From Candidatus Daviesbacteria bacterium (lineage in GTDB: Bacteria > Patescibacteriota > Microgenomatia > Daviesbacterales > UBA10151): a DNA stretch of 64,000 nucleotides. A program made the position numbers and the translations under genes. The DNA lies in assembly GCA_016186955.1 (NCBI GenBank), contig JACPKP010000004.1:71288-135287 (forward strand), given 5' to 3'. A model generated the notes under the pieces. The model saw only the letters and a list, made by a program, of their open reading frames with translations, ran no database searches and had not been told where the DNA came from. Of the stretch, positions 1 to 64,000 are shown piece after piece; within the stretch, counting starts at the first letter, position 1, and the number at the start of each line of letters is the position of its first letter.

Positions 1-4
1 GATT

Positions 5-1363
5 GTGGTAACCCCCCCCAATTTAAAATTCAAAACAATACTTGAACATTTCCAATTTAAGGACAGGGAGGTTTTTGAGCAAAGCCTTCATCTGGTGAAA
101 AGAAAAATTGCAGAGATTCCAGTACCTCTTCAGTTGGGCAGTGTATTGTTTAAAAAAGAAATTAACCCCAAAAAACTTTGGGTAAACTTAATGGATGGTT
201 GGTTTGAGCAGATACGTTCAAAAATATGGCGCGAAGGTTTCTCACCGAAATTTACAACCGTACTGACTGCAGAACCTGTTTTTTTTACCAACAGGGTTAC
301 TGCTTCAGGAGAGGTATATTTTAACTACGGCCAGCATCTGGCGGTTGTTAAAACATACAGTGGTAGATTAATACCTGAGCAGGTGCTGGAACTTGAAGCT
401 TTAATAGAAAAAGCCAATAAAAAATTACTCCTGCCTCAAATCTACCAATGGATTGTTAATGCTGATGCAAAAAATAACGGGAAACTGTTGATTGTCAAGC
501 TGTCCCCATTTACCGGCAATCCATTCCAGGAAGGACAGGATTTATATTACAGGGATATAAACAAAAATAAGCCAGAGGATCCGGTTTCAACCGAAAAGTC
601 TTCTGTTAAGGTTTTTCTGGAAATGGGCGATGACTATAAAATTGCCCGGGGTATTGACGGGGTTTTCATTAAAGGGGAAAAAGTTACCGATTATGATACA
701 AAGATCCTGCAGCTTGTTGAGGCGGGGATAACTTTTCCGGCGGCTCCGATTATTTTTAGGTTGCCTGATATTAAGGAGGGTTTTGGAGGGGTAAGGGGAA
801 CACTGAAGTTAATACATTCGGATACAATCTTAAAAAAAGAGGCTGAAATTTATCTTTTTTGCCGGCACAAAAAAGGGCTTTTAAATGCAGCTATAGGGAT
901 ACCTTTTACCAGGTCTGTCCAGGAATTTTTACAGATCAAAAGGGATTTGGCGGTTTTGGGTATCTCCAGGAAAGGCAGCTTAAAATTATGGTTTGAAATG
1001 GCAGCCCCGGAAAATATCCTTAATTTGGAAGATTATTTGATGGCAGGTTTTGACGGGGCGATTATTAATTTAGATGAGTTGGCTGCTTGGCTTGGAGGGT
1101 TTAACCCTGAAGAGCCGGAAAGCATTTTTTATAAAAAGCAGGTAGGCGCAATGGTTAAATTTTTAGAGGATGGTTTAAAAGTTTTACATAAGGCTGGTAT
1201 TCCCATGCTTGCCAGCGGGAAACTGGCTTTGCATGATGATGTGCTGGCATTTTTGATAAATAAAGGTGTTTGGGGTATTAATGTTGATTTTTCCAATATA
1301 TTTGGAATACATGACCATCTTAGGTTTGTTGAAAAAAGAAACTTAAGGCTTAAAACAGCATGA
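5..1363 (+). CDS. PEP-utilizing enzyme family protein, similar to the C-terminal TIM-barrel of PEP synthase/pyruvate phosphate dikinase. The ORF is open to the window edge, so it is probably 5'-partial.
   Basis: ORF-track translation shows 'MAGFDGAIINLDELAAWLGG' and 'LASGKLALHDDVLAFLINKGVWGINVD', which resemble PEP-utilizer C-terminal motifs. There is no stop codon upstream within the window. Confidence 0.4.
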   Translation: MVTPPNLKFKTILEHFQFKDREVFEQSLHLVKRKIAEIPVPLQLGSVLFKKEINPKKLWVNLMDGWFEQIRSKIWREGFSPKFTTVLTAEPVFFTNRVTASGEVYFNYGQHLAVVKTYSGRLIPEQVLELEALIEKANKKLLLPQIYQWIVNADAKNNGKLLIVKLSPFTGNPFQEGQDLYYRDINKNKPEDPVSTEKSSVKVFLEMGDDYKIARGIDGVFIKGEKVTDYDTKILQLVEAGITFPAAPIIFRLPDIKEGFGGVRGTLKLIHSDTILKKEAEIYLFCRHKKGLLNAAIGIPFTRSVQEFLQIKRDLAVLGISRKGSLKLWFEMAAPENILNLEDYLMAGFDGAIINLDELAAWLGGFNPEEPESIFYKKQVGAMVKFLEDGLKVLHKAGIPMLASGKLALHDDVLAFLINKGVWGINVDFSNIFGIHDHLRFVEKRNLRLKTA

Positions 1364-1366
1364 AAG

Positions 1367-2038
1367 TTAGAGTGTAAATAATAGAATAATCTCTCCTTTG
1401 GGACGCTGCGATGAAAGTTTGTTCATCCAAAAAGATAACTTCTGTTTCTCCACAGCCTGATGGATTTTAGATAGCTCCCTAGCCAAAGTTATTTCAACAT
1501 CACCAAACACCTCCAGCATGTCCCCTAAAGTCCGGGTTAATTTAAAAGGGGCTACAAATATTATATAAGTTGTCTGTAAAATTTTGTTGCTTTGCATGAT
1601 TTTTTCCAGCATGCTTTTTCTTTTACCCTGTTTTTGGGGTAAATACCCTAAAAATAAAAACTTGTCAGGCGGTAAACCGGATAGGGTGAGGGCGGTTATA
1701 ACCGAAGTCGGGCCGGGAAGTGAATCAACAGTGATATTTTCCTCCAGACAATTTTTGACCAGTTTATATCCGGGGTCGGAAATCAGCGGAGTCCCTGCAT
1801 CAGATACCAGGGCAAAGTTTTGTCCCTGTTTGAGTTTTTCTAAAAGCATGGGGGCTGTTTTTTCTTCATTAAAGTCATTTAAAACCATCATTGGTTGTTT
1901 AATTTCATAATGGTTGAGTAAAACAGAAGTTCTTCTGGTGTCCTCGCAGATTATTCCGTCACAACTTCTAAGCGCCTCAAGCGCCCTTAAAGTGATATCT
2001 TTTAGATTACCGATAGGTGTTGGTATGATAGTTAACAT
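1367..2038 (-). CDS. rsmI: 16S rRNA (cytidine1402-2'-O)-methyltransferase RsmI (tetrapyrrole-methylase fold). The start is placed at the internal ATG (MLTIIPTPIGN...).
   Basis: 'IIPTPIGNLKDITLRALEAL...SDAGTPLISDPGYKLV' matches the RsmI family. The ATG lies at 2036-2038 on the minus strand. Confidence 0.8.
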   Translation of the reverse strand: MLTIIPTPIGNLKDITLRALEALRSCDGIICEDTRRTSVLLNHYEIKQPMMVLNDFNEEKTAPMLLEKLKQGQNFALVSDAGTPLISDPGYKLVKNCLEENITVDSLPGPTSVITALTLSGLPPDKFLFLGYLPQKQGKRKSMLEKIMQSNKILQTTYIIFVAPFKLTRTLGDMLEVFGDVEITLARELSKIHQAVEKQKLSFWMNKLSSQRPKGEIILLFTL

Positions 2039-2173
2039 AATATTTGACGGTAGAAAGTGGATGATTGATAATAGTAGTAGAAGATGGAGAATGGAAGGTA
2101 AGGATCTAGCTTCTATTTTCAATCCTCAAAATACTATTTTCTATCTTCTATAATCCATAGTCAATTATATTCT

Positions 2174-2782
2174 ATGTTGGAACAGATTGCTAATTGGATA
2201 ATAAATGTTATCTCAACAATGGGCTACCCGGGAATTATGTTGACTATGGCGGTTGAGTCAGCGCTGATCCCTTTGCCTTCTGAGATAATAATGCCTTTTT
2301 CCGGGTTTTTGGTTTCTACAGGAAAATTTGATTTAAATCTTGTTGCTTTATCAGGAGCAGTGGGAAATGTTTTAGGCTCTCTTTTGGCTTACTGGTTGGG
2401 GTATTGGGGGCATGAAAGGGTGGTGAGGAGATTAGTAAAGAGGTGGGGTAAATGGATTTTGCTCAGCGAAAAAGAACTGGATGAAGCTGAGAAGCTTTTG
2501 CATAAATATAAAGACCTGGTGGTTTTGGGCAGCAGGGTGATCCCGGGGATTAGGACTGTGATCTCACTTCCTTGCGGGATAGCAAAGCTGCCGTTGAAAA
2601 GGTTTGTCTTTTTAACCTTTATCGGGTCGCTTATTTGGTCGTATTTTTTGGCATGGATCGGGTTGGTGATGGGGGAAAATTGGGATACACTGGGGCCGTA
2701 TTTCCATAAAGCAGATGCAGTTGTGGGGGTTGCAATAGCTGGGGGATTAGTGCTATATGTTTATCATAGACTTAAGAGATAA
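2174..2782 (+). CDS. DedA/SNARE-associated family membrane protein
   Basis: 'VESALIPLPSEIIMPFSGFLVSTGKF' is the DedA signature, and hydrophobic segments are present. Confidence 0.7.
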   Translation: MLEQIANWIINVISTMGYPGIMLTMAVESALIPLPSEIIMPFSGFLVSTGKFDLNLVALSGAVGNVLGSLLAYWLGYWGHERVVRRLVKRWGKWILLSEKELDEAEKLLHKYKDLVVLGSRVIPGIRTVISLPCGIAKLPLKRFVFLTFIGSLIWSYFLAWIGLVMGENWDTLGPYFHKADAVVGVAIAGGLVLYVYHRLKR

Positions 2783-3036
2783 TGCCATACATAGAGCAGA
2801 CGATTGATCTTTTACTCCAGCCCCTTGCAGATTACCTGAAAAATTTACCAGAAAATGAGCAGGATGGGTCCTTAAATTATGCAGTTACTAAGCTGCTGCA
2901 TGAAATCTACCCTTTGCGCTACAGGCATATCAACAGGGCTATGGGTGTTTTATCCTGTATTGAAAAGGAGTACTACCGTAAGGTTGCAGCACCCTATGAA
3001 GACACAAAAATCCAGCAAAATGGGGAGGTAGTTTAA
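2782..3036 (+). CDS. hypothetical small protein
   Basis: 84-aa ORF with start/stop overlap with the upstream gene (ATGA). Confidence 0.3.
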   Translation: MPYIEQTIDLLLQPLADYLKNLPENEQDGSLNYAVTKLLHEIYPLRYRHINRAMGVLSCIEKEYYRKVAAPYEDTKIQQNGEVV

Positions 3037-3654
3037 TTAATTAAACCTTCTAATCACACCGACGCATTTTCCTTGGATTCTGCAATCTGTTGTATAAATT
3101 GGTTGCATGGCAGCGTTGGCAGGTTCCAGGCGGATCCGGTCGTTTTCCCTAAAGAAGCGTTTTAAAGTTGCCAACCCGGTGCCCAAAAGCGCTACCACAA
3201 TTTCCCCGTCATTGGCAGTCATGGTTTCTTCGATAATCACAAAATCCCCGTCTAAGATTCCATCCTCAATCATTGAATCGCCTTTAACCTGTAAAACATA
3301 GGAACGCTTTTTATCAGAAAGCAGCGAAGGTGAAACCCCTATTGTGGCATCGGGGTCAGTGTAGGGCATAATCGGTTCCCCTGCGGCGATAAACCCTAAA
3401 ACAGGCAGCTCTATGCCCTGCAAGGCGCCTGATATCTTTTGGTCTAAAACCTCAATACCCCTGACAGTCCCTTCAAACCTTTTGATCACCCCTTTTTGGG
3501 CCAGGGTCCTAAGATGCTCATGGACTGTTGCCAAGGATGAAACACCGATTGCATCGGCAATTTCACCAAGGGTTGGGGAATAGCCATACTTTTCTATATA
3601 GTCCTTTAAAAACCGTAAGACCTGTTTTTGGCGTCTGTAAAGAGTAACAATCAT
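3037..3654 (-). CDS. lexA: LexA repressor (winged-helix domain plus S24 peptidase domain)
   Basis: 'GYSPTLGEIADAIGVSS...TVHEHL' is the N-terminal HTH. 'VLQVKGDSMIEDGILDGDFVII...LKRF' is the S24 Ser/Lys catalytic domain. The ATG at 3652-3654 is preferred over the upstream TTG. Confidence 0.85.
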   Translation of the reverse strand: MIVTLYRRQKQVLRFLKDYIEKYGYSPTLGEIADAIGVSSLATVHEHLRTLAQKGVIKRFEGTVRGIEVLDQKISGALQGIELPVLGFIAAGEPIMPYTDPDATIGVSPSLLSDKKRSYVLQVKGDSMIEDGILDGDFVIIEETMTANDGEIVVALLGTGLATLKRFFRENDRIRLEPANAAMQPIYTTDCRIQGKCVGVIRRFN

Positions 3655-3672
3655 ACTACGAAACTTTACCAA

Positions 3673-3689
3673 ACAGAACCCGTAGCTGT
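3673..3689. promoter_or_regulatory. candidate LexA operator, an inverted repeat ACAG-N9-CTGT 20-35 nt upstream of the lexA start
   Basis: The sequence 'acagaacccgtagctgt' is read directly, and its position fits an autoregulatory site. The motif is not confirmed upstream of uvrA or uvrB. Confidence 0.2.
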
Positions 3690-3723
3690 CAACTGGGTAA
3701 ATTTATATCAAACATAGTCAGTT

Positions 3724-4113
3724 TTGATTATTTGTAAATTTAGTGGTAGGATTTGGGTAAAGAGTTATATGGTTGAGACAGTCAAGAAATTTACTCCGGT
3801 GCAAGAGCTTAAAATAAGGCAGTTAGTACATATATCCAAGCTTTTGTATGATCTGGATTTGGAATTTAGGACACTGGGAAAGAATACACTGGAACATAAA
3901 TGGTTTGACGGCAAAAACCATAGAGTAGAAACTATTAATCAAACATATCTGGACGGGCTTAGGAAAATAAGGAACAATATTTATTTAGCATTAGGCCAGG
4001 AAGGGTTTACCAAAGAAGGAAATATGATCCTCCAAAAATATTTAACCCCTTACGATATTGCAATGGGTGATAAATTTAAGCAAAAGTCAGTTGCGGATCA
4101 GGCTGTAACCTGA
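3724..4113 (+). CDS. hypothetical protein
   Basis: 129-aa ORF, possibly starting at the internal M (MVETVKKF). Confidence 0.35.
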   Translation: MIICKFSGRIWVKSYMVETVKKFTPVQELKIRQLVHISKLLYDLDLEFRTLGKNTLEHKWFDGKNHRVETINQTYLDGLRKIRNNIYLALGQEGFTKEGNMILQKYLTPYDIAMGDKFKQKSVADQAVT

Positions 4114-5271
4114 TTTTTTTTGGTTCTCAATTATATAACCTAAAGAGACAAAAGCCGGGTTTTTTCTAATCCTGTAAATTAAGGCATTTAAAGCCCAATC
4201 AGAGCCTTCACCGTTTTTCCAAAGCGCTTCAAAAATTTCATCCTTGGTGACTGTTTTTCCTGCCCGGCTTTTAAGCAGTGCAAACAACCTTGATTCTTGA
4301 AACGGCAGCCTTACTCTGGCGCCCGATTTTATAAAATCAGCGAGGAGGGTGGTAAAAACCTCCAATTTTCCTCCGGTTTTTTTAACAAATCCTGTATCCA
4401 AAAGGTACTTTTCCGGAGTTTTTACCTTTTTTCCCAGGGCGGTTTTTTGGAGCAGTTTTCTTTGCGGATATTTAAGATATTTGTACAAGTCTTTAAGCTG
4501 GAATTTTATGGCCTTATCCTGCAGGGGATTTTCGTGCAGGCAGTCTGATTTTAAAAGAAGCTGCAAAAGCTGGTAGTGTCCGCCTGATAATTCTAAAGCC
4601 CTGTCAAAATCTTGATGCTTCAAAAATTTGGGAGCATTTAGTCCGGTAAGTTTTTTTAGATCTTCTTTTGAGTATGGTTTCAGGTAAAAAGTTTTAGAAT
4701 ACATATTTAAATTTCCGCCTGAGAGGGCTTTTGGTGATTGTTCCAGCAAAGGCCTGTTTGCCGCAAAAACCATGACAATTTTCTCTTTGTCTATATCACG
4801 CAATGAGCGCAAATTTGAGAAAAAAGATTGTTCCAGCAAAGGCCTGTTTGCCGCAAAAACCATGACAATTTTCTCTTTGTCTATATCACGCAATGAGCGC
4901 AAATTTGAGAAAAAATCTTCATTGAATTCCTTTTTAAGCCTGTCAAAACGGTTAAAAATTATGACTATGCGTCTATGTTTTTGAGCAAGCTCTTCCAGAG
5001 GATGGCGCAACTGCTTGCGGAGCAGTTTAAAGAGCTCACTTCTTGACAGTTTTGGAAGCTCATTGATATCGACATGGACAAAGTATGCGAATTTTTGGGT
5101 CGCCAGGAAACGCAAAAAAATAGAAATACCCATCGAAGGCATGCCGCAGACTGAAAATGTTGTGGAGTTTTCAATAAGTTGCCTGATCTTTTTAATATCC
5201 TCCCTGCAAAATTTCGGCCCCAGTTTTGCTTCTTTGAAAGAATTTGACATAAGTAAGTTGAAACGCGTCAC
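4087..5271 (-). CDS. AAA-type ATPase with a C-terminal OmpR/CadC-type winged-helix DNA-binding domain (putative transcriptional regulator). It contains an exact 30-aa internal duplication.
   Basis: The C-terminus 'TVTKDEIFEALWKNGEGSDWALNALIYRIRKN...GYSL' matches trans_reg_C. The N-terminal half looks like a P-loop ATPase. The segment 'FFSNLRSLRDIDKEKIVMVFAANRPLLEQS' occurs twice. Confidence 0.55.
   Translation of the reverse strand: MTRFNLLMSNSFKEAKLGPKFCREDIKKIRQLIENSTTFSVCGMPSMGISIFLRFLATQKFAYFVHVDINELPKLSRSELFKLLRKQLRHPLEELAQKHRRIVIIFNRFDRLKKEFNEDFFSNLRSLRDIDKEKIVMVFAANRPLLEQSFFSNLRSLRDIDKEKIVMVFAANRPLLEQSPKALSGGNLNMYSKTFYLKPYSKEDLKKLTGLNAPKFLKHQDFDRALELSGGHYQLLQLLLKSDCLHENPLQDKAIKFQLKDLYKYLKYPQRKLLQKTALGKKVKTPEKYLLDTGFVKKTGGKLEVFTTLLADFIKSGARVRLPFQESRLFALLKSRAGKTVTKDEIFEALWKNGEGSDWALNALIYRIRKNPAFVSLGYIIENQKKSGYSLIRN
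4736..4915. repeat. perfect 90-bp tandem duplication (2 x 90 bp, in frame) inside the AAA/wHTH regulator gene
   Basis: 4736-4825 is identical to 4826-4915, read directly from the sequence. Confidence 0.9.
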
Positions 5272-5550
5272 TATTTTATCACTTTTTTATCAAGCAAAGC
5301 ATTAAGAAGTTGTTTATGATTCTAAAACAATGAAAGAGCATGTCGACAGGGCTAGGCGTCAATACGAAGGAGAGATGGAAAAAGAAAAGTGGTTGGTTTT
5401 TTACAGCGGTATAAAAGAAATTGAAGAAGTTGAGGAATTAGTTTCGGGATTACCGGATATAGAACTGGAAGTTGTTGCAGAGTCACCGCGGCGCTAGATT
5501 TTACGGCTTGAAAGCAATAAGAGGATATTTAAGCGGGAATATAAAAGAAT

Positions 5551-6016
5551 ATGATTAAAGAATCAGAATTGAATAGATTTGACAAAGAAAAAATTGAGGC
5601 AATTATTGCAAATTACCGCAAATATCCTTTAGATGATCCTAAAGCAGACCCTCGCAGAAAAGTTTTTGAAAGCAGCATTTTTAATGGACCATCAAGAACG
5701 AGATACATGTATAAGAATTTATAGTAAGCATATTGCAGGAGTAACAATTCCGGAGGAGGTAAGAGATAGGGAATGGTTAAACCAAGTGGGAAAGAATTTG
5801 AATGGAGTAGGGGAAAAGCCCAAAAATAATGGAGTAATCTTTTGGCAGGAAATTTCCAAACTAGTGCCCGAACTGCTTTCCCATGAAGAGTTGAGCTGGT
5901 TAATGGAAAATGATCCAAAAGGAACAGGTGGATTTGATTTGTGTTGTAATATGTATTTTTTTGGACATTCATTACTTGCAAGTATGTTTGGGGTTTCTGT
6001 ACATGCCTGGAAGTAA
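5551..6016 (+). CDS. hypothetical protein, possibly a single ~155-aa gene split by a frameshift at a T5 run (~5687-5691). Taken separately, the two pieces are ORFs 5551-5724 and 5633-6016.
   Basis: Two overlapping plus-strand ORFs in adjacent frames. Removing one T from 'gcatttttaatgg' fuses them. The minus-strand ORFs here have low-complexity translations. Confidence 0.2.
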
Positions 6017-6097
6017 AAATAGCCTGCCACCTCGGAGGTGGGAGGCAAAGGCTAAATTATTAATTTTTTGGTTGGTTTTAAAAACGACTGAAAGGAG

Positions 6098-6331
6098 GTG
6101 ATTAAAATAGCAAAAGAGAGAGAACCGGAATATTCCGGTAATGTGAAAATTAAGCTTGAATCGGCAGTAGTCACCAGTGATAGATCTGCACGTGTTTTGG
6201 TTTATGACGGTGAAAGGTTAGTGGCAGAGATTTTAGCGGAAATGAGGATGGGTTTGGGCGCAGATTATGGGATGTACCATTATGTAACGCTCCATCCTAC
6301 CCAAAAAACGGTATGTAAATTACTGGTTTAA
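6098..6331 (+). CDS. hypothetical small protein
   Basis: An AGGAGG sequence lies just upstream, and the ORF has a GTG start. No recognisable family. Confidence 0.25.
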   Translation: MIKIAKEREPEYSGNVKIKLESAVVTSDRSARVLVYDGERLVAEILAEMRMGLGADYGMYHYVTLHPTQKTVCKLLV

Positions 6332-7645
6332 AAGGTTGGATAGCATGTCCAGCACAGTTTTGCCAGGATTTTTAGGGTCAGGGATGGCAGCGAGGCATTT
6401 TTTGTACTGCCCCTCAATAGTTGCAGCCTGTTTTAATAATCCCGCATCTTTTAAATGTTCAAAAGTTTGAGCTGCAAAAAGCAGGTTGATGTTGCCTGAA
6501 AAATGGGGATCATCAAAAAAAGTTCCGCAGCTGGTCCTCGAAGTTAATGCTGAAACCTTAGCGCTGATCAGTGACAAACGGGGAGTGGTATGGACCCCGC
6601 CCGGGTTTTTAAAATGTTTATCAAAAGATGAGGCCATCAGCTCTATGTAGTCTTCCTGTTTTAATCCAAACTCTTTTTTGACAATTTTTGTGACAGCATC
6701 ATTTAATTTTTGATGTGATTTATAAAATGGGGCCTTCCATGATAAATCTCCCTGCCCGCAGCTGCAGACCCCCTGCCACCTGATTAAATTTCCGTGGGGA
6801 CAGCTCCAGGCAGTCCTTTCCTTAAGCCTGCCCCGCAGGGGGTTTTTGATCTCCAGATCATTTATAGGGATAGTGTTTATCCCATGGTTTGGCAGGGCGT
6901 TGTTTAATAAGTATTCTAAAAATATATCGCCAAACTTCCAGTGCCAGCCGAAAGTCTCCCCGTCTGTCCAGCCGATACAGATCTCATCTTCCTTCAGTTG
7001 ATAGGCTGTGGGGAGTATGAACTGTTTTGCAAAAACATTAGAGTTATGTTTTTCAGCAAAAGCCAGCGCACCGGAAAACCGCCTGTTAAACGGCAAAGCG
7101 AGAAGGTTTATTTTACCGGGAAGCTCCAAAAAAACAGGCTTGTTATCGCAAAAACCGCCTGATTCAAGCTCAATTTGTTCAGGCGCGCAGATTACACCCC
7201 GGTAACCGGATTTTGATAATATTGCCAGCGTCTCATTATCCAGTGCGCTCTCAGGCGCCCAAAAATATTTTGGTGTAAACCCCAAACTGTTGATCCCCGC
7301 TCCGGTTAAAATCTCCTTGTCTTCTTTTATAAGGTCAGGCAAAAGTGGATGGATAAAAGGATCACCCACACCGTTGCTGCTAATAGATTCTTGTATGACA
7401 GACAATGTTTGTCTGTCTCCTTTTTCCAGTTGCTCCCGCAAAATCCCATAACAGGTAAATGAAACTTTTTCAAGCAGGCCTTTTTTTGCCAGGGGGTGGT
7501 AACATTCCTCGGTTATAACTTCTGTCCAGTTTTTGCCTGTTTCCTGATAGTTTTGTGGGTCTGTTTTAATATGTCTTAAATTTTTATGGGAAGCTTCCCT
7601 AGGGGGTTGGTAAAGATGCAGGCCGACAGATAACTCTCTGGTCAT
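6320..7645 (-). CDS. GH57-like / DUF3536-type glycoside-hydrolase family protein (tentative)
   Basis: The N-terminal 'VGLHLYQPPRE' resembles the GH57 'HQP' motif. This 441-aa family call is uncertain. Confidence 0.4.
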   Translation of the reverse strand: MTRELSVGLHLYQPPREASHKNLRHIKTDPQNYQETGKNWTEVITEECYHPLAKKGLLEKVSFTCYGILREQLEKGDRQTLSVIQESISSNGVGDPFIHPLLPDLIKEDKEILTGAGINSLGFTPKYFWAPESALDNETLAILSKSGYRGVICAPEQIELESGGFCDNKPVFLELPGKINLLALPFNRRFSGALAFAEKHNSNVFAKQFILPTAYQLKEDEICIGWTDGETFGWHWKFGDIFLEYLLNNALPNHGINTIPINDLEIKNPLRGRLKERTAWSCPHGNLIRWQGVCSCGQGDLSWKAPFYKSHQKLNDAVTKIVKKEFGLKQEDYIELMASSFDKHFKNPGGVHTTPRLSLISAKVSALTSRTSCGTFFDDPHFSGNINLLFAAQTFEHLKDAGLLKQAATIEGQYKKCLAAIPDPKNPGKTVLDMLSNLLNQ

Positions 7646-7741
7646 TTTTTTGATTATACTCCACTACCTTAACCATTTGACAAATTAGATTCATAAAGGT
7701 ACAATTCACTCTCAACTATGGGTTAATTAAATCTTAAAAAT

Positions 7742-8713
7742 ATGAGCATAGAATCATCAATCCGGACAAGCCGTGAAATCAGTGTGGATCCTTTGGAAAT
7801 TTATTTAAAAGATATTAACCAGGGGGAGTTACTGACAGCGCAAGAGGAGCTAGACTTGGCTAAAACTTACGGAAAAGGCAGGAGGGCTCAAGAAAAATTA
7901 AAAACATGTGAAGGCGGCCGCAGCAAGAAAAGGTTGGAAAAGATTGTTGCTGAAGGGCAGGAGGCAAAAACAAAACTGATTGAAAGGAATTTAAGGCTGG
8001 TTGTTAGTATAGCGCAAAAACACGGCAGAAAAGGTTTACCCCTTTTGGATTTAATCCAAGAGGGCAACTTCGGACTTTTCAGGGCGGTTGATAAATTTGA
8101 TTTTAAGAGGGGATATAGATTTTCAACATATGCTTACAGATGGATAGAACAATTTATAAATAGGACTCTGGCTAATGATTCAAGGAATATCAGAATACCG
8201 GTGCATGTGGTTGAAAAGTTTGGCAGGATAGACAGGATTTCTGCAGATGTGGCACAGGAATTTGGCAGGGAGGCAACACCCGAAGAAATGGCATTGGCAA
8301 TGAATACTACAGTTGCCAGGATAAGGGAGATCGATAGAGCCAGGCAGGAATCTGTTTCGCTTGAAAAGCCTGTCAGAAGCAAGGATGGTGATGACCGGGC
8401 AGCCAAATTGGAAGATATTATAAAAGCCCCGGATGATTCTGCAGTTGAAGCGGTAGAAAGTGTTGCAGAGTCCGAACTTTTAAAAATCCTGAAAGATAAT
8501 TTAAGCGAGAGGGAATATCAAGTGTTGCTAATGCGCTTTAGTGAGCAAAAACCACTTCAGGAAATAGCAGGGGCTATTGGTATATCCAGGGAGAGGGCCA
8601 GGCAGATTGAAATAAAGGCTTTGGGGAAGTTAAGAACACCCAGAATACAAAACAGACTAAAAAAGTTCATTAGTGATGAACCGCTAAAAATTATAAGAGA
8701 AAACTATTCATAA
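7742..8713 (+). CDS. RNA polymerase sigma-70 family factor (regions 1.2, 2, 3 and 4 present)
   Basis: 'LIERNLRLVVSIAQKH...LLDLIQEGNFGLFRAVDKFDFKRGYRFSTYAYRWIEQFI' is region 2. The C-terminal HTH is 'LQEIAGAIGISRERARQIE'. Confidence 0.85.
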   Translation: MSIESSIRTSREISVDPLEIYLKDINQGELLTAQEELDLAKTYGKGRRAQEKLKTCEGGRSKKRLEKIVAEGQEAKTKLIERNLRLVVSIAQKHGRKGLPLLDLIQEGNFGLFRAVDKFDFKRGYRFSTYAYRWIEQFINRTLANDSRNIRIPVHVVEKFGRIDRISADVAQEFGREATPEEMALAMNTTVARIREIDRARQESVSLEKPVRSKDGDDRAAKLEDIIKAPDDSAVEAVESVAESELLKILKDNLSEREYQVLLMRFSEQKPLQEIAGAIGISRERARQIEIKALGKLRTPRIQNRLKKFISDEPLKIIRENYS

Positions 8714-9117
8714 GAGGTTGTATTAGGCTCCATCCTATAATTGGGGTTGTTTAAGAATTCATCAACTTTGTTTAAAATCTCAAAAGGTGTAAGACGCATT
8801 TTCATCAGATACCCCTGGGCACCTATCCGGAAAGCATAGTTTATAATATTTTCACTACCCAGGTTAGTGATCAACACCACTGGAATTTTTTTAGTGCTTT
8901 CCTGGCTTTTTAATTTTTTCAGCACCTCTATGCCGTTTAATTTAGGGATCATTATGTCCAGCAAAATCAGGTTTAAATCTGAAGAGGCCATCTTTAATGC
9001 CTGTTCCCCATCGATTACAGTAATAACCTGGTAACCTGCTTCGGTCAGAATTTTTTGGTAAAGTTCACTGATAAACGATTCATCTTCTACCAGTAAAATT
9101 TTACCTTTGCTGTTCAT
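8704..9117 (-). CDS. single-domain response regulator (CheY-like receiver)
   Basis: 'KILLVEDE...LILLDIMIPKLNGIEVLKKLK...PVVLITN' carries the receiver-domain Asp and Lys positions. Confidence 0.8.
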   Translation of the reverse strand: MNSKGKILLVEDESFISELYQKILTEAGYQVITVIDGEQALKMASSDLNLILLDIMIPKLNGIEVLKKLKSQESTKKIPVVLITNLGSENIINYAFRIGAQGYLMKMRLTPFEILNKVDEFLNNPNYRMEPNTTSYE

Positions 9118-9120
9118 ATA

Positions 9121-10587
9121 TCAAAGCGGCAGTGAAAAACTAAATACAGAGCCTTTCCCAAGCTCAGAGCTGACCCAGATCTTGCCTTTATGGACCTGGA
9201 TAATAGCTTTTGATATGTATAAGCCAAGACCAGTGCCCTTAGATCCTTGTTCCAGGTTTCCCGCCACTCTGAAGAATTTAGTAAAAAGGTGCGGCAGCGC
9301 TTCTTTGGGGATACCTTCACCTGTGTCTCCGATATGTGTGATAATTTCAGTGGGGGCAGTTTCTATCCAAACTTTCACAATTCCTCCAGGGTGGGTATAG
9401 GTTATGGCATTTGACAGCAGGTTGAATAAAACTTCGGTTATTCTTAACCTGTCCACAGATACTTTGGGTACAGGTTGGGTTGGTTCGATAAAGGTAAGTT
9501 GGATCTTTTTTTCTTTAGCGCTGTTGGAAAAGCTGTTGACAACATCTTTGACTAAAGGTGTCCAGTCTATTGGTTGGGTGGCGACAGACAACATCCCTTT
9601 CTCAATCCTTGAGACGCTTAGCAGATTGTCAACAAGACCACCCAGTTGTTGGGTTGAGATATCAATCCTGTTTAAAAACATCATCTGTTCCTCAGATAAG
9701 TTCTTGGAACTTTCCTGCAAAAAAACAGATAAATACCCTTTGATTGAAGTTAAAGGCGTCCGCAGTTCATGGGCAGCCATTGTCACAAAATCGAGTTTCA
9801 TGGCTTCCAGTTGTTTTTCCTTGGTGATGTCATGCAGGGTCATGACACAGCCTACGTTGGAGATTGTCCCCTCAGTTATATGCGATACCACAAGGTTGAT
9901 AAAAGCCTCTTTATGGTTGGGTTGCAGATGTTGCGGCTGTTTTTTCAAGCTGACAAGTTTAAGGTCTTGTTTGTTAAAAACAATCCCTTCAAAAGTATCT
10001 GTTTTAATCGGGCAATATAAAAGACTGGAAAGCTCATCTGTATTTTCAAAAATTTTGATTAAACTGCCTATTGGTTTTCCGATTGCTTCCTGGGCTGTAA
10101 ACCCTGTCAACTGCTGTGCTGCCTTATTAAATACAGTAACATTCCTGCTTAAATCTACGGCGATTACAGCATCAGCAATACTGGATAAGGTTACGGCAGA
10201 TTTATTCTTTTCCGTTAAAATAATATCCCTGTCAAGCGCTGACTTTTGCGTTGATTCCTGGAGTTTTTGGGCTAAAACATTAAAAGTTTCACCAAGGTGT
10301 TCAAATTCATCACCGCTTTGGATGCGTATCCTGTAATTTAGGTTCCCTCCGTTGATATAACCGCTGCCTGTTTCCAGCTCCTCTACAGGCTTGGTGACCT
10401 TATGGGCAAAAAAAAGGCTTAAAAGCGCTTCAGCAACCAAAAAAAATAAAGTAAGAATTAAAGCAAAAGTCCATGAGATATCTTGAACATTAAGCAATAT
10501 GAGGTTGTTAACAGTAAGCGGTACGGTAGCTGTTAAAATAAAAAGGAGTATTAATTTTTGCTTTAACCCTGGTTTTGGCAGCTCCAC
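9121..10587 (-). CDS. sensor histidine kinase (TM, HAMP, PAS, HisKA, HATPase_c)
   Basis: The H-box is 'MAAHELRTPLTSIKGY'. The G-boxes are 'GDTGEGIPKE' and 'GTGLGLYISK'. Two N-terminal TM segments are present. Confidence 0.85.
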   Translation of the reverse strand: MELPKPGLKQKLILLFILTATVPLTVNNLILLNVQDISWTFALILTLFFLVAEALLSLFFAHKVTKPVEELETGSGYINGGNLNYRIRIQSGDEFEHLGETFNVLAQKLQESTQKSALDRDIILTEKNKSAVTLSSIADAVIAVDLSRNVTVFNKAAQQLTGFTAQEAIGKPIGSLIKIFENTDELSSLLYCPIKTDTFEGIVFNKQDLKLVSLKKQPQHLQPNHKEAFINLVVSHITEGTISNVGCVMTLHDITKEKQLEAMKLDFVTMAAHELRTPLTSIKGYLSVFLQESSKNLSEEQMMFLNRIDISTQQLGGLVDNLLSVSRIEKGMLSVATQPIDWTPLVKDVVNSFSNSAKEKKIQLTFIEPTQPVPKVSVDRLRITEVLFNLLSNAITYTHPGGIVKVWIETAPTEIITHIGDTGEGIPKEALPHLFTKFFRVAGNLEQGSKGTGLGLYISKAIIQVHKGKIWVSSELGKGSVFSFSLPL

Positions 10588-10669
10588 CCTTTAATATTAT
10601 CAGGATATTTAGGGGATTGACAATAGCAAACTTGTTTTTTGCGGTTTTGAAACATAGAATATAGTGTTC

Positions 10670-12715
10670 ATGGCAAAATTTCAGATTGTGTCAGCTTTTA
10701 AGCCCACCGGTGACCAGCCACAAGCCATTAATATGCTTGCGGTTGGTCTCAGGCGTGGGGAAAAACACCAGGTTCTCCTGGGTGTAACAGGCTCAGGTAA
10801 AACATTTACTATGGCAAATGTTATTAAGGCTGTGCAAAAACCGACCCTGGTAATATCCCACAATAAAACTTTAGCCGGCCAGCTTGCCCAGGAATTTAAA
10901 TCCATTTTCCCTAAAAATGCAGTTGAATACTTTGTGTCTTACTATGATTATTACCAGCCTGAAGCCTATATCCCTCCATCAGATACATACATCGAAAAGG
11001 AAACTACAATAAATGAGGAGATTGAAAAACTACGTCTTTCGGCTACTACTTCTCTAATGACCCGCAAGGATGTTATTGTGGTAGCTTCGGTTTCCTGCAT
11101 TTATAATTTAGGCTCCCCGGTTGAATACGGAGGAGCTATCCTGGAGCTTAAAAACGGAGTAAAGGCAGGGTTTGAAGCAGTTTTAAAGGTTTTGCAGAAA
11201 ATGTTTTACTCCCGAAGTGGCATAGATTTTAAAAGGTCAACATACCGGGTTTCGGGGGATACATTGGATATTTTTCCGTCATATGCTGACTCAGCTTTCA
11301 GGGTTGAGTTTTTGGGGGACAAAATAGAAAAGATATCAAGCCTTAACCCCCTAACCGGTGAAGTATCTTTGGTGAATGAAACAGTCACCATTTATCCTGC
11401 CAAGCATTACATCACGCCGGAGCAAAGGTTAAAACCTGCTATAGCACAGATAGAAAGTGACTTAGAGTCCAGAGTCCAGAGTCTAGAGAAAGCAGGCAAG
11501 CTGTTGGAGGCGCAGAGGTTAGAACAAAGAACCAATTATGACCTGGAGATGATAAAAGAGTACGGGGTTTGCAACGGTATAGAAAATTATTCCAGATATT
11601 TTGACGGCAGAAAAGTTGGTGATCCGCCGTACACCCTGCTTGATTTCTTCTCCAAAGACTATCTGTTAATTATTGATGAATCACACATTACTTTGCCTCA
11701 AATTAGGGGGATGTACAACGGAGACAGGTCAAGGAAAGAGACATTGATTGATTTTGGTTTCAGGCTGCCTTCGGCTTTGGATAACAGGCCGCTTAAATTT
11801 GAAGAATTCCAAAGAAGGATAAATCAGGTAATTTATGTTTCAGCAACCCCTGATGAGTATGAACTAAGCCTGGCTGGCTATACCTCCATGGGATTACACC
11901 CCCGAGGTGAAGGGTATGGGTTAATGCCGGATGACACCTCGGGGGTGAAGCAAAAGGACAATATTGCAGAGCAGCTGGTCAGGCCGACAGGGATTGTGGA
12001 CCCGGAGATTTTTGTCAAGCCTACAGAAGGGCAGATCGCTGATGTGATGGGGGAGGTGGAAAAAAGAGTCAGGGCAAAGGAGAGAGTATTAATCACAACT
12101 TTGACTAAAAGAATGGCGGAGGATTTATCGGAATATTTGGCAGAGCGGGGGATCAAAGTGAATTATTTACACTCGGATATAGAAACCCTGAAGCGCTCGG
12201 ATATCCTGCAGTCATTAAGGCTTGGTGAATATGATGTATTGGTTGGGATTAATCTTTTAAGGGAGGGGTTGGATCTGCCTGAGGTGTCTCTGGTAATAAT
12301 TTTAGACGCTGACAAGGAGGGTTTTTTGCGCTCTAAGACGTCGCTCATCCAAACCATGGGTAGGGCAGCCAGGCATGTTAAGGGTCAGGTGATTATGTAT
12401 GCAGATACTGTCACTAAATCAATGCAGGCTGCAATAGATGAGGTGGAGCGTCGCCGGGGTTACCAGTTAGAATACAACAAAAAACAGGGGATAATCCCAA
12501 AAAGCATAGAAAAAGAGCTAAGGGACAGGTTGATAGAAAAAGTTGAAGCATTGGAAAAAAGGCTTAGTCATGAACTAACAATAGAGGATATTCCGCCAAA
12601 AGAGAGAGAAAAAATGGTGAAGCTTTTGGAGCAGCAGATGAAAGAAGCAGCAGAGCTGCTGGATTTTGAAGAAGCTGCAAGGCTAAGGGATCAGATTAAA
12701 GAATTAGGTGGTTAG
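10670..12715 (+). CDS. uvrB: excinuclease ABC subunit B (UvrB)
   Basis: 'FKPTGDQPQAINML...LLGVTGSGKTFTMANVI' is the helicase motif I region. The C-terminal UVR domain is 'LDFEEAARLRDQIKEL'. The ATG at 10670 is preferred over the GTG at 10664. Confidence 0.95.
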   Translation: MAKFQIVSAFKPTGDQPQAINMLAVGLRRGEKHQVLLGVTGSGKTFTMANVIKAVQKPTLVISHNKTLAGQLAQEFKSIFPKNAVEYFVSYYDYYQPEAYIPPSDTYIEKETTINEEIEKLRLSATTSLMTRKDVIVVASVSCIYNLGSPVEYGGAILELKNGVKAGFEAVLKVLQKMFYSRSGIDFKRSTYRVSGDTLDIFPSYADSAFRVEFLGDKIEKISSLNPLTGEVSLVNETVTIYPAKHYITPEQRLKPAIAQIESDLESRVQSLEKAGKLLEAQRLEQRTNYDLEMIKEYGVCNGIENYSRYFDGRKVGDPPYTLLDFFSKDYLLIIDESHITLPQIRGMYNGDRSRKETLIDFGFRLPSALDNRPLKFEEFQRRINQVIYVSATPDEYELSLAGYTSMGLHPRGEGYGLMPDDTSGVKQKDNIAEQLVRPTGIVDPEIFVKPTEGQIADVMGEVEKRVRAKERVLITTLTKRMAEDLSEYLAERGIKVNYLHSDIETLKRSDILQSLRLGEYDVLVGINLLREGLDLPEVSLVIILDADKEGFLRSKTSLIQTMGRAARHVKGQVIMYADTVTKSMQAAIDEVERRRGYQLEYNKKQGIIPKSIEKELRDRLIEKVEALEKRLSHELTIEDIPPKEREKMVKLLEQQMKEAAELLDFEEAARLRDQIKELGG

Positions 12716-12880
12716 GGTCTGGAAAGATCAATATTGAAGTCAACCCAAGGAGCTTCAGGAGTCCTTCCGAAGTATAGGATACCAGTTCCCTCAGCCATCC
12801 AATGTGTAACATTATTTGGTCCGATCGGACCATTTTGTGTTATTTTTGAACCAGAATACCTCGCAGCTCTACTGCGGGGT

Positions 12881-12933
12881 GGGATTATGAAATTTTAAAA
12901 GAGGCTGTAAAAATCAGAGATCAGATTAAAAAC
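12881..12933 (+). repeat. degenerate copy of the last ~50 bp of uvrB, located ~170 bp downstream of the uvrB stop
   Basis: 'ggattatgaa...gaggctgtaaaaatcagagatcagattaaaaac' versus the uvrB end 'ggattttgaagaagctgcaaggctaagggatcagattaaagaa'. Confidence 0.6.
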
Positions 12934-13252
12934 TTTTCAGCTTTTTTGCATTTTTTGCTGATTCCTCAAAGACCCTTTTTGTATCTTCAATCAGCTTCCG
13001 GTCTGCCATTGCCGAATGGGCCCAATTTTGGGTGTAGTTACAACCTGAAATTTCACAATACCAACCGTCATCCGCGGCAGTCAGGGTAGGGCTGAAGTCA
13101 AGTCCTTTATGCGGATAACCGCAGGTGAATGGATGCCAGACCCCGCTTTGCTGGTAAAAATTTAACGCTTCAACCTGTTCTGAAGTAAAAGGTGCGGTAA
13201 TTATTCCCGGTTGGATTTCATTGTTAATATTTTTTTCAGGAGTAGGTTCCAT
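12926..13252 (-). CDS. hypothetical protein (Trp/Cys-containing, 'WHPFTCGYPHKG')
   Basis: The ORF is cut back to the internal ATG (MEPTPEK), which avoids overlap with the uvrA start. Confidence 0.4.
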   Translation of the reverse strand: MEPTPEKNINNEIQPGIITAPFTSEQVEALNFYQQSGVWHPFTCGYPHKGLDFSPTLTAADDGWYCEISGCNYTQNWAHSAMADRKLIEDTKRVFEESAKNAKKLKSF

Positions 13253-13311
13253 GCGGATATTATACAAGGGCTTTAAAAAATTTGCAAAACTTGGTACAAT
13301 TGCTTGCATTT

Positions 13312-16239
13312 ATGGCAGCAGACAAAATTATTATTAAAGGGGCCCGCGAAAACAACCTGAAAAATATTGACTTGGAGATTCCCAAAAACCAACTTGTGGT
13401 TTTTACAGGGATCTCCGGTTCCGGTAAATCCTCGCTGGCTTTTGACACCCTTTATGCTGAAGGGCAGAGGCGTTATGTTGAATCCTTAAGCGCTTATGCC
13501 AGGCAGTTTTTGGGGGTGATGGATAAACCTGACGTTGATTATATAGAAGGGTTATCCCCTGCCATCTCAATTGACCAGAAGGCTGCTTCCCACAACCCAA
13601 GATCTACCGTAGGCACAACGACTGAAATATATGATTATTTAAGGTTGTTGTTTGCCAGGATAGGCCATCCCCATTGCCCAATCTGCGGCAGGGAGATCTC
13701 CAGGATAAGTGTGGAGCAGATAGTAGAACAGGCGCTGGAAAGTCAAAAGGAAAAAGTAAAAAGTAAAAAAGGCGGAAGGATTATGGTGTTGGCGCCTATT
13801 GTCAAAGATAGGAAGGGAGAATATACATCACTTTTTGAGGATCTTAGAAAAAAAGGGTTTTCCAGGGTGAGGATTGATGGGGTTATCAGGGATTTGGCAG
13901 AAGACTTTTTACTGATTAAAACAAACAAACACACCATTGATGTGGTAGTGGACCGCCTAGTGTTGGATAAAACTGCCATTTCGAGTATTAGCGAGAAATC
14001 TCAAGTTCTCACACGCCTTTCACAATCCATTGAAACAGCTCTTAAAATGGGGGAGGGGTCAGTTATCATTTCAGAAGTTTTAGATGCTTCACTGGAATTT
14101 CCGGTAAACCCCAAAAAAATGAAGGACCACCTTTTTTCAGAGAGGTTTGCCTGCCCTGTAGATAACATAGCGCTTGCGGAGATTGAACCAAGGCTTTTTT
14201 CATTTAACTCCCCTCATGGGGCTTGCCCTGGGTGCACCGGACTAGGCACATTACTTGAGATTGATCCTGACGCTGTGTTAAACCCAATACTATCTATAGC
14301 GGAAGGGGGGATATTGCCCTGGTCAAAGCTTGCCAATAATGAAACCTGGTTTACCAGGCTCATTGAAGCTGTCGGGAAGAAATACGGTTTTGACCTTTTT
14401 ACCAGGCTAGGGCAAATTTCCGAAAAAAGTAAGAAAGTTTTGCTTTTTGGGGCAGGAGATGAACAATTTAAAGTTGAGGGTAAAAACAGGCAGGGGAGAT
14501 GGACCCATTTTTATTCCACTTTTGGTGGTTTAGTTGAATACCTTAAAGAGCGCTACAAAGAGACTGAATCTGATTATGTAAAAGCCGAAATTGAAAAATA
14601 TATGGTTAAAGAAATATGCCGGTTATGCCTTGGCGCAAGACTCAAAAAGGATGTTTTATCTATCACTGTTGACGGATTAAACATTGCTGAGGTAACTACC
14701 CAGTCCATAAATGAGGCATTGGAGTGGTTTAAAACCTTGGTTATGCCAAAACTGACAGAGCGTGAAATAACAATAGCGAAACCGGTCCTGAAAGAAATTT
14801 GTTCCCGCCTGCAGTTTTTAGTTGACGTAGGGCTGGCATACCTAACGTTGGACCGGGCTGCCATGACTTTGGCAGGAGGGGAATCGCAAAGGATTAGGCT
14901 GGCATCCCAGATCGGATCAGGACTTTCAGGTGTTTTATATGTTTTAGACGAACCTTCAATAGGATTGCACCAGCGGGATAACAACAGACTTATTGAGACT
15001 TTAAAAAGGCTGCGGGATTTGGGCAATACAGTCATAGTTAATGAGCATGATGGGGAAACTATAGAAAATGCGGATTTTCTAATTGAGATTGGCCCGGGAG
15101 CAGGGGAACACGGCGGGTATATTACATTTACGGGTACACCCGGGGAGATGAAGCAAGATAAGGATTCTCTGACAGGTAAGTATTTGTCAGGCAAGAAAAA
15201 AATTGAAGCTTTACCCGATTCAGCCCTTAGGAAAACTTCCGAAAACTTCGGGACTTTGGAAATAGTGGGTGCGAGCGAGCATAATTTAAAAAACATCAAT
15301 GTTAAATTCCCCTTAGGAAAACTTATCAGCATAACCGGGGTGTCTGGTTCGGGAAAATCAACTCTTGTGCATGATATTTTATATCGGGCTTTAGCAAATA
15401 AATTTTTCCACTCCAGGGAAAAAGCAGGCCAATTTCAAGAACTGGTTGGGATAGAAAATATTGATAAGGTTGTTTTAGTTGACCAATCCCCGATTGGGCG
15501 CACACCAAGATCCAACCCGGCTACTTATACAGGATCGTTTACTTTTATCAGGGAGCTTTTTTCTTCATCACCTGAGGCTAAAATACGCGGTTATGATCCC
15601 GGCAGGTTTTCATTTAATGTTAAAGGTGGCAGATGTGAAGTGTGCGAAGGAGAGGGGCAGATCAAAATTGAGATGCAGTTTTTACCCGATGTATTTGTAA
15701 CTTGTGAAGCCTGCGGAGGTAAAAGGTATAACAGGGAGGCTTTGGATATGCATTTTAAGGAAAAAAATATCTCTGAGGTTTTGGATATGACAGTGGAGGA
15801 AGCTTTAGATTTTTTCAAAAATATCCCTCAGGTAAAAAATAAGCTGACGGTTTTAAATGATGTAGGGTTGGGGTATATCAGGTTGGGGCAGTCTGCCACA
15901 ACCTTGTCAGGAGGGGAGGCCCAAAGGGTGAAGCTCTCAACCGAGCTTTCCAAACGCCCAACAGGGCATACTCTTTATATCCTTGATGAACCCACAACAG
16001 GGCTGCATTTTGCGGATATTGAGAGGCTGTTACAGATTCTCAGAAGGTTGGTTAACTTGGGCAATACTGTGGTGATCATTGAACATAACCTGGATGTGGT
16101 GAAAAATGCAGACTGGGTCATAGATCTGGGCCCTGAGGGCGGGGATATGGGAGGGAAAATTATCGGTGAGGGTACACCAAAACAGCTGTCACAAATTAAA
16201 ACTTCCTACACCGGCCAATATTTAGCAAAGATATTTTAA
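13312..16239 (+). CDS. uvrA: excinuclease ABC subunit A (UvrA)
   Basis: '[59 protein letters not shown]' is present. Two ABC ATPase modules and zinc-finger Cys clusters are also present. Confidence 0.95.
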
Positions 16240-16478
16240 GGATTGCGTTTTGGGAAAGGCAGTTTTGTTTGGTTTAAAGCATCTTTGAGTTTAGGGTCAG
16301 TAATGCCTTCGAAGGTTTCCGCTGCTCTTTTGGTTGTTTGATCAACAATTCTTTCGGCCTCTTCGTCAGTTATACCACCCCTTGCTACCAATTCTCTAAA
16401 AAACTCAGTACCCAAGTGCTTTGTCCAGATATCTACATAGTCCTGAACAGTCTCAAGTTCTTTTTTAATGGATATCAC
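16236..16478 (-). CDS. hypothetical small protein
   Basis: 80-aa ORF with no recognised motif. Confidence 0.3.
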   Translation of the reverse strand: MISIKKELETVQDYVDIWTKHLGTEFFRELVARGGITDEEAERIVDQTTKRAAETFEGITDPKLKDALNQTKLPFPKRNP

Positions 16479-16581
16479 CTCCCAAATAAATTATTAAATA
16501 TAGAACATAAAAATACAAGTCTCTCAATTGATGTCAAAAATACCCTGCAGTCTTGAAGGTTGCAATGTTTGGGATAAATCT

Positions 16582-16782
16582 TCAACGTAGCGGTGTAATA
16601 TATCTTGTCGTATTTTCTAATCTTCGGGTAGTTTTTTCCAAGCGGTCAATCCTTCGGAGAAGCTGTTCCAATGCAAGAGTTTTAGCTTCCTGGGAACCCT
16701 CCTCCAAAGTTTTGGCAAGGCTAGATGCCTCCTTTGCTATATCATCTACTGGTAATCTTTCCGGCATTAATCCCACCCCCAA
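16582..16782 (-). CDS. hypothetical small protein
   Basis: 66-aa ORF that is predicted helical. Confidence 0.25.
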   Translation of the reverse strand: MGVGLMPERLPVDDIAKEASSLAKTLEEGSQEAKTLALEQLLRRIDRLEKTTRRLENTTRYITPLR

Positions 16783-16912
16783 TTTTTAATCATTATAGCA
16801 CAAAAACTATAACTGCTGTATATAGTTTGGCTAAATTCGTAATTGGTGTCTTTTCCTGCTAGAATTTAGATTAGATCCTATTGTGGTAGTTTCCACTCCA
16901 GGATGACAGTTA

Positions 16913-18781
16913 ATGAAGAAAATAATTTATTGCGTAATAATTTTACCTGTTTTACTTTTTACTTTTTACTTTTTACTTTTTACTCCTGTTTTTGCTGCAG
17001 GGGAGTTTGCCACCTCATATAACATTACCTATGATGTGCTGCCTTCAGGGGAGACTGAGGTGGAGGAAGATGTTAAACTAAGGAACTTAACTGACCGTTT
17101 CTATGCCTCCTCTTTTACCCTAAGTATTGGGGCAACCAGTATCTCTGATGTTACAGCCTCAGATTCGCAGGGGCAGATTCCAGTGGAAGTTTCAAAAAAT
17201 AATACAAAAACCAATATTACAGTTAGATTTACCTCCCAGGTTGTTGGCAAGGACAAAGAGTATCTTTGGAAACTCAGGTTTAAATCCAAGGATTTTGCAC
17301 AAGCACAAGGTAAAATTTGGCAGGTATCGGTGCCAAAGATTTCTTCGCTTGAGGATTTGGATAATTATAGCTTGGTATTATCCATACCCGTTAGCTTTGG
17401 TGATCCGACATCAATCACCCCGGAACCCAAAAAACAGACTGAGGCAGGGGGTAGATTGAATTTATATTTTACAAAGGAACAGCTTTCGGATTCAGGAGTT
17501 TTAGCTAATTTTGGCACTGACCAGACCTTTGAATTTCAGGCTAACTTTCAAATTTACAACAAATCCATAGTGCCAGCTTTAGCCAGAATCCCTTTACCTG
17601 CTGATACAGAGTACCAGCAGGTAATGATACAAAACATTAACCCGAAACCGGAAAATGTCATCAAAGATGGCGACGGCAACTATATAGCCTGGTTTAAGGC
17701 GGACAAAAGACAATCTTTAAAGGTAGAAGTTTCCGGTTTAGCCCGCCTGTCCTTCAAAAGCAAAAAAAAGACAGAACTCTCCACAGATGAGATAATTACT
17801 TATACCTCAAGCCAGAAATACTGGGAAAAAGATACTCCCCAGATTAAAAATAAACTTGCGGAGGTTTTTAAGGATAAAAAGATCAACTCAAATTCAGAAA
17901 AAGCAAGGTTGATCCATAAATTTATAAGCTCCTTTTTACAGTATGACCAGAGCAGGTTAAACGAAAAAAATTTCCAGAGGTTGGGAGCCTTAACTGCCCT
18001 TTCCAACCCTGACAAGGCATTATGCAGTGAGTTTACTGACCTGTTTGTTGCAATGGCGCGCTCAGCGGGTGTGCCCGCAAGGGCGCTCATCGGGTATGCA
18101 TACACCTCCAACAATGATTTAAGGCCGCTTTCTTTTGGAGACAGCATCCTTCATGCATGGCCTGAATATTTTGACCCTGATTTGGGATGGGTTATGGTTG
18201 ATCCGACCTGGGAAAATACTACAGGCGGAGTAGATTATTTTTCCAAGCTGGATTTAAATCATTTTGTTCTTTTAACAAGGGGGTTATCTTCCGAAGATCC
18301 GCTACCTCCGGGTGAGGTGAGTGTTAAATTTTCCGATGCAGAATTTAAACCAAGTGCGAAAATTAACCTGTCGATTGATGCCCAGCCGGAAATCTTTGCA
18401 GCCTTTCCTGCAAAAGCTACAGTGCGGGTGGAAAATTCCGGAAATGCAGTAGCTCCTATAAGCAATTTAAGCTTTTCTGCTGCAAATTTGAAAATTGTAG
18501 GTGATAATCCGGTTGGGGTTCCAGGTTTGCCCCCTTTTGGGTCATTTAAGTATGAGTATGATCTTCGGACTAATAACCTTTGGGAATCATATGATGATAT
18601 CCTGCAGCTTAAAGTAGGAGAAGAGACAATTGAAAAAAAAGTAAGAATTAAACCTTTTTTTGCCTACCAGTATTTTGCACCGGTAGTAATAAGTATTATT
18701 TTATTGATGGTAGGTATTTATGCCGGAATATTGTACCTGCGGCTTAAAAACAGAAACGATTATAATTTAAAACCCCGTTGA
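16913..18781 (+). CDS. transglutaminase-like domain membrane/secreted protein
   Basis: 'ALCSEFTDLFVAMARSAGVPARALIGY...HAWPEYFDPDLGWVMVDPT' is the Cys-His-Asp transglutaminase core. An N-terminal signal/TM segment and a C-terminal TM segment are present. Confidence 0.7.
   Translation: MKKIIYCVIILPVLLFTFYFLLFTPVFAAGEFATSYNITYDVLPSGETEVEEDVKLRNLTDRFYASSFTLSIGATSISDVTASDSQGQIPVEVSKNNTKTNITVRFTSQVVGKDKEYLWKLRFKSKDFAQAQGKIWQVSVPKISSLEDLDNYSLVLSIPVSFGDPTSITPEPKKQTEAGGRLNLYFTKEQLSDSGVLANFGTDQTFEFQANFQIYNKSIVPALARIPLPADTEYQQVMIQNINPKPENVIKDGDGNYIAWFKADKRQSLKVEVSGLARLSFKSKKKTELSTDEIITYTSSQKYWEKDTPQIKNKLAEVFKDKKINSNSEKARLIHKFISSFLQYDQSRLNEKNFQRLGALTALSNPDKALCSEFTDLFVAMARSAGVPARALIGYAYTSNNDLRPLSFGDSILHAWPEYFDPDLGWVMVDPTWENTTGGVDYFSKLDLNHFVLLTRGLSSEDPLPPGEVSVKFSDAEFKPSAKINLSIDAQPEIFAAFPAKATVRVENSGNAVAPISNLSFSAANLKIVGDNPVGVPGLPPFGSFKYEYDLRTNNLWESYDDILQLKVGEETIEKKVRIKPFFAYQYFAPVVISIILLMVGIYAGILYLRLKNRNDYNLKPR
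16961..16990 (+). repeat. tandem hexamer (TTTTAC)x5 inside the signal-peptide coding region of the transglutaminase-like gene
   Basis: 'ttttactttttactttttactttttactttttac' is read directly. Confidence 0.8.
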
Positions 18782-18783
18782 GT

Positions 18784-20118
18784 ATGGTTCCAAATTATAT
18801 TGAGAGGCTTAAAATTCCCCATAAACCCGGTATTTATATTTTTAAAAGTAGGGACGGGAAAGTTTTATATGTGGGGAAAGCAGTAGACCTTTACCGCCGG
18901 GTTTCTTCCTACTTTAATGGCAGGAGTGTTGGCAATACTGCACATTTGGTAGAGAGAATCAGCAGTTTAAAGACAATAATAGTGGAATCAGAGCTTGAAG
19001 CGCTGATTTTAGAAGCCAATCTGATCAAAAAGTATCTACCTCCTTTTAATATCCGCCTTATTGATGATAAGGATTACCTTTATATTGCAGTCACTAAAGA
19101 GGATTTTCCTAAGGTGATAACAGCCAGAAAAAAAGACCTGAAGCCTATCAAAGAATGGTTTGGGCCTTTTCCTTCCGCAACAACTGTAAAATCAACGCTC
19201 AAACAGTTAAGAAGAGTTTTTCCATGGTGTAGCAACCCACCAAAAACACGGCAACGACCGTGTTTTTACTACCATATTGGTTTATGCCCAGGGGCATGCG
19301 TTGGCAAAATTTCCAAAGCTGACTATGCAATAACCATCAGGAGATTTTCCAAATTTATGAAAGGACAAAAGCAGGCGTTGTTAGATGAGCTGACAAGTAA
19401 TATGCAAAGGTTTGCAAAAAACCAGCAGTTTGAGGAGGCGCAAAAAGTTAAAAAAATAATAACAGGAATTGAGTACCTGACCCAAACCAACAGGGTGGCA
19501 AAATATCTGGAAAACCCCAATTTTTTAGAACAGGAAAACTTAGAAGCTCTTCATAACTTACAAAAGGATCTCAATTTACCAAAACTTCCGGTTAGAATTG
19601 AAGCTTATGATATCTCCAATATACAGGGTATGGAGGCGACAGGTTCAATGGTGGTTTTGACTGATGGTGAAATTGATAAATCCCAGTATAGGAAGTTTAA
19701 AATTAGGAGCTCCGGCAGGCCTAATGATGTGGGGATGCTACAGGAGATGATGGGAAGAAGGTTAAATCATCCAGAGTGGGGTATCCCGGACCTGATTTTA
19801 ATAGACGGAGGGAGAGGACAGGTGAGGGGAGTGTACAATGTCGTTCTGCAAAACGATCTAAAGATTGCTTCGTCCTCCGATGGACATCGGAGTCCTCGCA
19901 ATGACGTCATTGCGAGCGAAGCGAAGCAATCTATCCCCATTTTTGGTCTTGCAAAGCGGATGGAATGGCTTTATCCTTCCGAAGGCGAAGTAATTAAGCT
20001 GCCAAAAAGAAGCCTGTCTTTGCGCCTTTTGCAAAAGATCCGTGATGAGTCCCACAGGTTTGCAATAACTTACCACAGAAAATTAAGGCAAAAAAAATTT
20101 GGTTTAGTCACAAAGTAG
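18784..20118 (+). CDS. uvrC: excinuclease ABC subunit C (UvrC). This is a short form with GIY-YIG, UVR and RNase-H-like endonuclease domains and no C-terminal (HhH)2 domain. It carries an in-frame palindromic insert.
   Basis: 'PGIYIFKSRDGKVLYVGKAVDLYRRV' is GIY-YIG. 'FEEAQKVKKIITGIEYL' is the UVR domain. 'LILIDGGRGQ...FGLAKRMEW...RDESHRFAITYHRK' is the endonuclease domain. Confidence 0.85.
   Translation: MVPNYIERLKIPHKPGIYIFKSRDGKVLYVGKAVDLYRRVSSYFNGRSVGNTAHLVERISSLKTIIVESELEALILEANLIKKYLPPFNIRLIDDKDYLYIAVTKEDFPKVITARKKDLKPIKEWFGPFPSATTVKSTLKQLRRVFPWCSNPPKTRQRPCFYYHIGLCPGACVGKISKADYAITIRRFSKFMKGQKQALLDELTSNMQRFAKNQQFEEAQKVKKIITGIEYLTQTNRVAKYLENPNFLEQENLEALHNLQKDLNLPKLPVRIEAYDISNIQGMEATGSMVVLTDGEIDKSQYRKFKIRSSGRPNDVGMLQEMMGRRLNHPEWGIPDLILIDGGRGQVRGVYNVVLQNDLKIASSSDGHRSPRNDVIASEAKQSIPIFGLAKRMEWLYPSEGEVIKLPKRSLSLRLLQKIRDESHRFAITYHRKLRQKKFGLVTK
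19871..19941. repeat. 71-bp GC-rich nested-palindrome mini-element inserted in frame in uvrC (MITE/REP-like)
   Basis: Outer 11-bp inverted repeats are agattgcttcg / cgaagcaatct. Inner perfect palindromes are tccgatg-ga-catcgga and tcgcaatgacgtcattgcga. The insert encodes 'IASSSDGHRSPRNDVIASEAKQS', which is absent from the aligned region of canonical UvrC. Confidence 0.6.
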
Positions 20119-20124
20119 GTTATA

Positions 20125-20535
20125 ATGAAGCTTATGAAGATCCTTTTACGAAGTTTCCTGATACATCTGATCACCATTATCGCGGTAACAAAAATTTTAC
20201 CTGGGTTTACTTATACCGGAGGTATTAAAACTTTAATTATTGGTGCAATTGGGCTGATGATTATAAATTGGCTTATTATTCCGCTTTTAAAAATTATGTT
20301 CCTGCCTTTGAATTTGTTGACTCTAGGATTTTTTACTTGGGCTGTTAATGTGGTGGCGATCTATTTTTTGACTGTATTGGTGCCACAGCTTAAGATTATC
20401 CCTTACTTTTTTCAAGGAGCGGAGATAAACGGTTTTATCATCCCTCAGGTAGAACTAAATATTTTGATGGTGGCAATTTTGGCCTCATTTTTGGTAGGAT
20501 TAATATCACATGTTTTGCAGTGGTTGGTAAAGTAG
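20125..20535 (+). CDS. DUF360/YvlD-type (phage-holin family 4-like) small membrane protein
   Basis: Four predicted TM segments, with 'LTLGFFTWAVNVVAIYFL'. Confidence 0.55.
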   Translation: MKLMKILLRSFLIHLITIIAVTKILPGFTYTGGIKTLIIGAIGLMIINWLIIPLLKIMFLPLNLLTLGFFTWAVNVVAIYFLTVLVPQLKIIPYFFQGAEINGFIIPQVELNILMVAILASFLVGLISHVLQWLVK

Positions 20536-20536
20536 C

Positions 20537-20761
20537 ATGAACCATCAGATTATAGCTATTATTCAAATCATTTTAGGACTCCTTTTGACTGGTTTAATCC
20601 TGTTGCAATCTAAAGGCACAGGTTTAGGCTCCACTTTTGGGGGTGATATGGGTTTTTACGGTACAAAACGAGGGGCAGAAAAGATGCTTTTTATACTGAC
20701 TATTGTAACTGCATCACTTTTTCTAATAACCTCTATTTTGGCAGTTTTTATAGTTAGATGA
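20537..20761 (+). CDS. secG: preprotein translocase subunit SecG
   Basis: 'LLQSKGTGLGSTFGGDMGFYGTKRGAEKMLFILT' fits the SecG consensus. The protein is 74 aa with two TM segments. Confidence 0.7.
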   Translation: MNHQIIAIIQIILGLLLTGLILLQSKGTGLGSTFGGDMGFYGTKRGAEKMLFILTIVTASLFLITSILAVFIVR

Positions 20762-22140
20762 CATTTTTAAGGAAGATTCTTTTATCTTTGAAGGTATTCT
20801 GGCTTTTTTTAAAAAGGAAAAAAACAACCTTTTTGATCTTTTTGTTTTTAATCACTGTGTTATCTGTGGGGATTTTTACCTTGAAAGATGATATTGTCAG
20901 GTCTTCAATTACAGAAGGAATAGTCGGGACTTATACGGAGAAAGATTTACCGGTTATTGTCACCAGCCTTTTATCCCAAAGCCTTTTTGTATCGGGGAAA
21001 AACGGTTTTACTAAACCCAATCTTGCTTCATCACTCCAAACCAACAATGATGCAACAGTTTTTACGGTGACACTCAAAAATAACCTTCATTGGGTTGACG
21101 GCACAGACCTGACCACCCAGGATATAGAATTTTCCATCCCTGATGTGGAAGTAAAAACCAGGGATAATAAAACTATCGAATTTAAATTGGCTGATTCTTT
21201 CAGCCCTTTTCCCACGCTTTTAACAAAGCCAATCTTTAAGAAAAATACCAATATTGGACTTGGGCCATACAGGATAGAAAGTATCCAAAAAGATAAAATA
21301 TTTATTAAAAAGATTATGCTTAAACCTGTGGGAAAAGATATGCCGGATATAGTTATCAGGTTTTATCCAAATGAGAGGATAGCAAAAGAAGCGTTAAGGT
21401 TGGGGGAGGTGCATGTTTTACTGGGTGTCCAAGAACTTGAAGACCTGCAAAAAGAAAAAACACTAAATATGATATCAAAACCAAACTACCAACAGCTGGT
21501 TACAATATTTTATAATACCAAAGACCCGGTGCTCTCAGATGAGAATTTGAGGACAGCATTAAGTTTTCAGGCGCCCAGTATTAAAGGTGAGGCAGAGGCA
21601 AAAAGCCCGATACCTCCTTTCTCTTTTGCATTCAGGGACGATGTTAGGGATTATCTTGATAATTATGAACAGGCAAGGTTAAGTTTTACCAAAGTCCGGA
21701 AAACAGATAAGATCGTTTTGACATCAACCAATTCATTAAAAGGGGTTGGAGAACAGGTTATTGCAGCTTGGAAAAAGTTAGGGGTTGATGCGGTTTTAAG
21801 GGTAGAAAGCGGAGTGCCTCAGAACTTTCAGGCTCTACTTATTGCCCAAAACATCCCGCTCGATCCTGACCAATACTCGCTTTGGCATTCAACACAGGCC
21901 CTGACAAATATATCAAAATTTTCATCACCAAGGGTTGATAAAGACTTAGAAGACGGTAGAAAGATAATAGACCCGGAGGTCAGGAAGCAGAAATACCAGG
22001 ATTTTCAGAAAGTTTTACTGGACCATCCCCCCGCAACCTTTTTATATTTCCCCAAATATAACATTGTTTACAGGAAAAAAGTTGAGGGAATGCTTACAAA
22101 GATAATAAAACTTCAGCTGCCTCAATTTTTCCAGGAATGA
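20758..22140 (+). CDS. membrane-anchored solute-binding protein, ABC substrate-binding family 5 (peptide/nickel type, tentative)
   Basis: An N-terminal TM segment is followed by an SBP_bac_5-like region ('TVTLKNNLHWVDGTDLTTQDIEFS'). Confidence 0.5.
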   Translation: MTFLRKILLSLKVFWLFLKRKKTTFLIFLFLITVLSVGIFTLKDDIVRSSITEGIVGTYTEKDLPVIVTSLLSQSLFVSGKNGFTKPNLASSLQTNNDATVFTVTLKNNLHWVDGTDLTTQDIEFSIPDVEVKTRDNKTIEFKLADSFSPFPTLLTKPIFKKNTNIGLGPYRIESIQKDKIFIKKIMLKPVGKDMPDIVIRFYPNERIAKEALRLGEVHVLLGVQELEDLQKEKTLNMISKPNYQQLVTIFYNTKDPVLSDENLRTALSFQAPSIKGEAEAKSPIPPFSFAFRDDVRDYLDNYEQARLSFTKVRKTDKIVLTSTNSLKGVGEQVIAAWKKLGVDAVLRVESGVPQNFQALLIAQNIPLDPDQYSLWHSTQALTNISKFSSPRVDKDLEDGRKIIDPEVRKQKYQDFQKVLLDHPPATFLYFPKYNIVYRKKVEGMLTKIIKLQLPQFFQE

Positions 22141-23172
22141 TTATCTACTCCTATTTATCAAGAAATCTGAAAGCCCGTTTAAAAGTAACTGGTTTAACCG
22201 GTTTTTTGTAATGGCGGGGATGATTTTTTTAGCATTTGTGGTATAGGCTAAAGCTTTATTTTCAGCATATTCCAGCGCTCCGCACCGGGTAAATATTTGC
22301 CTGGTCTCCAGGAAGTTTTTTGGACTGATTTTGCCTTTGCCGTAATTCTTTTTGATAAAATCTCTCTGTTTTTGGTTTGCATTTTGCAGCGCATAGGTCA
22401 AAAGAAGTGTATTTTTGCCTTCCTCAATATCAGAAGTGACGGATTTACCAAGAGTCTTTTCATCTCCGAACACCCCTAAAATATCATCTTTAATCTGATA
22501 GGCTATCCCCAAGTTTTTTCCGAAAAGCTCCAGGTTTTTCAAAAAACTTTCAGAAGCTCCTCCCAGTATTGCACCCACCAGCAGGGGTCCTATAATTGAA
22601 TATTTTGCAGTTTTTAAGTTGTAAATACCAATTACATCCTTTTCCCGGGGATTTTTTTGCCGGGGCAGTTCTATATCAAGCATTTGCCCGAAGGCGGTAT
22701 TGATGCATGTTAAGTTAAATAGGTCAATCGCCTTATTTTTCCTGCTGGTGTGAAAATTACTTGAGTTTAAAAGTTCTATGGCAAGGAATATGCCAAAATC
22801 TCCAAGACAAATAGCCTGTGAAATACCGTAATGATTTCCTCCCAAACTTTGATATAAACTTTTCCTGCCCCTTCTGAGAATACTCCGGTCTATAATGTCA
22901 TCATGCGCTAGAAGCGAGCTGTGAAGTGTTTCATAGGCGGCAGCTGCCTGAAGTATTGATCCATTTTTTGGAGCTTTTGTCAGCTCATATCCTAATTTCA
23001 CAAGGACTCCCCTAAGGTATTTCCCCCTTTTAAGACTGCCAATAAAGAGTTTTATAAACTGGGAAAGTTTGGGATTTATTATACCCGCCTGTTTTGCCCA
23101 AAATGACAAGTTTTTCACAGCCTCTTTTTCTATTTCGGTTTTTGATTTATGAAGGTAATAGTCAAAATTCAC
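22141..23172 (-). CDS. polyprenyl diphosphate synthase (trans-isoprenyl diphosphate synthase family)
   Basis: The FARM motif is 'LLAHDDIIDRS' and the SARM motif is 'YQIKDDILGVFGDE'. Confidence 0.85.
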   Translation of the reverse strand: MNFDYYLHKSKTEIEKEAVKNLSFWAKQAGIINPKLSQFIKLFIGSLKRGKYLRGVLVKLGYELTKAPKNGSILQAAAAYETLHSSLLAHDDIIDRSILRRGRKSLYQSLGGNHYGISQAICLGDFGIFLAIELLNSSNFHTSRKNKAIDLFNLTCINTAFGQMLDIELPRQKNPREKDVIGIYNLKTAKYSIIGPLLVGAILGGASESFLKNLELFGKNLGIAYQIKDDILGVFGDEKTLGKSVTSDIEEGKNTLLLTYALQNANQKQRDFIKKNYGKGKISPKNFLETRQIFTRCGALEYAENKALAYTTNAKKIIPAITKNRLNQLLLNGLSDFLINRSR

Positions 23173-23257
23173 TTTCGCGAAAGTTTAGCATGATAGGTAT
23201 TTTTATGCAAATTGACCCGTTGATTTTTAAATTAAAGATTGGTATCTTTCGGTTTAG

Positions 23258-24616
23258 ATGCTTGAACTTTCTCCGGACAATTTGAGAGTCCCTAAGCTTT
23301 CCCGTCCCGTTTATGCCATCGGCGGCGGGTTAACGGATTTCCGCAAATTTTACCCTGAAAAACAAAGTACCGAGCTTTGCATGGAAGCTGCCAAAATGGC
23401 TGTTACCGAAGATTTGGGAATGGGTGTGAAAGAATTTAAACAATTGGTGAATTTCTCCGTATATTCCCAATTTGCTGACCATTTTGGCGACCAGCTTCTG
23501 GCAGCAGCCAAAATTCATGATTATCTGGGGTTTGACCCTCTGGGAAATATAGAGGTCAAAACAGGCGGGGCAACGGGTGGTTCATCTGTTTTGGCAGGAA
23601 TTATGGCAGTTGCCTCAGGTTATGCGTCGCTGGTGCCGGTAATTGGGTGGGAGCGGATGGACGAGGTTGACACCAAGCAGGGAAATTCTTATATCGCCTC
23701 GGCAGCTTGCAAAGATTTTGAATCCGAGCTGGGGTGGCTTTATGCCACATACTATGCCCTGATGATGCAAAGGTACCTGTATGAATATTCTCCAAATAGG
23801 GAAACCCTTGCTAAAATCGCCCAAAAAAATCACCATTATGCCAAGTTTTCTCCCTACTCGCAGTTGCCTGGAGATCTTACCCTGGAACAAATAATGGAGT
23901 CAAAGATTGTCTCTGACCCGTTAACATTCCCCGAATGCTGTGCTATGAGTGTCGGTGCCGCCTGCATAATTTTGGCTGATGAAGAAACTGCATTTAAACT
24001 GACTGATAAACCGGTTAAAGTTGTGGGGGTTGGCTCTGGTTCACATACTTTAAGAACTGCAGACAGAAGGAATATGCCTGTTCTGCTGCTTCCCAACGAA
24101 GACCAAGGGCTTTATAAGGATAGGGAAAATGAATGGCCCGGGTTTACCAGTTTCCTGGCAGCGAGAATGGCGGCGTATCTTTCATATAATATGGCAGGTA
24201 TCAAGGATCCGGTTGAAGATTTGGATATTTTGGAAACGCACGATGCATTTACGGTTTCCGATATACAGACATATGAAGATATCGGCTTGAGGCCTTATGG
24301 ACAGGGACAGGAATTTGTAGAAAGCGGTGAAGCATATTTGGAAGGTAAACTTCCCACCAATCTTTCGGGAGGGCTTTTGGGGACTATGCACTCGGTTGGG
24401 GCAACCGGAATATACCAGCTAGTGGAGGTCATGTGGCAGTTGAAAGGGGAGTGGGACAAATTCCATGGTGATGAAAAATATTGGCAGAAGTATGGTAAAA
24501 GGAAGCCCGTGGATTTTAAAAGCCTGCAGGTTGACAATCCCAGGCGGGGAATGGCGATCAGCCATGCAGGGACCGGTTCGCATGTAACTTCCATAATTTT
24601 TGAGAGGGGGTGGTGA
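23258..24616 (+). CDS. thiolase-like protein, archaeal-type acetoacetyl-CoA thiolase that partners with DUF35
   Basis: 'VYAIGGGLTDF' and a thiolase-fold C-terminus. The DUF35 gene follows immediately. Confidence 0.65.
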   Translation: MLELSPDNLRVPKLSRPVYAIGGGLTDFRKFYPEKQSTELCMEAAKMAVTEDLGMGVKEFKQLVNFSVYSQFADHFGDQLLAAAKIHDYLGFDPLGNIEVKTGGATGGSSVLAGIMAVASGYASLVPVIGWERMDEVDTKQGNSYIASAACKDFESELGWLYATYYALMMQRYLYEYSPNRETLAKIAQKNHHYAKFSPYSQLPGDLTLEQIMESKIVSDPLTFPECCAMSVGAACIILADEETAFKLTDKPVKVVGVGSGSHTLRTADRRNMPVLLLPNEDQGLYKDRENEWPGFTSFLAARMAAYLSYNMAGIKDPVEDLDILETHDAFTVSDIQTYEDIGLRPYGQGQEFVESGEAYLEGKLPTNLSGGLLGTMHSVGATGIYQLVEVMWQLKGEWDKFHGDEKYWQKYGKRKPVDFKSLQVDNPRRGMAISHAGTGSHVTSIIFERGW

Positions 24617-25134
24617 TGGAAAGACAAAAAGTTGACATCTCAAAATTTAAGAAGGTTGAGCTGATAAAAAAACTTTTCAGGGAAGATGTGCCTGAGGGGG
24701 TAATTGTCAGGCCCAACCCCAAAGATTACAACCACTACCACTCATACGGTGGTCTGTCGCCTTTTTTTGAAGGACTAACAAAAGGAAAACTGTTAGGGAC
24801 TGAATGCCAAAACTGCCGAAATACAGGTTTATGGCTTCCGCCAAGGGTGGATTGCCCTGATTGTTGGGAAAAGACGGAGTGGAGGGATGTTGATACAAAA
24901 GATGCAAAAGTTTATACATATTCTGTTACCAATTACCCTGGTGCAGGTTTTAAAGCCACAGTTCCCTGTCCGCTGATTTCACTGGAGATACCCGGGGTTT
25001 GTACTAAATTTATGAGCTACCTATCTGAGTTTGGAGAGGGTGAGCCTTACATAGGTATGCCTGTCAAGCCAAAATTCAGGATCAGAAAACCCACCTACAC
25101 AATTTTAGACATCAGCTGGGTGCCTACCAGCTAA
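24616..25134 (+). CDS. DUF35 OB-fold/zinc-ribbon protein (thiolase/HMG-CoA synthase scaffold protein)
   Basis: 'CQNCRNTGLWLPPRVDCPDCW' is the Zn ribbon. 'VYTYSVTNY' marks the OB fold. Confidence 0.65.
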   Translation: MERQKVDISKFKKVELIKKLFREDVPEGVIVRPNPKDYNHYHSYGGLSPFFEGLTKGKLLGTECQNCRNTGLWLPPRVDCPDCWEKTEWRDVDTKDAKVYTYSVTNYPGAGFKATVPCPLISLEIPGVCTKFMSYLSEFGEGEPYIGMPVKPKFRIRKPTYTILDISWVPTS

Positions 25135-25202
25135 TATGCCGATACAGTTTACATAAGACCACCTTCCAGGAGTCAGGGCTCACCTGGAAGGTGGTATAAG
25201 CG

Positions 25203-26333
25203 TCATGGTTTTTTTTGGATTGAAAGAGTTGATTGTTTCATCTCATCCAAAATTCTTATTGCTTCAGCCTTGGTGGCAAACCTGGGCTGGGCGTAATTTT
25301 CAATAATAACCGGATAAAATTTTACATCCTCAAGGCTGTTTTTATTAAAGGTATATTTTCCTAAAACCCCTTCCCTAGTTTTTTGGCTCCATTCCTGGTC
25401 AAACACAAAATTGCCATGGGCATAGGTTATAAACTTATCCTGGTACTTTTCAACCCCCTGCACCCAATGGGGATGGTTGCCGATAATAAGGTCTGCTCCC
25501 GAATCTATGGCGAGATGGGCTAAATCCCTCTGCCTTTGATTGGGTACCGGGGTGTATTCAATACCCCAATGGAATGTCACTATTAAAAAATCAACCTGGG
25601 GCCGCAGGGTCTGTATCTCCTTTTGGATTGTCTCTTCCTTGGCCCAGGAGATGCCGGGCTCCTGATGTCCGATGTCGTTATAGCCTAAAAAGCCGAATTT
25701 TTTATCCCGTATGGTTAATACTGCAGGATTGCCGTTTCCGGTAACCTGTATGCGGTTTTTTTCAAGAAGTGCAGTTGTGTAGTTTACTCCATCTGAACCG
25801 TGATTGCCTGCATGGTTATTGGCGATGCTGGCAACAGTTACTCCGGCAAATTTCAAACCTTCAATATTCCTTAAATCTCCGCAAAAAATCATTCCCTCAT
25901 CTGTAAGCGGGCAGTTTGGGATAAGCGGGGATTCAAGGTTAATAAATACGGCATCTGCGCTTTTTAAAAAATCGGCTGTTTTTTCAAAAGGATATTTGAA
26001 ATTGTCCAATCTGACTACTTTTGAATTGACGCTTCTGGCAGGGATAACATCCCCTGTGGCAATTATTGTATATTGGTCAAGGTCATTTTTTGAGATTTTG
26101 CCGGGATCTGTATAGGTGAAAATCCGGTCAAGTGATATTTGAGGTGGGGATTTTGTTGTAGGTTTTGCCGAGGAGGCAGGTAAAAGATTCGGAGAGATGA
26201 TTTTTACCAAGGGATTAGAAAGCGGGTGGGATTTGTCAGCAGATACCAAGAGATAGATGCCGGAAGTCAGAAATATTGTAATACATAAAAAAATTACCAG
26301 AATTAAAAGCGCGTTACCTTTTTGGTAAGTCAT
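25203..26333 (-). CDS. CapA/PGA_cap-family metallophosphatase-like protein (capsule/poly-gamma-glutamate synthesis family)
   Basis: 'IATGDVIPARSVN...FINLESPL...IANNHAGNHGSDG...GNHPHWVQG' is present, with an N-terminal TM anchor. Confidence 0.8.
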   Translation of the reverse strand: MTYQKGNALLILVIFLCITIFLTSGIYLLVSADKSHPLSNPLVKIISPNLLPASSAKPTTKSPPQISLDRIFTYTDPGKISKNDLDQYTIIATGDVIPARSVNSKVVRLDNFKYPFEKTADFLKSADAVFINLESPLIPNCPLTDEGMIFCGDLRNIEGLKFAGVTVASIANNHAGNHGSDGVNYTTALLEKNRIQVTGNGNPAVLTIRDKKFGFLGYNDIGHQEPGISWAKEETIQKEIQTLRPQVDFLIVTFHWGIEYTPVPNQRQRDLAHLAIDSGADLIIGNHPHWVQGVEKYQDKFITYAHGNFVFDQEWSQKTREGVLGKYTFNKNSLEDVKFYPVIIENYAQPRFATKAEAIRILDEMKQSTLSIQKKP

Positions 26334-26388
26334 TAACTAAACTATTTCACTTTCCAGCATTAAGATCAAGGGCACTGATATCTGGTAA

Positions 26389-26475
26389 CCCCGGAGCTGC
26401 AATATACCCCACATTCAGTTACATGAACGTGGAGCGAACGCTCAATATCTGTGAACCGCCTCAGACTAGAATCGA
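26389..26475. repeat. decayed copy of the tRNA-Lys 3' end plus ~55 bp of flanking sequence (att-like direct repeat)
   Basis: 'ccccggagctgcaatatacc...gagcgaacgctcaatatctgtgaaccgcctc...atcgaacacc' matches 27295-27375. Confidence 0.55.
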
Positions 26476-26490
26476 ACACCTTCTCTCCCA

Positions 26491-27213
26491 CTATAGTTTT
26501 TTGATTGTCGGAAGGACATTAGGCCATAAAACTTTTCCTGTGTTATCGTAAATAGGAACTCTGGCTGTAGGACTTTTTGTAGTAGCCGCTAACATGTTAT
26601 CTTTGGCCATTTGAACTAGTTCTTCAAAAGAGAGAACCTTCCCATAAACTGTAGTCATAATATCATTGATTGTTCCCCGCTCACCTGTGCTTTTGAGTGG
26701 TATATTTCTAATAGTGGTATCTCCTAGACTCCTTGCATAATTAGAGCCTCCGAACTTGCCCTCTAATTCTCTTTGGTATAATTCACCAACTACCTTATCT
26801 AAAACTACTCCTTGAATGGATGATAAAGGAACCATATTCGCCCTTTTATGCCCAAGGGGTATTAAAGGATGGTCTTTTACTAAATGAGGTGTTACTGTGC
26901 TATCTATGAGAAGGTAGGTGTCATAAAGACCTCTCCAAGTTAATCCCTTACCAGCAAATGCATTTTCTTGGGTTTCTTCTATGTATATATAGTCACCAGC
27001 ATCTCTACGAGTAGCAGCTTTTCCACCAGATGTGCCAAGATAACCGGCAACAGCCTGTTCCGACTCGGGAGTTAGGCCTGTGCTAAAAATACCAGTTAGA
27101 TTTTCTACAAATGTACCATGGACAATTAATCCTGGTTTTTGTATATCTATGATTTTACTTTTAACTTCTTCTTCCCAATTAGCATGAGGCAGCTCGTCTG
27201 ACAGTAGGTACAT
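26491..27213 (-). CDS. hypothetical protein, a single-gene islet bracketed by tRNA-Lys 3'-end repeats
   Basis: 240-aa ORF with no recognised motif. Confidence 0.45.
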   Translation of the reverse strand: MYLLSDELPHANWEEEVKSKIIDIQKPGLIVHGTFVENLTGIFSTGLTPESEQAVAGYLGTSGGKAATRRDAGDYIYIEETQENAFAGKGLTWRGLYDTYLLIDSTVTPHLVKDHPLIPLGHKRANMVPLSSIQGVVLDKVVGELYQRELEGKFGGSNYARSLGDTTIRNIPLKSTGERGTINDIMTTVYGKVLSFEELVQMAKDNMLAATTKSPTARVPIYDNTGKVLWPNVLPTIKKL

Positions 27214-27240
27214 CAGGTGATTATATCAAAACCAAACTGT

Positions 27241-27257
27241 GAGCCGCCTCGGGATCG
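27241..27257. repeat. second short copy of the tRNA-Lys 3' end ('gagccgcctcgggatcg')
   Basis: Identical to 27352-27368, as read from the sequence. Confidence 0.5.
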
Positions 27258-27350
27258 TTAGTAGTACGGCGAGGCAAGAGGGAGTCTGATGTGACCCCGG
27301 AGCGACAATATACCACTCACCTGCGGTGAGTAGCGAACGCTCAATATCAG

Positions 27351-27424
27351 TGAGCCGCCTCGGGATCGAACCGAGAACCTACTCCTTAAGAGGGAGTTGC
27401 TCTAGCCAATTGAGCTAGCGGCCC
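27351..27424 (-). tRNA. tRNA-Lys (anticodon CUU)
   Basis: The reverse complement is GGGCCGCTAGCTCAATTGGCTAGAGCAACTCCCTCTTAAGGAGTAGGTTCTCGGTTCGATCCCGAGGCGGCTCA. It folds as a cloverleaf with anticodon loop CTCTTAA. CCA is not encoded. Confidence 0.85.
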
Positions 27425-27427
27425 AAA

Positions 27428-27628
27428 CTATTCATCTGCTTCATCTTCTGTCAGATCCTTCCGGGAGTCTAGTTCTTTCAGGTTGCCATCAGGATCCGGT
27501 CTTAGCCCTGCTTGTTCTAGCGCCTGATCCACATCAACTACATCCTCAGACGGTTCACCCTCTGCCTGTTCGTCTAGCTTTTGGAGCACATCATGTTTTT
27601 GCTCTTCACTGTTATCCAGGCCAATCAC
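27428..27628 (-). CDS. hypothetical acidic small protein
   Basis: 66-aa Asp/Glu-rich ORF of low complexity. Confidence 0.2.
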   Translation of the reverse strand: MIGLDNSEEQKHDVLQKLDEQAEGEPSEDVVDVDQALEQAGLRPDPDGNLKELDSRKDLTEDEADE

Positions 27629-27716
27629 CTCCGATCTGTGGTAATTGTACCAAAGATCAAACTAAAATTGTACGATAGTTGAAGATTGGTTATAATAATT
27701 TAAGATACTTAAATTA

Positions 27717-28475
27717 ATGCTTAAATACAGGCTATATATTTTCATGGCTGTTTTCGGACTGGTTGCGTTCCTTTTAGTGACCTCGGTTGTAAATTTTAAT
27801 GACAGGATATTCCAGTATTTATTCTCTAAGCCCGCTTCCAGAGCCCAGGCTGTTGATGAAACACCTTTAGTCGATTTAAAGATTACGTATAGCGGTACTA
27901 TAAGAGATGAGGTGTTGGATGTCCCCAAGAATACGCAGGGGATAACCTTAAGCTGGACCACCACCCAAAATCCGGTTTCATGCACTGGCTTGGGTTACGG
28001 CTTGACTGATAAGGATGAGTCCTGGAATGGCCCCAAAGACCCTAAAGGGGGAACCTTTAAAATTAAAAAGTTAAATTCCAATAACCCCTATGTCTATACG
28101 ATTAACTGTTCCAATGATCAGGGTGACGGCAGCGGGGATAGTGTAACTATCAACATAGGCGCATCCGATAATTTTATTTCACCATATATAACTACATTCG
28201 ATATTTTTTTGGGCAGTAAGAACTATGACCAGGCAAGCTTTATAAATGTCAAAAAGGGTGATGTTGTTACCATCAACTGGAAGACACTCAACCTTGCCAC
28301 ACCTTACTCAATATGTGTTGTGTCCGGCTCTGTAAATAAAAGCTTTACCAGTATTAACGGCTATAAAGCAAGAGAGGAGATTAAGATAGCAGGGGATAAG
28401 ATTTTTAAATATGCAATATATTGCAGCAATGAGCATGGTTTTACCAAGCAGAGCGCTGCATTTTTCCCGGAATAA
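27717..28475 (+). CDS. hypothetical secreted protein
   Basis: N-terminal signal/TM segment followed by a beta-rich sequence. Confidence 0.45.
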   Translation: MLKYRLYIFMAVFGLVAFLLVTSVVNFNDRIFQYLFSKPASRAQAVDETPLVDLKITYSGTIRDEVLDVPKNTQGITLSWTTTQNPVSCTGLGYGLTDKDESWNGPKDPKGGTFKIKKLNSNNPYVYTINCSNDQGDGSGDSVTINIGASDNFISPYITTFDIFLGSKNYDQASFINVKKGDVVTINWKTLNLATPYSICVVSGSVNKSFTSINGYKAREEIKIAGDKIFKYAIYCSNEHGFTKQSAAFFPE

Positions 28476-28478
28476 ATT

Positions 28479-29903
28479 ATGGCTATACCAGCGCTACCAA
28501 CACCTACATTGACACCTGCACCAGCGCCTGCGCCGGCGCCGCCAAACCAAGTAAGCAATGGTCAACCAAAAGCCGATGAACAGCAAAAAAAGATTAATTT
28601 TTTGGAAAAAATTATTGAAATCAATATCGGTTTGAATTTAGCAGTAGGAGGGATTTTGCTGTTTGTACTGATACTTGTTTTTGCTTGGCGTTTGAATCTG
28701 ATTAATGTTTTCGGGCCTAAGGAGGCAAACAAACCTGCTTCTGCGCCTGCTGTTGTGGTTAAACCTGCGGCAGTTGCCCAGGATCTGGATGATAAAACAG
28801 CTCCGGCAATTTTTATCAGCAAGCAGGGCTTGGATATCAAAAAAGCCTTTCAAGCTAAACCCAATGATTTGCGTTTGACAATTAGCGGCCAGCTTAAAAA
28901 AGAGGTTTTGGGATTTTTGCCTTATTGGGCTTTAGCTGAAAGCGGGGATATCAACATTAACCTTTTAACATCCGTAAGTTACTTCGGGTTGGAGGTAGAC
29001 GGTAACGGTAATATTATCAAAACCGACGCAGGAGGCAATATTATTGAACCCTGGTTCCATTTCCAATCCGACCCTAAGTTTTCGGAATTTATAAAAAGGG
29101 TCAAAAGAAACAGGACTAAAATTTACCTGACACTTAAATGTTTTAACCAGGCCAATATTGTCCGTTTGGTGACGGATGAGGAAGCAATAAATAATTTTGT
29201 AAATAATGCTGTTTATCTTGTCAATTCCAGGTCGCTGGACGGCATAAATCTGGATTTTGAATATATAGGCACTCCTGACCAGGCTGTCACAGATGGTTTT
29301 TCCCTACTGGTTATAAAGCTCAATAAGGAGTTGAAAAGGGAAAATCCTAAAACCAAATTAACTATAGATACTTTTATTGATGCTGCATCCAACACCAGGA
29401 TCCATGATGTGCCTATTTTAGCTGCAAACAGTGACGGTTTGGTTATAATGGGCTATGATTTTCATACCCCTGATTCCTCTGCCCCGGGTCCGATTGCACC
29501 TATGGAAGGGGCAGGAATTTCCGTTACAGGTCTGATGAGCAGCTACCTGGAAAAAGCTCCGGCAGATAAGTTGATTTTAGCAATTGCGTATTATGGCTAT
29601 GATTGGCCCACTACTGGTGGGAGGGCAGATGTAAAAGCATTGACTTATGCTGAAATTGCGGATAATAATAAAAACTCCCAGATTAACTGGGATGAAAATG
29701 CCCAGTCGCCATGGTACTCATACAAAGATCCGCAAGAGGGAGGGCAAGTCAGGACAGTATATTTTGAAAACCCGCGTTCATTAGGGGTCAAATATGACTT
29801 TGTAAACCAAAAAAAACTGCAGGGGATGGGGATTTGGGCGCTGGGTATGGATGGTAAAAGGACAGACCTGTTGCATCTTTTGTCTGACAAATTCTCTTAC
29901 TAA
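28479..29903 (+). CDS. glycoside hydrolase family 18 (chitinase-like) protein with an N-terminal Pro/Ala-rich linker and a TM segment
   Basis: 'LDGINLDFEYIG' is the GH18 DxxDxDxE catalytic motif. 'MGIWALGMD' is also present. Confidence 0.75.
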   Translation: MAIPALPTPTLTPAPAPAPAPPNQVSNGQPKADEQQKKINFLEKIIEINIGLNLAVGGILLFVLILVFAWRLNLINVFGPKEANKPASAPAVVVKPAAVAQDLDDKTAPAIFISKQGLDIKKAFQAKPNDLRLTISGQLKKEVLGFLPYWALAESGDININLLTSVSYFGLEVDGNGNIIKTDAGGNIIEPWFHFQSDPKFSEFIKRVKRNRTKIYLTLKCFNQANIVRLVTDEEAINNFVNNAVYLVNSRSLDGINLDFEYIGTPDQAVTDGFSLLVIKLNKELKRENPKTKLTIDTFIDAASNTRIHDVPILAANSDGLVIMGYDFHTPDSSAPGPIAPMEGAGISVTGLMSSYLEKAPADKLILAIAYYGYDWPTTGGRADVKALTYAEIADNNKNSQINWDENAQSPWYSYKDPQEGGQVRTVYFENPRSLGVKYDFVNQKKLQGMGIWALGMDGKRTDLLHLLSDKFSY

Positions 29904-29904
29904 G

Positions 29905-30340
29905 TTGGCGCCCCTGGAGGGGTTTGAAGAGGGCTGCGGGGTTTACCCCGCAGCCCACCAAGACCTTAGTCAAAACTATCGTAAGGTCCCATGTCTATGG
30001 TACGGCCGCAACACAGGCAAAGAGCCACCTGGTAGCCGAAAGTTGTGGTTATGAGTCTAGTCCTCCCACATTTCCGGCACCGTTGGTCCTGTACCTTTTC
30101 GCGGCGGGCCATTGGTTGGGTGCAGCAGCTCGTATGCCCGTAAACCAGGGTTCCCAAGAACCCCGGATCGGGCTCGTAGCGTACCTGCCCAACGTTTTCC
30201 CACTCCGGCGAGTGGTTCAGACACATGCCGTGAGGACACGGGGAGTGGGATTTCTGAACCACCTGCTTGCCATGGTCCATGGCAAACCTCCTTATTTGCT
30301 CACCCTTTTACAGGGTGACGCAGGCATTTTATAGTAAACT
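29905..30340. ncRNA. GC-rich, highly structured ~430-nt non-coding segment next to tRNA-Arg. It is a candidate structured RNA or a foreign GC-rich insert.
   Basis: GC content is very different from the flanks, and multiple perfect hairpins occur, for example 'gggctgcggggtttaccccgcagccc'. Six-frame ORFs overlap on both strands, which indicates non-coding sequence. No RNase P or tmRNA signature was recognised by eye. Confidence 0.35.
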
Positions 30341-30359
30341 TAAACAAAAAGCAAGCCTA

Positions 30360-30435
30360 TGGCGCGCCTGGAGGGAGTCGAACCCCCAACCCCGTGGTCC
30401 GAAGCCACGTGCTCTATCCATTGAGCTACAGGCGC
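30360..30435 (-). tRNA. tRNA-Arg (anticodon UCG), with encoded CCA
   Basis: The reverse complement is GCGCCTGTAGCTCAATGGATAGAGCACGTGGCTTCGGACCACGGGGTTGGGGGTTCGACTCCCTCCAGGCGCGCCA. The anticodon loop is CUUCGGA. Confidence 0.85.
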
Positions 30436-30547
30436 AAAGTCAAACTCTGCCTACCCATTTTATCAGCTTCCGCTTTGGTAATCAAAATCTGTATCTGAAA
30501 TCCGATATCAGATATCAGAAATTGGGGGTATTGTTTTTTACAAAATC

Positions 30548-31270
30548 ATGGTATTATCCAAAAGAAGTATGCCAAGAAAAGAAAGCCTAAAAACTACCAA
30601 ACCGAAAAAGAAAAAGGTTGTCGGGAAGAAGCTTACTGAGGATTTAGATTCAAGCGGGGGAACATATTTTAGCGCTATCAGGAAACTGGCTTCAAAAAAA
30701 ACTTACTATATCCTTTTGCTTGTGATGGGATTTTTAATATTTGTATATCTTATGAGCAGGTTCTTAGTGGTTGCTTGGGTAGACAAAATGCCTGTCTCAA
30801 GGATCAAATACTTAAGCGAACTGGATAAAAAATACGGTAAGGAAGTAAAGGAGCAGTTAATAGTTGAAAAACTGTTGGAAAATGAGGCTAAAAAGAAAAA
30901 TGTAATAGTTTCAGCCCCAGATATTGCCAATGAAACCAAAAGGATTGAGGATGCCCAGGGAGGCGCAGACCAGTTGAACCAGATTCTTGAGGTTCAAGGG
31001 ATAAGCAAAGATGAATTTAAAAAACTGGTCAGGCTGCAAATTTTAAAGCAGAAAGTATTTGGCGGGGATGCTGCTATTACTGATGAAGAGGTCAACAAAT
31101 ATATAGAAACTAACAAAGAGCAATTTAAAGATATTGACAAAGAAGCCAGTACGGCAGCAAAAACTAAAGAGATGTTAAAAGAGCAACTGAGGCAGCAAAA
31201 GATAAATGCCAGCTTCAATAGTTTCCTGGGTGATGCATTAAAAGGCCCTAGGGTGGTAAGAATACAATAA
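30548..31270 (+). CDS. membrane-anchored SurA-N-like / PpiC-type chaperone-like protein (tentative)
   Basis: TM segment and a helical 'SurA N-terminal domain'-like region. The start may be the internal M (MPRKES). Confidence 0.45.
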   Translation: MVLSKRSMPRKESLKTTKPKKKKVVGKKLTEDLDSSGGTYFSAIRKLASKKTYYILLLVMGFLIFVYLMSRFLVVAWVDKMPVSRIKYLSELDKKYGKEVKEQLIVEKLLENEAKKKNVIVSAPDIANETKRIEDAQGGADQLNQILEVQGISKDEFKKLVRLQILKQKVFGGDAAITDEEVNKYIETNKEQFKDIDKEASTAAKTKEMLKEQLRQQKINASFNSFLGDALKGPRVVRIQ

Positions 31271-31286
31271 CTCCGGAACTATAACG

Positions 31287-31943
31287 TCATTTTCTGTCAA
31301 GACAGGGTGTTGTAAAGATTGAGGCCAGCATCCCGAAGGAGCTTCCAAGCAACAACCCTCCTAAAACATCACTGGCCCAGTGCTCCCCCAGGTAAATCCT
31401 GGAAAAAAGCATTATAAAAAGAAATAAGGCAAGAATAAACAAAACAATTTTTTTACGCCTGTATTTTCCGAAATATACAAAAGCCAAAAAAATGACAATT
31501 AAAAATGTTGTCCTGGTAACATGGCCGGACGGGTATGAATACCCTGTTTGGATAAATTGACTTGGCAGGTTAAAATGGAGGATTCCTCTATATAATGCAA
31601 CCGGTGGACCGCTATGATGTATAAAAAACTTACCTGCGAGTTCAATTAACGAAATAACCGGAAAAAGCGTCAACCCCAGCAGTGCAAGGTAATTTTTTTT
31701 AACCAGCCACTGGATAGCTAAAATAATCAGTATAAAGGTTGTAATTTCTGCCGAGCCCAGAAGTGAAAACATTGAAAAAAACAGGTCAAATATCCTTGGT
31801 ATATTCTGCTGCAAAACATCAGTCAAAAAAATATCAAGCGCCAAAGTATCATATTGTGCAACAAATACCGAAAGAAGGATAAACGACAAAAAAAGTAAAC
31901 AGGCTTTGGTAAAAAATTTTTTTTGAACTTCAAAAAAATACAT
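31287..31943 (-). CDS. PAP2-family membrane phosphatase
   Basis: 'SYPSGHVTRTT...GEHWASDVLGG' is the PAP2 KxxxxxxRP / PSGH / SRxxxxxHxxxD-like motif set. Multiple TM segments are present. Confidence 0.75.
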   Translation of the reverse strand: MYFFEVQKKFFTKACLLFLSFILLSVFVAQYDTLALDIFLTDVLQQNIPRIFDLFFSMFSLLGSAEITTFILIILAIQWLVKKNYLALLGLTLFPVISLIELAGKFFIHHSGPPVALYRGILHFNLPSQFIQTGYSYPSGHVTRTTFLIVIFLAFVYFGKYRRKKIVLFILALFLFIMLFSRIYLGEHWASDVLGGLLLGSSFGMLASIFTTPCLDRK

Positions 31944-31949
31944 AAAAAT

Positions 31950-32444
31950 TTAGCCTACCACCAAATATAAAGAGATAACAATTGCCGAAAGTTGCCAGAT
32001 ATCACGGACCCCAAACATTAAGCAGTTATCCCCTCTGCCATGCCAGTGCAACCATTGGTGAAAATTATTCTCATATTTAATAAATCCCTGTTTCGGGAGC
32101 GCTTTTATATAGATTAAGCCATCTAAAACATCAGGCAGTTGTGCACCGCCTATCCCAAACAGTATATAAAAAAACCTTAACCCAATCTGGTCTTTTAAAA
32201 AAGCAGCTGCCAAAAAGATTATTATCCCAAGTAAAAGGTCAAAAATAATGACAGGTATAATTTGAGTTTTATAATCACGCATTTTTATAAAATGCCCGTG
32301 GGGTATAAAATCAGTTATATAATGAGAAATTATTCCGGTTACGCCTGCTGCTAAAAGCCCTGGTAATAAACCGGTTTCTCCAAAGATTTGATATGTAAAA
32401 ACGCCTGCAAAAGCCCCTACAGCTGTATGGCCAATAGCAACCAT
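31950..32444 (-). CDS. membrane-bound metal-dependent hydrolase, YdjM/DUF457-like
   Basis: Polytopic protein with 'SHYITDFIPHGHF'. Confidence 0.45.
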   Translation of the reverse strand: MVAIGHTAVGAFAGVFTYQIFGETGLLPGLLAAGVTGIISHYITDFIPHGHFIKMRDYKTQIIPVIIFDLLLGIIIFLAAAFLKDQIGLRFFYILFGIGGAQLPDVLDGLIYIKALPKQGFIKYENNFHQWLHWHGRGDNCLMFGVRDIWQLSAIVISLYLVVG

Positions 32445-32462
32445 TTATAGATAATATACAAT

Positions 32463-35264
32463 TTACAGGTATTTGGCAATTAACTTTTGGATGGATTCAG
32501 TATTTGGGACAACCATGTCTAGATTTATCTTATCTGCAGGCGGGGCCGGGACATTTTTTGAGCCAATAAGCAACGGGCCTTTTTGATCGACCATATATTT
32601 TATGGAGATATCTTCAAACTCCTTATTAGTGGTTAGCCTTTTTATAATCTGGTTGCCAAAGCCTTTTGACTCTGTTTCCTGGTGGGCAACAATAATCCTG
32701 CCGCTGCCTTCTTTGAGAAATATGTGGAGGTCTTCGGTTGGAAAAGGACGCAGGGAAATCAGATCCAAAAGACCGATATTGGTTTTGCCGGATTGTTCAA
32801 TCGCATCCAAAATTGTGTTGACCATCGGGCCATAGGAGATAAACTGAAGCTTACCCCCTTCTTTTACCAACCTGGCCCTACCCGGAGTCCAAAGTCCGGT
32901 TCCCAGCTCAAATTCCTCTCTCTTGCCCAAAATCCTGGTTTTGTCAACCATAAAGATATAAGGGTTGTTTTCGTAAAGCAGGCAATACCTTAAGAGTTTA
33001 TAAGTGGTTTGGGGGTTGCAGGTATAAAAAACATCAACACTCTCAGGAGTTTGGTAAGCTGCCGATGCCAGCTCATGGGAATGCATAAAACCACCTCCGG
33101 CTGATGCTCCGGATAAAAGCAATGTCCCAAAAGTTCTGGTGATCTGGCCTGATGTGGCATATAAGACACTGTCAAAAACATGGAAGGAGGGCCAAGCCTC
33201 AATTCCATAGTCAACATACTGGGGGTCATACAAAATCCGGTAGAACTTTTTTAAAGATTTTTCATCAGTTAGGGTGGTAGCCATTCCCTGCAGGTAATCG
33301 GAAACAGCCAATTCATCAATTTCAGTGTTATGCAGTCTCCCCGGGAATCTAGCAAATTTTTCAAATAACCCCTCTTCCTGCCTGAAATATCCTCCCGAAT
33401 GAATAATATGTTTCTCTTTTTCATTCCGCTCCTGGGAAACCGATAAACCTTTGTATATATCTGTGCCTCGAAGCAATACATTGGGATTTTCCTCCATTGC
33501 ACCATAAATCGCTTGTCTGATCGCTTCCGAAATATTCAATTTTAAAACATCTTTTGAATCAGGTTTTATAATTTCCGGGGTAGGCATCCTGATATGTTTG
33601 ACGGCATTTTCAGGCTTTGGTCGGTTCCTTTTAAAAACTTGGTCTAAGGCACCCTCAAACTCTTTTTTTGCCTCATGCTGCCAGTTTTGGATATCGGCAG
33701 GAGTGATATAACCTTTTTTGGTCCACAGGTTATTTGCAACTTCAACAGGGTCTACAATATCGTCAATAAGCTTTAGCAGTTGCAGGTGTACCTCATTATT
33801 CAATTTTGTTTCCCGGATAAACTTTTGCAATCGTTCTTTAAGTAAAATCTGGTTATCTGTTTGGGAAGGTTTAACCAGTGTATTTTCCAGAAATCTTGCA
33901 ACAGCCTCATCAGATGCGTATAGTTCCAAAAGGCTTTTTGCCTGTTGGATAAACTCTGCTGTCAGATGGTCTCCGTGGGCGCTGGAGTGGGGTAGCAGCC
34001 TGGATGTCATCGCCTCAATAATGGTTGGGCCGGCGTCTAAAAGAGCCCTGGTCGTGGCAAATCTCATGGCCAGATATAAACCATCTGGGTCATCTTTTCC
34101 GATCCGGATCCCTGGTATGCCTGCACCGTGCCCGTCTTTCCAAAGGTTTTTGTCGGCAACCACCTCATCAATATCCACCCCGATTGCTACACTATTATTG
34201 AAGATTACATCTATAACAGGGTTTTTGTTGGCAGCTTGCATTTTCAGGCTTTGCATAAGTTTTGGGTCAGCGCCATCCCCCAAACTGATCATTACCGCAG
34301 CCTTGGTATTTTTAAGCAGGATATCGCGGTAAGCGCCAGCGCGCATAGGCTTATCATAAACAATACCCTGTTTTTTGATTTCGCGAAGCCTCAGCCCGTC
34401 AGCATAGCCTGAAGCTGCCAGAATATGCCTTCCCACATTGGCAACACCATGAAAAACGCTGAGCACATTTTCACTGTTTATTTTCATCTTCAAGCAGATA
34501 TTTAATCCTTCGCCCGGCAGTGAACCTTTTATCCTGCAAAGTTCAGAAACTGCTTCATCAAAGGTCATAAAATTGCCCTTCGGATCGTCAAGGGGGTCTA
34601 AACGCATTGTCTCCATATGGGATCTGTAATAAGGCGCTACAACCGGTTGGGCATTAAATTCATCGCATGTATCAGCCAGGGCCTGTTGGGTGATAACCTG
34701 TGCCGTTTCAGCGCCCCTTGTCCCAAGATAGATTACGGTACCTCTCCCTTCACTTTCAGCTTTTTTTGCAGCCTTTTCCAGAAGCGTATCAGCCTCCCTG
34801 GCATAATTTATTTTTTTTGCCAGCTGACAGTATGTAAAAAGCGCCTCTTCCTGTCCCCATAAACGTTCAATTGTTAAAAATGTGCAGTAGGCATGCAGAG
34901 CCGCTTCAGCTTGCTCCATATCCCATCTCTCTTTAGCGCTTCTTTCTTTAATGTCCTCTAAAACCTTAGGGGTGAGTTTTTCATAGAGTAACTCTTTAAG
35001 CTGCAGGGGAGTGTTTTGGTCTTTGTAAAGGAAGGTGGCTGTCCCCAGGAATTTTCCGGCTCTCTCCGGGTTTAGATCATTTTTTTGGAAGATTTCATCA
35101 AATAGTTGTCTTGCGATCTGAATTTTGCGGTTTAACTGGACTGACTTACTTTTTAAAGATCCGATAAGAAGCGGGTCGTCTCCACCCGTTTCAAAATCAA
35201 GGTTTTTTAAAAGGCTAGGTTCGGACTCCATACTAAAAGCCCCTACCAGAAAGAGATTGTACAA
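32463..35264 (-). CDS. fused 2-oxoacid dehydrogenase E1 component (TPP-dependent E1 alpha and E1 beta in one polypeptide)
   Basis: The alpha part has 'ISLGDGA...' as the TPP-binding motif and 'RLLPHSSAHGDH'. The beta part has a transketolase-like Pyr domain and C-terminal domain ('GGGFMHSHELASAAYQ...', 'ISLRPFPTE'). The true start may be the internal M (MESEPS). Confidence 0.7.
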   Translation of the reverse strand: MYNLFLVGAFSMESEPSLLKNLDFETGGDDPLLIGSLKSKSVQLNRKIQIARQLFDEIFQKNDLNPERAGKFLGTATFLYKDQNTPLQLKELLYEKLTPKVLEDIKERSAKERWDMEQAEAALHAYCTFLTIERLWGQEEALFTYCQLAKKINYAREADTLLEKAAKKAESEGRGTVIYLGTRGAETAQVITQQALADTCDEFNAQPVVAPYYRSHMETMRLDPLDDPKGNFMTFDEAVSELCRIKGSLPGEGLNICLKMKINSENVLSVFHGVANVGRHILAASGYADGLRLREIKKQGIVYDKPMRAGAYRDILLKNTKAAVMISLGDGADPKLMQSLKMQAANKNPVIDVIFNNSVAIGVDIDEVVADKNLWKDGHGAGIPGIRIGKDDPDGLYLAMRFATTRALLDAGPTIIEAMTSRLLPHSSAHGDHLTAEFIQQAKSLLELYASDEAVARFLENTLVKPSQTDNQILLKERLQKFIRETKLNNEVHLQLLKLIDDIVDPVEVANNLWTKKGYITPADIQNWQHEAKKEFEGALDQVFKRNRPKPENAVKHIRMPTPEIIKPDSKDVLKLNISEAIRQAIYGAMEENPNVLLRGTDIYKGLSVSQERNEKEKHIIHSGGYFRQEEGLFEKFARFPGRLHNTEIDELAVSDYLQGMATTLTDEKSLKKFYRILYDPQYVDYGIEAWPSFHVFDSVLYATSGQITRTFGTLLLSGASAGGGFMHSHELASAAYQTPESVDVFYTCNPQTTYKLLRYCLLYENNPYIFMVDKTRILGKREEFELGTGLWTPGRARLVKEGGKLQFISYGPMVNTILDAIEQSGKTNIGLLDLISLRPFPTEDLHIFLKEGSGRIIVAHQETESKGFGNQIIKRLTTNKEFEDISIKYMVDQKGPLLIGSKNVPAPPADKINLDMVVPNTESIQKLIAKYL

Positions 35265-35306
35265 CTTCTACAAAGGAATGCAAGACTTGCTTTCTAATTT
35301 CATATC

Positions 35307-36149
35307 TCAAGTGAAGGTTGATGAAGTTAAGGGTTTTCTAAGACCTCTTCTTTTTGGAGGTTCAAGGGTTGATTTGATCTCATCTCTCAAATTACAAATC
35401 ATCCTCAGTCTTGCCAGTTCAGCGCTGTCTTCTTCTATATTTGGATTTGTTGCCATTATGGCCAGCTTCATGCGTAGTGGTCTGTTGTGCATAAAAACTA
35501 CCCGGTTTACTGCAACATTTAGCCGGTCTTGCGCCCATGATGTTTTTCCCTGCTCAAATATAACTTTAGCTTGTTCCACAAGTTCTTCAGGGGTATGCAT
35601 AATCAACATCAGATCATAGTGCAAAACCAACCCATGATTCCTATAAATCTCAGCAAAATATTCTCTCCTACCTTTGGCCTCTTGCCTTAAACTGTCAACA
35701 AATTCTTCATCTTCTTGACTACCCCGTAAAAATGCAGCATTAAGAAGCATCCTTTTATAAGCCTCCTCGCCTGTTAGGAGAAACCTTAATTTAGCAGGTT
35801 GTCTTCTACCTCTGGTATGAGCTTTTGAACCAGGAGGGAAAAGTACATCCCACTTTTTGACTTTTAAAGCATCAGCTATGCTTTTTGCTGTATCCTTTGT
35901 TGGGAATCCTCGGTTTGTTTCTATTAAATTTATTATTCTGCTAGGCACTCCGGCTTTTTTTGCAACACCCTCCTGAGTTAACTTATCCGCATTTTTTTTC
36001 TGGTCGCTTTTTCTTTCCATTACAAAAGCCCCGTTTGAATCCCGGTGTTCAGCTGTAATAGTCCTATCAGTAAAATCACTTTCTTTGAGCTTAAAAAGAT
36101 CTTCAATAGAAAAGAATGATTCGGGGACTAAAAATTCTTTTTGCGACAT
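35307..36149 (-). CDS. XRE-family HTH domain protein with a C-terminal uncharacterised domain
   Basis: 'LTQEGVAKKAGVPSRIINLIETNRGFPTKDTAKSIADAL' is the HTH_3 motif. Confidence 0.5.
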   Translation of the reverse strand: MSQKEFLVPESFFSIEDLFKLKESDFTDRTITAEHRDSNGAFVMERKSDQKKNADKLTQEGVAKKAGVPSRIINLIETNRGFPTKDTAKSIADALKVKKWDVLFPPGSKAHTRGRRQPAKLRFLLTGEEAYKRMLLNAAFLRGSQEDEEFVDSLRQEAKGRREYFAEIYRNHGLVLHYDLMLIMHTPEELVEQAKVIFEQGKTSWAQDRLNVAVNRVVFMHNRPLRMKLAIMATNPNIEEDSAELARLRMICNLRDEIKSTLEPPKRRGLRKPLTSSTFT

Positions 36150-36264
36150 ATTAGGGGGAATATAACTTACAAATTTTTGCTTGTCAACCCATTAATTAAT
36201 TCCACAATCTCCTATATTGACAAGGGGTGATGAATTTGAAATAGTGGATTTGCAATCATGCTAA

Positions 36265-38604
36265 ATGGCAGAACGTAAAGTAGAGGAACCTAAAAAACTT
36301 CAAAAGACAATTCCCGCCCAGGATATTATTCCAAATGGCTCTGCCTCAAAATCAAAACAAAAGGAGATGACCCAAGAAGACCGTCTCCGTGCTTCACTAG
36401 CCCTGGAAGCGTTATTACCTCAAAAAATTAAACCTATTCAGTCCTTGGATCAGGTGCACAAGATCTATCAAACAAAGGATGAATCCAATAAGATTGATGA
36501 ATTAAAATATGATATCAAAAGTGATTCTGTCAGGACATTGTATCTATCAGAAATACTCGCCGGTAATAATACTGCAGACCTCCCTTTTTTAATTGAAACA
36601 ATACAAAGAATTAAAGGGTCCCCGGAAGAGTACCAACCTGATATTGTTGTGGTATCAGGACTTTTGGAAGGAAATTATAAATTTAGGGATAAGGATAGAC
36701 GTTCAACCTTAGTTTTATCATTGGACCAGCAGTTTGCAACTGCGAATTTAATATTGAAGGAGCTTGAGGGATTGGGATCTGAGATTATCTATTCATTATC
36801 AACCGAAGATAGGGAGATTTGCAGGGACGGTACAATAGAAGCTATGCGGGCGCTGCAGAATACAGCTAAACCTTTGATTGACAAAAATAAGGGGCTGGTA
36901 ACCTATTGGCAGATTGATCAGATTAAACAAAACCCGGCTTGGGATACCCACCTGAAATTCCAGACCAATGTGGTTTTTGAATACTGCCTGCGTTCTGGCA
37001 GAAGATTAAAATCAGCAGAAGAGGTCAAAGAGGCAACAAAAGGCAAAATAATGATGGAGGAGTATTTAATGCTGTATGATGCTTTTCAAAAATTAGTAAA
37101 ATTACAGGATATACCTGCGGGCTACAGAGAAGTTCTGGAACTTGATAATATTCCCCTTCCTGATAAAAAATTCAGCGCTTTTGAATTGGCAGATGACATG
37201 GATCTGGTTGTAAATGCAAACAGCAACAATTTTACCCAAAAGGTCAAACACAACTTTAAATTCGGCGCTAAACCGTTAACCCGTAACCCAACCGATGTGC
37301 CTGAAGCAATTACCAGACAATTAAGTTCCGAGGGAATTAAACCACCCAACGCGCTTATTACTTTAAGCCAGCATCAGACTTTGGGGGTAGGGGATGCAGA
37401 AAACACCTGGATGATATCAACAGGCAGTTTTTTAGATACCAGTAAGACGCTTGATCAAAAAGGCAGTATAGCCTCAGCCGGCCGAGCGCCTTCCTGGAGA
37501 AGTTTAACTACTAGAAAAATCGTCAGTTTACCAACAGCTACCATGCACGAGTTTACAGATGACGGTAGGCATGTCATTACTTTCTATAATAAAAAACTGC
37601 TGGAAAAGGCAGACTATGCTGAGCGGACCACTATTTTAACAATTACTGATTGGCAGACAGGTTCAATGTCCGCCAGGCCGGATTTGCAGGTTAAGCTTCT
37701 GGACCTGGCTATTTCAGAGATTTTGCCGGGTAGGCCCATGTGGGTGCTTTCTACGGGAGATTTATTCCACGGGCAAAATTATAAAGGGTTATCAATGGAA
37801 AATTTCCGGACAGGGCAAATCAGAATTGAGGATCAGCAAAGGTTTGTTCAAGAACTGCTGGAAAGATCAACAAGCCATATTTCAACGGGAAATTTATCAA
37901 ACATAGCCGGTGTGAGCATTGTTCCGGGCAATCATGAATGGAATTCCAACTATGTTAATACAGGGGCGATATTCAACCTCTCCCTGGTAAATTCTTTTAG
38001 AAATCTTTTAAAAACGGATGTGGAAACTGCCGGAAAAAAGGTTCGCGCCAGCGAGCTGCTTGATACTCCAAACGGGGATGTTGTGCCTGTTTGGAGCTCG
38101 TTTGATGAAATCGCAGGGTATGGAGTATTATCCCAGCATATGTACCTTGATAAAGCCGGTGGTAAGGTGCCGATCTACCATGCACAGAAATTTATAGAAG
38201 GGTCAGGGGACTTTGGAAGAAAAATTGATATCTCATCAACCGGCCACTGGCACCACAACCAATATGCCGTGTTCGGCAATAAGCTGCATGTGATCAACCC
38301 CTCTGTGGCAGGTTTGACCAACTATGAAATGATGAAAGGTTTACGGCCCACAGTGGGAGGAGCCCTGATCCATGTGGGGGGTGGTTTACCGGTGCAGGTT
38401 GAATTTTTAAGCTTAGATACTTTGCTTAGCCATAAAATTACTGATGGATATTTCTCAGATGAAAACCTGGCCAGGGAGGGGTTTATTGACGACCGGCACT
38501 TTGACCCGAAAAGGGATGGGTATTTTCATAGAAAATCCGCCCTCCAGAAAGCTTTATGGGGTTTACATGATGAGCTGATCAAAAAGATCGACTCCCATCT
38601 TTAA
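36265..38604 (+). CDS. large protein with a C-terminal calcineurin-like metallophosphoesterase domain
   Basis: 'STGDLFHG', 'VPGNHEWN' and 'GHWHH' are the MPP motifs. The N-terminal ~470 aa is uncharacterised. Confidence 0.5.
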   Translation: MAERKVEEPKKLQKTIPAQDIIPNGSASKSKQKEMTQEDRLRASLALEALLPQKIKPIQSLDQVHKIYQTKDESNKIDELKYDIKSDSVRTLYLSEILAGNNTADLPFLIETIQRIKGSPEEYQPDIVVVSGLLEGNYKFRDKDRRSTLVLSLDQQFATANLILKELEGLGSEIIYSLSTEDREICRDGTIEAMRALQNTAKPLIDKNKGLVTYWQIDQIKQNPAWDTHLKFQTNVVFEYCLRSGRRLKSAEEVKEATKGKIMMEEYLMLYDAFQKLVKLQDIPAGYREVLELDNIPLPDKKFSAFELADDMDLVVNANSNNFTQKVKHNFKFGAKPLTRNPTDVPEAITRQLSSEGIKPPNALITLSQHQTLGVGDAENTWMISTGSFLDTSKTLDQKGSIASAGRAPSWRSLTTRKIVSLPTATMHEFTDDGRHVITFYNKKLLEKADYAERTTILTITDWQTGSMSARPDLQVKLLDLAISEILPGRPMWVLSTGDLFHGQNYKGLSMENFRTGQIRIEDQQRFVQELLERSTSHISTGNLSNIAGVSIVPGNHEWNSNYVNTGAIFNLSLVNSFRNLLKTDVETAGKKVRASELLDTPNGDVVPVWSSFDEIAGYGVLSQHMYLDKAGGKVPIYHAQKFIEGSGDFGRKIDISSTGHWHHNQYAVFGNKLHVINPSVAGLTNYEMMKGLRPTVGGALIHVGGGLPVQVEFLSLDTLLSHKITDGYFSDENLAREGFIDDRHFDPKRDGYFHRKSALQKALWGLHDELIKKIDSHL

Positions 38605-38626
38605 AATCCTTTTAAAAAAGAAAAAA

Positions 38627-38662
38627 GGCGGCCTGGTATAAAACCCGGCCGCCTCATGTTTC
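38627..38662. terminator. bidirectional rho-independent terminator between convergent genes
   Basis: 'GGCGGCCtggtataaaacccGGCCGCC' has a 7-bp GC stem. On the minus strand it is followed by TTTTTTCTTTTTT. Confidence 0.7.
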
Positions 38663-38683
38663 CGGCCTGAGCCGGCATATGCA

Positions 38684-38905
38684 CTACGACTTTGGAAATT
38701 TGGGCTTTACAAGATACACCATACTATTTCCGAACTGGAGTTTTACCTCCGAACCACACTGGCTGCAGAATGCAGCCCCCACTCTGACATGGTGGAAGGG
38801 GTCTCTACTGCAGACCCGGTGGCCCTGGTCTGTCCCACACCTGTGGCAATAGTTGTCCCCAGGGGACACCATTGCGGTACAATACGCACCTCTGCAATAA
38901 AACAC
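38684..38905 (-). CDS. small Cys-rich zinc-ribbon protein
   Basis: 'CHRCGTDQGHRVC...CSQCGSEV' gives CxxC...CxxC. A terminator follows. Confidence 0.45.
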   Translation of the reverse strand: MFYCRGAYCTAMVSPGDNYCHRCGTDQGHRVCSRDPFHHVRVGAAFCSQCGSEVKLQFGNSMVYLVKPKFPKS

Positions 38906-39004
38906 AGCCTACCTCCAGTTGTAATAGTGCGGGGAATATTATAGCACATTTTGCCCTATAGTCAACCACCACCCTGGTATGAGTTCAGTTCCCCCCAGCA
39001 ATTT

Positions 39005-39032
39005 CGTCATTGCGAGCGTAGCGAAGCAATCT
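39005..39032. repeat. second copy (28/29 identity) of the right half of the uvrC palindromic mini-element. Related fragments are at 39192-39209 and 39243-39262.
   Basis: 'cgtcattgcgagcgtagcgaagcaatct' versus 19913-19941 'cgtcattgcgagcgaagcgaagcaatct'. Confidence 0.6.
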
Positions 39033-39276
39033 TATTGTTCAAACGCAATACTCCTGGCGTTGAGCCAGGAGATGAAGTTTGTACGAGCGGTAGCGAGTAC
39101 TCTGCGAAGCAGATAAAACAAGAACGATACCGCATGCGTAAGCTTGCGGTAATTCATTAGATCGCCACGGGGCGTACCATTTTGGTACATCCCTCGCGAT
39201 GACGTTTGATTGGAAAAAACTGAATAGTTACCCACCCTGCGTCCTGATAAATCGGGACCCGGAATGACATCGTAGG

Positions 39277-41583
39277 TTATTTGAGGAACTTAACAAACAG
39301 TTCCTTGCTGTTTATTTTGGGAGCAGTAATTTTTCCTTCACCGGGTTTAGTCTCTTCTGTTTGTTTACCTGGTCTTTGGTCATTTTCATCAGGATACGTC
39401 CTGCCTTTAATCTCAGGGGCAAATTTGCTCATGTCAATCGGTTTGTCCCCGGTGTGCTCCTTGGTGTAGCGCTCTCTGGAAGCCCTGATTGCTTTTTCCC
39501 GGTTCTGGGTTTTGGATTGGGGCAGGGGTAGGGATTGGGCGAAAAAAGGGGTGGAAGTCAGTCCGTTAATGGACATCTTCAAAAGCAGCTGGTAATTTCC
39601 CAAACTTAATAAATCTTCCTCCTTAAACCGTTCCCCAAATTCCCTTGCCATAATCGGGGTATCCTCCGCCCCGATAATAAAGGACATGATAGTACCGGCG
39701 TTACCAAAAATTGCCGAACGCACCAGAGGGTCAATTTGGGCAGTGTATTGGTTTGCCAGGATCAGGTTAAGATGGTATTTCCTCGCCTCTGATAAGATTT
39801 TGATAAATGAGGTGGTGGCGAAGTTTTGGAACTCATCAACATAAAGGTAAAAATCACGCCTCTCTGCCTCAGGTGTATTAACCCGGTTCATGGCAGCAAG
39901 CTGAAGCTTGGTAATAATCATTGCCCCCAAAAGCGCGCTGTTGTCTTCACCTATCCTTCCCTGCGACAGGTTTAAGATTGCTATTTTACCGTTGTTCATA
40001 ATGTCTTCCAGATTAACAGTGGATTTGGGGAATGCCACAATATTGCGGATAACTTTGGATGATAAAAACTGCCCAACTTTATTTAAGATAGGGGAGATTG
40101 ACTCTTCCCTTAATTTGTCAGGCATTTTTTCAAACTCATTTGTCCAGTAGTTGACCAAAACCGGGTCCTGCAAATCTGCCACTGTTTTCTTCCTGAATTT
40201 CTGGTTTGTCAGGATTTCCGGAACCATCATTAAGGTTGAACTTGGTACGGCGATTAAAGTTAAAATTACATTGCGCAAAATATATTCCAGCCTGGGCCCC
40301 CATGAATCCCCGTAAAGCTTGTAAAAAATAGAGACAATGCCTGAGGCTATCAACTCTTTTTGGGCAGGGTTTGTTACCTCGAGCGGGTTTAAATGAAAAG
40401 GCCTGTCAACGTCAGCCGGGTTTAAATATACTATATCGTTGACCCTGTAGGAGGGGATGTAATCAAGCAGCACTTCTGACAGATCCCCGTGGGGGTCAAT
40501 GACTGCCAGCCCTTCGTTGTTCCGGATATCATTGATTGCGAGGTTGGCGATAAGCGTGGATTTACCGGTCCCGGTTTTTCCGATGATATACATATGTTTT
40601 CTCCGGTCTATCTGGTATATCCCGAAAATTGAAGACTTATTTTTAAATTCGGTCCTGGCAAAAAAGTTAATGCCTTTTTTTTCATCATCCGTCAGCTCAT
40701 AGGCAACGGGTAGGTTTTCCGGGGGGTCGGAGAGGATCGTTTTTGACCAGGAAATATTGCCTATTGTGGCTATTTTTGTACCGGGGAAATGGTATATTGT
40801 TGCTATTTCCATAATGTTTAATATTTGGTTTCTGGGAATATACGATATTTCTCTTAAAAGGATTGCCCTAATCAGCCCTTTGTGCTGCCAGAAAAAAGGC
40901 CTGACCAATGAAAGGCTGTTACCGGTGACGTTGTTAAAACTTATAAATGTTGCGGCAACAAGGTCCATTAGCGCCGGGTTGGAGCTTTTGGTGAGTATCC
41001 TGATTGCTGTTTTAAAACCAGGATAAGCAACTTTGTCAGATATCTGTTTAGAGTATGTACTGACCATTAAAGTATCCGGGGTAGTCTCATCCTTGTTCCC
41101 CTTTGACTCCATCATCCGCTGGCCTTTTGACTGCCACTTTGAGTTGACAGGACAAAGCAGAAACTGGACAACCACAACATCTTCTTTGGCTATCCTGGTC
41201 AGTATCCCCAAAAGGGATGACATCGGGTCAACATCCTTAAAATCATTAAAACTTTTAAGGGGATACAAAAAATTATGCTGAAGTTTAACCTGTCCTGCTT
41301 CAATATCTTTTTTTTCGGAAAGCAATGCCTGAAGTCCATCATCCTTGACCGGGGTTACTAAAGCTTTAGGGTATTGGGAGAGCAGTTGACTTTCAATGTA
41401 AGTCTGGTAAGCCAGTGGTGCGGCTATATAAAAATGGATGGCCTGGTTTACAACAACTATCTCCAAACTGAAGGCAGTTTTTGCTTTGATGCTTGTCAGC
41501 GATGCTAAAAACTGTACCATAGCTTCAGGTGTTTCTTCACCTGTGCGGGGGGTTTTAATCTCGAGTATTATTTTTTGATGCAT
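39277..41583 (-). CDS. VirD4/TraG/TraD-like P-loop ATPase (type IV coupling-protein family)
   Basis: Walker A is 'IIGKTGTGKST' and Walker B is 'FYLYVDEFQNF'. Length and architecture resemble the TrwB/TraD AAA_10 family. Confidence 0.6.
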   Translation of the reverse strand: MHQKIILEIKTPRTGEETPEAMVQFLASLTSIKAKTAFSLEIVVVNQAIHFYIAAPLAYQTYIESQLLSQYPKALVTPVKDDGLQALLSEKKDIEAGQVKLQHNFLYPLKSFNDFKDVDPMSSLLGILTRIAKEDVVVVQFLLCPVNSKWQSKGQRMMESKGNKDETTPDTLMVSTYSKQISDKVAYPGFKTAIRILTKSSNPALMDLVAATFISFNNVTGNSLSLVRPFFWQHKGLIRAILLREISYIPRNQILNIMEIATIYHFPGTKIATIGNISWSKTILSDPPENLPVAYELTDDEKKGINFFARTEFKNKSSIFGIYQIDRRKHMYIIGKTGTGKSTLIANLAINDIRNNEGLAVIDPHGDLSEVLLDYIPSYRVNDIVYLNPADVDRPFHLNPLEVTNPAQKELIASGIVSIFYKLYGDSWGPRLEYILRNVILTLIAVPSSTLMMVPEILTNQKFRKKTVADLQDPVLVNYWTNEFEKMPDKLREESISPILNKVGQFLSSKVIRNIVAFPKSTVNLEDIMNNGKIAILNLSQGRIGEDNSALLGAMIITKLQLAAMNRVNTPEAERRDFYLYVDEFQNFATTSFIKILSEARKYHLNLILANQYTAQIDPLVRSAIFGNAGTIMSFIIGAEDTPIMAREFGERFKEEDLLSLGNYQLLLKMSINGLTSTPFFAQSLPLPQSKTQNREKAIRASRERYTKEHTGDKPIDMSKFAPEIKGRTYPDENDQRPGKQTEETKPGEGKITAPKINSKELFVKFLK

Positions 41584-41638
41584 ATGGGTCAGCCGGTACT
41601 CTTATATTTTAGCATTTTTAAGTGGGAAAGGGAAAGTT

Positions 41639-42244
41639 TTAGGGGATGGGGTTATCAGGCAGTTCCGGTATCTGGTTGATAAAATCCTTAATAAACCCAG
41701 GGACAGCGATACATTCCCCGGAGGTTTTTTCGGATTCATCGGATGGATCCGAAAAGTAGTATTCCTTGACGTAAACACCCGAGTCCAAAAAAGACCTAAC
41801 CACCCCGATGGTTTTTTCCTTAATCCATGGATCGGATGATATTAGGGGGTGAAGTAACCTGATGCGTTGAAGCTGTACCATGATATCGGTTAAAAAAAGG
41901 TTGGCAACGTCAAAATCTTTTACTTCATGCCCGATGAGAAAAAGTGTTTTAGCGACTTGACTAAGGATTGTGTTGTCTGAGTCTCCCCGGAATACATGAT
42001 GGTGTTTGGCCGCTATTAAAAGCAGGTCTGTGCTTAGGTCTGTAAAACCTAGACCCAGATTATCATCAATCTCCCCTTCAATGTTAAAGGTCAGTTCTGC
42101 CAGTTCACCAACCCATCCGTCAAAATCTGCAAGCTTTTTGTAGTTTAAGAATGTTCTAAGCAGGGGTGACTGGCTTAAAATAATCTCCTTGTGTTGATTT
42201 ATAGAAAATTCCGGACTTGCAGGCACAAATAAATTATATAGCAT
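41639..42244 (-). CDS. hypothetical protein
   Basis: 201-aa ORF. Confidence 0.4.
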   Translation of the reverse strand: MLYNLFVPASPEFSINQHKEIILSQSPLLRTFLNYKKLADFDGWVGELAELTFNIEGEIDDNLGLGFTDLSTDLLLIAAKHHHVFRGDSDNTILSQVAKTLFLIGHEVKDFDVANLFLTDIMVQLQRIRLLHPLISSDPWIKEKTIGVVRSFLDSGVYVKEYYFSDPSDESEKTSGECIAVPGFIKDFINQIPELPDNPIP

Positions 42245-42471
42245 TACTTAAGATGTTTTGCAATCAGCTTAAAAGCGCCGGCTAAAGTAAGCTTGCTTTC
42301 CAAATTTAACTTTATGCTATAGTTTAAATATGCCAAGAAAATACCTTTTAAAATTCTTACTTGCAGTAATTTTGGTAGCTTTTCTAGCAGCAGGCTGGCT
42401 TTATTATGACTATTACCAGAGGAACACGTATCAGGACAGGAATTATAATAAAAACCACCCTGCAGTGACAA
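42244..42471 (-). CDS. hypothetical small protein. It overlaps the plus-strand ORF 42330-42782, so one of the two may be spurious.
   Basis: 75-aa ORF that abuts the upstream gene. Confidence 0.2.
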   Translation of the reverse strand: MSLQGGFYYNSCPDTCSSGNSHNKASLLLEKLPKLLQVRILKGIFLAYLNYSIKLNLESKLTLAGAFKLIAKHLK

Positions 42472-42782
42472 TATATTTAAATGATGATGTCAATATTGGA
42501 CAGGTCAATACGCTCTTGGAGAACCTAAAAAGCACAAAAGGTCTGATCATGGTCCAGTACCTTACTAAAGAGGAAGCTTTTGGGGAATATAAAAAAGGGA
42601 TCCAAAATATCCCGCCTGAGGAAATCCAACTGACTGATGATGAGGTCAAACAAAGCCTGAGTCCTAAAGTTAATGTTTATCTTAAAAGTTCCGCCTCAAC
42701 AGATAGCATAAAACAGCTTGTTGAAAATAAATCTTTTATTAAGAATGTGGTATACAACCCAAGACCGCCAAAGAGTAATTAA
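42330..42782 (+). CDS. membrane-anchored protein resembling the FtsX extracellular domain (tentative)
   Basis: N-terminal TM segment followed by 'AVTIYLNDDVNIGQVNTLLENLKSTKGLIMVQYLTKEEAFGEY'. Confidence 0.4.
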   Translation: MPRKYLLKFLLAVILVAFLAAGWLYYDYYQRNTYQDRNYNKNHPAVTIYLNDDVNIGQVNTLLENLKSTKGLIMVQYLTKEEAFGEYKKGIQNIPPEEIQLTDDEVKQSLSPKVNVYLKSSASTDSIKQLVENKSFIKNVVYNPRPPKSN

Positions 42783-42978
42783 TAAGTAGAGCTTCTGGCG
42801 AGGTCTTATTTTCCCTTCATTTACCTTCTTTTAACTATTGTTAAGTAAGCGTTTTACCTGTACAATTATGCATAAACAGGCACGAGACGCGGTGTTGGCG
42901 CCTGCCCTGAGCGAAGCCGAAGGGAAAGACGCTATCACCGAGAGGACATTATTAAGCTAATAGCTAAAGAAAGTTAAT

Positions 42979-44258
42979 ATGAACGAGATTTAATTTCCAA
43001 AATTTATAAATCCATTTGTGATCTCCTTGGAGAAAACAATTGCATACAAATAGGTTCTTACCCCCGTCGTACAGCCATTACACCTGTTCACGATTTAGAT
43101 GTGCTTTATGTAATTGGCAATTGGGACGAGAACAGCCACGATCCCTCGACAGTATTACAAAACCTAGCCTCGCGATTTAACGATTATGTTAATCCGACTT
43201 CCTACAGCGTAGAATTGGGACCACCACAATCTCATTCGATTACAATCTTATTTAAGGACAATGCAGGTAAAGAAATACTTTCCATTGATATTGTTCCCAC
43301 ATACATTTTTTCGAAAAATGAATTTAATGAAGATACTTATAAAGTACCTGAAATTGCACGAAGAAGGCATGGGAAAAAGAGGACTCAATACTATCAAGAG
43401 CTTTCACTACAACATAAGGAAATGGGTTGGGTTGTTTCTGATCCAAGGGGATATATCCATGTTGCCTCCGAAACCGATACAGTAACGGGTGGTGAGTTCA
43501 GAAAAACTGCAAAGGTAGTTAAAAGGTGGAAAAATAATTTAGTGGCGGAAGATGAAAACCTTAAATTACAGTCTTTCCACATTGAACAGGTAATTACAAA
43601 TTACTTTAGAGAAAATAATTCACTTGAAATATTTGATGCTGTTTTTAATTTTTTTCTTGAGTTACCGGAAATTATAGATAATCCTAATCAAATTAAGGAT
43701 CGCGCTAATAATGGTAAATTCATTGACGATTATCTTGAACAATTTACCGACGAGCAAAAGAGCAAAATTAGAAGCGCGCGTGATGGATTTTTTATCAAAC
43801 TCGAAAGTTTCGGAGAAAATAATTCTATAGAGCAGCTATTTGAAATACTCTTTTATTCCAGAAAACCCACAGAGGAGTTTTTATTTGATAAAGGCATTAA
43901 GACATTTATTGATAACAGCTTAAAATTTAGGATTGATGGGTTTGTTAAACCGCTTTCGGGTTTTACTTCTGGCTGGTTAACAGAAACACCACATTTACAA
44001 AACGGTCTTACGAGAGGCGGAACCAAGAAAAGATATATAGAATTTAGAATAAGAAAGAACGAAACGCCTGCAGAAGAATATAGATGGAAAGTAAAAAATT
44101 CTGATACCTGCTTTCAGCCAAGAGGAGAAATAACACTTAATCGCACAAGGAATGACCCAGAGAGTACAGAATATGCCGGAAATCACTACGTCGAGTGTTA
44201 TGCAATCAAAAATGGTGATTGTATTGCAAGATCAAAAGTTCCAGTAAAAATTCTTTAG
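42979..44258 (+). CDS. cGAS/DncV-like nucleotidyltransferase (CD-NTase)-type Pol-beta NTase. Its 5' end is disrupted by a 1-nt frameshift at a T run (~42989-42996).
   Basis: Just upstream of the called GTG start, the 'G[SG]...D.D' motif 'IGSYPRRTAITPVHDLDVLYVIG' lies in frame. A third acidic residue occurs in 'SIDIVPTY'. A ~300-aa helical C-terminal domain follows. The ATG at 42979, with an RBS-like 'aaagaaag' upstream, reads M-N-E-I-stop. Adding one T fuses it to the downstream frame. Confidence 0.55.
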
Positions 44259-44267
44259 AATTTAATT

Positions 44268-45041
44268 ATGAAGAAGAAACAGAAATTTTTAGTTCCGATA
44301 TATGGCTTAAAAAAGAGCCCGAAACAAAGCATTAAATTAGATAAAAGTATTCTAATAAGACCAGTTGATATTTTTGCAGAAGAACAAAAACACTTTGAGA
44401 AATTCGGTTTGAAAGGAAGTTATGATGGAGTGTTGGAAGTTAATTATGAGTACGATTCAGACAATCCCAGTGAACCCTTCCCTGGTCTCTTTATAAATTT
44501 AATCAATAAGATAGATGCTTCGCTAGTTGTCTATGGAGACGGAGTTGTGGGAGTCGCGGGCGTTGTCCCAGCTCCTAACGAAGAATTTTCGGGAGGGGGT
44601 ATTCTTTCGTCATCAACAAAACCCCAATATGAAGAAAAGCTAGACAAAGAGATTGATGAAAACTTTGCAGCTTACTATAAAAGATTTGTTAAAGCCTATG
44701 ATATGCGGCCAGTAGCATTTGATGTTTACAGGCGAAGTTGTGATAGGTTCGCCAATAATGATAGGACTATAGATAGCTGTATTATTCTGGAAAGCCTATT
44801 TGTTCCTCCTAGCGAAAGGTCTAAGAAATCCTTTATTCTATATGGATTAAATATCTTAAAGTTTAGTACCGATGAAATTAAGGCTATAGATGATTTAATT
44901 GAATATCGCAATGCGATTATTCATGCAGATAGGAAAAAGCAGCTTAAATTACTATCTGGATCAAAATATACACATAAGTGGTTCGAGGATACTTTCAAGA
45001 TAATACGCAGAATTCTTTATAAATACATTGAGAGTCCTTAG
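44268..45041 (+). CDS. HEPN-motif protein. The C-terminal Rx4H motif 'EYRNAIIHA' marks a putative RNase effector, and the N-terminal ~150 aa is uncharacterised.
   Basis: An Rx4-6H motif sits at the end of a predicted helical ~110-aa C-terminal domain. The gene starts 10 nt after the NTase stop, in an operon-like arrangement. Confidence 0.4.
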   Translation: MKKKQKFLVPIYGLKKSPKQSIKLDKSILIRPVDIFAEEQKHFEKFGLKGSYDGVLEVNYEYDSDNPSEPFPGLFINLINKIDASLVVYGDGVVGVAGVVPAPNEEFSGGGILSSSTKPQYEEKLDKEIDENFAAYYKRFVKAYDMRPVAFDVYRRSCDRFANNDRTIDSCIILESLFVPPSERSKKSFILYGLNILKFSTDEIKAIDDLIEYRNAIIHADRKKQLKLLSGSKYTHKWFEDTFKIIRRILYKYIESP

Positions 45042-45093
45042 AATTGAAATGAAACACTTTAATTTGTCGCCGTCAACACTAGGTTTATCTAAA

Positions 45094-45216
45094 ATATGGT
45101 TAAATTATCGAGGTCTAAGTTAGAATTATTATTCGACTGTCCCCGTTGTTTTTGGTTATCTTGACTTTCGGGCTATAGTCCTGAGTCTTGCCGAAGGGTA
45201 ATTTATGGTTTAAAGT
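45094..45216 (+). repeat. copy 1 of the ~125-bp cassette-junction repeat (micro-ORF 45096-45164, MVKLSRSKLELLFDCPRCFWLS)
   Basis: Direct repeat shared with 48442, 49566 and 50728. Confidence 0.85.
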
Positions 45217-45222
45217 AAACTT

Positions 45223-45372
45223 ATGGCTAATGCTAGAAAGTTGCTGGTTAAATCTACGATATCTAGATTAGAAAAGAAAGATATACTTACAGAAATGTTT
45301 GAGAACTTTGGGATTAAAGTAATTACTGTAAGTAATCAGAACTCTAAGTCTGATAGTAGTAAGAGAAATTGA
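45223..45372 (+). CDS. conserved 49-aa small protein (paralog of 48569-48718)
   Basis: 'KKDILTEMFENFGIKVITV' versus 'KRDILTEMFEHFGIKVVDV' in the paralog. Confidence 0.4.
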   Translation: MANARKLLVKSTISRLEKKDILTEMFENFGIKVITVSNQNSKSDSSKRN

Positions 45373-45381
45373 AATAATACT

Positions 45382-45627
45382 ATGAAAAACGATTATCAAA
45401 TTGTCACTTTTAAAGATAAGAAAATTCGCCGGCATTGGGATGAAAAAACGGAGAAATGGTATTTTTCGGTGGTGGATATTATTGCCAAGAATTATAACCT
45501 CTCCGCCAAAAATCCAAATAATACAAATTCGGCCGTATACAAATCACCAAATGAAATCCTTATAAATATCCAAAACTCTGAGAAAAAAGTAAACCAAATT
45601 TTATCTGAGATCAAAGATTTATTGTGA
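45382..45627 (+). CDS. hypothetical small protein (possibly Bro-N/antirepressor-like)
   Basis: 81-aa ORF with 'IRRHWDEKTEKWYFSVVDIIA'. Confidence 0.3.
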   Translation: MKNDYQIVTFKDKKIRRHWDEKTEKWYFSVVDIIAKNYNLSAKNPNNTNSAVYKSPNEILINIQNSEKKVNQILSEIKDLL

Positions 45628-45717
45628 TGTTTTACTCTGTTGGAGTGAATTACTTCTTGATTTTTTATCCGGTTATAGTGTATTATATATACAGTTAGCT
45701 CGTTTTAGCCTCAAAAT

Positions 45718-47190
45718 ATGGCAAATATTGATGTACAATTACTCGCCCAATTAAAAACCTGGAATCCTTGGTGGCAACAAGGCAAAGATGGTATAGCCAG
45801 ATATAATGACCCGGTCTACAAGCGAGAACTGTATAGTAATGTAATTAGTCAATATAAACAAGGTAATCAAATTGTAAGTATTGTTGGTATGCGGCAAGTT
45901 GGTAAATCAACACTTATGCGACAAGTTATAAAAGAGTTGTTGGATGAGGGAGTTGACCCAAAAACAATTTTGTATATTTCCTTTGATGACCCTTTCGTAC
46001 GCATAAAATATGATAAAAAAAAGATTTTTGACATTGTGGTACAAACTTTTATAGGAGGGTTACTTCAAGAAGATCTTGATTCTTATAAAGGTAAATTATA
46101 TTTTTTCCTGGATGAGATACATCAACTGCCTGAATGGGAGAAAACTCTCAAGACCTATTATGACCGTTCGTTCCCTATCAATTATATGGTGAGTGGCTCC
46201 TCTTCCCTTCACCTTCAGTCAAAAAATAAAGAAAGCCTGCTCGGGCGAATTTCAGAACATGTCCTTTGGCCATTTTCATTCAGGGAGTATTTTGAATATC
46301 ATTCTGGTCAAGAAAAACAGGTTTCCGAAATCATTGAGGAAGCAAGACAAATATACAATAAATATATTACTACATTTGATATGGCTGAAACGTACCCATC
46401 TCTACAAGAAACATATAAAAAAGCTTTTGTTTGGAGTAAGCAAATCATAGAATCAAATCTTCAAAGATTTATTGTTTGCGGGGGATTCCCCCGGGCATGG
46501 CAGCAGCCTGATTTTGTATCCAGGCAGCGGATTTTATGGGAACAGCATGTTGGAAAAGTAATTTTTGAAGATCTGGTGCAAGTAGCAAGTATACGGAAAC
46601 CACGTGACCTAGAGTTTTTATTTACTTACATTATTGAAAATAATGGGAAAGAAGTAAAACTTGGAGAAATGAAAAGGAATCTGAATATTCACTGGGAAAC
46701 TCTGGACCGATATTTAAGCTATCTCATAAGGACATTTTTAATATTCAGAATCGAAAGGACAAAAACAAAACGGCTACTTATTAAGAGAAGGTCAGGGAAT
46801 GTTAAATTCTATCTGACAGATGTTGCCCTCCGCAACGCATTTTATAATAAAACAGAAGATGTTTATTTTGATTCCGAAGAAATGTCTTTCATCTCTGAGA
46901 ACTTAGTTTGTACAACACTCCAGAGGTGGCTTCGTGGCCCAAAGCGTGAAGAACAGGTATCCTTTTATAAAGATAGAAGTGGAGAAGTAGATTTTGTGTT
47001 TAAAGGTTTTAATACAATTATCCCAATCGAAATTAAGTGGAGAAGTGACATACCTCCTTTGAAAACACTAAAAAAAGTAGAAAATGCTTGGGATGTTAGT
47101 CAAAGTATTTTAATTACTAAGGATCAAGATCTTGATCTAAGGAGTGGAAGATTATCAATACCATTATGGTTTTTCCTACTGTGTTTTTAA
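45718..47190 (+). CDS. AAA_14/DUF4143-family ATPase
   Basis: 'VSIVGMRQVGKSTLMRQV' is Walker A. The length and C-terminal DUF4143-like region fit the family. Confidence 0.8.
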   Translation: MANIDVQLLAQLKTWNPWWQQGKDGIARYNDPVYKRELYSNVISQYKQGNQIVSIVGMRQVGKSTLMRQVIKELLDEGVDPKTILYISFDDPFVRIKYDKKKIFDIVVQTFIGGLLQEDLDSYKGKLYFFLDEIHQLPEWEKTLKTYYDRSFPINYMVSGSSSLHLQSKNKESLLGRISEHVLWPFSFREYFEYHSGQEKQVSEIIEEARQIYNKYITTFDMAETYPSLQETYKKAFVWSKQIIESNLQRFIVCGGFPRAWQQPDFVSRQRILWEQHVGKVIFEDLVQVASIRKPRDLEFLFTYIIENNGKEVKLGEMKRNLNIHWETLDRYLSYLIRTFLIFRIERTKTKRLLIKRRSGNVKFYLTDVALRNAFYNKTEDVYFDSEEMSFISENLVCTTLQRWLRGPKREEQVSFYKDRSGEVDFVFKGFNTIIPIEIKWRSDIPPLKTLKKVENAWDVSQSILITKDQDLDLRSGRLSIPLWFFLLCF

Positions 47191-47196
47191 ATCTAT

Positions 47197-48420
47197 ATGA
47201 AAAATAACTGGCCAATTAAAAAATTAGGAGAGGTTTGTAAGGTTTTTGCTGATGGTGATTGGATCGAAAGTAAAGATCAGTCATCAAGCGGAATTCGTCT
47301 TGTTCAAACTGGGAATATTGGGAGGGGTATTTTTTTAAATAAAGGAGGAAAATCAAGGTTTATCTCTGAACAAACTTTTAAAAGGTTAAACTGTACAGAA
47401 ATTCTTCCAGGAGATTTGCTGATATCACGGTTACCTGATCCAGTTGGTCGTTCCTGTATAATTCCTGATACAGGAACAAAAATGGTAACAGCTGTTGATT
47501 GTACCATTGTCCGTGTGAATGAAAAATTAATACTTAGAGATTTTTTGCTGTTATACACAAATAGCTCAAATTACTACACTCAAATTCAAGCTCATTTATC
47601 AGGAACGACCCGCAAAAGAATAAGCCGAGGAAATTTATCACAAATTGAAATCCCTCTCCCACCACTTTCAGAACAAAAGAAAATTGTGGCGAAACTTGAG
47701 AAATTGTTGGCGAAAGTGAATGAAGCAAAAAAGCTCCGCGCTAAAGCGCAAGAAGCCGCGAGTCAGCTCCTCCCCGCCGAATTCCACAAAATTTTTGAAG
47801 AAGGAAGAGAAAAAGGATGGGAGGAAATAGATTTTGGTGATAAAAAATACATTGAGATTATAGATGGTGACCGAGGGAAAAATTATCCAAAAAAAAGTGA
47901 TTTTACACCTGAAGGCTACTGCCTTTTCTTAAATACAAGTAATGTAAGACACGGATCTTTTAATTTTTCTAAATGTGATTTTATTTCAAAGGAACGAGAT
48001 GAAATATTACGAAAAGGCAAATTGAAACGTGGCGATGTAATATTAACTACTCGAGGAACTCTCGGTAACTCTGCATTTTTTGATGATAAAGTACCTTTCG
48101 ACAATATGAGGATAAATTCTGGAATGGTTATATTGCGCGTTAATGAGAAAGTACTCACTCAACGTTTTTTACTGTATGTATTAAACTCACCAAATGTCAT
48201 GGATTTGATTAAGAAGGCGAACTCAGGCAGTGCTCAGCCGCAACTACCGATTCGTGTGTTATCAAAATACATTTTATACTTCCACCCATCACAGAGCAAA
48301 AAAAGATAGTTGCACGACTGGACTTAATTTCCGAAAAAGCGCGTCAACTTCAAGACTACCAAAAATCCACCGAGCGCGATCTCCTCACCCTCGAACAATC
48401 AATTTTACACAAGGCTTTTT
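47197..48420 (+). pseudogene. hsdS: type I restriction-modification specificity subunit HsdS with two target-recognition domains. It is frameshifted near the 3' end (~48265-48282, a T4 run), and no hsdM or hsdR is in the window.
   Basis: TRD1 ends with 'IPLPPLSEQKKIVAKLEKLL'. The frame stops at 48309, but the conserved 'ILPPITEQKKIVARLDLISEKARQL...' continues in another frame to 48420. One extra T restores the full-length protein. Confidence 0.8.
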
Positions 48421-48441
48421 AAGGAAGATTAGTAAATTAAA

Positions 48442-48563
48442 ATGATTAAATTATCAAGGTCTAAGTTAGAATTATTATTTGACTGTCCCCGTTGTTTCTG
48501 GTTATCTTGACTTTCGGGCTATAGTCCTGAGTCTTGCCGAAGGGTAATTTATGGTTTAAAGTG
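48442..48563 (+). repeat. copy 2 of the cassette-junction repeat (micro-ORF 48442-48510)
   Basis: Read from the sequence. Confidence 0.85.
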
Positions 48564-48568
48564 AGGTT

Positions 48569-48718
48569 ATGCTTAGCAAGAAAAATCCAGAGATTGAAAC
48601 GATAAAATCCAAACCTGAAAAAAGAGATATCCTGACGGAAATGTTTGAACACTTTGGGATTAAAGTAGTAGATGTAGGTTCTCAAATCCCAAAGGCCAAC
48701 AGGAAAAGAAAGGGATGA
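48569..48718 (+). CDS. conserved 49-aa small protein (paralog of 45223-45372)
   Basis: See the paralog entry above. Confidence 0.4.
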   Translation: MLSKKNPEIETIKSKPEKRDILTEMFEHFGIKVVDVGSQIPKANRKRKG

Positions 48719-48725
48719 AGTAAAG

Positions 48726-49565
48726 ATGAAAAAGATAATTACCAAAGGAATAAAAGTGTATACGTTTCAGCAAAATGAAATAGATTACATCTCCCTCACT
48801 GATATTGCCAGGTACAAAGATAAAGAAAGAACAGACTATATCATCCAAAATTGGATGAGGAATAGAGAAACTATAGAGTTCTTGGGTATTTGGGAACAAA
48901 TCAATAATACAAATTTTAAACCCATCGAATTCGATGGGTTAAGAAAAAATGCAGGATTAAATAGTTTTTCACTTACTCCTAAAAGATGGGTCTCTTCTGT
49001 CAATGCCATTGGCATTATTGCAAAATCGGGCAGATATGGAGGTGGGACATTTGCACACAAAGATATTGCTTTTGAATTTGCTTCCTGGATTAGCGCTGAA
49101 TTTAAGCTTTACTTGATTAAAGAATTTCAACGACTCAAAGTTGAGGAAAACGAGAGGTTAATTTTAGGTTGGGATGTTAAGCGTCAGCTGACCAAAATTA
49201 ATTATCTTATCCATACAGATTCCATTAAGGAAAACTTAATCCCTCTGTCAATTACTAAAAATCAAGCCAAAGTCATTTATGCCTCGGAAGCAGATATCTT
49301 GAACGTGGCTTTGTTTGGTAAAACCGCAAAAGAATGGCGCGATGAAAATAAGGATAAAGATGGTAATATCCGTGATTATTGTGACGTTACACAATTAGTA
49401 GTTTTGGCTAATCTTGAAGGTATTAATGCCGAGCTAATTCGTCAAGGCTTGCCTCAATCTAAGAGATTAGTTCAACTAAACCAGATCGCTATCTCCCAAA
49501 TGCAATCTTTACTTGGTAATGCCTCAATAAGCAAAGCTTTTCTACGAATAAAGAAATTAAAATAA
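48726..49565 (+). CDS. KilA-N domain protein
   Basis: 'ISLTDIARYKD...NWMRNRETIEFLGIWE...GGTFAHKDIAFEFASWISAEFKLYLIKEFQRL'. Confidence 0.75.
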   Translation: MKKIITKGIKVYTFQQNEIDYISLTDIARYKDKERTDYIIQNWMRNRETIEFLGIWEQINNTNFKPIEFDGLRKNAGLNSFSLTPKRWVSSVNAIGIIAKSGRYGGGTFAHKDIAFEFASWISAEFKLYLIKEFQRLKVEENERLILGWDVKRQLTKINYLIHTDSIKENLIPLSITKNQAKVIYASEADILNVALFGKTAKEWRDENKDKDGNIRDYCDVTQLVVLANLEGINAELIRQGLPQSKRLVQLNQIAISQMQSLLGNASISKAFLRIKKLK

Positions 49566-49686
49566 ATGATTAAATTATCGAGGGCTAAATTAGAATTACT
49601 TTTTGAATATCCCCGTTGTTTCTGGTTATCTTGACTTTCGGGCTATAGTCCTGAGTCTTGCCGAAGGGTAATTTATGGTTTAGAGT
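49566..49686 (+). repeat. copy 3 of the cassette-junction repeat (micro-ORF 49566-49634). It starts immediately after the KilA-N stop codon.
   Basis: Read from the sequence. Confidence 0.85.
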
Positions 49687-49695
49687 AGAATTTAT

Positions 49696-50727
49696 ATGAA
49701 AAAAGGCAGACAAATTATTAAACAAAATAGCTTCACCGAGTTTTTGCTTTATACAACGCCAAATGGAAAAGTAAAGGTAGAGATATTTCTTCATAATGAA
49801 AATATCTGGTTAACTCAATCTAAAATAGCAGAGCTTTTTGGAGTGCAGAGGCCGGCAATTACCAAGCATCTAAAAAACATATTTGAGACTATGGAGTTGA
49901 ACGAGAAATCAGTTAGTTCCATTTTGGAACATACTGCCAAAGACGGTAAGAAGTACAAAACCCTATTCTATAACCTTGATGCGATTATTTCGGTTGGATA
50001 CAGAATAAACAGCTCTCAAGCAACGCAGTTCCGTATTTGGGCAACAGAAAGACTTAAAGAATACATAATTAAAGGATTTACCATGGATGATGAAAGACTC
50101 AGGGATCCCTACAATATCTTTGGAAAAGATTATTTTGAAGAACAACTTGCCCGAATAAGGGATATACGTTCAAGCGAAAGGCGTATGTACCAGAAGATCA
50201 CTGATATTTACGCACAATGCAGCGCTGATTACGATCCAAATGAAGAAATTACCAGGCAATTTTTTGCGACAGTGCAAAACAAACTCCATTTTGCGATTAC
50301 CAATAAAACTGCCGCAGAGATAATACACGAAAGAGTAGATAGCGCCAAACCATATATGGGGCTCACTGTTTGGAAAAATTCTCCAAAAGGTGCTATTCGG
50401 GAATCCGATGTCATTATTGCCAAAAACTATCTTAATGAAAAAGAACTGGATCATTTAAATAGAATTGTTACCATGTATCTTGATTATGCAGAAATGCAAG
50501 CCGAGCGTGGGATTGTCATGTATATGAAGGACTGGGTAGCAAAGCTGGACGCCTTTCTTAAATTTAATGAGCAACAAATACTTAGTGACACTGGACTCAT
50601 AAGCCACGAGGTTGCAGAATCTCTGGCCTTGAAAGAATTTGAAAAATATCGCAGGGAGCGGGACAAAAACTACATATCAGATTTTGACCGCGAAATGAAA
50701 AAACTTTTGAAGAGAGCAAGGAAATAA
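49696..50727 (+). CDS. RhuM-family protein
   Basis: 'YNLDAIISVGYRINSSQATQFRIWATERLKEYIIKGFTMDDERL' is the hallmark RhuM block. Confidence 0.85.
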   Translation: MKKGRQIIKQNSFTEFLLYTTPNGKVKVEIFLHNENIWLTQSKIAELFGVQRPAITKHLKNIFETMELNEKSVSSILEHTAKDGKKYKTLFYNLDAIISVGYRINSSQATQFRIWATERLKEYIIKGFTMDDERLRDPYNIFGKDYFEEQLARIRDIRSSERRMYQKITDIYAQCSADYDPNEEITRQFFATVQNKLHFAITNKTAAEIIHERVDSAKPYMGLTVWKNSPKGAIRESDVIIAKNYLNEKELDHLNRIVTMYLDYAEMQAERGIVMYMKDWVAKLDAFLKFNEQQILSDTGLISHEVAESLALKEFEKYRRERDKNYISDFDREMKKLLKRARK

Positions 50728-50787
50728 ATGATTAAATTATCGAGGTCTAAATTAGACTTACTTTTTGAATGTCCCCGTTGTTTCTGG
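50728..50787 (+). repeat. copy 4 (truncated) of the cassette-junction repeat. It starts immediately after the RhuM stop codon and diverges into GC-rich sequence.
   Basis: Read from the sequence. Confidence 0.8.
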
Positions 50788-50902
50788 GAGCGGGTGAGGG
50801 GAGTAACAACCTTTCGTTTCGCGAAAGAACGTTGCCCCGATAAATCGGGGTCGAACAGCTTTGCACTCCGTGCTGCGCAGCCTAACTCTCCAACCACCCT
50901 TT

Positions 50903-50935
50903 CAAACAGAAAAACTGGCCACAAGGACCAGTTTT
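50903..50935 (+). terminator. rho-independent terminator
   Basis: 'aaaaACTGGccacaaggaCCAGTtttttg' is a hairpin followed by a T6 run. Confidence 0.55.
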
Positions 50936-51158
50936 TTGTTCGAGAGCGGGTAATGACAATCTGTTCGAACTTTATTTAAAAACCTTTAATGGTTTGATGC
51001 AATGTTTTAGACCCTACCCTCAGGTTTATTCTTTTTGATGCTTGATGTGTTTTTAAACTTAAGGCCTTCTACAAAATCCTCTAATACTGTCGTTAATCTG
51101 GTTAAAAATTAATCCATATTTTCTGACATTAGATTATCTGTGACGGTTACTTTATGTT

Positions 51159-51362
51159 TCATGAACCAAAAAGAAAATGCCACATCTTTTCTACAAGAAA
51201 CCAACCAAAAAACCCTGCAATAACATATAATGGGAACCGCTTAAACTCTCCTAATATCTCTTTAATCTCGTTTAATACACCATTCTGGTAAGATATTTGC
51301 TCACTAAGTGTTTCCAATTGTTCTTCTAAATTTTCTAAGCTTTTTTTATCCATTTTTAACAT
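51159..51362 (-). CDS. hypothetical small membrane protein
   Basis: 67-aa ORF with a C-terminal TM segment. Confidence 0.3.
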   Translation of the reverse strand: MLKMDKKSLENLEEQLETLSEQISYQNGVLNEIKEILGEFKRFPLYVIAGFFGWFLVEKMWHFLFGS

Positions 51363-51595
51363 TCTACCATAAATTTGACTTTCGGGTAACCTATGGTATT
51401 ATTAAAATAATAATTACTTTGCTTCACAAAAAGCGGTAATTAGGTTTTAGATTTGCTGGGTCTTTAGAAGGAGCACAGGAATCTAGGAATCTGACGTTCA
51501 CTTAAGAAAAAGAAATGCGGTCGCAAGACAAACAGCTTTTTCACTTGGACTATTGCAGGTTCTTGGACTTTTGTGCTTTTTTAATGTAAAAAAAT

Positions 51596-52111
51596 ATGCA
51601 AACTTTTGAGTGGAAAACAGACAACCTAGACGAAATGGCCGTGAGAATGGCTCAAATTAGAAAAAATCAAACTGAAGAAACTGAGGCAATCAATTTTAAC
51701 AGGGACTCTAACCCCTTAAATGGTGGAGAAGCTGGTGGGGCGACAGAGGGGATGTGGAAGTACCTTAAAGAGGCACAGGGTGATAACAATAAGGAAAAGT
51801 TCATGGAAGCTAACTCGACTGGTGCTGCTATTGACCGTTTGAGGGAGCAAAAGACAGAGGGGAAAAAGGAAGATTCCAGGACCCAATGGCAAAAAGATCA
51901 AGATATGGCAAGGGAGTTGAGGAATCCTAACTGGAGAGCAGAGTACGAGGCTTCAAGAGGTTTTGATAGGGCCGAATATTTGGCAGCGTTGCCAGTAGTA
52001 CAGAATGGAAAAACATATCATAAAGACGGCAGGGTGTGGGCCCGACAGGATTGGGATGCACTAAAGGAAAAACATGGACAACCGAAGCATTATCAGGGAA
52101 AGGAGGGTTAA
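51596..52111 (+). CDS. hypothetical protein in the mobile/phage-like block
   Basis: 171-aa charged, helical ORF. Confidence 0.4.
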   Translation: MQTFEWKTDNLDEMAVRMAQIRKNQTEETEAINFNRDSNPLNGGEAGGATEGMWKYLKEAQGDNNKEKFMEANSTGAAIDRLREQKTEGKKEDSRTQWQKDQDMARELRNPNWRAEYEASRGFDRAEYLAALPVVQNGKTYHKDGRVWARQDWDALKEKHGQPKHYQGKEG

Positions 52112-52114
52112 TTT

Positions 52115-52300
52115 ATGAAGACAGCAAATGATAGATTTTTTGTACATAATATTGAGTTCGAGCCTGATGCCGGAGCAGAAATGCTCAAGAAACAATGGGC
52201 GATAGGTTTGGATACAAAGAATCATGGAAAATTAAGTGGAGAGCGGAAACGAAGTGCCTATGCTCAGAAAGCTAATAACTCTTTGACAGGAGAAAGATAA
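52115..52300 (+). CDS. hypothetical small protein
   Basis: 61-aa ORF 3 nt after the upstream stop. Confidence 0.3.
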   Translation: MKTANDRFFVHNIEFEPDAGAEMLKKQWAIGLDTKNHGKLSGERKRSAYAQKANNSLTGER

Positions 52301-52303
52301 GAT

Positions 52304-53368
52304 ATGGCTATACCATTGCAACTCTTACCTAATGTCTTTAATGCAGCCCAAAAAGCTGTAGGACAGCTATCCCAACCCGTATATCAGGTAGGGAAAACAG
52401 CACAACAATTTTTTAATCCAGGTGGAAATGCACCCCAGCGATTCGGTCCTGTTAACCCCCCAACAGATCAGGGTGATTATCTAGAGCAAGTCCCCTCAAT
52501 GAACATTCCAGAATTGGATCTAAGCCCATACATCGAGCAGCAACAGCGGGAAATGGAGCTGGCACAAGCCGGATATAGCGAAAATATTGCAGAAATAGGA
52601 TCGCAGACTGAAAAACAAAAGGGGCTAATCGAAGCAAACAAACAATCGGCCTTGGGTGATCTGGCCTCAAGCCAGGAACAATCACAAAACACTGCGGAAA
52701 GGGCAATCAATGAAGCAAGGAGGGCGCAGGCGGAATTATCTCAGGGATTATCAGCCAGATATGGTACAGGTGTATCAACAGGTCTTGGAGCTCAAGCGAT
52801 CCTGGGAGCTCAAACAGTCAAAAATATTGGGGAGACTCGCCAGAGCCTAGCTGCAAGATTGGGAGAAATTCAAAAAAGAAAAGAACAGGTAACAAACGAA
52901 GCTAACAGACTGGTACTAGATGCTGACCAACAAGCGGAAGTATTGAAACAAAGAGCTTCGGTTGCCTTGAAAGAGGGTTTGGCAGCAGCCAGTAGGTACA
53001 GACTAGAAGGAACTCGCGCCAGGCAGGATCTTATAAATTCATATATGAGCCAGTACCGGGATATTGTTGCAGGGGTCAACGCTAGAAATGCAGCTTTTAA
53101 GCAGGCTATCGCAAAACAATTAATGGCTAATGAAATTTCTCTGAATAAATATTACCAAACTACAGCTACTGCAAGAGATACTGTAGATTTAAATGATAGA
53201 TTTGCATTATATAAAGCTGGAAAATTGTCTGCCCCGGCAGTTGACCAGCTTGAGCAAGACGCACAACTCCCTTCGGGTTCTCTGATCAGATCAACAGAAA
53301 TAGACGAAAACGATCCTTTCGCTGGATTGAAGAAAATCTCACAGGTTGGGATTGGTAATCTTGCATAA
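52304..53368 (+). CDS. hypothetical coiled-coil protein (phage structural or scaffold-like, tentative)
   Basis: 354-aa Gln/Ala-rich helical sequence tightly packed with its neighbours. Confidence 0.4.
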   Translation: MAIPLQLLPNVFNAAQKAVGQLSQPVYQVGKTAQQFFNPGGNAPQRFGPVNPPTDQGDYLEQVPSMNIPELDLSPYIEQQQREMELAQAGYSENIAEIGSQTEKQKGLIEANKQSALGDLASSQEQSQNTAERAINEARRAQAELSQGLSARYGTGVSTGLGAQAILGAQTVKNIGETRQSLAARLGEIQKRKEQVTNEANRLVLDADQQAEVLKQRASVALKEGLAAASRYRLEGTRARQDLINSYMSQYRDIVAGVNARNAAFKQAIAKQLMANEISLNKYYQTTATARDTVDLNDRFALYKAGKLSAPAVDQLEQDAQLPSGSLIRSTEIDENDPFAGLKKISQVGIGNLA

Positions 53369-53374
53369 TTATGT

Positions 53375-56300
53375 ATGGCACTTCCCTTTTTATCGGATAT
53401 AGAACAAAAAATCACAGATGCTAGAGATGCAGCGCAACGCATTTTGAAGCAACCTCAAAATTTTATTCAAGGTTTTAAACCCTCCGCAATAAATACCCTA
53501 AACACAATTACAAAAGCTGTATCAAGCTATCTGCCACAGTATGCACCCCAAACCCAACAGGTTAAGCCACAACCATTGTCTGCAATTAGAAAACAAGCAG
53601 AGAATTATTTAAACGCAGGATTAAACACAGCACAAAATTATGGAAACTATTTAAAGACTGAGGGGAGAAGATTGACCAGCCCGGAGTTCTTCAAACCAAA
53701 ATTCACTTTCGCAGATGAAATTAAAAATCCAGTGCTTAATTTTGCTGCACAGATCCCTCAATCTATTTTAAACGCACCCATTAACACAGGCGAGGGATTA
53801 GTTAATCTACCCAGGTCAAAATCCCCACAACAGGTTATTTCTAACGCAGCCAAGATTGCAGACTTACCCCTAACTTTGGCTACTTTTGGAGCTGGGGGCA
53901 CTGCTTTAAATATTGGCAAGCAAGGATTAAAGTCATCAATTTTGAAAGGTGGGTTAGAAGGGTTAAAATACGGTGCTGCTTATGGTGGTTTGTCTGGTTT
54001 GCGGGAAGGCGAGAATCTTAATTTGGAGGAACAATTAAGAATAGGGGCTGAAAGGGCAGTATTGGGTGGTGTAGGAGGGGCGGTTGTAGGGGGAGTGGTA
54101 CCATTGGTAGGTTATGGAATTGATAGGGGCGGTAAATTTGTTGTAAAAATCATGGGAGATGAAAAGGGTTTTGTTAAAATTCCGGGTAAAAAACCACCTA
54201 TTTTAGCAAAAGCGATTGAAGACGCAATTAATGGTGATGATTTAGCAAAAGCCCAGGATATTATTGACAAGTTACCTGATAAAAACCCCTATAAAGCCCC
54301 GTTTCAAAGCACACTAAATGCTCATATTAAAAACCAAAGTACAGCAGGGAAATATTCATACAATATCAATTTAGACAGACTAAAGCTATCGCCAAAAGAA
54401 AAAAAGGTTTTCGACACAAGAATTTCTACTGCAAAAAACATACTAGAAAAAGCCAAGGGGCAGAAGCTAACGGATGAAGAAGTGATTAATGCTGCAAAAA
54501 CCTCAGAGATTTTACAAAACGTAACTTCTAGGGAAGACACAGTGAGAGCTAATGCTGCTATGCTTAGAGCCCGCCAAAATATGGTTGAGCTTGATAAAAA
54601 CCTTGATGTTTACATTAAAAAAGGAAATGTCTTAAAAGCCCGGACAACAATGGCCGATTTGGTTGACTCTCTTAGGGTTGTTTCTTCTGAAGCAGCGGAC
54701 AGAGGACGGAAATTACAGAGCTTGTCTATTGAAGCCGGAGATGAAAGTTTAAGAAGTCAGGTTTTAAGAAGTATTGCTCGAGTTGAAAATGATAGCAACA
54801 GGATAGCAAAAGAAGCCTTAAAAGTTAACTGGAATAATGCAAACTCGATTACTACTTTCTACCGGCAGTTTGTCAAACCCAGCACAGGGGAGATATTGGA
54901 TGAGTTTAGGTATAATAACATCCTCTCTAATCCTCTTACCCACGAACGGAACGCATTTTCAAATCTCATCCAGACCTTTATATCAAGACCACTAACCCTG
55001 GTAGTACAAGGTGATATAAGCGGTGCAGGCAGATATTACAAAGGTGCGTTTGGGAGTTTTCCTGATGCTATAAAAGCATTTCAGGACTCGTTTTTAGGGA
55101 AGGGATTGATTCAAAAGCCCGATTTATCGAGGTTATCGACCAAAAAAATACCGGGAGCCTTGACAATCCCCACCAGGGCAATGGAGGCCTCAGACAGATT
55201 TTTTCAAACAATAATCTCATCCGGTGAAAGAGCACGAGGTGTCAGCAGCAAAGAAGCGGAAAAGATAGCCCAGTATTCACTATTCAGATCCATTTTAGAC
55301 CCTTCAAATAGAACAGGGCAGGGAGTGTTATTATCAAAAATTGATAACGCTACATTGGGAATTTACCAACTGGGGGAGAAGGTGCCAGGTCTCAGATGGT
55401 TCGTTCCTTTTTTGCAAACTCCGATGAATGTCGCAAAACAGTGGCTTGAATATTCCCCAGGGGGTTTTGCGACAATCCCGGGAGCAGCCAAGCCAAAAGA
55501 ACAAATTGCAAAAGCCGTGATTGGATCGGTTATAACTGCGATGGGTGGTTGGTTAGCCAGTCAAGACAAAACAACCTGGTCAGCCCCGGTTGACCCTAAA
55601 GCAAAAGAGCTTTTCTATGCTTCAGGCAGGAAACCTTTTAGTATTAAGGTGGGTGATGCTTGGGTGCCAATGCCATTTTTAGGGGTGTACGCCTTTCCGG
55701 TTGCGTTAGCTGCTGCTGCAAAGTATTATCAGGATGAGTCCAGAACGGCATTGACTGATTCACAGATTGAGAGGTTGACCAAAGGGGTGTTTTCTATGAC
55801 TGAGTTTTTTAGTCAACAGACTTTTATGGAGGGGCTTGGTAATTTCGTTTCTCTGGTCAAAGGTGATAAAGATTATTCTCTGCCGGCAAACCTGGCATTT
55901 ACCGCACAACAGATAATACCCTTAAATGGGCTGGTAGGTTACATAAGCCGAATTTTAGATCCTATCTTCAGGAAAGCAGATGGTGAAGGTATTGGTGGTA
56001 AATTTATTGCTGGAGTCCAAAGGAATATTCCATTTCTCTCAAGTGGGCTTCCGGCTTATACAAACCCCTTGGGTGAGGAATCCAGACGGAACATTTCAAG
56101 CTATCTTGCGCCCTATGCTTTGGGAGTTCAAGACAAGAGGTTTGAACAACAGTATCAGGGTAGGGAGATCTTGCTACAAAGTAATGATGTTTTGAATAAA
56201 ATCGATGATGCGATAGTAAATGGGAGAGTACCAACAGGGGATCCGGCATTAGTTGAATTTAGGCAAGCGGAATACTATTACAAAAAAATATTAAACAGAG

Positions 56301-56578
56301 AAGCTTCCGTTGATGATCTAATCTCACAAGATAAAATTACCAAAGGGTTGGCAGAGAAAATACTAATTATTAGAAACCTTGATAAAAACTTGAAAATTTC
56401 CTCACAAGATAGGATGTTACCATTTTTTGAGCCAAAGATTAAAGCTGAACGGATATTACAAAGATTACAGGACTTTGAAAGCGGAAAAGGGAAGAAAGAA
56501 TATCTGGAAAAATTGATTAGGAATAAAATTATTGATCCTGAAACAGCTAGGCTTATATTAGAGCAAACTCCTCAGTGA
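53375..56578 (+). CDS. large (1067-aa) hypothetical protein with a Gly-rich segment. A tail/tape-measure-like or transfer-related role is speculative.
   Basis: 'GGVGGAVVGGVVPLVGYGIDRGG' is present. The ORF has a long uninterrupted reading frame and operon-like packing. Confidence 0.45.
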   Translation: MALPFLSDIEQKITDARDAAQRILKQPQNFIQGFKPSAINTLNTITKAVSSYLPQYAPQTQQVKPQPLSAIRKQAENYLNAGLNTAQNYGNYLKTEGRRLTSPEFFKPKFTFADEIKNPVLNFAAQIPQSILNAPINTGEGLVNLPRSKSPQQVISNAAKIADLPLTLATFGAGGTALNIGKQGLKSSILKGGLEGLKYGAAYGGLSGLREGENLNLEEQLRIGAERAVLGGVGGAVVGGVVPLVGYGIDRGGKFVVKIMGDEKGFVKIPGKKPPILAKAIEDAINGDDLAKAQDIIDKLPDKNPYKAPFQSTLNAHIKNQSTAGKYSYNINLDRLKLSPKEKKVFDTRISTAKNILEKAKGQKLTDEEVINAAKTSEILQNVTSREDTVRANAAMLRARQNMVELDKNLDVYIKKGNVLKARTTMADLVDSLRVVSSEAADRGRKLQSLSIEAGDESLRSQVLRSIARVENDSNRIAKEALKVNWNNANSITTFYRQFVKPSTGEILDEFRYNNILSNPLTHERNAFSNLIQTFISRPLTLVVQGDISGAGRYYKGAFGSFPDAIKAFQDSFLGKGLIQKPDLSRLSTKKIPGALTIPTRAMEASDRFFQTIISSGERARGVSSKEAEKIAQYSLFRSILDPSNRTGQGVLLSKIDNATLGIYQLGEKVPGLRWFVPFLQTPMNVAKQWLEYSPGGFATIPGAAKPKEQIAKAVIGSVITAMGGWLASQDKTTWSAPVDPKAKELFYASGRKPFSIKVGDAWVPMPFLGVYAFPVALAAAAKYYQDESRTALTDSQIERLTKGVFSMTEFFSQQTFMEGLGNFVSLVKGDKDYSLPANLAFTAQQIIPLNGLVGYISRILDPIFRKADGEGIGGKFIAGVQRNIPFLSSGLPAYTNPLGEESRRNISSYLAPYALGVQDKRFEQQYQGREILLQSNDVLNKIDDAIVNGRVPTGDPALVEFRQAEYYYKKILNREASVDDLISQDKITKGLAEKILIIRNLDKNLKISSQDRMLPFFEPKIKAERILQRLQDFESGKGKKEYLEKLIRNKIIDPETARLILEQTPQ

Positions 56579-56817
56579 GTGTTTGGGTAATCTTCGGGAC
56601 TTGAAGCCGAAATAGACGGTATTTTGGGCTTTGTATGGCCAGAAAACGGAAGAGATCCAGAGGGTAGGAATATATCTAAGGAAAAAAGTTATAATCCCCT
56701 ATTATTTTTTTCAATGATTAAATTGTTAGCTTCAAGGTAGGACCAAAAATCACCATAAAAAGATTTCTCAACATTTTTAGCTAGGAAATTAAAACGGGAG
56801 TAAAATAGCTTCAAAAA

Positions 56818-57723
56818 TCATTTCCCAACATTCCCGGGGTAAACAGATTTATAAATATCTTCTAATTCCTGGTTTGTGTGGTGCAAATATAACTCCGAAG
56901 TCTGTATGCTGCTATGCCCCAAGAATTTGCTCACATGATAGATGCTGATCCCGTGATTTAATAAATTTGTTGCATAGGAATGTCTTAAGCTATGCGGGGT
57001 TAAACTAACCCCCACTTTCTCACCAGCCTGCTTGACTAATCTTTCGATATGAGTAGGGGTTAAATCAAAAAGCTTATTACTATTTTTCTTTCTAGCTGCC
57101 AGATATTTTTTAATTAGGATGGCGGTTTCGGGGGAGAACTGGATTAACCGCGGTTTTGACCCCTTGCCAAGAATGGTTGTTCTTCCATTTTCAAGATCTG
57201 GTTTAGCTACCTCTAGGGAAACGAGCTCCGATATTCTCAAACCGGAGGTTTGGAGAAGAGACAAAATTGTTTTTAGCCGTAGACCCTTTTTATTTCTGAG
57301 GTCTAAAGAAGCAATCAATTTTTCAATATCTTCGGGGTTGGGGATCTCTTTATACATCCGAACCACCTTAGGCAACTCAATAGCTTCAGCGTCCAGACAA
57401 TCGATTTTCTGGAGCCTTAACCACTTTAAAAGCTGCCGGATTGCAATTAGCTTCAAAGATTGGGTTTTTGGGTTAAGTTTTTGATCTAGCATTATTACCC
57501 GGTAGTCTTCTATGGTTGCTAAGGTAATTTGCTGAATGGGTTTATCTGGACCTGTGAATTTACAGAAGTCTAAAAGGTGTTGTGAGTATTTTTTAACAGT
57601 CCCCAAGCTCTTTTTTTGTGTTAGTGTTAGACTTTTAACATAAACTTTTATTGCCTGGCTTAGGGTTGTTTGAGAATTTTGGTCAAAATTAGTATAATTC
57701 ATATAGTTGTCCGGTTCTGTCAT
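56818..57723 (-). CDS. tyrosine recombinase/integrase (XerD/phage-integrase family)
   Basis: C-terminal 'LRHSYATNLLNHGISIYHVSKFLGHSSIQTSELYLHH' carries the HxxR...Y catalytic motif. An N-terminal SAM-like domain is present. Confidence 0.85.
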   Translation of the reverse strand: MTEPDNYMNYTNFDQNSQTTLSQAIKVYVKSLTLTQKKSLGTVKKYSQHLLDFCKFTGPDKPIQQITLATIEDYRVIMLDQKLNPKTQSLKLIAIRQLLKWLRLQKIDCLDAEAIELPKVVRMYKEIPNPEDIEKLIASLDLRNKKGLRLKTILSLLQTSGLRISELVSLEVAKPDLENGRTTILGKGSKPRLIQFSPETAILIKKYLAARKKNSNKLFDLTPTHIERLVKQAGEKVGVSLTPHSLRHSYATNLLNHGISIYHVSKFLGHSSIQTSELYLHHTNQELEDIYKSVYPGNVGK

Positions 57724-57758
57724 TGCTTCAAAACTAAGGCAGGGCCGGATGGCTTTTT

Positions 57759-58190
57759 TTATTTACTTCTTAATTTTTTAATTTTCTCCTTCATAAACTC
57801 AAAGGATTTTTCAAACTCCTGTTCGCTAATATTCAGATTTCCAGTTAATGCTCCGAATTCGAACGCAATAAAATGTGAATAGCAAACGTTAAGGATATTG
57901 TATCTATAAATTTTTACTATATCTCCGGATTTACAAATAACACACTCACCATCTGCGGTATTTATTAAATCCTTAAGATAATTTATTTCGCGTTCCGAAA
58001 AAGGTTTGGCAATTTTCCAACGGGTTCTTCTATCTATTTTTCCGAATGGTATAATCCAACCTTTTTTGATTAAAGCCCTGGCAGTACCACCCTCATTTTT
58101 ACCATCCGCGGTAGCCCATCCCTTATCAGATTCAATAATTTTAAGTAATAATCGGGCTTGTGAAACCTCTAATCTAGCAAAATCTTCCAT
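57759..58190 (-). CDS. hypothetical protein
   Basis: 143-aa ORF. Confidence 0.4.
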   Translation of the reverse strand: MEDFARLEVSQARLLLKIIESDKGWATADGKNEGGTARALIKKGWIIPFGKIDRRTRWKIAKPFSEREINYLKDLINTADGECVICKSGDIVKIYRYNILNVCYSHFIAFEFGALTGNLNISEQEFEKSFEFMKEKIKKLRSK

Positions 58191-58370
58191 GCAATAAAAA
58201 CATTATATCATATCCACTACATTATGTCAAATAGTAGTTTAAAGTTCTAAAAAGGGCAAAAAATGAGAAAAATCAAGCTTTGCTACCCACAAAATCCAAG
58301 CAAATCAAGCTGTTAGTGATAAAAGGGATAATTTTAGGTTAACGGGATATTGTATTGACGAAAACTGAAT

Positions 58371-58724
58371 CTATAAATTAGAGTTAAGGATTATCTCCCC
58401 CTCTCTGATTGGTTTGATTATCTCTGAATGATTATCCCAATCTTTTTCATCGGGAATTCTATAAACATTCCCAGGATAAACAGTAATATAAATAACTTCT
58501 TGAGCCATGTTTTTTCCGTCGAATATCTTGTTCTCATCTCCTAATAATAGTGCGGGGCCGGTAAAAGCTGCTGATACTGTATTACCTAGATTTATTTCAT
58601 GAACGTCCCACTGATCAATGTATTTGTCTGCATTTAAATCCCTTACAGATAATTTTTGTTTTATATTTAAAATTTGTTTTGTATATTTTTCAGAATCCTT
58701 TAGTTTTATAGAAGGTGATGTCAT
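58371..58724 (-). CDS. hypothetical protein
   Basis: 117-aa ORF. Confidence 0.4.
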   Translation of the reverse strand: MTSPSIKLKDSEKYTKQILNIKQKLSVRDLNADKYIDQWDVHEINLGNTVSAAFTGPALLLGDENKIFDGKNMAQEVIYITVYPGNVYRIPDEKDWDNHSEIIKPIREGEIILNSNL

Positions 58725-58954
58725 AGCAGATAATGTACAGCTTTAGAAAATATTATGCAATATTTGGCAATATCTGAGGATTTCAAGAATTTAGGCACAA
58801 AATTATTAACTCAACATTAATATTGGGGGTGTTTGATACATTTTTATCTAGATATTTAGGGTGGATTTGACTTGACGTGCATTTGACGAATTTTGAAACC
58901 ATAGTATAATAATATCAAGGCCTGTGGAGAAAAACCAATGGTCACCCAAAAAGG

Positions 58955-59158
58955 GTGGCTTTTTTTGTGGCAAAAATGGATAAGATTTTTGAGCCTAATA
59001 GATTTTTTAAAAGAAAAGAGATTTGCGCGATTTTACGTATCAGTGAGGCCACTTTAGGAAAGATGCTGAAGGGAAAGATTAGAGCTGTCAGATTACCCGG
59101 TCAATATAGGGTACTCGGTTCGGAAATAAATTTGTTTTTAAAATCATTAAATCATTAA
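58955..59158 (+). CDS. AlpA/Xis-like HTH DNA-binding protein (putative excisionase/regulator)
   Basis: 'ICAILRISEATLGKMLKGKI' is an MerR/AlpA-type HTH in a 67-aa protein. Confidence 0.55.
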   Translation: MAFFVAKMDKIFEPNRFFKRKEICAILRISEATLGKMLKGKIRAVRLPGQYRVLGSEINLFLKSLNH

Positions 59159-59273
59159 AATTGACATAGTAAAAAACCATGATATAAAAAAAGGAGCAAC
59201 TTTTAAAACCCATAATTCTTCTTTTTTACTAGTGGGAAGAGAAATTTAGGTTAGGCATGAAACATCAAACAAA

Positions 59274-59525
59274 ATGAACAATAGTGCATCAGACAATTTT
59301 AAATCAGACGTTATCTCTCTTTGCGGGGCGCTGCTTGCTTCCGGTAAAATCCAACTCTCAGGATATATCAAACTCCCAAATGGTAAAACTGAATTTCATC
59401 TCTCCCCCAAACCTATTTGCGAAGAACTTTACAATCTATATTTAAACGATAAACTCATTCTCTCGGCCTCAGCCATAGCCAGAAAAGTAGCCGAATTAAA
59501 TGTTATCCGGAAAGGAAATTATTAA
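59274..59525 (+). CDS. hypothetical small protein
   Basis: 83-aa ORF. Confidence 0.3.
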   Translation: MNNSASDNFKSDVISLCGALLASGKIQLSGYIKLPNGKTEFHLSPKPICEELYNLYLNDKLILSASAIARKVAELNVIRKGNY

Positions 59526-59806
59526 TGGATTATCAGGCTTTTTTAACTCAGTTTGAGCAAGAAGAGGAAAACAGGAGAGTAGCCCAACTCCAAAAGTTAA
59601 ATGAATCTTTAAAACTTCTGCCTGTAAGAAATGAATTACACGAGCAAGTAGAAAGTTTTATTAAATTCTTGGGTTTAGATAATGAGTGGTTTTGTTTAAG
59701 CAGGTTTGAAAAGGATCAGGAAAGACAAAAACTAGCAGCTCATATTTCAAATTTTTATTCTTTGAGGGGAGATTTAATAGCGGATGAATTAGAGGGGATA
59801 GTATGA
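59525..59806 (+). CDS. hypothetical small protein
   Basis: 93-aa ORF, overlap-coupled to its neighbours. Confidence 0.3.
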   Translation: MDYQAFLTQFEQEEENRRVAQLQKLNESLKLLPVRNELHEQVESFIKFLGLDNEWFCLSRFEKDQERQKLAAHISNFYSLRGDLIADELEGIV

Positions 59807-61362
59807 ATTCAGAGGAAGTTTTTAAAACTGAAAATTGTGAGGAAAGAGATACAGAAAGATTTACCGATACCTCCAATGCTGAAAAAATAAACCAGGTTTT
59901 TGGTAACAAAATCAGATATGACCATAGGAGGAAAAGGTGGCTGGTTTGGAAAGATCACAGATGGCAACCTGATGTTGATGGAGCAATTAATCGGATGGCG
60001 ATTGATGCTTCGAGGGTTAGATATCAAGCTGCAACCGAAATTTCAGATTTAAACCAAAGGACTATTGCTTCTAAATGGGCTATTCAATCTGAAAGCAGAT
60101 TAAGGTTGGATGCTGCAACCAGTATTGCCAAAAACCTATTACCCATTGCTGATTCTGGTGAAAACTGGGATTCAGACCCAATGTTGTTATCTTGTTTAAA
60201 TGGCATTGTTGATTTGAGGACTGGGAAAATTAGAAAAGGTTTGCCGGGAGATAGAATAACAATGGTAACAGGCGGAAAATATGACCCTGATGCTGATTGC
60301 CCTCTTTGGAAGAAATTTATCTCTGAGGTTTTTGAAGATAACCAGGATTTGATTAATTACGTTAAAAAAGCCCTAGGATATAGCCTGACCGGGGAAATGA
60401 AGGAACAAGCGGTTTTCTTTTGTTTTGGGGTGGGTTCCAACGGTAAGAGTGTTTTGTTTTCGACAATAAGGGAAATTTTAGGGGATTATGCTTATAACGC
60501 TCCCGCCACCCTCTTTCAAAGAAATACAATGGCCACCTCTAGCAATGATGTGGCATCTACCGAATTTAAGCGGTTTATAATGTCTGCGGAGATTTTATCC
60601 TCCACTAAGATTAACGAACTTCGGTTAAAAAAATGGTCAGGTGGTGACCAGGAGACCGCCAGATACCTTTATTCAGAGTATTTTTCGTTCTATCCTGCTT
60701 GTAAAATATGGCTTTTTGTGAACCATAAACCCCAAGTGGAGGATGATTCTTTTGGATTTTGGAGAAGAGTTAGGTTAATTCCATTTAATAGGGTGTTTTC
60801 GGAAAGCGAACAAGACAAAGATTTAACCAAAAAGCTGAAAAATGAACTATCAGGAATTTTAAATTGGTTAATTGAGGGGTGTTTGCTATGGCAGGCCGAG
60901 GGTCTGCAACCATTACCCGCGATAATTGAAGGTGCAACCAAGAGTTACCAGGCTGAAAATGATGTTCTGGCTGAATTTCTATTTGATTGTATTGAAGAGA
61001 CTGAGAATGACTCTCAAGCAATGGCGGTTTTTAAAAAATATAAAGAATGGGCGGAGATGCAGGGATTACAAGGGAAGGATACTTTAACCAATACTTCATT
61101 CGGGAGACGGATGAGTGATAAGTTTCCCAAGAGAATGGTTGATGGGCGGGTTTTTTATCGGGGAATTTCCATAAAAGGCGGTTTTAGTAGAGGGTTTGCC
61201 GTGCCTGAAGTGATAGTTGACCCCCATTTTCATAAAAGTCCCCTTATAAAAACTCGTATAAATAGTTTAGTGAAAACGACCTCAAACCCTCTACCTAGGC
61301 ACGAAAACCCTCTACCTACCAAAAGCGCCCAAATACCGCCAGGGTTACAAGGAATTTTATGA
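59803..61362 (+). CDS. phage/plasmid primase, P4-family C-terminal domain protein (D5_N plus P-loop NTPase)
   Basis: 'KALGYSLTGEMKEQAVFFCFGVGSNGKSVLFSTIREILGDYAY' is Walker A in the D5/P4 primase-helicase context. Confidence 0.75.
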   Translation: MNSEEVFKTENCEERDTERFTDTSNAEKINQVFGNKIRYDHRRKRWLVWKDHRWQPDVDGAINRMAIDASRVRYQAATEISDLNQRTIASKWAIQSESRLRLDAATSIAKNLLPIADSGENWDSDPMLLSCLNGIVDLRTGKIRKGLPGDRITMVTGGKYDPDADCPLWKKFISEVFEDNQDLINYVKKALGYSLTGEMKEQAVFFCFGVGSNGKSVLFSTIREILGDYAYNAPATLFQRNTMATSSNDVASTEFKRFIMSAEILSSTKINELRLKKWSGGDQETARYLYSEYFSFYPACKIWLFVNHKPQVEDDSFGFWRRVRLIPFNRVFSESEQDKDLTKKLKNELSGILNWLIEGCLLWQAEGLQPLPAIIEGATKSYQAENDVLAEFLFDCIEETENDSQAMAVFKKYKEWAEMQGLQGKDTLTNTSFGRRMSDKFPKRMVDGRVFYRGISIKGGFSRGFAVPEVIVDPHFHKSPLIKTRINSLVKTTSNPLPRHENPLPTKSAQIPPGLQGIL

Positions 61363-61799
61363 ATAAAAAAGAACTTATTGAACAATATCTAAAGCTCGGG
61401 TTATGGTGGGTTCTTTATGAGAACGATTTTAGGGAATTTCCCCAAAATGTTCATGATCAAGCATTAGCCAAGCTTGAAGAGACTGAAACAAAACTTAAGG
61501 AAATAGGGATAACAGATATAGCAATAATCGCATTAAATGACCATGTTCAAAGAATCAAAAACTCCAAGATAGGGGATCTCAAACCAAGCGAGCAACTTTT
61601 CCTTTGCAAGGTAATTTTCGGTAATGATTGCGCAGAGGCTAAAACAGATAATATTGAGAAAAAAATGCTTCAGCTAGAAGCAGTTAGAGTTGGACCAAAA
61701 GAACCAACTCCAGGTTTTGGTGGGATGCACTGGACGGAGTTTGCCGACAAGCTTTCAGATTATCATTTCAATAAAGTGAAAAAATCAGAGGGATTATGA
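61359..61799 (+). CDS. hypothetical protein
   Basis: 146-aa ORF overlapping the primase stop. Confidence 0.35.
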   Translation: MNKKELIEQYLKLGLWWVLYENDFREFPQNVHDQALAKLEETETKLKEIGITDIAIIALNDHVQRIKNSKIGDLKPSEQLFLCKVIFGNDCAEAKTDNIEKKMLQLEAVRVGPKEPTPGFGGMHWTEFADKLSDYHFNKVKKSEGL

Positions 61800-62051
61800 A
61801 TAGACTAATTGAAGGTTGTGTGTTCCTGCTATTGTTTATTGGGTTTTTAGTAAGACCAGTGTTTTGAAAGGATTTGAAAAATGGATCGCAAAAAAAAAGA
61901 AATATTTGTCGCGTTGGAGGAATTTAGGAGGCTAACAGGCTGGAAAATACCAGACGATCTTAAACTGGAAGTGTTAAAAGAAAGGTTTAAAGCAATAGCA
62001 AAAAAATATGAAAAAAATTAGAACTGCTATAGGTTGTAATATTTGCAATAG

Positions 62052-62369
62052 ATGTGGGATATCAAAAAAAAGGTTTCCTGGTATCCAAATGACTGCGAAC
62101 CGCACTCAAGACATCTGGTTTGTATTGATTGCCAATCCAACCTAGCTGAAGTTCCGCAATTTGATAAAGAAACCTTTGAAGCTTCAGTAATGGAGGAGGC
62201 GGCCTTATATAGAAATAATATTTCATCGATAACCCAAACTCAAATAGACAAAATAACCAAAGCCTTAACCAATAAGCAAAAACTAAAACTGGCTTTAAAT
62301 GAATTTTACGAAGAAACAGATGGACTTTACCCAAAACTAAGATCCATGAAGGGAGGCGAAAAATGTTAG
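62052..62369 (+). CDS. hypothetical protein
   Basis: 105-aa ORF. Confidence 0.3.
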   Translation: MWDIKKKVSWYPNDCEPHSRHLVCIDCQSNLAEVPQFDKETFEASVMEEAALYRNNISSITQTQIDKITKALTNKQKLKLALNEFYEETDGLYPKLRSMKGGEKC

Positions 62370-62818
62370 CAAAACATGAGATAACACAGAGCAAAGCGGT
62401 TATTAAAGCCTTGGACTCTTTAGGCAAAGACGAAAAAGAGGCATTGGCAATACTTCAAAAAAGCTTTGGTATGACAGAAGTGCAAGCGCAAGAGACCTTC
62501 TTTGACCCAGGCAAATGGCAGGAATGGAAACACCTGCAACAAAAAAAACTCGATATAAAAGATCTGCAAATGGTTTCAAAGGTTCAAGATGCTATTAATG
62601 CCAAATTAGACTCAGGTTCCGGTGCTCAAGCAAAGGAGCTTTACATATTGCTAGCTACACTGCGCGATAAGGTTTTTGGTGCAAATAAACCTGGAGGTCA
62701 TAGTTTCCTGGTTGGTGAAAAAATAACTGTAAACATGGGTTGGAAGTTTACCCCTCAACCAAGTCCAAATAAAAAGCTTGATGAGAGAATACTAAATGGG
62801 GAAGTTATTGAAGGTTAG
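62363..62818 (+). CDS. hypothetical protein
   Basis: 151-aa ORF. Confidence 0.35.
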   Translation: MLAKHEITQSKAVIKALDSLGKDEKEALAILQKSFGMTEVQAQETFFDPGKWQEWKHLQQKKLDIKDLQMVSKVQDAINAKLDSGSGAQAKELYILLATLRDKVFGANKPGGHSFLVGEKITVNMGWKFTPQPSPNKKLDERILNGEVIEG

Positions 62819-63924
62819 GGATGAGCTTTGATTTTAGGGATGAAGTATAAGCTGTTGGATGAATTGTTGATTTAGGCTGAATTTTAGGTTTGGTTTTAGG
62901 CTTATATGAACGTAAATTGCACTTTAAAAAACGTCTGTGTGTACGCACGCGGGGAAGCTAAAAATAACCCCAAAATTAGGTACAAAAGCACTTTAAAAAG
63001 TTAAATATTTCAGTGAATATTTAGTTAATTTGAGCCTAGTAGGTCGTAGAGTGCATACTCTACGACACAATTCAGGCACAATGTATATTTAATTATGCTA
63101 ATCAATCCTATAATATTAAATATTTACAGTTATTGGGATATATTCTGGCTTGAGATTATTCGGTACTATCCCCAGCTTAGTTCTGGTAATTCGTGGTCAG
63201 TACGCTTTGAAAGCTGGATATGCTGAAAGGGAAGGGTAAGCTTAGAACCCAAACCCTTCTCTTAAGGCTAAAATCCGGAGATGCAAATAATTAAAAATAG
63301 ATATTTTAAAGTATGGGGTGGGTATTCCAGCTAGGGTAACAGATAAAAGCTTGGGACCGAAGAAAAAAAATCAATCCCGCCAGAAAAAGGGATGGTTAAC
63401 CAATGAACCTTGTCGGGATTGGGTATAGCTATATAACTCATTTCTAAAGCACATTAAATATTTTTTTAAAAATTAAAAAGGGATGTTACAAAAATAACAT
63501 CCCTAACAAAAATATTAAATATTTGTGCCTAAAAAACTTTACTTGAAAACGAGCGACAAAATGTTGTGGGTTGTGCCTAAGAACACTACTATTTTACGCA
63601 CAAAAGTTTAGTGGTATGACCCATAGGTCATCTAAAAAAGATGGATAATCTATTTAGCTTATTATATCAATCTAAACTAGAAATGCTCTAAACAAACCTC
63701 ATTTTTTAGAGGCGTACAGGGGCTTGTAGCAAGAATATTTACTATTTTGAGGCTAATTATTTAAAAATGTTAGGGATTTATTAAAAAGCTGGGGTATGTA
63801 TATTTACCAGACGGCACAGGCACAAACTTAAAGCAAAAATGCCTCTAAAACGGCTAGAAAGGTGGTAAGAGGACTAACGTCCCTAGAAAAAAATTAAACC
63901 AATAGAAAGGAAGGTGAGATTTTA

Positions 63925-64000
63925 TGGAAGAAGACAAAACAAAGCAAATTGTACAACCAGAAAATCCGGAGTTCATTAAAAATGACTTGGATCAGAAAGA
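63925..64000 (+). CDS. hypothetical protein, 3'-partial at the window edge
   Basis: RBS 'aaggaaggtgag' followed by ATG and an open frame to the window end (MEEDKTKQIVQPENPEF...). Confidence 0.3.

Follow-up and report, generated by a model that had tools for sequence, protein, structure and literature searches.

Nuclease-gene stubs and predicted promoters at the seams of a putative defence-gene array in Candidatus Daviesbacteria

Genes and repeats of the array

The window analysed here is a 64,000-nucleotide stretch of a Candidatus Daviesbacteria genome (GCA_016186955.1 JACPKP010000004.1:71288-135287), and the features described below lie on its plus strand unless stated otherwise. Judged from their sequences, three modules appear to stand in tandem behind a CBASS-like gene pair, the first of them including what looks like a decayed type I restriction-modification (R-M) system. 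The pair consists of a CBASS-type oligonucleotide cyclase with an AGS_C sensor domain (42978-44258), which lacks the first 21 codons of its 85%-identical homologue in locus L087, and a HEPN-like protein with a weak RiboL-PSP-HEPN match (44268-45041). This pair, together with the repeat element described next, is also present on Logan contig L006.

A repeat search of the window returned a 133-nt family (45093-45225; 48439-48571, 94%; 49563-49695, 87%) and a 66-nt family that extends the series with 50722-50787. The repeat is made of a head of 60 nt, running from ATG to TGG and present in four direct copies (starts 45096, 48442, 49566 and 50728), and a tail of 61 nt (TTATCTTGAC...TAAAGT) that follows copies 1-3 with 0-1 differences among them, head and tail together making a unit of about 121 nt. 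The matches observed with the head pattern (four) and the tail pattern (three) were equalled in none of 100 shuffles. The first-pass annotation had recognised the four direct copies and placed the last three correctly, but copy 1 has its ATG at 45096 and not 45094, and the tail it described after every copy is missing from copy 4, which departs from the others right after TGG (50787).

Head 1 (45096-45155; MVKLSRSKLELLFDCPRCFW) begins 54 nt after the stop of the HEPN-like gene and is followed by tail 1 (45156-45216). This tail comprises a joint of 5 nt (TTATC), TTGACTTTCGGG as its upstream box, an extra element of 25 nt and, 22 nt ahead of the ATG of a small gene, the proximal box TTGCCGAAGGGTA. 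The small gene (45223-45372) encodes a protein of 49 amino acids in which EKKDILTEMFENFGIKV is a variant of the family core motif EKRDILTEMFEHFGIKV. Next comes a chimeric ORF (45382-45627) that joins about 24 N-terminal codons, Bro-N-like by eye, to the last ~57 codons of hsdM, the hsdM fragment (45454-45627) matching residues 435-491 of HsdM 5ybb_A (E 4.6e-4). The module continues with an AAA_14/DUF4143 ATPase (45718-47190; PADLOC candidate PDC-S01, HMM 1e-63) and hsdS (47197-48422), which has a frameshift near 48250, its main frame running to 48309 and the true C-terminal frame to 48422. With hsdS frameshifted and hsdM down to its last ~57 codons, the type I R-M system is incomplete, and domain and PADLOC profile searches of 51596-56578 found no HsdR-type domains.

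Head 2 (48442-48501) lies 19 nt beyond the stop of the C-terminal hsdS frame. Its tail (48502-48562), which does not differ from tail 1, precedes a second gene for a 49-amino-acid protein (48569-48718), identical to an annotated protein in a Candidatus Daviesbacteria MAG, and a KilA-N gene (48726-49565; PDC-S22, HMM 5e-130). The TAA of the KilA-N gene is directly joined to head 3 (49566-49625) as TAAATG, and that of the following RhuM-family gene (49696-50727; PDC-S05, HMM 2e-145) to head 4 (50728-50787) in the same way, as had been reported. Head 3 carries S7A and C15Y, the latter removing a conserved Cys; tail 3 (49626-49686) has one difference from tails 1 and 2, and its proximal box ends 25 nt ahead of the RhuM ATG, the small gene being absent at this position. 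After head 4 the nuclease body discussed below is replaced by a strongly folded segment (50788-50985) that is rich in G+C and bears a terminator-like hairpin. Full-length HMM matches to PDC-S05, PDC-S22 and PDC-S01 make the RhuM, KilA-N and ATPase genes candidate defence genes. Rfam 15 covariance models reached the gathering score in the whole window for two tRNAs only, and the weak matches near the elements (E at least 0.86) all fall outside the unit and outside 50788-50985.

Origins of head and tail

We show by sequence comparison that the head corresponds to the first 20 codons of a widespread gene for a predicted Cas4-like PD-(D/E)XK nuclease of about 220 amino acids. With an intact 223-aa homologue as query, tblastn matched each of the four copies over residues 1-20/21 (76-90% identity), and found the nuclease body nowhere in the 64-kb window. 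Full-length nucleases begin MIKLSRSK[IL]ELLF[DE]CPRCFW, and their intact genes (220-231 aa), found in dozens of MAG loci from Patescibacteria and Gammaproteobacteria, have the head in common at the DNA level. The likeness to nuclease N-termini had been proposed from the peptide alone; it is stronger than claimed, and the intact gene sharing this start has now been found. It is the intact relatives, not the window copies, that match the profiles of the PD-(D/E)XK/Cas4-like class (PF12705, PF01930), as for the homologue in L003 (6626-7297, minus strand; PF12705 E 4.8e-12, Cas_Cas4 4.3e-5, PADLOC Cas4 models 9e-11). Head 4 is 3 nt apart from the head of L032, the nearest one to run into nuclease coding sequence, on a contig that stops 33 nt past the head.

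Intact nuclease genes stand directly behind type IIG-like methylases (about 16 loci), hsdS (L060), RhuM or KilA-N genes, and either before or after RhuM, their ATG often overlapping the preceding stop (ATGA). From this context, the Cas4-like nuclease appears normally to close modules with the predicted order promoter, 49-aa protein, RhuM or KilA-N and, often, nuclease. Every nuclease of the window has apparently been reduced to a 5′ stub, the last of which leads into the structured, terminator-like segment.

Are the stubs maintained as a coding sequence? The 22-codon micro-ORF is indeed seen in copies 1-3, its TGA lying within the identical tail, while the frame stays open for 83 codons in copy 4. 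Differences between copies had been described as mostly third-position and taken as a sign of purifying selection on the peptide. The description is loosely true, as 7 of the 11 variable head columns are third positions and 5 of the 11 alter an amino acid (I2V, S7A, E10D, D14E, C15Y). The selection argument is not supported: the synonymous alleles pre-exist in intact genes, and the third-position differences go back to alleles of functional nuclease genes. Moreover, 10 of the 20 stubs have private amino-acid changes, versus 3 of 47 intact sequences (Fisher 1.3e-4). Among the changes in stubs are loss of the start codon, a W codon turned into a stop, and replacement of C by Y or by R; damaging ones (C15Y, lost start, W to stop) are about tenfold commoner than in intact genes, and internal deletions are tolerated as well. 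These comparisons show relaxed constraint on the predicted stub peptide. Head DNA is about 93-97% identical, whereas the neighbouring cargo proteins are 38-65% identical; the stubs may thus be of recent origin, homogenised by conversion, or under constraint.

The tail is shown by alignment to be a conserved predicted promoter region of the module formed by the 49-aa protein gene and then RhuM or KilA-N. It contains a conserved box, TTGACTTYCGGGTA or TTGCCGAAGGGTA. The end of this box lies 21-22 nt ahead of an ATG in seven other locus types, that of the small gene in L097, L103, L105, L107, L108/L110 and L111, and that of RhuM in L023/L070. The TTGCCG-N17-TAAAGT of the tail, already singled out as promoter-like in the first-pass annotation, aligns with the conserved box and the -10 element upstream of the small gene elsewhere. 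These hexamers score 8/12, under the promoter-scan threshold, and several other loci have better ones (e.g. TTGACT-17-TATGTT in L097). The best promoter-like site of the region is a fourth copy of the box (TTGACTTTCGGGTAA; 51375-51402), with TTGACT-16-TATTAT, ahead of four ORFs (51596-56578). The 25-nt insert varies between loci, being missing from L105, which is otherwise the same as the window tail, and occurring once in L108 and twice in L110. The short distance from box to ATG suggests a leaderless transcript.

Formation of the seams

The stub-bounded arrangement is seen again in unrelated metagenomes, where the repeats lie at cargo boundaries too, as a check proposed for related genomes had anticipated. 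The small-protein family was found only upstream of RhuM or KilA-N, and RhuM is followed by the nuclease or its stub in the window and in L008/51, L030, L044, L063, L069, L080, L105 and L108. The unit thus appears to be a seam, at which one defence-gene module ends and the following one begins. The likeliest origin of the array is homologous recombination between such seams, and we give the account as a whole, with seams of nuclease stub and promoter multiplied by this route, a probability of about 0.6. The first head-tail junction would have formed when a module displaced the nuclease body near the 5′ end of its gene. Unequal homologous crossing-over between the stub and the 5′ end of the next nuclease gene would then have multiplied this junction, and later cargo exchange could have used promoter and head as homology arms; a dedicated recombinase would not be required. 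The head-tail junction is identical in all three copies, which points to one event that was then copied rather than to three separate deletions, while the head alleles, which are also present in other genomes, differ (copy 1 resembling copy 2, and copy 3 copy 4).

Several observations count against this account. The window array has no intact nuclease at its end; stub heads resemble intact heads as closely as the latter resemble one another; and the tail is better kept within the window (0-1/61 nt) than the head (4-9/60 nt). Break points are spread across the first ~100 nt of the nuclease gene, yet among the sampled stubs 6 of 10 break-point classes lie at most 8 nt past codon 20, which is unexpected under simple decay, although part of this clustering is ascertainment because the search pattern demanded head nt 22-60 and so skewed the sample to codon 20. 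Other breaks fall at nt 51 (L108), +23, +29, +35, about +130, and codon 7 of a paralogue (L105), those of L108 and L105 having been reached by a route other than the head pattern.

Could the modules instead be true cassettes? A [promoter-cargo-head] unit would then be cut out and inserted site-specifically just after nuclease codon 20, each event leaving a stub and rebuilding the gene, and the enzyme could be a tyrosine recombinase such as that encoded at 56818-57723, or the nuclease breaking its own gene. Several unrelated right-hand sequences do join the head 0-7 nt from TGG, L008 and L030 share a block of ~1.24 kb (~93% identity) between unrelated flanks, which starts at a head ATG and runs as far as the spacer behind the following head, and L022 and L105 each combine a stub with an inserted module and an intact nuclease, stub and restored gene being different alleles. 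The last two loci also bear out, in part, the earlier proposal of serial insertion at the nuclease 5′ end, but the scatter of break points speaks against the single precise site that it implied, and the right-hand partners have no core motif in common. Across the break region lies an imperfect palindrome, TTTCTGG-N7-CCGGAAA, which pairs slightly better than in synonymous shuffles (6.26/7 versus 5.61/7), but it is mostly set by the protein sequence and the tested sequences are not independent. The sole recombinase nearby, encoded 6 kb downstream on the opposite strand (56818-57723), is a Phage_integrase/SAM-like protein of 301 aa grouped with genes including a D5-type primase; L003, L037 and L045 have distant homologues at ~5 kb from their intact nucleases, but these three loci are closely related. 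Among the 25 listed of 48 Pfam families matched by 49 large ORFs in 12 stub-bearing loci, no family of recombinases recurs, each of the other 23 families having at most two possible members. Nor does the integrase element have a significant flanking att-like repeat; the partial copy at 56714, once put forward as its att site, is an 11-13 nt match at chance level that the profile search did not recover at E ≤ 10. In addition, the unit folds no better than shuffles as DNA (z -0.07) or RNA (z -0.54). We therefore consider a site-specific cassette system unlikely.

If, on the other hand, complete modules (promoter, small gene, effector, nuclease) had stood in tandem and each redundant nuclease body had been deleted independently, no insertion into a nuclease gene would be needed. 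Full nuclease and RhuM genes do alternate in L069, L050/85 and L023/70, and truncations of various lengths occur, but the three identical junctions of the window and the L105 stub, which sits in its own promoter context with no RhuM upstream, make such a history very unlikely. Highly improbable, in our view, is a stub kept by selection as an upstream ORF for translational coupling or as a small regulatory peptide. Its conserved DNA would fit, as would a head ATG that touches or overlaps the upstream stop in most loci (TAAATG, ATGA) and, in the RhuM-type seams of other genomes, a stop a few nt from the RhuM ATG. However, this close layout is that of the intact nuclease gene, the stop in the window lies about 50-60 nt ahead of the next ATG with a predicted promoter between them, and stubs tolerate the lost start, internal stop, deletions and Cys loss described above. 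The evidence thus supports neither selection on a micro-protein nor an integron-like site, and homologous recombination between seams remains our preferred reading.

Relation to known systems

Similar to integron arrays, the genes of the window are single, promoterless-looking and in one orientation, with a short element recurring between them and cargo that varies among related loci. In contrast to integrons, and as had been noted before, the window has no identified IntI and no attC-like fold; no GTTRRRY-like core was found at the cassette boundaries, the right-hand sides of the junctions being unrelated, each module has its own predicted promoter, and the repeat itself is a piece of a gene. 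Tandem island accretion at tRNA/tmRNA-type att sites likewise leaves direct repeats of a gene terminus flanking successive inserts, with differing alleles of stub and restored gene as in L022 and L105, but here the terminus is the 5′ end of a protein gene, the inserts measure 1-3 kb and lack integrases, and the breaks do not fall at a fixed point. IS26-type arrays and flanking-homology exchange at P2/P4 defence hotspots resemble the seams in having direct identical repeats between cargo, able to mediate excision, insertion and swapping; unlike in IS26-type arrays, the repeat is 60-121 nt long and encodes no transposase, and would need host recombination.

The cargo is that of the "guilt by embedding" R-M/BREX/DISARM loci from which PADLOC PDC candidates were described (bioRxiv 10.1101/2024.01.29.577857), with PDC-S05, PDC-S22 and PDC-S01 lying here among hsdS and hsdM remnants, and RhuM-like genes in R-M operons have an earlier record in PMC3710099. 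A term search of both texts found seams, shared promoters, a partner small protein and a partner Cas4-like nuclease mentioned in neither. The discussion of the preprint states that the significance of embedding "remains to be explored", and that section offers a genomic-sink idea alone as to how.

What might the seams do for these bacteria? A bolder and distinctly speculative view, which we hold to be unlikely, is that they are the functional elements of a system which shuffles R-M-embedded defence genes by recombination in Patescibacteria and other bacteria. Breaks would arise preferentially in the first ~25 codons of the nuclease gene, possibly at TTTCTGG-N7-CCGGAAA and possibly made by the nuclease or its partner methylase system, and repair would copy in a foreign [promoter-small protein-RhuM/KilA-N-nuclease 5′ end] module. 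If true, this would amount to integron-like cassette acquisition without an integron integrase.

The repeat and its parent gene

The four copies of the repeat are real: a repeat search of the window returned a 133-nt family at 45093-45225, 48439-48571 (94%) and 49563-49695 (87%), and a 66-nt family that adds a fourth member at 50722-50787. Mismatch-tolerant pattern searches recovered exactly the same copies, and the observed number of matches was reached in 0/100 shuffles. Alignment divides the repeat into two parts, a 60-nt head (ATG..TGG), starting at 45096, 48442, 49566 and 50728, and a 61-nt tail (TTATCTTGACTTTCGGGCTATAGTCCTGAGTCTTGCCGAAGGGTAATTTATGGTTTAAAGT) that follows heads 1-3 only and differs by 0-1 nt between copies; copy 4 diverges from the other copies at the first base after TGG. 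Among the heads 11 columns vary, of which 7 are third codon positions, and 5 alter the amino acid. Heads 3 and 4 begin immediately after the TAA that ends KilA-N and RhuM, respectively, as the first-pass annotation had observed; head 2 starts 19 nt past the point where the shifted C-terminal frame of hsdS stops, and head 1 starts 54 nt past the HEPN stop.

The array opens at its left end with a 5'-truncated CBASS-type cyclase gene and a HEPN-like gene. Head 1 and its tail are followed by small protein 1, a chimeric ORF, an ATPase and a frameshifted hsdS, head 2 and its tail by small protein 2 and KilA-N, and head 3 and its tail by RhuM; the ATPase, KilA-N and RhuM cargo genes are PADLOC candidates (PDC-S01, PDC-S22 and PDC-S05). 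Behind head 4 lie a G+C-rich folded segment and a terminator-like hairpin, and beyond these a fourth promoter box, four ORFs, a tyrosine integrase and genes including a D5-type primase.

What is the head? We scanned viral contigs, one genome per species and JGI metagenomes with a degenerate DNA pattern for the last 13 head codons, which requires nt 22-60, and obtained matches at 24 loci in genomes, 62 in metagenomes and one in a viral contig (L003; individual comparison loci carry L numbers). The full-length gene anticipated behind the head peptide exists: in most of these loci the head opens a 220-231-aa ORF (MIKLSRSK[IL]ELLF[DE]CPRCFW-FYAGKGIARPFGAPYTINNAVDF...). The intact protein matches PF12705 (PD-(D/E)XK) and Cas4 models in profile searches, and no close relative of known structure was found. 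Its hosts are Patescibacteria (Daviesbacteria, Levybacteria, Collierbacteria, Saccharibacteria and others) and uncultured Gammaproteobacteria; the phage collection held no homologue, and the plasmid collection held one distant homologue in an uninformative context. Since a tblastn search with the intact protein matched the four heads at residues 1-20/21 and nothing beyond them in the 64-kb window, the micro-ORF is, judged by sequence comparison, the 5' stub of a real nuclease gene whose body is missing from the window.

The intact nuclease lies directly behind a type IIG-like Eco57I/MmeI-type methylase in ~16 loci and directly behind hsdS in L060, and adjoins RhuM in several loci. In many cases the start of the nuclease gene and the upstream stop overlap as ATGA, and the heads abut stop codons because the intact gene starts in this way. 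A second nuclease paralogue (MSQYYNPNRT..LSRSKI.L...CPRCFY), found at 1679-2434 of L105 and also in L087 and L069, has the role of the main family: it lies behind RhuM, with the junction TAATG, and likewise leaves 5' stubs.

The tail and the small protein

Small ORFs at 45223-45372 and 48569-48718, after tails 1 and 2, encode proteins with 41% mutual identity, the second of which is identical to a database protein from a Candidatus Daviesbacteria MAG, so that the window probably derives from this lineage. Both are members of a family of 43-56 aa with the invariant core EKRDILTEMFEHFGIKV and no Pfam family; structure prediction for the 49-aa protein is poor (pLDDT 65, one helix). In every context retrieved (L097-L103, L105, L107 and L108) the small gene stands directly ahead of RhuM or KilA-N, and its product may act as a partner of these defence candidates or regulate them. 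RhuM is followed in L105 by the PD-(D/E)XK nuclease paralogue, and in L108 by a head stub, a gap and then an unrelated PD-(D/E)XK protein.

Upstream of the small gene these loci have a common box, TTGAC(T)TTCGGGTA or TTGCCGAAGGGTA, the promoter boxes taking two forms (TTGACTTTCGGG / CCGAAGGG). The box ends 21-22 nt before the small-gene ATG and is followed by a -10-like hexamer. In L105 the region reads TTGACTTTCGGGTAATTTATGGTTTAAAGT, which is the window tail minus an internal 25 nt; the 25-nt element is present in L108 and twice in L110, and further upstream L108 carries 2.9 tandem copies of a related 26-nt unit. The box also stands immediately ahead of RhuM in L023/L070 and ahead of the intact nuclease in L012. 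Because loci have this box in common upstream of the small gene or RhuM, the tail is best read as the promoter region of the module that follows it, and the -10-to-ATG distance suggests a leaderless transcript.

The promoter TTGCCG-N17-TAAAGT proposed in the first-pass annotation holds as far as it aligns as a proximal promoter with the other loci, but taken alone it scores 8/12, under the promoter-scan threshold, and the scan showed no enrichment of promoter-like sites in the region. The best such site there is the fourth window box (TTGACTTTCGGGTAA) at 51375-51402 (+), with TTGACT-16-TATTAT and a near-consensus -10. An alternative reading, in which the tail would be what remains of nuclease codons 21-29 plus an insert of ~30 nt, was dropped once L105, L108 and L097 showed it to be the small gene's promoter region. 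Viral contigs gave no match to the tail, and the repeat unit gave no Rfam match and no significant fold as an RNA element. The motif CCTGAG-N4-GCCGAAGGG, part of the tails' 25-nt extra element, has a further copy at 42906-42924, ~55 nt upstream of 42978, where the CBASS cyclase lacks its first 21 codons relative to L087; it may be a short repeated element tied to rearrangement points.

Origin of the stubs and of the array

Third-position differences between the heads had been taken as a sign of selection on a micro-protein. The synonymous differences among the window heads, however, are also present as alleles in other genomes, in genes that are intact; of the heads that run on into nuclease coding sequence, the one closest to head 4 differs from it by 3 nt. 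Private changes, that is, substitutions seen in no intact head, occur in 10/20 distinct stub sequences versus 3/47 intact ones (Fisher 1.3e-4); in the window they are C15Y and S7A in head 3 and E10D in head 4, and in other stubs W20R, C18R, P16S and F13S. Shared alleles and stub damage together show the third-position pattern to be inherited from a working-gene past, and it thus does not speak for selection on the peptide. That the micro-ORF works as an upstream ORF is unlikely, as stubs tolerate a lost start codon, a stop at codon 20 (L030) and internal deletions (L087). The divergence of stubs is not above that of intact heads, and the stubs are either young, or kept alike by conversion, or under some DNA-level constraint.

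A dedicated site-specific process, of the kind that insertion at one precise site would imply, is likewise unlikely, if less so. Similarity to intact genes ends at +0 after TGG in the RhuM-type spacers, L022 and window head 4, at +2 to +4 in the window tail and L087, and elsewhere at +3, +7, +23, +29, +35 and ~+130; the RhuM-type spacers have an exact 12-mer in common with a second spacer type, so both types probably derive from one event. Six of the ten break-point classes fall within 8 nt, far from uniform, in a sample where stubs shorter than the required nt 22-60 could not appear. Two stubs found via the small protein have their breaks at nt 51 (L108) and, in the paralogue, at codon 7 (L105), and together with the offsets of 0 to ~130 nt they speak against one exact site after codon 20. 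We conclude that the breaks crowd towards the gene's 5' end without sharing a single nucleotide position. The break region is spanned by an imperfect palindrome, TTTCTGG-N7-CCGGAAA, most of which is dictated by the F-W and A-G-K codons, so that it is weak evidence. Of the 48 Pfam families matched by 49 large ORFs in 12 stub-bearing loci, 25 were listed; among these no recombinase family is recurrent, and the neighbours that do recur are R-M methylases. The partial repeat copy at 56714, proposed as the att site of the integrase, is not supported: the match is 11-13 nt, at chance level, the head profile gave no match there at E<=10, and the best flanking repeat of the integrase is an 11-mer expected by chance.

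Stubs bound varied cargo in many other loci. A methylase, KAP NTPase, head, RhuM, head and 128-aa gene follow one another in L008/L051, and L030 has head, RhuM, head and another gene; L008 and L030 have in common a ~1.24-kb block (~93% identity, unrelated flanks) that spans one head's ATG to the spacer beyond the next head. Heads lie between RhuM paralogues in L044, L063 and L080, and L069/L071 reads head, RhuM fragment, nuclease paralogue, head, RhuM fragment. In L087 (OBEQ010498784.1) the order is cyclase, decayed head, KilA-N, head, second-paralogue fragment (MSQYYNP...), ATPase, 5'-truncated head and RhuM; the cyclase is 85% identical to that of the window and is followed directly by the decayed head, without a HEPN gene. 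This locus is the closest relative of the window array and lends itself to working out in which order the events took place. The predicted state of stub, insert and intact gene is seen in L022 (methylase, stub, 192-aa gene, intact nuclease) and in L105 (the paralogue's first seven codons, promoter box, small gene, RhuM, then the full paralogue at TAATG).

Within the window three identical head/tail junctions are joined to different head alleles (c1~c2, c3~c4), which is best fitted by a single junction, duplication and cargo exchange. One junction would have been created as a module displaced the nuclease body, [tail-cargo-head] would have been duplicated when a stub underwent unequal homologous crossing-over with the 5' end of the next nuclease gene, and cargo may later have been swapped with promoter and head serving as homology arms. 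The window arrangement resembles an integron array, or island accretion at a gene end, to some degree, yet it fails two of the integron's defining tests, with no attC-like fold in the repeat unit and no common core among junction partners, in agreement with the first-pass annotation. The array is best classed as a variant form of a modular, probably recombination-built defence island, and the identity of both repeat halves and the recurrent three-part module are solid.

The island and its significance

Several neighbouring features deserve mention. The chimeric 81-codon ORF at 45382-45627 (+) ends in 57 codons of the HsdM C-terminus (5ybb_A, E 4.6e-4) and records a deletion that took most of hsdM; its N-terminal stretch is Bro-N-like by eye only. 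In hsdS (47197-48422, +) a frameshift near 48250 leaves the conserved C-terminal helix (..EQKKIVARLD..ILHKAF) in another frame, and the gene could be a pseudogene or contain a sequencing or assembly error. The G+C-rich segment straight after head 4 (50788-50985, +) forms three hairpins within a long closing stem (MFE -71.9 kcal/mol, z -4.2, equalled in 0/200 shuffles) and precedes the terminator-like hairpin with its T-run; with no Rfam match and no similar sequence among the retrieved loci, it could be a new structured RNA or a small mobile insert. Behind the fourth box, the ORFs of 171, 61, 354 and 1067 aa at 51596-56578 (+) may constitute a defence operon not described so far and controlled in the same way; the three large ones have no Pfam, NCBIfam or PADLOC match, the 61-aa ORF being scanned against Pfam only.

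The stretch 56818-62818, with the tyrosine integrase (-), two small minus-strand ORFs, small plus-strand ORFs and a D5_N/DUF5906/Pox_D5 primase-helicase, resembles a small integrative element of satellite-like layout, the ends of which were not found. At 35307-42782, between housekeeping genes (to ~35.2 kb) and the defence region, an HTH protein, a metallophosphoesterase-domain protein, a 768-aa HerA/TrwB-type ATPase and a short FtsX_ECD protein are probably the island's left part. A thiolase-like gene followed by a DUF35/OB-fold gene (23258-25134), beside a polyprenyl synthase, makes a mevalonate-pathway-type trio. These genes are also on Logan contigs of runs SRR12113384, SRR12113422, SRR12113424 and SRR12113430, which therefore contain the window organism; the thiolase gene and the HEPN protein occur only on short Logan contigs (runs SRR121134xx/SRR12113384), and exact-match look-ups of the window RhuM and KilA-N proteins returned nothing.

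These results address the nesting of RhuM-like and KilA-N genes inside restriction-modification loci. RhuM-like genes within R-M operons were noted in 2013 (PMC3710099), and the PADLOC candidates derive from genes embedded in R-M, BREX and DISARM loci (bioRxiv 10.1101/2024.01.29.577857); in the discussion of the latter, the biological significance of this embedding 'remains to be explored' and a genomic sink is the only idea offered. By term search, neither source mentions common seams, a small partner protein or a nuclease partner. If the seams are only relics, the result is a useful defence-island annotation and nothing beyond. A more general caution is that a micro-ORF can be conserved and vary at synonymous sites and still be an inherited relic, not a selected peptide. 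In the window and about a dozen unrelated metagenomic loci, defence genes travel as modules with a shared promoter, often the conserved 49-aa partner, and a terminal Cas4-like nuclease, neighbours being joined via nuclease 5' stubs. The seams offer concrete, testable sites for recombination, and PDC-S05 and PDC-S22, treated as 'single-gene' candidates, may in fact be systems of two or three genes.

Follow-up and report, generated by a model that had tools for sequence, protein, structure and literature searches.

In phages P22 (arc-ant) and P1 (c4-icd-ant), a small first cistron (Arc, 53 aa; icd, 73 codons) directly precedes the antirepressor-type gene ant, whose expression it controls or couples: arc sets the ant output in P22, as icd does in P1. 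Phage immI-type operons are reportedly treated by Heinrich et al. 1994. Tandem accretion of att-flanked elements is known from ICE/CIME arrays, and arrays of cassettes are known from integrons. RhuM genes are enriched beside hsdS, and their positioning between hsd genes has been documented. The PDC set, as presented in the account of its candidates by Payne et al. (2024, bioRxiv 10.1101/2024.01.29.577857), goes back to genes that lie inside loci of BREX, DISARM, and type I restriction-modification (R-M); its members are candidates by guilt-by-embedding and are distinct from the seven systems whose anti-phage function has been confirmed.

The locus analyzed here (positions 45718-50727) comes from Candidatus Daviesbacteria (CPR) and is interior to the window, i.e., the whole 64-kb stretch of DNA that was examined, and thus the view is not truncated by the window. 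On balance, we consider it probable, with moderate confidence in the explanation as a whole, that the region is a decaying hot spot of anti-phage genes, composed of a broken type I R-M locus and three promoter-headed cassettes. The ATPase, hsdS, KilA-N, and RhuM genes and both 49-aa ORFs lie where a preliminary description had placed them (ORF calls, Pfam). The features are as follows, O and P' being the two halves of a junction repeat:

45096 to 45155, + strand: O copy 1, first 20 codons MVKLSRSKLELLFDCPRCFW, putative relic of an O-type PD-(D/E)XK gene (PDDEXK_1, Cas4-like), found by tblastn with PDDEXK_1 proteins
45160 to 45222, + strand: P' copy 1, predicted promoter module made of CTTGACTTTCGGG, a 26-nt insert, and TAATTTATGGTTTAAAGT
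45223 to 45372, + strand: small ORF 1, 49 aa, with homologues sharing the core EKRDILTEMFEHFGIKV
45382 to 45627, + strand: chimeric 81-aa ORF, a Bro-N start (residues 1-34) fused in frame at ~45484 to the last ~46 hsdM codons
45718 to 47190, + strand: AAA_14/DUF4143 ATPase (AAA_14, E 2.4e-34; DUF4143, E 2.1e-27; PADLOC PDC-S01, PDLC04787, E 1.2e-63)
47197 to 48422, + strand: hsdS (Methylase_S, E 2.6e-24, in two stretches; Specificity_I profiles), with a frameshift at ~48265-48275
48442 to 48501, + strand: O copy 2 (repeat comparison, tblastn)
48506 to 48568, + strand: P' copy 2 (motif alignment)
48569 to 48718, + strand: small ORF 2, 49 aa, equal to the NCBI hypothetical protein HYW46_03000 (100% identity to P0001, Candidatus Daviesbacteria)
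48726 to 49565, + strand: KilA-N protein (Pfam KilA-N, E 9.4e-20; PADLOC PDC-S22, PDLC04962, E 4.6e-130; phrog_2657, E 6.6e-56)
49566 to 49625, + strand: O copy 3, conserved Cys changed to Tyr
49630 to 49695, + strand: P' copy 3, directly before RhuM, with no small ORF
49696 to 50727, + strand: RhuM with a Bro-N-like N-terminus (Virulence_RhuM, E 3.1e-109; PADLOC PDC-S05, PDLC04851, E 2.1e-145)
50728 to 50787, + strand: O copy 4, with unrelated GC-rich DNA directly 3' and then phage genes
50788 to 50940, + strand: GC-rich structured segment with a terminator-like hairpin (MFE -50.1 kcal/mol, z = -3.17), the right junction of the array, with no match in Rfam

As described before, the junction repeat precedes the KilA-N gene and likewise the RhuM gene. 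Its three 133-nt copies (45093-45225, 48439-48571, and 49563-49695) are 87–94% identical, and a fourth, partial copy (50722-50787) comprises the first 66 nt only. We found that the repeat is made of two halves: 60 nt from the start of a Cas4-like PD-(D/E)XK gene (O), followed by a conserved putative promoter of ~63 nt (P'). This joining of a nuclease gene 5' end to a promoter-like module was absent from the earlier account. Intact PDDEXK_1 genes (P0148-P0151) run on past O as ...CFW-LYAGKGIARPFGAPYTINNAVD. O copy 3 appears to be decaying, because its conserved Cys is replaced by Tyr. Apart from one base in the -10 of copy 3 (TAGAGT) and the 6-10 nt that immediately precede each ATG, the P' copies do not differ. 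Such near-identity of the P' arm in three copies, in a metagenome-assembled source, could point to an array created by collapsing or chaining of repeats during assembly. Yet, 3-9 nt distinguish the O copies from each other, with a codon-aware pattern of differences, the contents of the cassettes differ, and the same O-flanked architecture is found on contigs from five different samples (L019-L024), which makes an artefact hardly credible.

At all independent loci except L007, the promoter motif aligns 6-7 nt before the ATG of the small ORF. The predicted -10 hexamer terminates 6 nt upstream of the following ATG, and the predicted transcript would therefore be leaderless. Judged by its conservation, P' is probably a promoter with a leaderless start. 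The extended P' motif occurs in the window only in the copies and at 51375, a rarity that is not significant since that number of matches was attained in 3 of 100 shuffled sequences, and a generic promoter scan of the region gave no enrichment (22 found, 22.9 expected).

The nuclease gene marks a variable spot in related genomes as well. PDDEXK_1 resembles a core gene in its behaviour: the search with it yielded at least 8000 scored candidates, and the 120 matches listed are 77–100% identical. The gene order in a second Daviesbacteria genome (L023/L024) is RadC, HsdM, HsdS, HsdR, O, a RhuM remnant, PDDEXK_1, Bro-N, O, and a RhuM-like remnant, with QatABCD further along. A complete type I R-M and a Qat system are present at the same PD-(D/E)XK-anchored spot in related genomes, while in L026 Dcm, EcoRII, and a reverse transcriptase are followed by an O-type fragment and PDDEXK_1. 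As at other hot spots anchored by core genes, PDDEXK_1 is conserved and its flanks vary (type I R-M, Qat, EcoRII, reverse transcriptase, RhuM, Bro-N); in contrast to these, the anchor gene has been lost here and four copies of its first 20 codons are left. The six O copies have a pooled pN/pS of 0.19. They seem to be of separate origin, because they fall into three allelic groups and window copies 3 and 4 resemble an L023 copy more closely than they do window copies 1 and 2. Insertions of this type apparently recur in L001, where a 919-nt insert is accompanied by a 20-24-nt duplication of the PDDEXK_1 start, and in L005, where with a 2062-nt insert the start of a peptidase gene is duplicated over 31-40 nt.

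To the right of the array lies a prophage encoding an internal virion protein, an integrase, and a D5 primase, with relatives on IMG/VR contigs; the nearest tyrosine recombinase is inside it, ~6 kb away. The O-P' junctions might be attachment sites, at which a tyrosine recombinase, e.g., that of the adjacent prophage, brought about site-specific accretion at codon 20-21 of the PD-(D/E)XK gene. Four direct O copies flank the cassettes, the stop codon of the cassette abuts the ATG of O, by which the target gene would be restored, and prophage DNA directly follows O copy 4. Moreover, three types of right-hand sequence in two genomes (window copies 1-3, window copy 4, and L023 copies A and B) are attached to O at one position, to within 4 nt, and this shared position looks site-specific. 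However, the nuclease gene is truncated elsewhere at residues 7, ~26, 34, and ~70 (L001, L008, L026, P0148-P0149), and such varied points look illegitimate, and the 5' end duplicated in L005 belongs to another gene. No inverted repeats were reported inside the junction, and its RNA fold is no more stable than that of shuffled sequences (z = 0.0). Related phage contigs contained no O-like sequence, and neither the nuclease gene body nor a fifth O copy was detected in the window by tblastn with PDDEXK_1 proteins. Accretion of this kind consequently seems doubtful to us. The array resembles those of ICE/CIME and integrons in that direct repeats separate integrase-less cassettes, the repeat contains the 5' end of a target gene, and a prophage carrying a tyrosine integrase lies next to it. 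It differs from them in junction positions that vary between genomes and in having no attC-like hairpin, and, unlike integron cassettes, which lack promoters and share a common Pc by intI, each cassette here carries its own predicted promoter.

In the first cassette, residues 1-35 of the chimeric ORF match positions 1-35 of the 286 in the PDC-S13 profile (PADLOC, E 2.9e-11), and residues 10-81 match positions 415-489 of the 491 in MTase_I PDLC03021 (E 4.2e-10), residues 35-81 being the part that corresponds to the very C-terminal end of type I methyltransferase profiles. Its N-terminus matches the Bro-N candidate PDC-S04 also, and its Bro-N start follows the L023 Bro-N protein through WYFSVVDII. 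The ORF is apparently a deletion scar, and the last ~46 codons are all that is left of hsdM in the window. No other HsdM/HsdR-like coding sequence was found in the 64 kb (tblastn with Daviesbacteria HsdM/HsdR, Pfam of long ORFs), nor any hsdR (HSDR_N, ResIII, helicase), and hence no working restriction system is left at the locus. Both genes could be present in other parts of the 206.8-kb contig or of the genome.

The hsdS gene retains two target-recognition domains (Pfam, PADLOC), but it is not intact: three-frame translation places its last ~50 residues in another frame, in which the conserved C-terminal helix ...ILPPITEQKKIVARLDLISEKARQLQDYQ...HKAF-stop reaches 48422. As the genome is metagenome-assembled, this frameshift is possibly a sequencing error. 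The preliminary description had presented hsdS as occurring without hsdM or hsdR. This stands for hsdR, which is absent from the window, whereas a free-standing orphan is contradicted by the hsdM remnant kept at the same locus and by the frameshift. In our interpretation, hsdS is probably what remains, in frameshifted form, of a type I R-M locus in which a deletion cut hsdM down to 46 codons. Were it instead a functional spare specificity gene serving an R-M system elsewhere in the genome, its intact recognition domains would be expected, and solitary hsdS genes do exist in phase-variable systems (PMC9881135). Yet, the frameshift removes the C-terminal helix, the former upstream hsdM is cut down at the same locus, neither inverted hsdS repeats nor an invertase are found nearby, and hsdM, hsdS, and hsdR are contiguous at the equivalent spot in the related genome; a spare gene is thus very improbable.

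The ATPase, RhuM, and KilA-N proteins are full-length matches to the PDC-S01, PDC-S05, and PDC-S22 profiles, respectively, and may be regarded as candidate defence genes. Among the PHROG families, the N-terminus of RhuM corresponds to "anti-repressor Ant" and KilA-N to a phage regulator; a KilA-N orthologue of 69% identity stands behind a small ORF in L010. PADLOC profiles, whose use on the island had been proposed, matched PDC-S01, S22, and S05, and the view of a defence-type yet incomplete gene content is borne out. Similar to the embedded candidates of type I R-M loci, four accessory proteins match PDC profiles (S01, S05, S13, and S22) strongly and are positioned in and around hsdM/hsdS remnants, the host R-M being dead here. 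Unlike those accessory genes, they are equipped with a predicted promoter module of their own and, in two instances, with a small ORF upstream, which falls outside the PDC definitions. The gene content as such is ordinary, as R-M-embedded accessory genes are already catalogued as defence candidates.

The 49-aa ORFs belong to a family that is new and previously unnamed. Eight homologues were retrieved in the first search, and the family is rare, with 19 cluster representatives among 1.84 billion. Over the 17-residue core, the two window paralogues show a pN of 0.068 against a pS of 0.61 (pN/pS ~0.11), and the invariant residues display synonymous codon variation in 11 sequences (nine independent loci and the two window copies). 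These ORFs are thus real genes of a small CPR-restricted family, with a core under purifying selection. They had been proposed to form a conserved family directly upstream of Bro-N/KilA-N-type genes, and this holds in other genomes. The two-gene unit that they were said to form with KilA-N is likewise conserved, but not specific: the gene just downstream most often encodes RhuM (seven fetched contigs, six of them independent), the others being KilA-N, Bro-N (PDC-S13), and DUF3800, i.e., four partner families altogether. The stop codon of the small ORF is separated from the next gene by 4-28 nt or overlaps it in TTGA, the distance being 4-12 nt where an antirepressor-like gene (RhuM, KilA-N, or Bro-N) follows, and the junction is conserved as TTGAA(A)TAA..ATGAAA. 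This spacing, together with the lack of Shine-Dalgarno motifs, suggests translational coupling.

Searches of Pfam, PHROG, NCBIfam, PADLOC, and PDB revealed no fold family for the small protein. AlphaFold2 models it as one helix (residues 16-28, pLDDT 86 in the block) with low-confidence tails, and neither this single helix nor the profile and PDB searches give any sign of ribbon-helix-helix, HTH, AbrB, or Phd; DNA binding therefore finds no support from homology. The core motif is present too inside unrelated larger proteins (P0023-P0025).

The small protein had also been suggested as a possible antitoxin-like partner; in that role, it would hold a toxic Bro-N, KilA-N, or RhuM effector inactive until phage infection, as in type II toxin-antitoxin or abortive infection systems. 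Its gene lies upstream, adjacent to or overlapping the next one, its conserved core with modelled disordered tails could fit a segment that folds upon binding, and over-expressed Bro-N/KilA-C proteins can inhibit growth (PMC5944126). Adjacency and defence-island context are indeed shared with type II pairs. However, the peptide is found in front of four effector families that are unrelated to one another, the core recurs in the larger proteins mentioned above, and an antitoxin-type DNA-binding fold was not found. The partner can, moreover, stand alone: the RhuM gene of the third window cassette follows the same promoter with no small ORF, whereas an 82%-identical RhuM elsewhere has one, and the L023 RhuM genes are also devoid of it. 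Since close RhuM orthologues occur both with and without the small gene, an obligate antitoxin role is unlikely, and the neutralizer view as a whole, weakened by these findings, is in our opinion improbable.

A regulator or coupling leader, comparable to that of phage arc-ant or icd-ant, fits best. As in immI-like operons, a small first cistron is placed immediately upstream of an Ant/Bro-N/KilA-N-type gene. Unlike there, the protein resembles neither Arc (ribbon-helix-helix) nor Icd in sequence or fold, an antisense RNA was not detected, and the setting is a chromosomal defence hot spot and not a phage immunity region.

According to the explanation that we favour, the hot spot would lie at the 5' side of a former Cas4-like PD-(D/E)XK gene, beside the prophage, and the O halves would be scars left by incoming cassettes that brought with them part of the nuclease gene of the donor. 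Each cassette would be its own leaderless transcription unit driven from P'. Cassette 1, with a small ORF, the Bro-N/hsdM fusion, the DUF4143 ATPase, and the frameshifted hsdS, would represent a type I R-M relic with embedded accessory genes; cassette 2 would comprise a small ORF and KilA-N, and cassette 3 RhuM alone. The small protein, in which basic disordered tails would flank a short helix-strand motif, would be the first cistron before an antirepressor-like gene (RhuM, KilA-N, Bro-N). Beside the observed anatomy, conservation, and selection on the core, what we infer is its role: a regulator and/or translational-coupling leader that would set the output of the downstream effector and would not be a cognate antitoxin. 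A far-reaching extension, which we judge quite improbable, is that the PD-(D/E)XK 5' end is a dedicated attachment site where CPR bacteria or the integrases of their phages capture and stack integrase-less, promoter-headed defence cassettes, with the 49-aa protein as a portable regulatory first cistron. If true, the arrangement would be comparable to an integron as a cassette system, but both its site and its logic would differ.

In CPR bacteria, an unnamed small-protein family thus seems to head predicted leaderless transcripts of RhuM, KilA-N, and Bro-N genes, and promoter and first cistron together may offer a handle on the control of widespread, uncharacterised antirepressor-like defence candidates. 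The repeated first 20 codons of the nuclease, in turn, may serve as datable scars, indicating that cassettes originating from different donor genomes probably accumulated successively at one hot spot. Such scars would provide rare direct evidence on the assembly of defence islands in unculturable organisms.

The left 40 kb of the window were recognized as ordinary chromosome, carrying genes for UvrA, UvrB, UvrC, a histidine kinase, glycosyl hydrolases, two tRNAs and others, and the DNA to the right of the island is that of a phage. The lowest G+C content of the window (33–36%) is found in the island, at 43–51 kb. All genes named in the preliminary description are in place and give strong profile matches, and the junction repeat was recovered as three 133-nt copies and a fourth of 66 nt. 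Each full copy combines O, the start of a PDDEXK_1 nuclease gene, with the promoter-like P'. The second of the two paralogous 49-aa small ORFs is identical to NCBI protein HYW46_03000 from a 206,757-nt contig of Candidatus Daviesbacteria bacterium. The main features are:

39277–41583, minus strand: TrwB/VirD4-like coupling ATPase of 768 aa (TrwB_AAD_bind, DUF87), about 1.5 kb left of the island
42906–42924: GC-rich motif CCTGAGCGAAGCCGAAGGG, just upstream of the cyclase gene and related to the 26-nt promoter insert
43101–44258: CBASS-type oligonucleotide cyclase (PDLC00785, E = 1.6e-169; AGS_C domain)
44268–45041: 257-aa gene, next after the cyclase, resembling RiboL-PSP HEPN only weakly (E = 1.6e-4, which misses the Pfam cut-off)
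45174–45199, 48520–48545 and 49644–49669: 26-nt inserts in P'
45223–45372: small ORF 1
45382–45627: 81-aa ORF
48569–48718: small ORF 2
50788–50940: GC-rich segment directly after O copy 4
51375–64000: prophage-like element, its right end past the window edge
51375: further copy of the TTGACTTTCGGGTA promoter, 190 nt upstream of the following operon
51596–56578: operon including a 1067-aa internal virion protein homolog
56818–57723, minus strand: tyrosine integrase
59803–61362: D5-type primase (D5_N)

The cyclase gene looks damaged at its 5' end, as the match starts at profile position 64 and a GS...DLD motif lies in frame upstream of the ORF without a start codon; the neighboring 257-aa gene could encode the effector of this cyclase. 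On the phage side, the 1067-aa protein matches the PHROG ‘internal virion protein’ and has relatives, 44–52% identical, on seven IMG/VR contigs. The GC-rich segment at 50788–50940 is predicted to adopt a multibranched RNA fold (−50.1 kcal/mol, z = −3.17, none of 200 shuffles being as stable), followed by a terminator-like hairpin and a T run. No Rfam family matches this segment and none of the fetched loci carries a copy; it may represent a small RNA at the prophage edge. The possibility that the 5' end of a group II intron follows O copy 4 (GAGCG...) was considered and rejected, as no Rfam intron match was obtained.

The island had been described as holding defense genes without a complete system, among them an orphan hsdS. 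We found that the gene content stands, yet hsdS is not a free-standing orphan. The products of the DUF4143 ATPase, KilA-N and rhuM genes match the PADLOC ‘phage defence candidate’ profiles PDC-S01 (E = 1.2e-63), PDC-S22 (E = 4.6e-130) and PDC-S05 (E = 2.1e-145), respectively, and the first 35 residues of the 81-aa ORF match PDC-S13 (E = 2.9e-11). The PDC families are candidates, collected from genes that lie within BREX, DISARM and type I R-M loci, and are separate from the seven systems with confirmed anti-phage function (bioRxiv 10.1101/2024.01.29.577857). Genes of the RhuM family are enriched beside invertible hsdS and have been documented between hsd core genes. Residues 35–81 of the 81-aa ORF correspond to the end of type I methyltransferase profiles (the final ~75 positions); the first 34 (MKNDYQIVTFKDKKIRRHWDEKTEKWYFSVVDII) are the start of a Bro-N gene and match a 295-aa Bro-N protein of a related genome up to exactly residue 34. 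With an hsdM tail and a Bro-N head in one ORF, a deletion must therefore have taken the remaining Bro-N sequence together with almost the whole of hsdM and fused the two ends in frame. In turn, hsdS is frameshifted around 48265–48275, its conserved C-terminal helix continuing in another frame to 48422. Besides the hsdM tail, tblastn revealed no HsdM- or HsdR-like sequence in the 64-kb window. Judged by its sequence, the ‘orphan’ hsdS is a relic, and the reconstructed ancestral order is small ORF, Bro-N, (...), hsdM, DUF4143 ATPase, hsdS, i.e., a type I locus with embedded genes. A database protein of 66 aa (P0011) joins the start of a Bro-N gene (IAVFKGKKIRRQWD) to the small-ORF core, a chimera that mirrors the Bro-N::hsdM fusion of the window; together, the two suggest frequent illegitimate deletions among these modules.

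The small ORFs proved to be conserved elsewhere: eight homologs of 46–56 aa were detected in the first search and 19, nearly all of 38–66 aa, at E ≤ 0.001 when 1.84 billion cluster representatives were searched exhaustively with a profile. A comparison of 11 DNA sequences, the two of the window and those of nine independent loci, shows complete or almost complete conservation of the core residues D, L, T, E, F, G, I and V with variable codons, four of them for Leu; between the window paralogs, pS in the core is 0.61 and pN 0.068. The small ORFs are, on this codon-level comparison, genes. The protein flanks are variable, basic and predicted to be disordered, and an AlphaFold2 model of modest overall confidence (mean pLDDT 65) contains one helix, at residues 16–28. 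No family or solved-structure match was found, the one 16-residue match in the PDB profile search, to SMG-8, being judged a chance one. A tblastn search of 50,697 phage genomes gave nothing, and the sole IMG/VR match, a helix within an MCM-like helicase, was likewise attributed to chance. Three larger, unrelated proteins also contain the core motif. In the window and the fetched loci, the genes downstream of the small ORF are:

RhuM: L001, L003, L005, L008, L014 and L016
KilA-N: window copy 2 and L010 (protein 69% identical to that of the window)
Bro-N/PDC-S13: window copy 1 and L012
DUF3800: L007

The next gene follows after 4–12 nt (28 nt in one case) at a conserved TTGAA(A)TAA..ATGAAA junction, and in three loci a TTGA stop/start overlap is possible. 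The proposed two-gene unit of a small protein and a KilA-N-like protein is thus upheld as to the upstream placement of the small ORF, but not as to KilA-N specifically. The RhuM gene of the third cassette lies behind P' without a small ORF, and its 82% identical counterpart in L014 has one. Of the two roles suggested earlier, regulator or antitoxin-like partner, we argue against a cognate antitoxin, because the partners vary, RhuM occurs with and without the small ORF, and the core recurs in unrelated proteins; for the same reasons we favor a portable regulatory or coupling first cistron. The arrangement resembles the familiar arc-ant of phage P22 and icd-ant of P1, though without sequence similarity.

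P' consists of CTTGACTTTCGGG...TAATTTATGGTTTAAAGT, followed by 6 nt and the ATG. The motif TTGACTT(T)CGGGTA, a spacer and TAAAGT/TAATGT/TATGTT are found at a constant distance from the small-ORF ATG in every independent locus except L007; in the window outside the three cassettes, the P' motif occurs only at 51375. We read P' as a putative promoter for leaderless transcripts, the basis for the promoter claim being its cross-locus conservation. A generic sigma-70 scan showed no enrichment of the region. The junction repeat has no significant RNA fold (z = 0.0), and it is not a known RNA, since Rfam returned nothing in the island (gathering thresholds for the whole window; E ≤ 5 for 44900–51700). 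The leaderless reading fits what is seen across the window, where a Shine-Dalgarno-like motif was recognized for only 6 of the 38 long ORFs and many start codons are preceded, at 5–10 nt, by a -10-like hexamer (TAnnnT); the genome may rely generally on leaderless mRNAs. In the window copies and in L008, an inserted 26-nt unit (ATAGYCCTGAG..TGCCGAAGGGT) separates the -35-like box from the remaining promoter. It is itself a repeat unit, with three tandem copies upstream in L008 (where the unit occupies 1496–1573 and 1713–1738), and could be an operator/iteron or a mini-repeat. Apart from the final 6–10 nt ahead of each ATG, only a single base, in the copy 3 -10 element (TAGAGT), distinguishes the three window copies of P'; this near-identity, unlike the state of O, points to recent gene conversion or recombination in the P' arm.

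O, the first 60 nt of the junction repeat, was identified by tblastn as coding for the N-terminal peptide of a PDDEXK_1 (Cas4-like) nuclease, MIKLSRSKLELLFDCPRCFW. Database proteins opening with this peptide, found with a doubled O peptide as query, continue with ...LYAGKGIARPFGAPYTINNAVDFLLKQEF and are homologous to the 251-aa PDDEXK_1 of other Daviesbacteria. The window holds four O copies and no nuclease gene body. In this lineage PDDEXK_1 behaves as a core gene (at least 8000 candidates scored; 77–100% identity among the 120 matches listed), and its flanks differ between genomes, as do the inserts in related loci:

L023/L024: RadC, HsdM, HsdS, HsdR, three ORFs, O, RhuM remnant, PDDEXK_1, Bro-N, O, RhuM-like remnant; further on, QatABCD
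L026: Dcm, EcoRII, reverse transcriptase, 35-aa O-type fragment, PDDEXK_1
L017: 1532-aa helicase and 946-aa protein upstream of PDDEXK_1
L001: 919-nt insert (P', small ORF, truncated RhuM) between the intact PDDEXK_1 gene and a 20–24-nt duplicate of its start
L010: the same 18-nt PDDEXK_1-start fragment upstream of P', small ORF and KilA-N
L005: 2062-nt insert ending in small ORF and RhuM, flanked by a duplicated 31–40-nt gene start, that of a trypsin-like peptidase

In L023, another Daviesbacteria genome, PDDEXK_1 is flanked by a complete hsdM-hsdS-hsdR and a complete QatABCD-like set (KAP NTPase, QatB, QueC-like, TatD; 13711–18455). In each insert locus, the last gene brought in ends with a stop codon that abuts or overlaps the ATG of the duplicated gene start.

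Most differences among the six O copies, of which the window has four and L023 two, are synonymous (pooled pN/pS 0.19), and the copies form three groups: copies 1 and 2; copies 3 and 4 with L023-A; and L023-B. Within the second group all differences are non-synonymous, including the loss of a conserved Cys in copy 3. Divergence that was mainly synonymous and then non-synonymous within a group indicates that the O copies diverged as parts of working genes in different genomes; they would then have arrived in the window with their cassettes and begun to decay.

The cassettes may have been added by a site-specific process at O, as O is joined within 4 nt of one position to three different right-hand sequences, namely P' (copies 1–3), GC-rich DNA beside the prophage (copy 4) and a RhuM leader (both L023 copies), and the prophage with its integrase starts right after O copy 4. 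However, other relics of the nuclease gene end at residues 7, about 26, 34 and about 70, the L005 duplication involves a different gene, the junction lacks att-like symmetry and related phage contigs are without O. The order ‘relic, cassette, restored gene’ would equally result if homologous recombination in the conserved nuclease gene took place on one side only and the other side was joined illegitimately. Relatives of the 1067-aa prophage protein were found with no O, RhuM, KilA-N or small ORF, so that no attP is demonstrable; the viral-contig matches to O were only chance CPRCFW-coding ones.

The defense content of the island is of a kind already known, candidates embedded in R-M loci, here decayed. 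Its new elements are the nuclease-gene scars, which record the stepwise assembly of the island, and the small-protein family with its putative promoter.

Follow-up and report, generated by a model that had tools for sequence, protein, structure and literature searches.

A probable phage-derived integrative element at a tRNA-Gly gene of a Candidatus Daviesbacteria bacterium

Described systems and the composition of the Daviesbacteria element

P4-like elements and PICIs measure about 10-18 kb and place a leftward integrase-regulator block opposite a rightward operon for an excisionase-type HTH protein and a helicase of the P4-alpha (D5_N/SF3) type; a non-coding, repeat-rich stretch lies 3′ of the replication gene, short direct repeats accompany integration, and capsid genes are absent. 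The tycheposons of marine picocyanobacteria are reported to integrate close to tRNA genes with a partial tRNA repeat, to combine a tyrosine or large serine recombinase with a PICI-like primase/helicase module, and to make up islands that resemble stacked older insertions and hold cargo and defence genes. In prophages and excisable elements with large serine recombinases (LSRs), such as phiC31, Bxb1, A118, SPbeta (SprA), skin (SpoIVCA), fdxN (XisF) and SCCmec (Ccr), the recombinase is composed of Resolvase, Recombinase and Zn-ribbon domains, and its gene occupies the very end of the element. A crossover of 2 bp suffices for LSRs, whose known members have little identity between attB and attP and mostly target protein-coding genes; an identity block of 18 bp is more typical of tyrosine integrases. 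In BPs-type mycobacteriophages with integration-dependent immunity, attP reportedly lies inside the repressor gene and the integrase is a tyrosine recombinase.

Within a 64,000-nt stretch of the chromosome of a Candidatus Daviesbacteria (CPR) bacterium, hereafter the window, we found what we take, with a probability of about 0.65, to be a phage-derived integrative element of ~15.7 kb, spanning window position 50787 to ~66520; its insertion site is probably the 3′ end of a tRNA-Gly(UCC) gene situated just beyond the window end (Table 1). The element resembles P4-like elements and PICIs in all of the respects listed above, but it differs from them in that no genes for packaging or capsid redirection (sid, psu, delta, terS, ppi, cpm) were recognised and in having a helicase without a primase domain, an LSR on the att junction, podophage ejection genes and a CPR host. 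Its likeness to tycheposons, which is one of layout, extends to the tRNA site, the partial tRNA repeat, the recombinase and helicase module and the stacked-insertion island, whereas the host phylum differs, the LSR frame enters the tRNA, and virion ejection genes are present. With the known LSR elements it shares the three recombinase domains and the terminal position of the recombinase gene; what sets it apart is its target, a tRNA 3′ end, where the identity block measures 18 bp, and the position of its attP within the recombinase gene. As in BPs-type phages, attP would thus fall in coding sequence and integration would alter the C-terminus of the encoded protein, although the gene predicted from sequence to be altered is that of the serine integrase itself rather than a repressor.

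Table 1. Features of the element in window coordinates; those beyond position 64000 are on metagenome contig L001
Feature	Position	Strand	Remarks
attL	50787-50804	.	18 bp, reverse complement of tRNA-Gly(UCC) 3′ end; partner attR on L001
Left-end non-coding region	50805-51595	.	structured segment 50786-50935, DNA fold z -2.9 and -2.6
Terminator-like hairpin, then T-run	50910-50936		in left-end region
67-aa coiled-coil/TM ORF	51159-51362	-	no family match
171-aa ORF	51596-52111	+	heads internal-virion set; no family match
61-aa ORF	52115-52300	+	second in internal-virion set; no family match
354-aa Q/A-rich coiled-coil protein	52304-53368	+	partner of large internal virion protein
1067-aa internal virion/ejection protein	53375-56578	+	T7 gp16 class, "internal virion protein D"
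Xer-like tyrosine recombinase, 301 aa	56818-57723	-	Pfam Phage_integrase, 107.8 bits, and SAM-like N-domain
143-aa ORF	57759-58190	-	candidate switch-region regulator; no family match; homologue in L012
117-aa ORF	58371-58724	-	candidate switch-region regulator; no family match
Divergent promoter region	58202-58910	.	predicted sigma70-like promoters, consensus matches only
60-aa excisionase-family HTH protein	58976-59158	+	PF12728 HTH_17, 33.1 bits vs cut-off 27, E = 6.8e-8; opens rightward operon
83-aa and 93-aa ORFs	59274-59806	+	upstream of helicase; called as genes on L001 and L002; no family match
D5_N, SF3 helicase and Pox_D5 C-terminal domain	59803-61362	+	"phage/plasmid primase, P4 family" C-terminal type
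146-aa ORF	61359-61799	+	47% identical to gene after helicase in L020 and L021; no family match
46-aa ORF	61881-62021	+	downstream of helicase; no family match
105-aa ORF	62052-62369	+	downstream of helicase; no family match
151-aa ORF	62363-62818	+	downstream of helicase; no family match
Intergenic hub, 1.1 kb, internal	62819-63924	.	candidate origin, operator or recombinase-site region
LSR module, start	63925-64000	+	81-aa ORF running off the window
LSR module on L001	64964 to ~66565 (LSR)		ORFs of 60, 63 and 60 aa after the 81-aa ORF
attR, then tRNA-Gly(UCC)	~66503-66520	- (tRNA)	on L001

Boundaries and the tRNA-Gly site

The attL/attR candidate is an exact 18-nt direct repeat, GGAGCGGGTGAGGGGAGT, whose two copies are the sole matches to the tRNA-Gly 3′ end in the window and its extension (chance expectation 0.03); the first base of attL is the exact point at which the fourth copy of an upstream cassette repeat departs from the other copies. 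The right boundary lies outside the window and is based on L001, which matches 52652-64000 with 99.94% identity (7 mismatches in 11349 nt) and extends 2.5 kb further, contributing four small ORFs and the LSR. The last 30 nt of this contig are identical to the 3′ end of tRNA-Gly(tcc) genes called by ARAGORN in metagenome loci; because it stops 11 nt past the repeat, only these 30 nt of the tRNA are visible, and the remainder is taken from the other loci. The tRNA-end copy on the left and the tRNA junction on the right therefore delimit the element to ~50787-66520, past the window end, and not, as the first-pass annotation had it, to the interval from the integrase to an AT-rich tract; no direct repeats link 56600-56800 to 62800-64000, where it had proposed to look for them. 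Its claim that the block is mobile gains from the flanking direct repeats and from the occupancy of the same tRNA-Gly, which varies among relatives: an LSR-type ORF reading into tRNA-Gly adjoins it in only 2 of the 37 loci with enough flank. Neither an empty site nor a circular junction was found for the Daviesbacteria species. The GC content of the element is 0.38, compared with 0.41 for the backbone.

Left of attL, in place of ordinary host DNA, lies an array of repeated gene-start cassettes, and the history of the site is therefore more complex than one insertion. The cassettes contain single genes in a shared orientation with a 133-nt repeat between them, an arrangement which, together with weak NCBIfam integron-integrase matches of the tyrosine recombinase and a 12-nt match to the cassette repeat at 56713, might suggest an integron whose recombinase services the array and uses the repeat copy at 56714 as its site. 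We consider this highly improbable: the 133-nt repeat is not attC-like, since it does not fold into a hairpin (z = +0.6 to +0.8 for the two strands); the array and the recombinase are 6 kb apart, with the recombinase downstream and in the wrong orientation for an integron; its integron-integrase scores are far under the cut-offs (79 vs 265 bits and 51 vs 435 bits); and attL of the 15.7-kb element intervenes between the array and the recombinase. The partial cassette-junction repeat initially reported beside the integrase, at 56714-56737, is at chance level (a 12-nt exact match, with 0.13 expected per window; 16/24 identities overall, the remainder of the 24 nt being 67% identical). The region around the element is a graveyard of orphan or truncated defence genes.

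Ejection genes and the status of the element

All four rightward ORFs described at first pass within 51596-56578 (171, 61, 354 and 1067 aa) were recovered, but the description of the largest product as Gly-rich applies only to residues ~150-270 (22% Gly, against 7.9% overall), and searches of the kind recommended, with phage tail, tape-measure and conjugation families in mind, show that it belongs to none of these but is a podophage internal-virion (ejection) protein. It matches phrog_6651, "internal virion protein", with E = 1.4e-19, and a tblastn search (E = 9e-16) finds the internal virion protein D encoded by phage ProddE. Residues ~310-950 are 45-57% identical to proteins of 33-45 kb phage contigs, while the N-terminal third is variable and includes a Gly-rich hydrophobic segment; the closest homologue sits between SU10_MCP and SU10_adaptor, with TerL and a probable portal gene nearby. 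An all-helical fold is predicted, and a BFVD fold search, for which the query model was of low confidence, returned internal-virion and polyvalent proteins; no match was obtained among solved structures. The 354-aa protein is weakly similar (E = 6e-5, 28% over 148 aa) to a 432-aa protein directly upstream of the large homologue in phage contig L082, and proteins of 372-410 aa hold its position in L003, L006, L081 and L012. By position, and in comparison with phage ProddE, the 171-aa and 61-aa ORFs may be analogues of the T7 gp14 class. We infer that the four genes derive from a podophage late operon, of which they would be the part that encodes ejection proteins (T7 gp14-16 class). In the T7-type ejectosome (gp14, gp15 and gp16, or internal virion proteins B, C and D) the genes likewise follow the order small, medium, very large, and the 1067-aa protein, with its predicted all-helical fold, is distantly similar to an annotated internal virion protein D and to phrog_6651; in contrast to T7, the gp14- and gp15-class partners are much smaller, a lytic transglycosylase domain was not detected, and capsid or tail modules are absent from the surroundings of the genes.

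Terminase, portal, capsid and tail genes were not found in the element. It has no capsid genes and is therefore either a crippled prophage, left by deletions in a temperate podophage, or an island of the satellite kind that relies on a helper; we think it probable that it is non-autonomous and unable to make its own virions. The former case, an immobile sub-case of our main reading, would have a temperate SU10/T7-like podophage at tRNA-Gly lose its packaging, head and tail genes and become grounded, its intact ORFs reflecting recent decay. Related phage contigs embed the 354/1067-aa pair, which stands alone here, in complete structural modules (TerL, probable portal, SU10_MCP, adaptor and probable nozzle); L012, with a split terminase directly before its 397/966-aa pair, resembles an eroded relative; ~790 nt of gene-poor DNA separate attL from the first virion gene; and truncated and orphan defence genes surround the element. 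Against such decay, every large ORF, including that of 1067 aa, and both recombinases are intact, the att repeats are perfect (18/18 nt), five of the seven SNPs in the 1067-aa gene between population variants are synonymous, and the element was recovered at ~100% identity from at least two samples, with a 95.5%-identical variant of the LSR end from a third. We regard a grounded remnant as a reasonable possibility.

A functional satellite (PICI-, P4- or tycheposon-like) would excise, replicate itself with its own helicase and origin, and be packaged by a helper podophage sharing its host, with its own ejection proteins as its contribution. The ~15.7-kb size, the integrase-regulator block and the xis-like/helicase operon that diverge from each other, the intergenic repeat hub that follows the latter, the precise att repeats at a tRNA and the intact ORFs are all consistent with this view; helicase relatives on L018, L020 and L021 are likewise flanked by a pair of ~400 aa and ~1100 aa and by serine and tyrosine recombinases. 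Nevertheless, it appears unlikely: profile searches recognised no packaging-redirection, small-terminase, capsid-size or helper-sensing genes, the large proteins of L018 and L020 are not detectably similar to the 1067-aa protein, a helper phage was not identified, and we know of no described satellite that carries ejection proteins alone. The more general initial description is supported: the element is integrated and phage-related, has a satellite- or PICI-like layout, and encodes a tyrosine recombinase, an excisionase-type HTH protein and a P4-type (C-terminal) helicase.

Recombinases, helicase operon and intergenic hub

The convergent tyrosine integrase of the first-pass annotation is confirmed on the minus strand, and its catalytic R-K-H-R-H-Y residues are recognisable by eye; XerA, XerD and XerC are its best NCBIfam matches, each under the equivalog cut-off. 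It is 37% identical to the integrase of the IMG/VR contig L012, in which a homologue of the 143-aa ORF adjoins the integrase and a 1067-like protein is present as well. The integrating role implied for it, however, probably belongs to the LSR (Resolvase, Recombinase and Zn_ribbon_recom domains; weak NCBIfam matches to CcrB and XisF), which sits on the attR/tRNA junction, as does the LSR of relatives for which no tyrosine recombinase was seen in the flanks sampled. Its frame crosses attR and enters the antisense 3′ end of the tRNA-Gly(UCC) gene. Similarly, an LSR on L017 (58% identical) has its 3′ end in antisense overlap with tRNA-Gly(tcc), and the same contig carries another LSR that overlaps tRNA-Pro in the same way; the LSR of P0016 (74% identical), with no tyrosine recombinase in the 10 kb upstream, terminates in the same tRNA-antisense peptide, GAGEGSRTP...FYR; the divergent LSRs of L034 and L041 enter the same tRNA in the same frame; and tails of the antisense-tRNA type terminate at least 44 of 120 LSR homologues. 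Because the 18-bp identity block is more typical of tyrosine integrases, while LSRs need 2 bp, we retain the alternative that the tyrosine recombinase may be the tRNA-site enzyme. If the LSR is the integrase, as we think probable, the Xer-like recombinase most likely resolves multimers or is a relic of the ancestral temperate podophage.

In the divergent promoter region, a consensus scan predicts a leftward sigma70-like promoter at 58230-58202 (12/12 consensus, extended -10) and a rightward one at 58883-58910 (11/12). The AlpA/Xis-like protein that opens the rightward operon was correctly recognised at first pass as regards its excisionase-type HTH_17 domain, although it scores 19 bits with TIGR01764 "excise", under the cut-off of 28.8. 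The reported P4-family primase does belong to that family (TIGR01613, 262 bits vs cut-off 109; D5_N, 95 bits; DUF5906; Pox_D5), but it contains no primase domain, and PHROG primase profiles match it by their C-terminal halves only; many of its homologues, of 770-870 aa, add the Prim-Pol domain PF09250. The protein, identical to HYW46_03070 at NCBI from a Candidatus Daviesbacteria MAG, is a probable replication initiator and helicase.

The 1.1-kb hub downstream of this operon indeed lacks ORFs of 60 aa or longer (62820-63900), and most of its repeats were found as initially listed: ATTAAATATTT at 63115, 63453 and 63514, the sole exact copies in the window; the palindrome GGGATGTTAcaaaaaTAACATCCC at 63480-63503; and the inverted repeat caatcccg/cgggattg at 63372-63379 and 63414-63421. 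The hairpin with a perfect 10-bp stem is placed at 63043-63066, not 63041-63064. Each of the two palindromes occurs just once in the window (expected count 0.00-0.01); their folding z-scores are -5.6 and -4.4. The hub also contains four copies of AAATATTT, five TTGTGCCTAA-like sites, repeats of GTTAGGGAT and two copies of GCACTTTAAAAA; neither an Rfam match nor a tandem array was found in it. The tract is just mildly AT-rich: its GC content is 0.34, while the element has 0.38 and the backbone 0.41. Of the two functions proposed for it, origin or att site, only the former remains a candidate: the tract is internal to the element and therefore not an att site, and no repeat of 10 nt or longer joins it to 56579-56830.

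Two recombinases in one element could mean that two elements have fused, with a tyrosine-integrase satellite-like unit (~56.6-63.9 kb) nested in or joined to a separate LSR island and the AT-rich tract serving as its att site or junction. The recombinases are unrelated; the two perfect palindromes of the hub (9-10-bp arms, 4-6-bp centres) resemble tyrosine-recombinase core sites in geometry; GC steps between the blocks, from 0.42 in the virion block to 0.35 in the recombinase block; and a gap precedes the small-ORF-plus-LSR module in the LSR relatives P0016 and L017, which makes this module separable. The gap in L017 is comparable to the hub and has palindromes with 11-12-bp arms, and the 63-aa and second 60-aa ORFs are kept beside its LSR. 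Nonetheless, no direct repeat of at least 10 nt is shared between 56579-56830 and 58000-66531, no inverted-repeat core adjoins the integrase gene, a third copy of the tRNA fragment is absent, and the TTGTGCCTAA motif is common to the hub and the switch region, where an exact copy lies at 58791. Moreover, L012 ties this integrase type to a 1067-like virion protein, outside the proposed sub-element, and L020 likewise unites a helicase with a serine and a tyrosine recombinase. A double origin therefore seems to us rather improbable.

For a single element, the following cycle may be envisaged. The LSR would recombine attP, formed by both joined ends of the element, with the tRNA-Gly 3′ end, and the 18-bp copy carried by the element would restore the tRNA. 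Because attP lies within the LSR gene, integration would exchange the last ~15 residues of the LSR. Excision would call for a directionality factor, a role that one of the small, conserved ORFs immediately 5′ of the LSR gene may fill. The excised circle would be replicated by the operon running from HTH_17 to the D5_N/SF3 helicase, transcribed from the rightward promoter, with the palindrome- and motif-rich hub as origin and/or operator; promoters, origin and directionality factor are all guesses from consensus or position. Overall, we regard this as a fairly ordinary kind of element, in which a few details are unusual.

Ends of the element and its chromosomal setting

The window is chromosomal DNA, with uvrB, uvrA, uvrC, a thiolase gene and two tRNA genes, and its GC content falls from 0.41 to about 0.35-0.38 between ~42.8 kb and the window end. 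The helicase it encodes is identical to NCBI protein HYW46_03070 from a MAG of Candidatus Daviesbacteria (CPR/Patescibacteria), and an exact-protein look-up with it retrieved L001, a 13.9-kb metagenome contig which differs from window positions 52652-64000 by 7 mismatches in 11349 nt and runs 2.5 kb past the window; this extension is given here in window-equivalent coordinates. Comparison of 50700-51600 with the right side yielded an 18-nt exact match (18/18 nt), GGAGCGGGTGAGGGGAGT, for which 0.03 matches would be expected by chance. Read on the other strand, it is a tRNA 3′ end with T-stem, acceptor stem and CC; on L001, 11 nt follow the right copy before the contig stops, and the 30 nt of tRNA visible there are the 3′ end of tRNA-Gly(tcc) genes called by ARAGORN elsewhere. 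Because the repeat is a tRNA end, has two copies only in the window and extension, and begins on the left exactly where the fourth copy of a cassette repeat ceases to resemble the other three, we place the putative attL and attR at its two copies (see table), which gives an element of about 15.7 kb whose right end is read from L001. A third, degraded tRNA fragment, which would be a sign of tandem elements, was sought in the window and extension without success. The direct repeat is that of an integrative element at a tRNA gene, the tRNA itself being seen in part (30 nt).

Coordinates of the element and of the features adjoining it (window or window-equivalent; minus sign, reverse strand)
Feature	Position	Remark
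CBASS oligonucleotide cyclase	42978-44258	5′-truncated
HEPN-like gene	44268-45041	
Cassette repeat, four direct copies of a 60-nt unit	45090-45225, 48436-48571, 49560-49695, 50722-50787	PD-(D/E)XK-nuclease-like gene start MIKLSRSKLELLFDCPRCFW (weak match)
Putative attL	50787-50804	18-nt match starting at 50787
354-aa protein	52304-53368	
1067-aa protein	53375-56578	
Tyrosine recombinase	56818-57723 (-)	301 aa
Candidate leftward promoter	58230-58202	sigma70-like consensus match
Candidate rightward promoter	58883-58910	sigma70-like consensus match
Terminator-like hairpin	58940-58960	GGTCACCC-aaaaa-GGGTGGCT, then T7
AlpA/Xis-like protein	58976-59158	60 aa
Helicase	59803-61362	
Non-coding tract	62819-63924	
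Perfect palindromes	63043-63066, 63480-63503	folding z = -5.6 and -4.4
Large serine recombinase (LSR)	64964-66531	L001 12313-13880; Resolvase, Recombinase and Zn-ribbon domains
Putative attR	~66503-66520	18-nt match starting at 66503

A metagenome scan with the 26-nt 3′ half of the tRNA found 58 loci, seven of which continue exactly like L001, and ARAGORN, applied to five of the seven, called tRNA-Gly(tcc) in every case; no close relative of the island and no empty site from the same species was present among the 58. Among 37 loci that share the 3′ half and have 900 nt of flank or more, an LSR reads into tRNA-Gly in 2, the remainder having ordinary flanks. Since only these two carry such an ORF, occupancy of the tRNA-Gly site varies, which agrees with the mobility that the first-pass annotation had proposed to judge by presence or absence among relatives. 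Neither the tRNA junction nor the cassette gene-start had a match in IMG/VR, and an exact look-up of the RhuM protein, aimed at the empty site, returned no record. A search for att repeats had been suggested between the surroundings of the tyrosine recombinase gene and the non-coding tract and beyond, and there the proposal fails: 56579-56830 shares no match longer than 9 nt with 58000-66531, no inverted-repeat core adjoins the recombinase gene, and the element ends are placed outside the tract, at 50787 and ~66520.

The first 150 nt inside attL (50786-50935) fold strongly on both strands (z = -2.9 and -2.6), with hairpins CTTTCG...CGAAAG and CCCCGAT..ATCGGGG and a closing stem-loop with a T-run at 50910-50940; they have no Rfam match, nor did Rfam at E <= 1 yield any over 42-64 kb. 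In relatives (metagenome loci L025, L039 and L061), a tRNA-Pro/tRNA-Leu gene pair of the same strand is located 1.2-5 kb from tRNA-Gly(UCC). The tRNA-Gly, tRNA-Pro and tRNA-Leu genes may constitute a multi-site integration hotspot, an idea that stands beside contig L017, on which LSR genes overlap both tRNA-Gly and tRNA-Pro.

To the left of attL, 42.8-50.8 kb is a defence-gene island comprising a CBASS cyclase and its HEPN-like partner, an AAA_14/DUF4143 ATPase, an orphan HsdS, KilA-N and RhuM. The frame of the cyclase is open to its first tabulated nucleotide without a start codon, the PADLOC model aligns to it only from position 64, the HEPN-like gene comes next, and GC starts to fall a little upstream, at ~42.8 kb. 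Cassette-repeat copies 1-3 extend to 133 nt (the 60-nt unit plus a conserved 73 nt) with 87-94% identity and precede cargo, namely the ATPase with HsdS, then KilA-N, then RhuM; copy 4 abuts attL. The KilA-N and RhuM genes each end at the ATG of the next copy, and the differences among the 60-nt units are mostly synonymous or conservative. These repeats may mark places where small elements, stacked at one site, meet right end to left end. An integron was considered and rejected: the 133-nt repeat forms no hairpin (z = +0.6 to +0.8) and is not attC-like, the tyrosine recombinase reaches 79 bits where TIGR02249 demands 265, and its orientation and distance to the cassettes are wrong. The partial cassette-repeat copy that had been reported beside the recombinase, at 56714, dissolves into a chance-level 12-nt match (0.13 expected per window), the remainder being 67% identical. 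Elsewhere in the window, the uvrC region (16913-20118) appears unusual, in that a 622-aa ORF that falls in no NCBIfam family overlaps the beginning of a 446-aa ORF matching UvrC partially, in two separate stretches.

Overlap of the serine recombinase gene with tRNA genes

Beyond the non-coding tract, L001 encodes ORFs of 81, 60, 63 and 60 aa, and then an LSR that runs off the contig end. Small ORFs upstream of the LSR are conserved. With matches to PF00239 (108 bits), PF07508 (33.7 bits) and PF13408 (26.2 bits), 522 aa visible on L001 and a length of ~533 aa estimated from its homologue P0016 and the tRNA sequence, the LSR has the three domains and falls within the ~450-700 aa of proteins of this kind. 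Its frame passes through attR, and its C-terminus, ...GAGEGSRTP, is the translation of antisense tRNA. On L017, which encodes an LSR 58% identical to it, an ARAGORN-called tRNA-Gly(tcc) on the opposite strand overlaps the last 21 LSR codons, and the second LSR of the same contig likewise overlaps tRNA-Pro (LSRs at 2792-4377 and 12991-14366). P0016 (74% identical, 533 aa) ends in ...GAGEGSRTPCVHFGKVTFYR; the 10 kb upstream of it contain a type I R-M system and small ORFs, without a tyrosine recombinase. Divergent LSRs on two more contigs, L034 and L041, enter the same tRNA-Gly in the same frame. A gene spanning attR is thus seen here and in L017, L034, L041 and P0016, the evidence being positional.

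The overlap extends through the family: at least 44 of 120 LSR homologues (P0016-P0135) have tails with the antisense T-arm signature G-x-R-T-x, such as GAGEGDRTPYVHFGKVTFYR and GDPKGIRTPDSQDENLMS, corresponding to several different tRNAs, and it was confirmed at the DNA level for tRNA-Gly at three further loci and for tRNA-Pro at one. The read-through at attR, the parallels in P0016, L034 and L041, the tails of the homologues and the variable occupancy together make the LSR the likely tRNA-site integrase, as judged from sequence. The 18-bp block of identity exceeds what an LSR needs, so that the tyrosine recombinase keeps some chance of being the enzyme of the tRNA site.

When the element ends are joined, the predicted attP contains a 13-nt imperfect inverted repeat with a spacer of ~25 nt. 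The attP junction would read ...CCTAATTTTGCATTT-GGAGCGGGTGAGGGGAGT-AACAACCTTTCGTTTCG..., and the attB junction ...TGTCCCCGTTGTTTCTG-GGAGCGGGTGAGGGGAGT-CGGACCCCTGACGTT.... Because genes of this LSR family end inside antisense tRNA, attP would lie within the integrase gene and integration would swap its C-terminus; upon excision, the tail is predicted to change from ...GAGEGS-RTPDVHFGKVTFYR (integrated) to ...GAGEGS-NNLSFRERTLPR (excised), the two being partly reconstructed. A shallow literature search for tRNA-targeting LSRs in CPR returned nothing relevant.

Ejection proteins, replication genes and the non-coding tract

Every gene named in the first-pass annotation is in place, and the corrections concern what some of them encode. 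The 1067-aa protein, for which searches against tail, tape-measure and conjugation families had been suggested, matches internal virion proteins instead: phrog_6651 “internal virion protein” (E = 1.4e-19) and “internal virion protein D” of the Autographiviridae phage ProddE (E = 9e-16), whose late operon has the order B, C, D. Its likeness to a T7-class internal virion protein D (gp16-like) is distant, at 21-27% identity, and the annotation in those phages is itself positional. Over residues ~310-950, proteins encoded by phage contigs of 33-45 kb share 45-57% identity with it, and the closest homologue, on L081, is preceded by a 409-aa protein and lies between SU10_MCP and SU10_adaptor in a module that also includes TerL, probable portal and probable nozzle genes; the 354-aa protein shows weak homology to the partner gene on another phage contig, L082. 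The AlphaFold model of the 1067-aa protein is poor (mean pLDDT 53), and its BFVD matches, to internal-virion and polyvalent phage proteins, are of low TM and support the assignment weakly; neither the model nor the sequence had a match in PDB. On the grounds of phrog_6651, ProddE, the L081 module, the L082 partner and the BFVD matches, 51596-56578 is the stretch of a podophage late operon that encodes ejection proteins, and no tail, tape-measure or conjugation module. An integrase of the same type (37% identity) occurs together with a homologue of the 143-aa ORF and a 1067-like protein on the IMG/VR contig L012, in what looks like another eroded prophage. The seven differences between the window and L001 are all confined to a 91-nt stretch of the 1067-aa gene (53587-53677, codons 71-101), and five of them are synonymous; the patch looks like a small recombination or strain variation.

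The annotated integrase is indeed a tyrosine recombinase, Xer-like in size and domains only, and the role of tRNA-site enzyme passes to the LSR as the likelier candidate. We rejected it as a XerC/D/A chromosome-dimer enzyme, as it remains below the NCBIfam equivalog cut-offs (XerA 193 bits vs 220, XerD 174 vs 330, XerC 160 vs 335). Measured against the 11-6-11 layout of dif-like sites, the candidate palindromic sites in the tract carry 9-10-bp arms. The AlpA/Xis-like protein was borne out by Pfam HTH_17 (33.1 vs 27 bits). The proposed P4-type primase retains its match to TIGR01613 (262 bits) and also matches DUF5906, but comprises only D5_N, SF3 helicase and Pox_D5 C-terminal domains: PHROG primase profiles are matched only beyond about position 316, and the Prim-Pol domain found in many homologues of 770-870 aa is absent. 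Helicase scans yielded one 2-kb contig in GTDB genomes and no match in IMG/VR. On two contigs with helicase relatives, L020 and L021, a downstream 146-aa gene is conserved and serine and tyrosine recombinases are also combined. Between the rightward promoter and the excisionase-like ATG there is a terminator-like hairpin, which may be an attenuator or antitermination control point. Pairs of a ~400-aa and a 1067-1151-aa protein adjoin the closest short-form helicase homologues (59-61% identity), at L018 6519-10928 and L020 3381-8071; neither these pairs nor their large members have detectable similarity to the window's 354-/1067-aa pair, and one gives a weak ART-PolyVal match, which suggests that analogous “polyvalent/ejected protein” pairs travel with the helicase replication module.

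The tract contains no ORF of 60 aa or longer, as had been noted, and the repeats reported in it hold up: three exact copies of ATTAAATATTT, with none elsewhere in the 64 kb, and two perfect palindromes unique in the window. Its description as AT-rich needs softening, as it is only mildly so (GC 0.34). Of 11 copies of AAATATTT in the window and extension, four fall in the tract, as do five sites resembling TTGTGCCTAA, a motif of which a sixth copy, this one exact, is present at 58791 in the divergent promoter region. The tract has no tandem repeats, and none of the fetched loci showed non-coding homology to it, to the left end or to the switch region. A comparable palindrome-bearing gap precedes the LSR module on L017.

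Nature and proposed working of the element

Among the ORFs of 50805-66520, searches of Pfam, PHROGs and NCBIfam found no terminase, portal, capsid or tail gene. An autonomous tailed prophage was rejected on this ground, the relatives L081, L006 and L003 having such genes around the homologous pair. A P4-like satellite was rejected as well, since the primase domain is absent and sid, psu, delta and epsilon have no match in the same databases. Compared with a PICI, the layout agrees in its leftward integrase and 143-/117-aa ORFs opposed to a rightward HTH_17-helicase unit, and in its repeat hub, with a putative repressor and a putative origin; there is no match to packaging or capsid-interference families (terS, ppi, cpm and the like; Pfam, PHROGs and NCBIfam), so that the element falls short of a PICI as well. 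The layout works like that of PICI, P4 and tycheposon-type islands, and the element belongs to the broad class of tRNA-integrated, phage-derived islands. Three traits are unusual: the tRNA-site integrase is a serine recombinase with attP in its own gene, a second, Xer-like recombinase is present, and the ejection genes are orphans.

The architecture, the att repeats, the LSR/tRNA overlap and the absence of capsid and tail genes are observed. In the proposed working, the LSR would carry the element into tRNA-Gly and out of it again, and one of the conserved small ORFs may encode the directionality factor. From the divergent promoters, regulator and recombinase genes would be transcribed leftward as one unit, and the HTH_17-helicase replication operon rightward. 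The tract, which has a motif in common with the switch region and a comparable gap on L017, would serve as origin and/or operator region. The Xer-like enzyme might resolve multimers, or be a relic.

The island may be a deletion remnant or a helper-dependent satellite. Old decay is disfavoured by the intact ORFs, by att repeats without a mismatch and by SNPs that are mostly synonymous; a satellite of known type is disfavoured by the absence of genes for packaging or for interaction with a helper. In its fullest form, the satellite reading holds that podophages infecting CPR bacteria have a working satellite in this element, which delivers its own ejection proteins into helper capsids and is moved by a tRNA-targeting LSR with attP in its gene, that the swapped C-terminus senses the integrated or free state, and that the tails found in at least 44 of 120 homologues mark a widespread CPR family of tRNA-specific serine integrases. 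We consider this combination improbable, at roughly one chance in seven. As either remnant or satellite, the phage-derived island would be of an otherwise familiar kind.

Phages and mobile elements of CPR/Patescibacteria are poorly characterised, and this locus provides a precisely bounded example next to a defence island. The most reusable observation is the family-wide LSR/tRNA overlap: an LSR frame that enters an antisense tRNA is unusual among serine integrases, and the CPR serine recombinases that seem to have tRNA 3′ ends as their targets form a large family. If confirmed, this would add tRNA-specific serine integrases to the integrase toolbox and would account for many odd C-terminal tails in CPR annotations.
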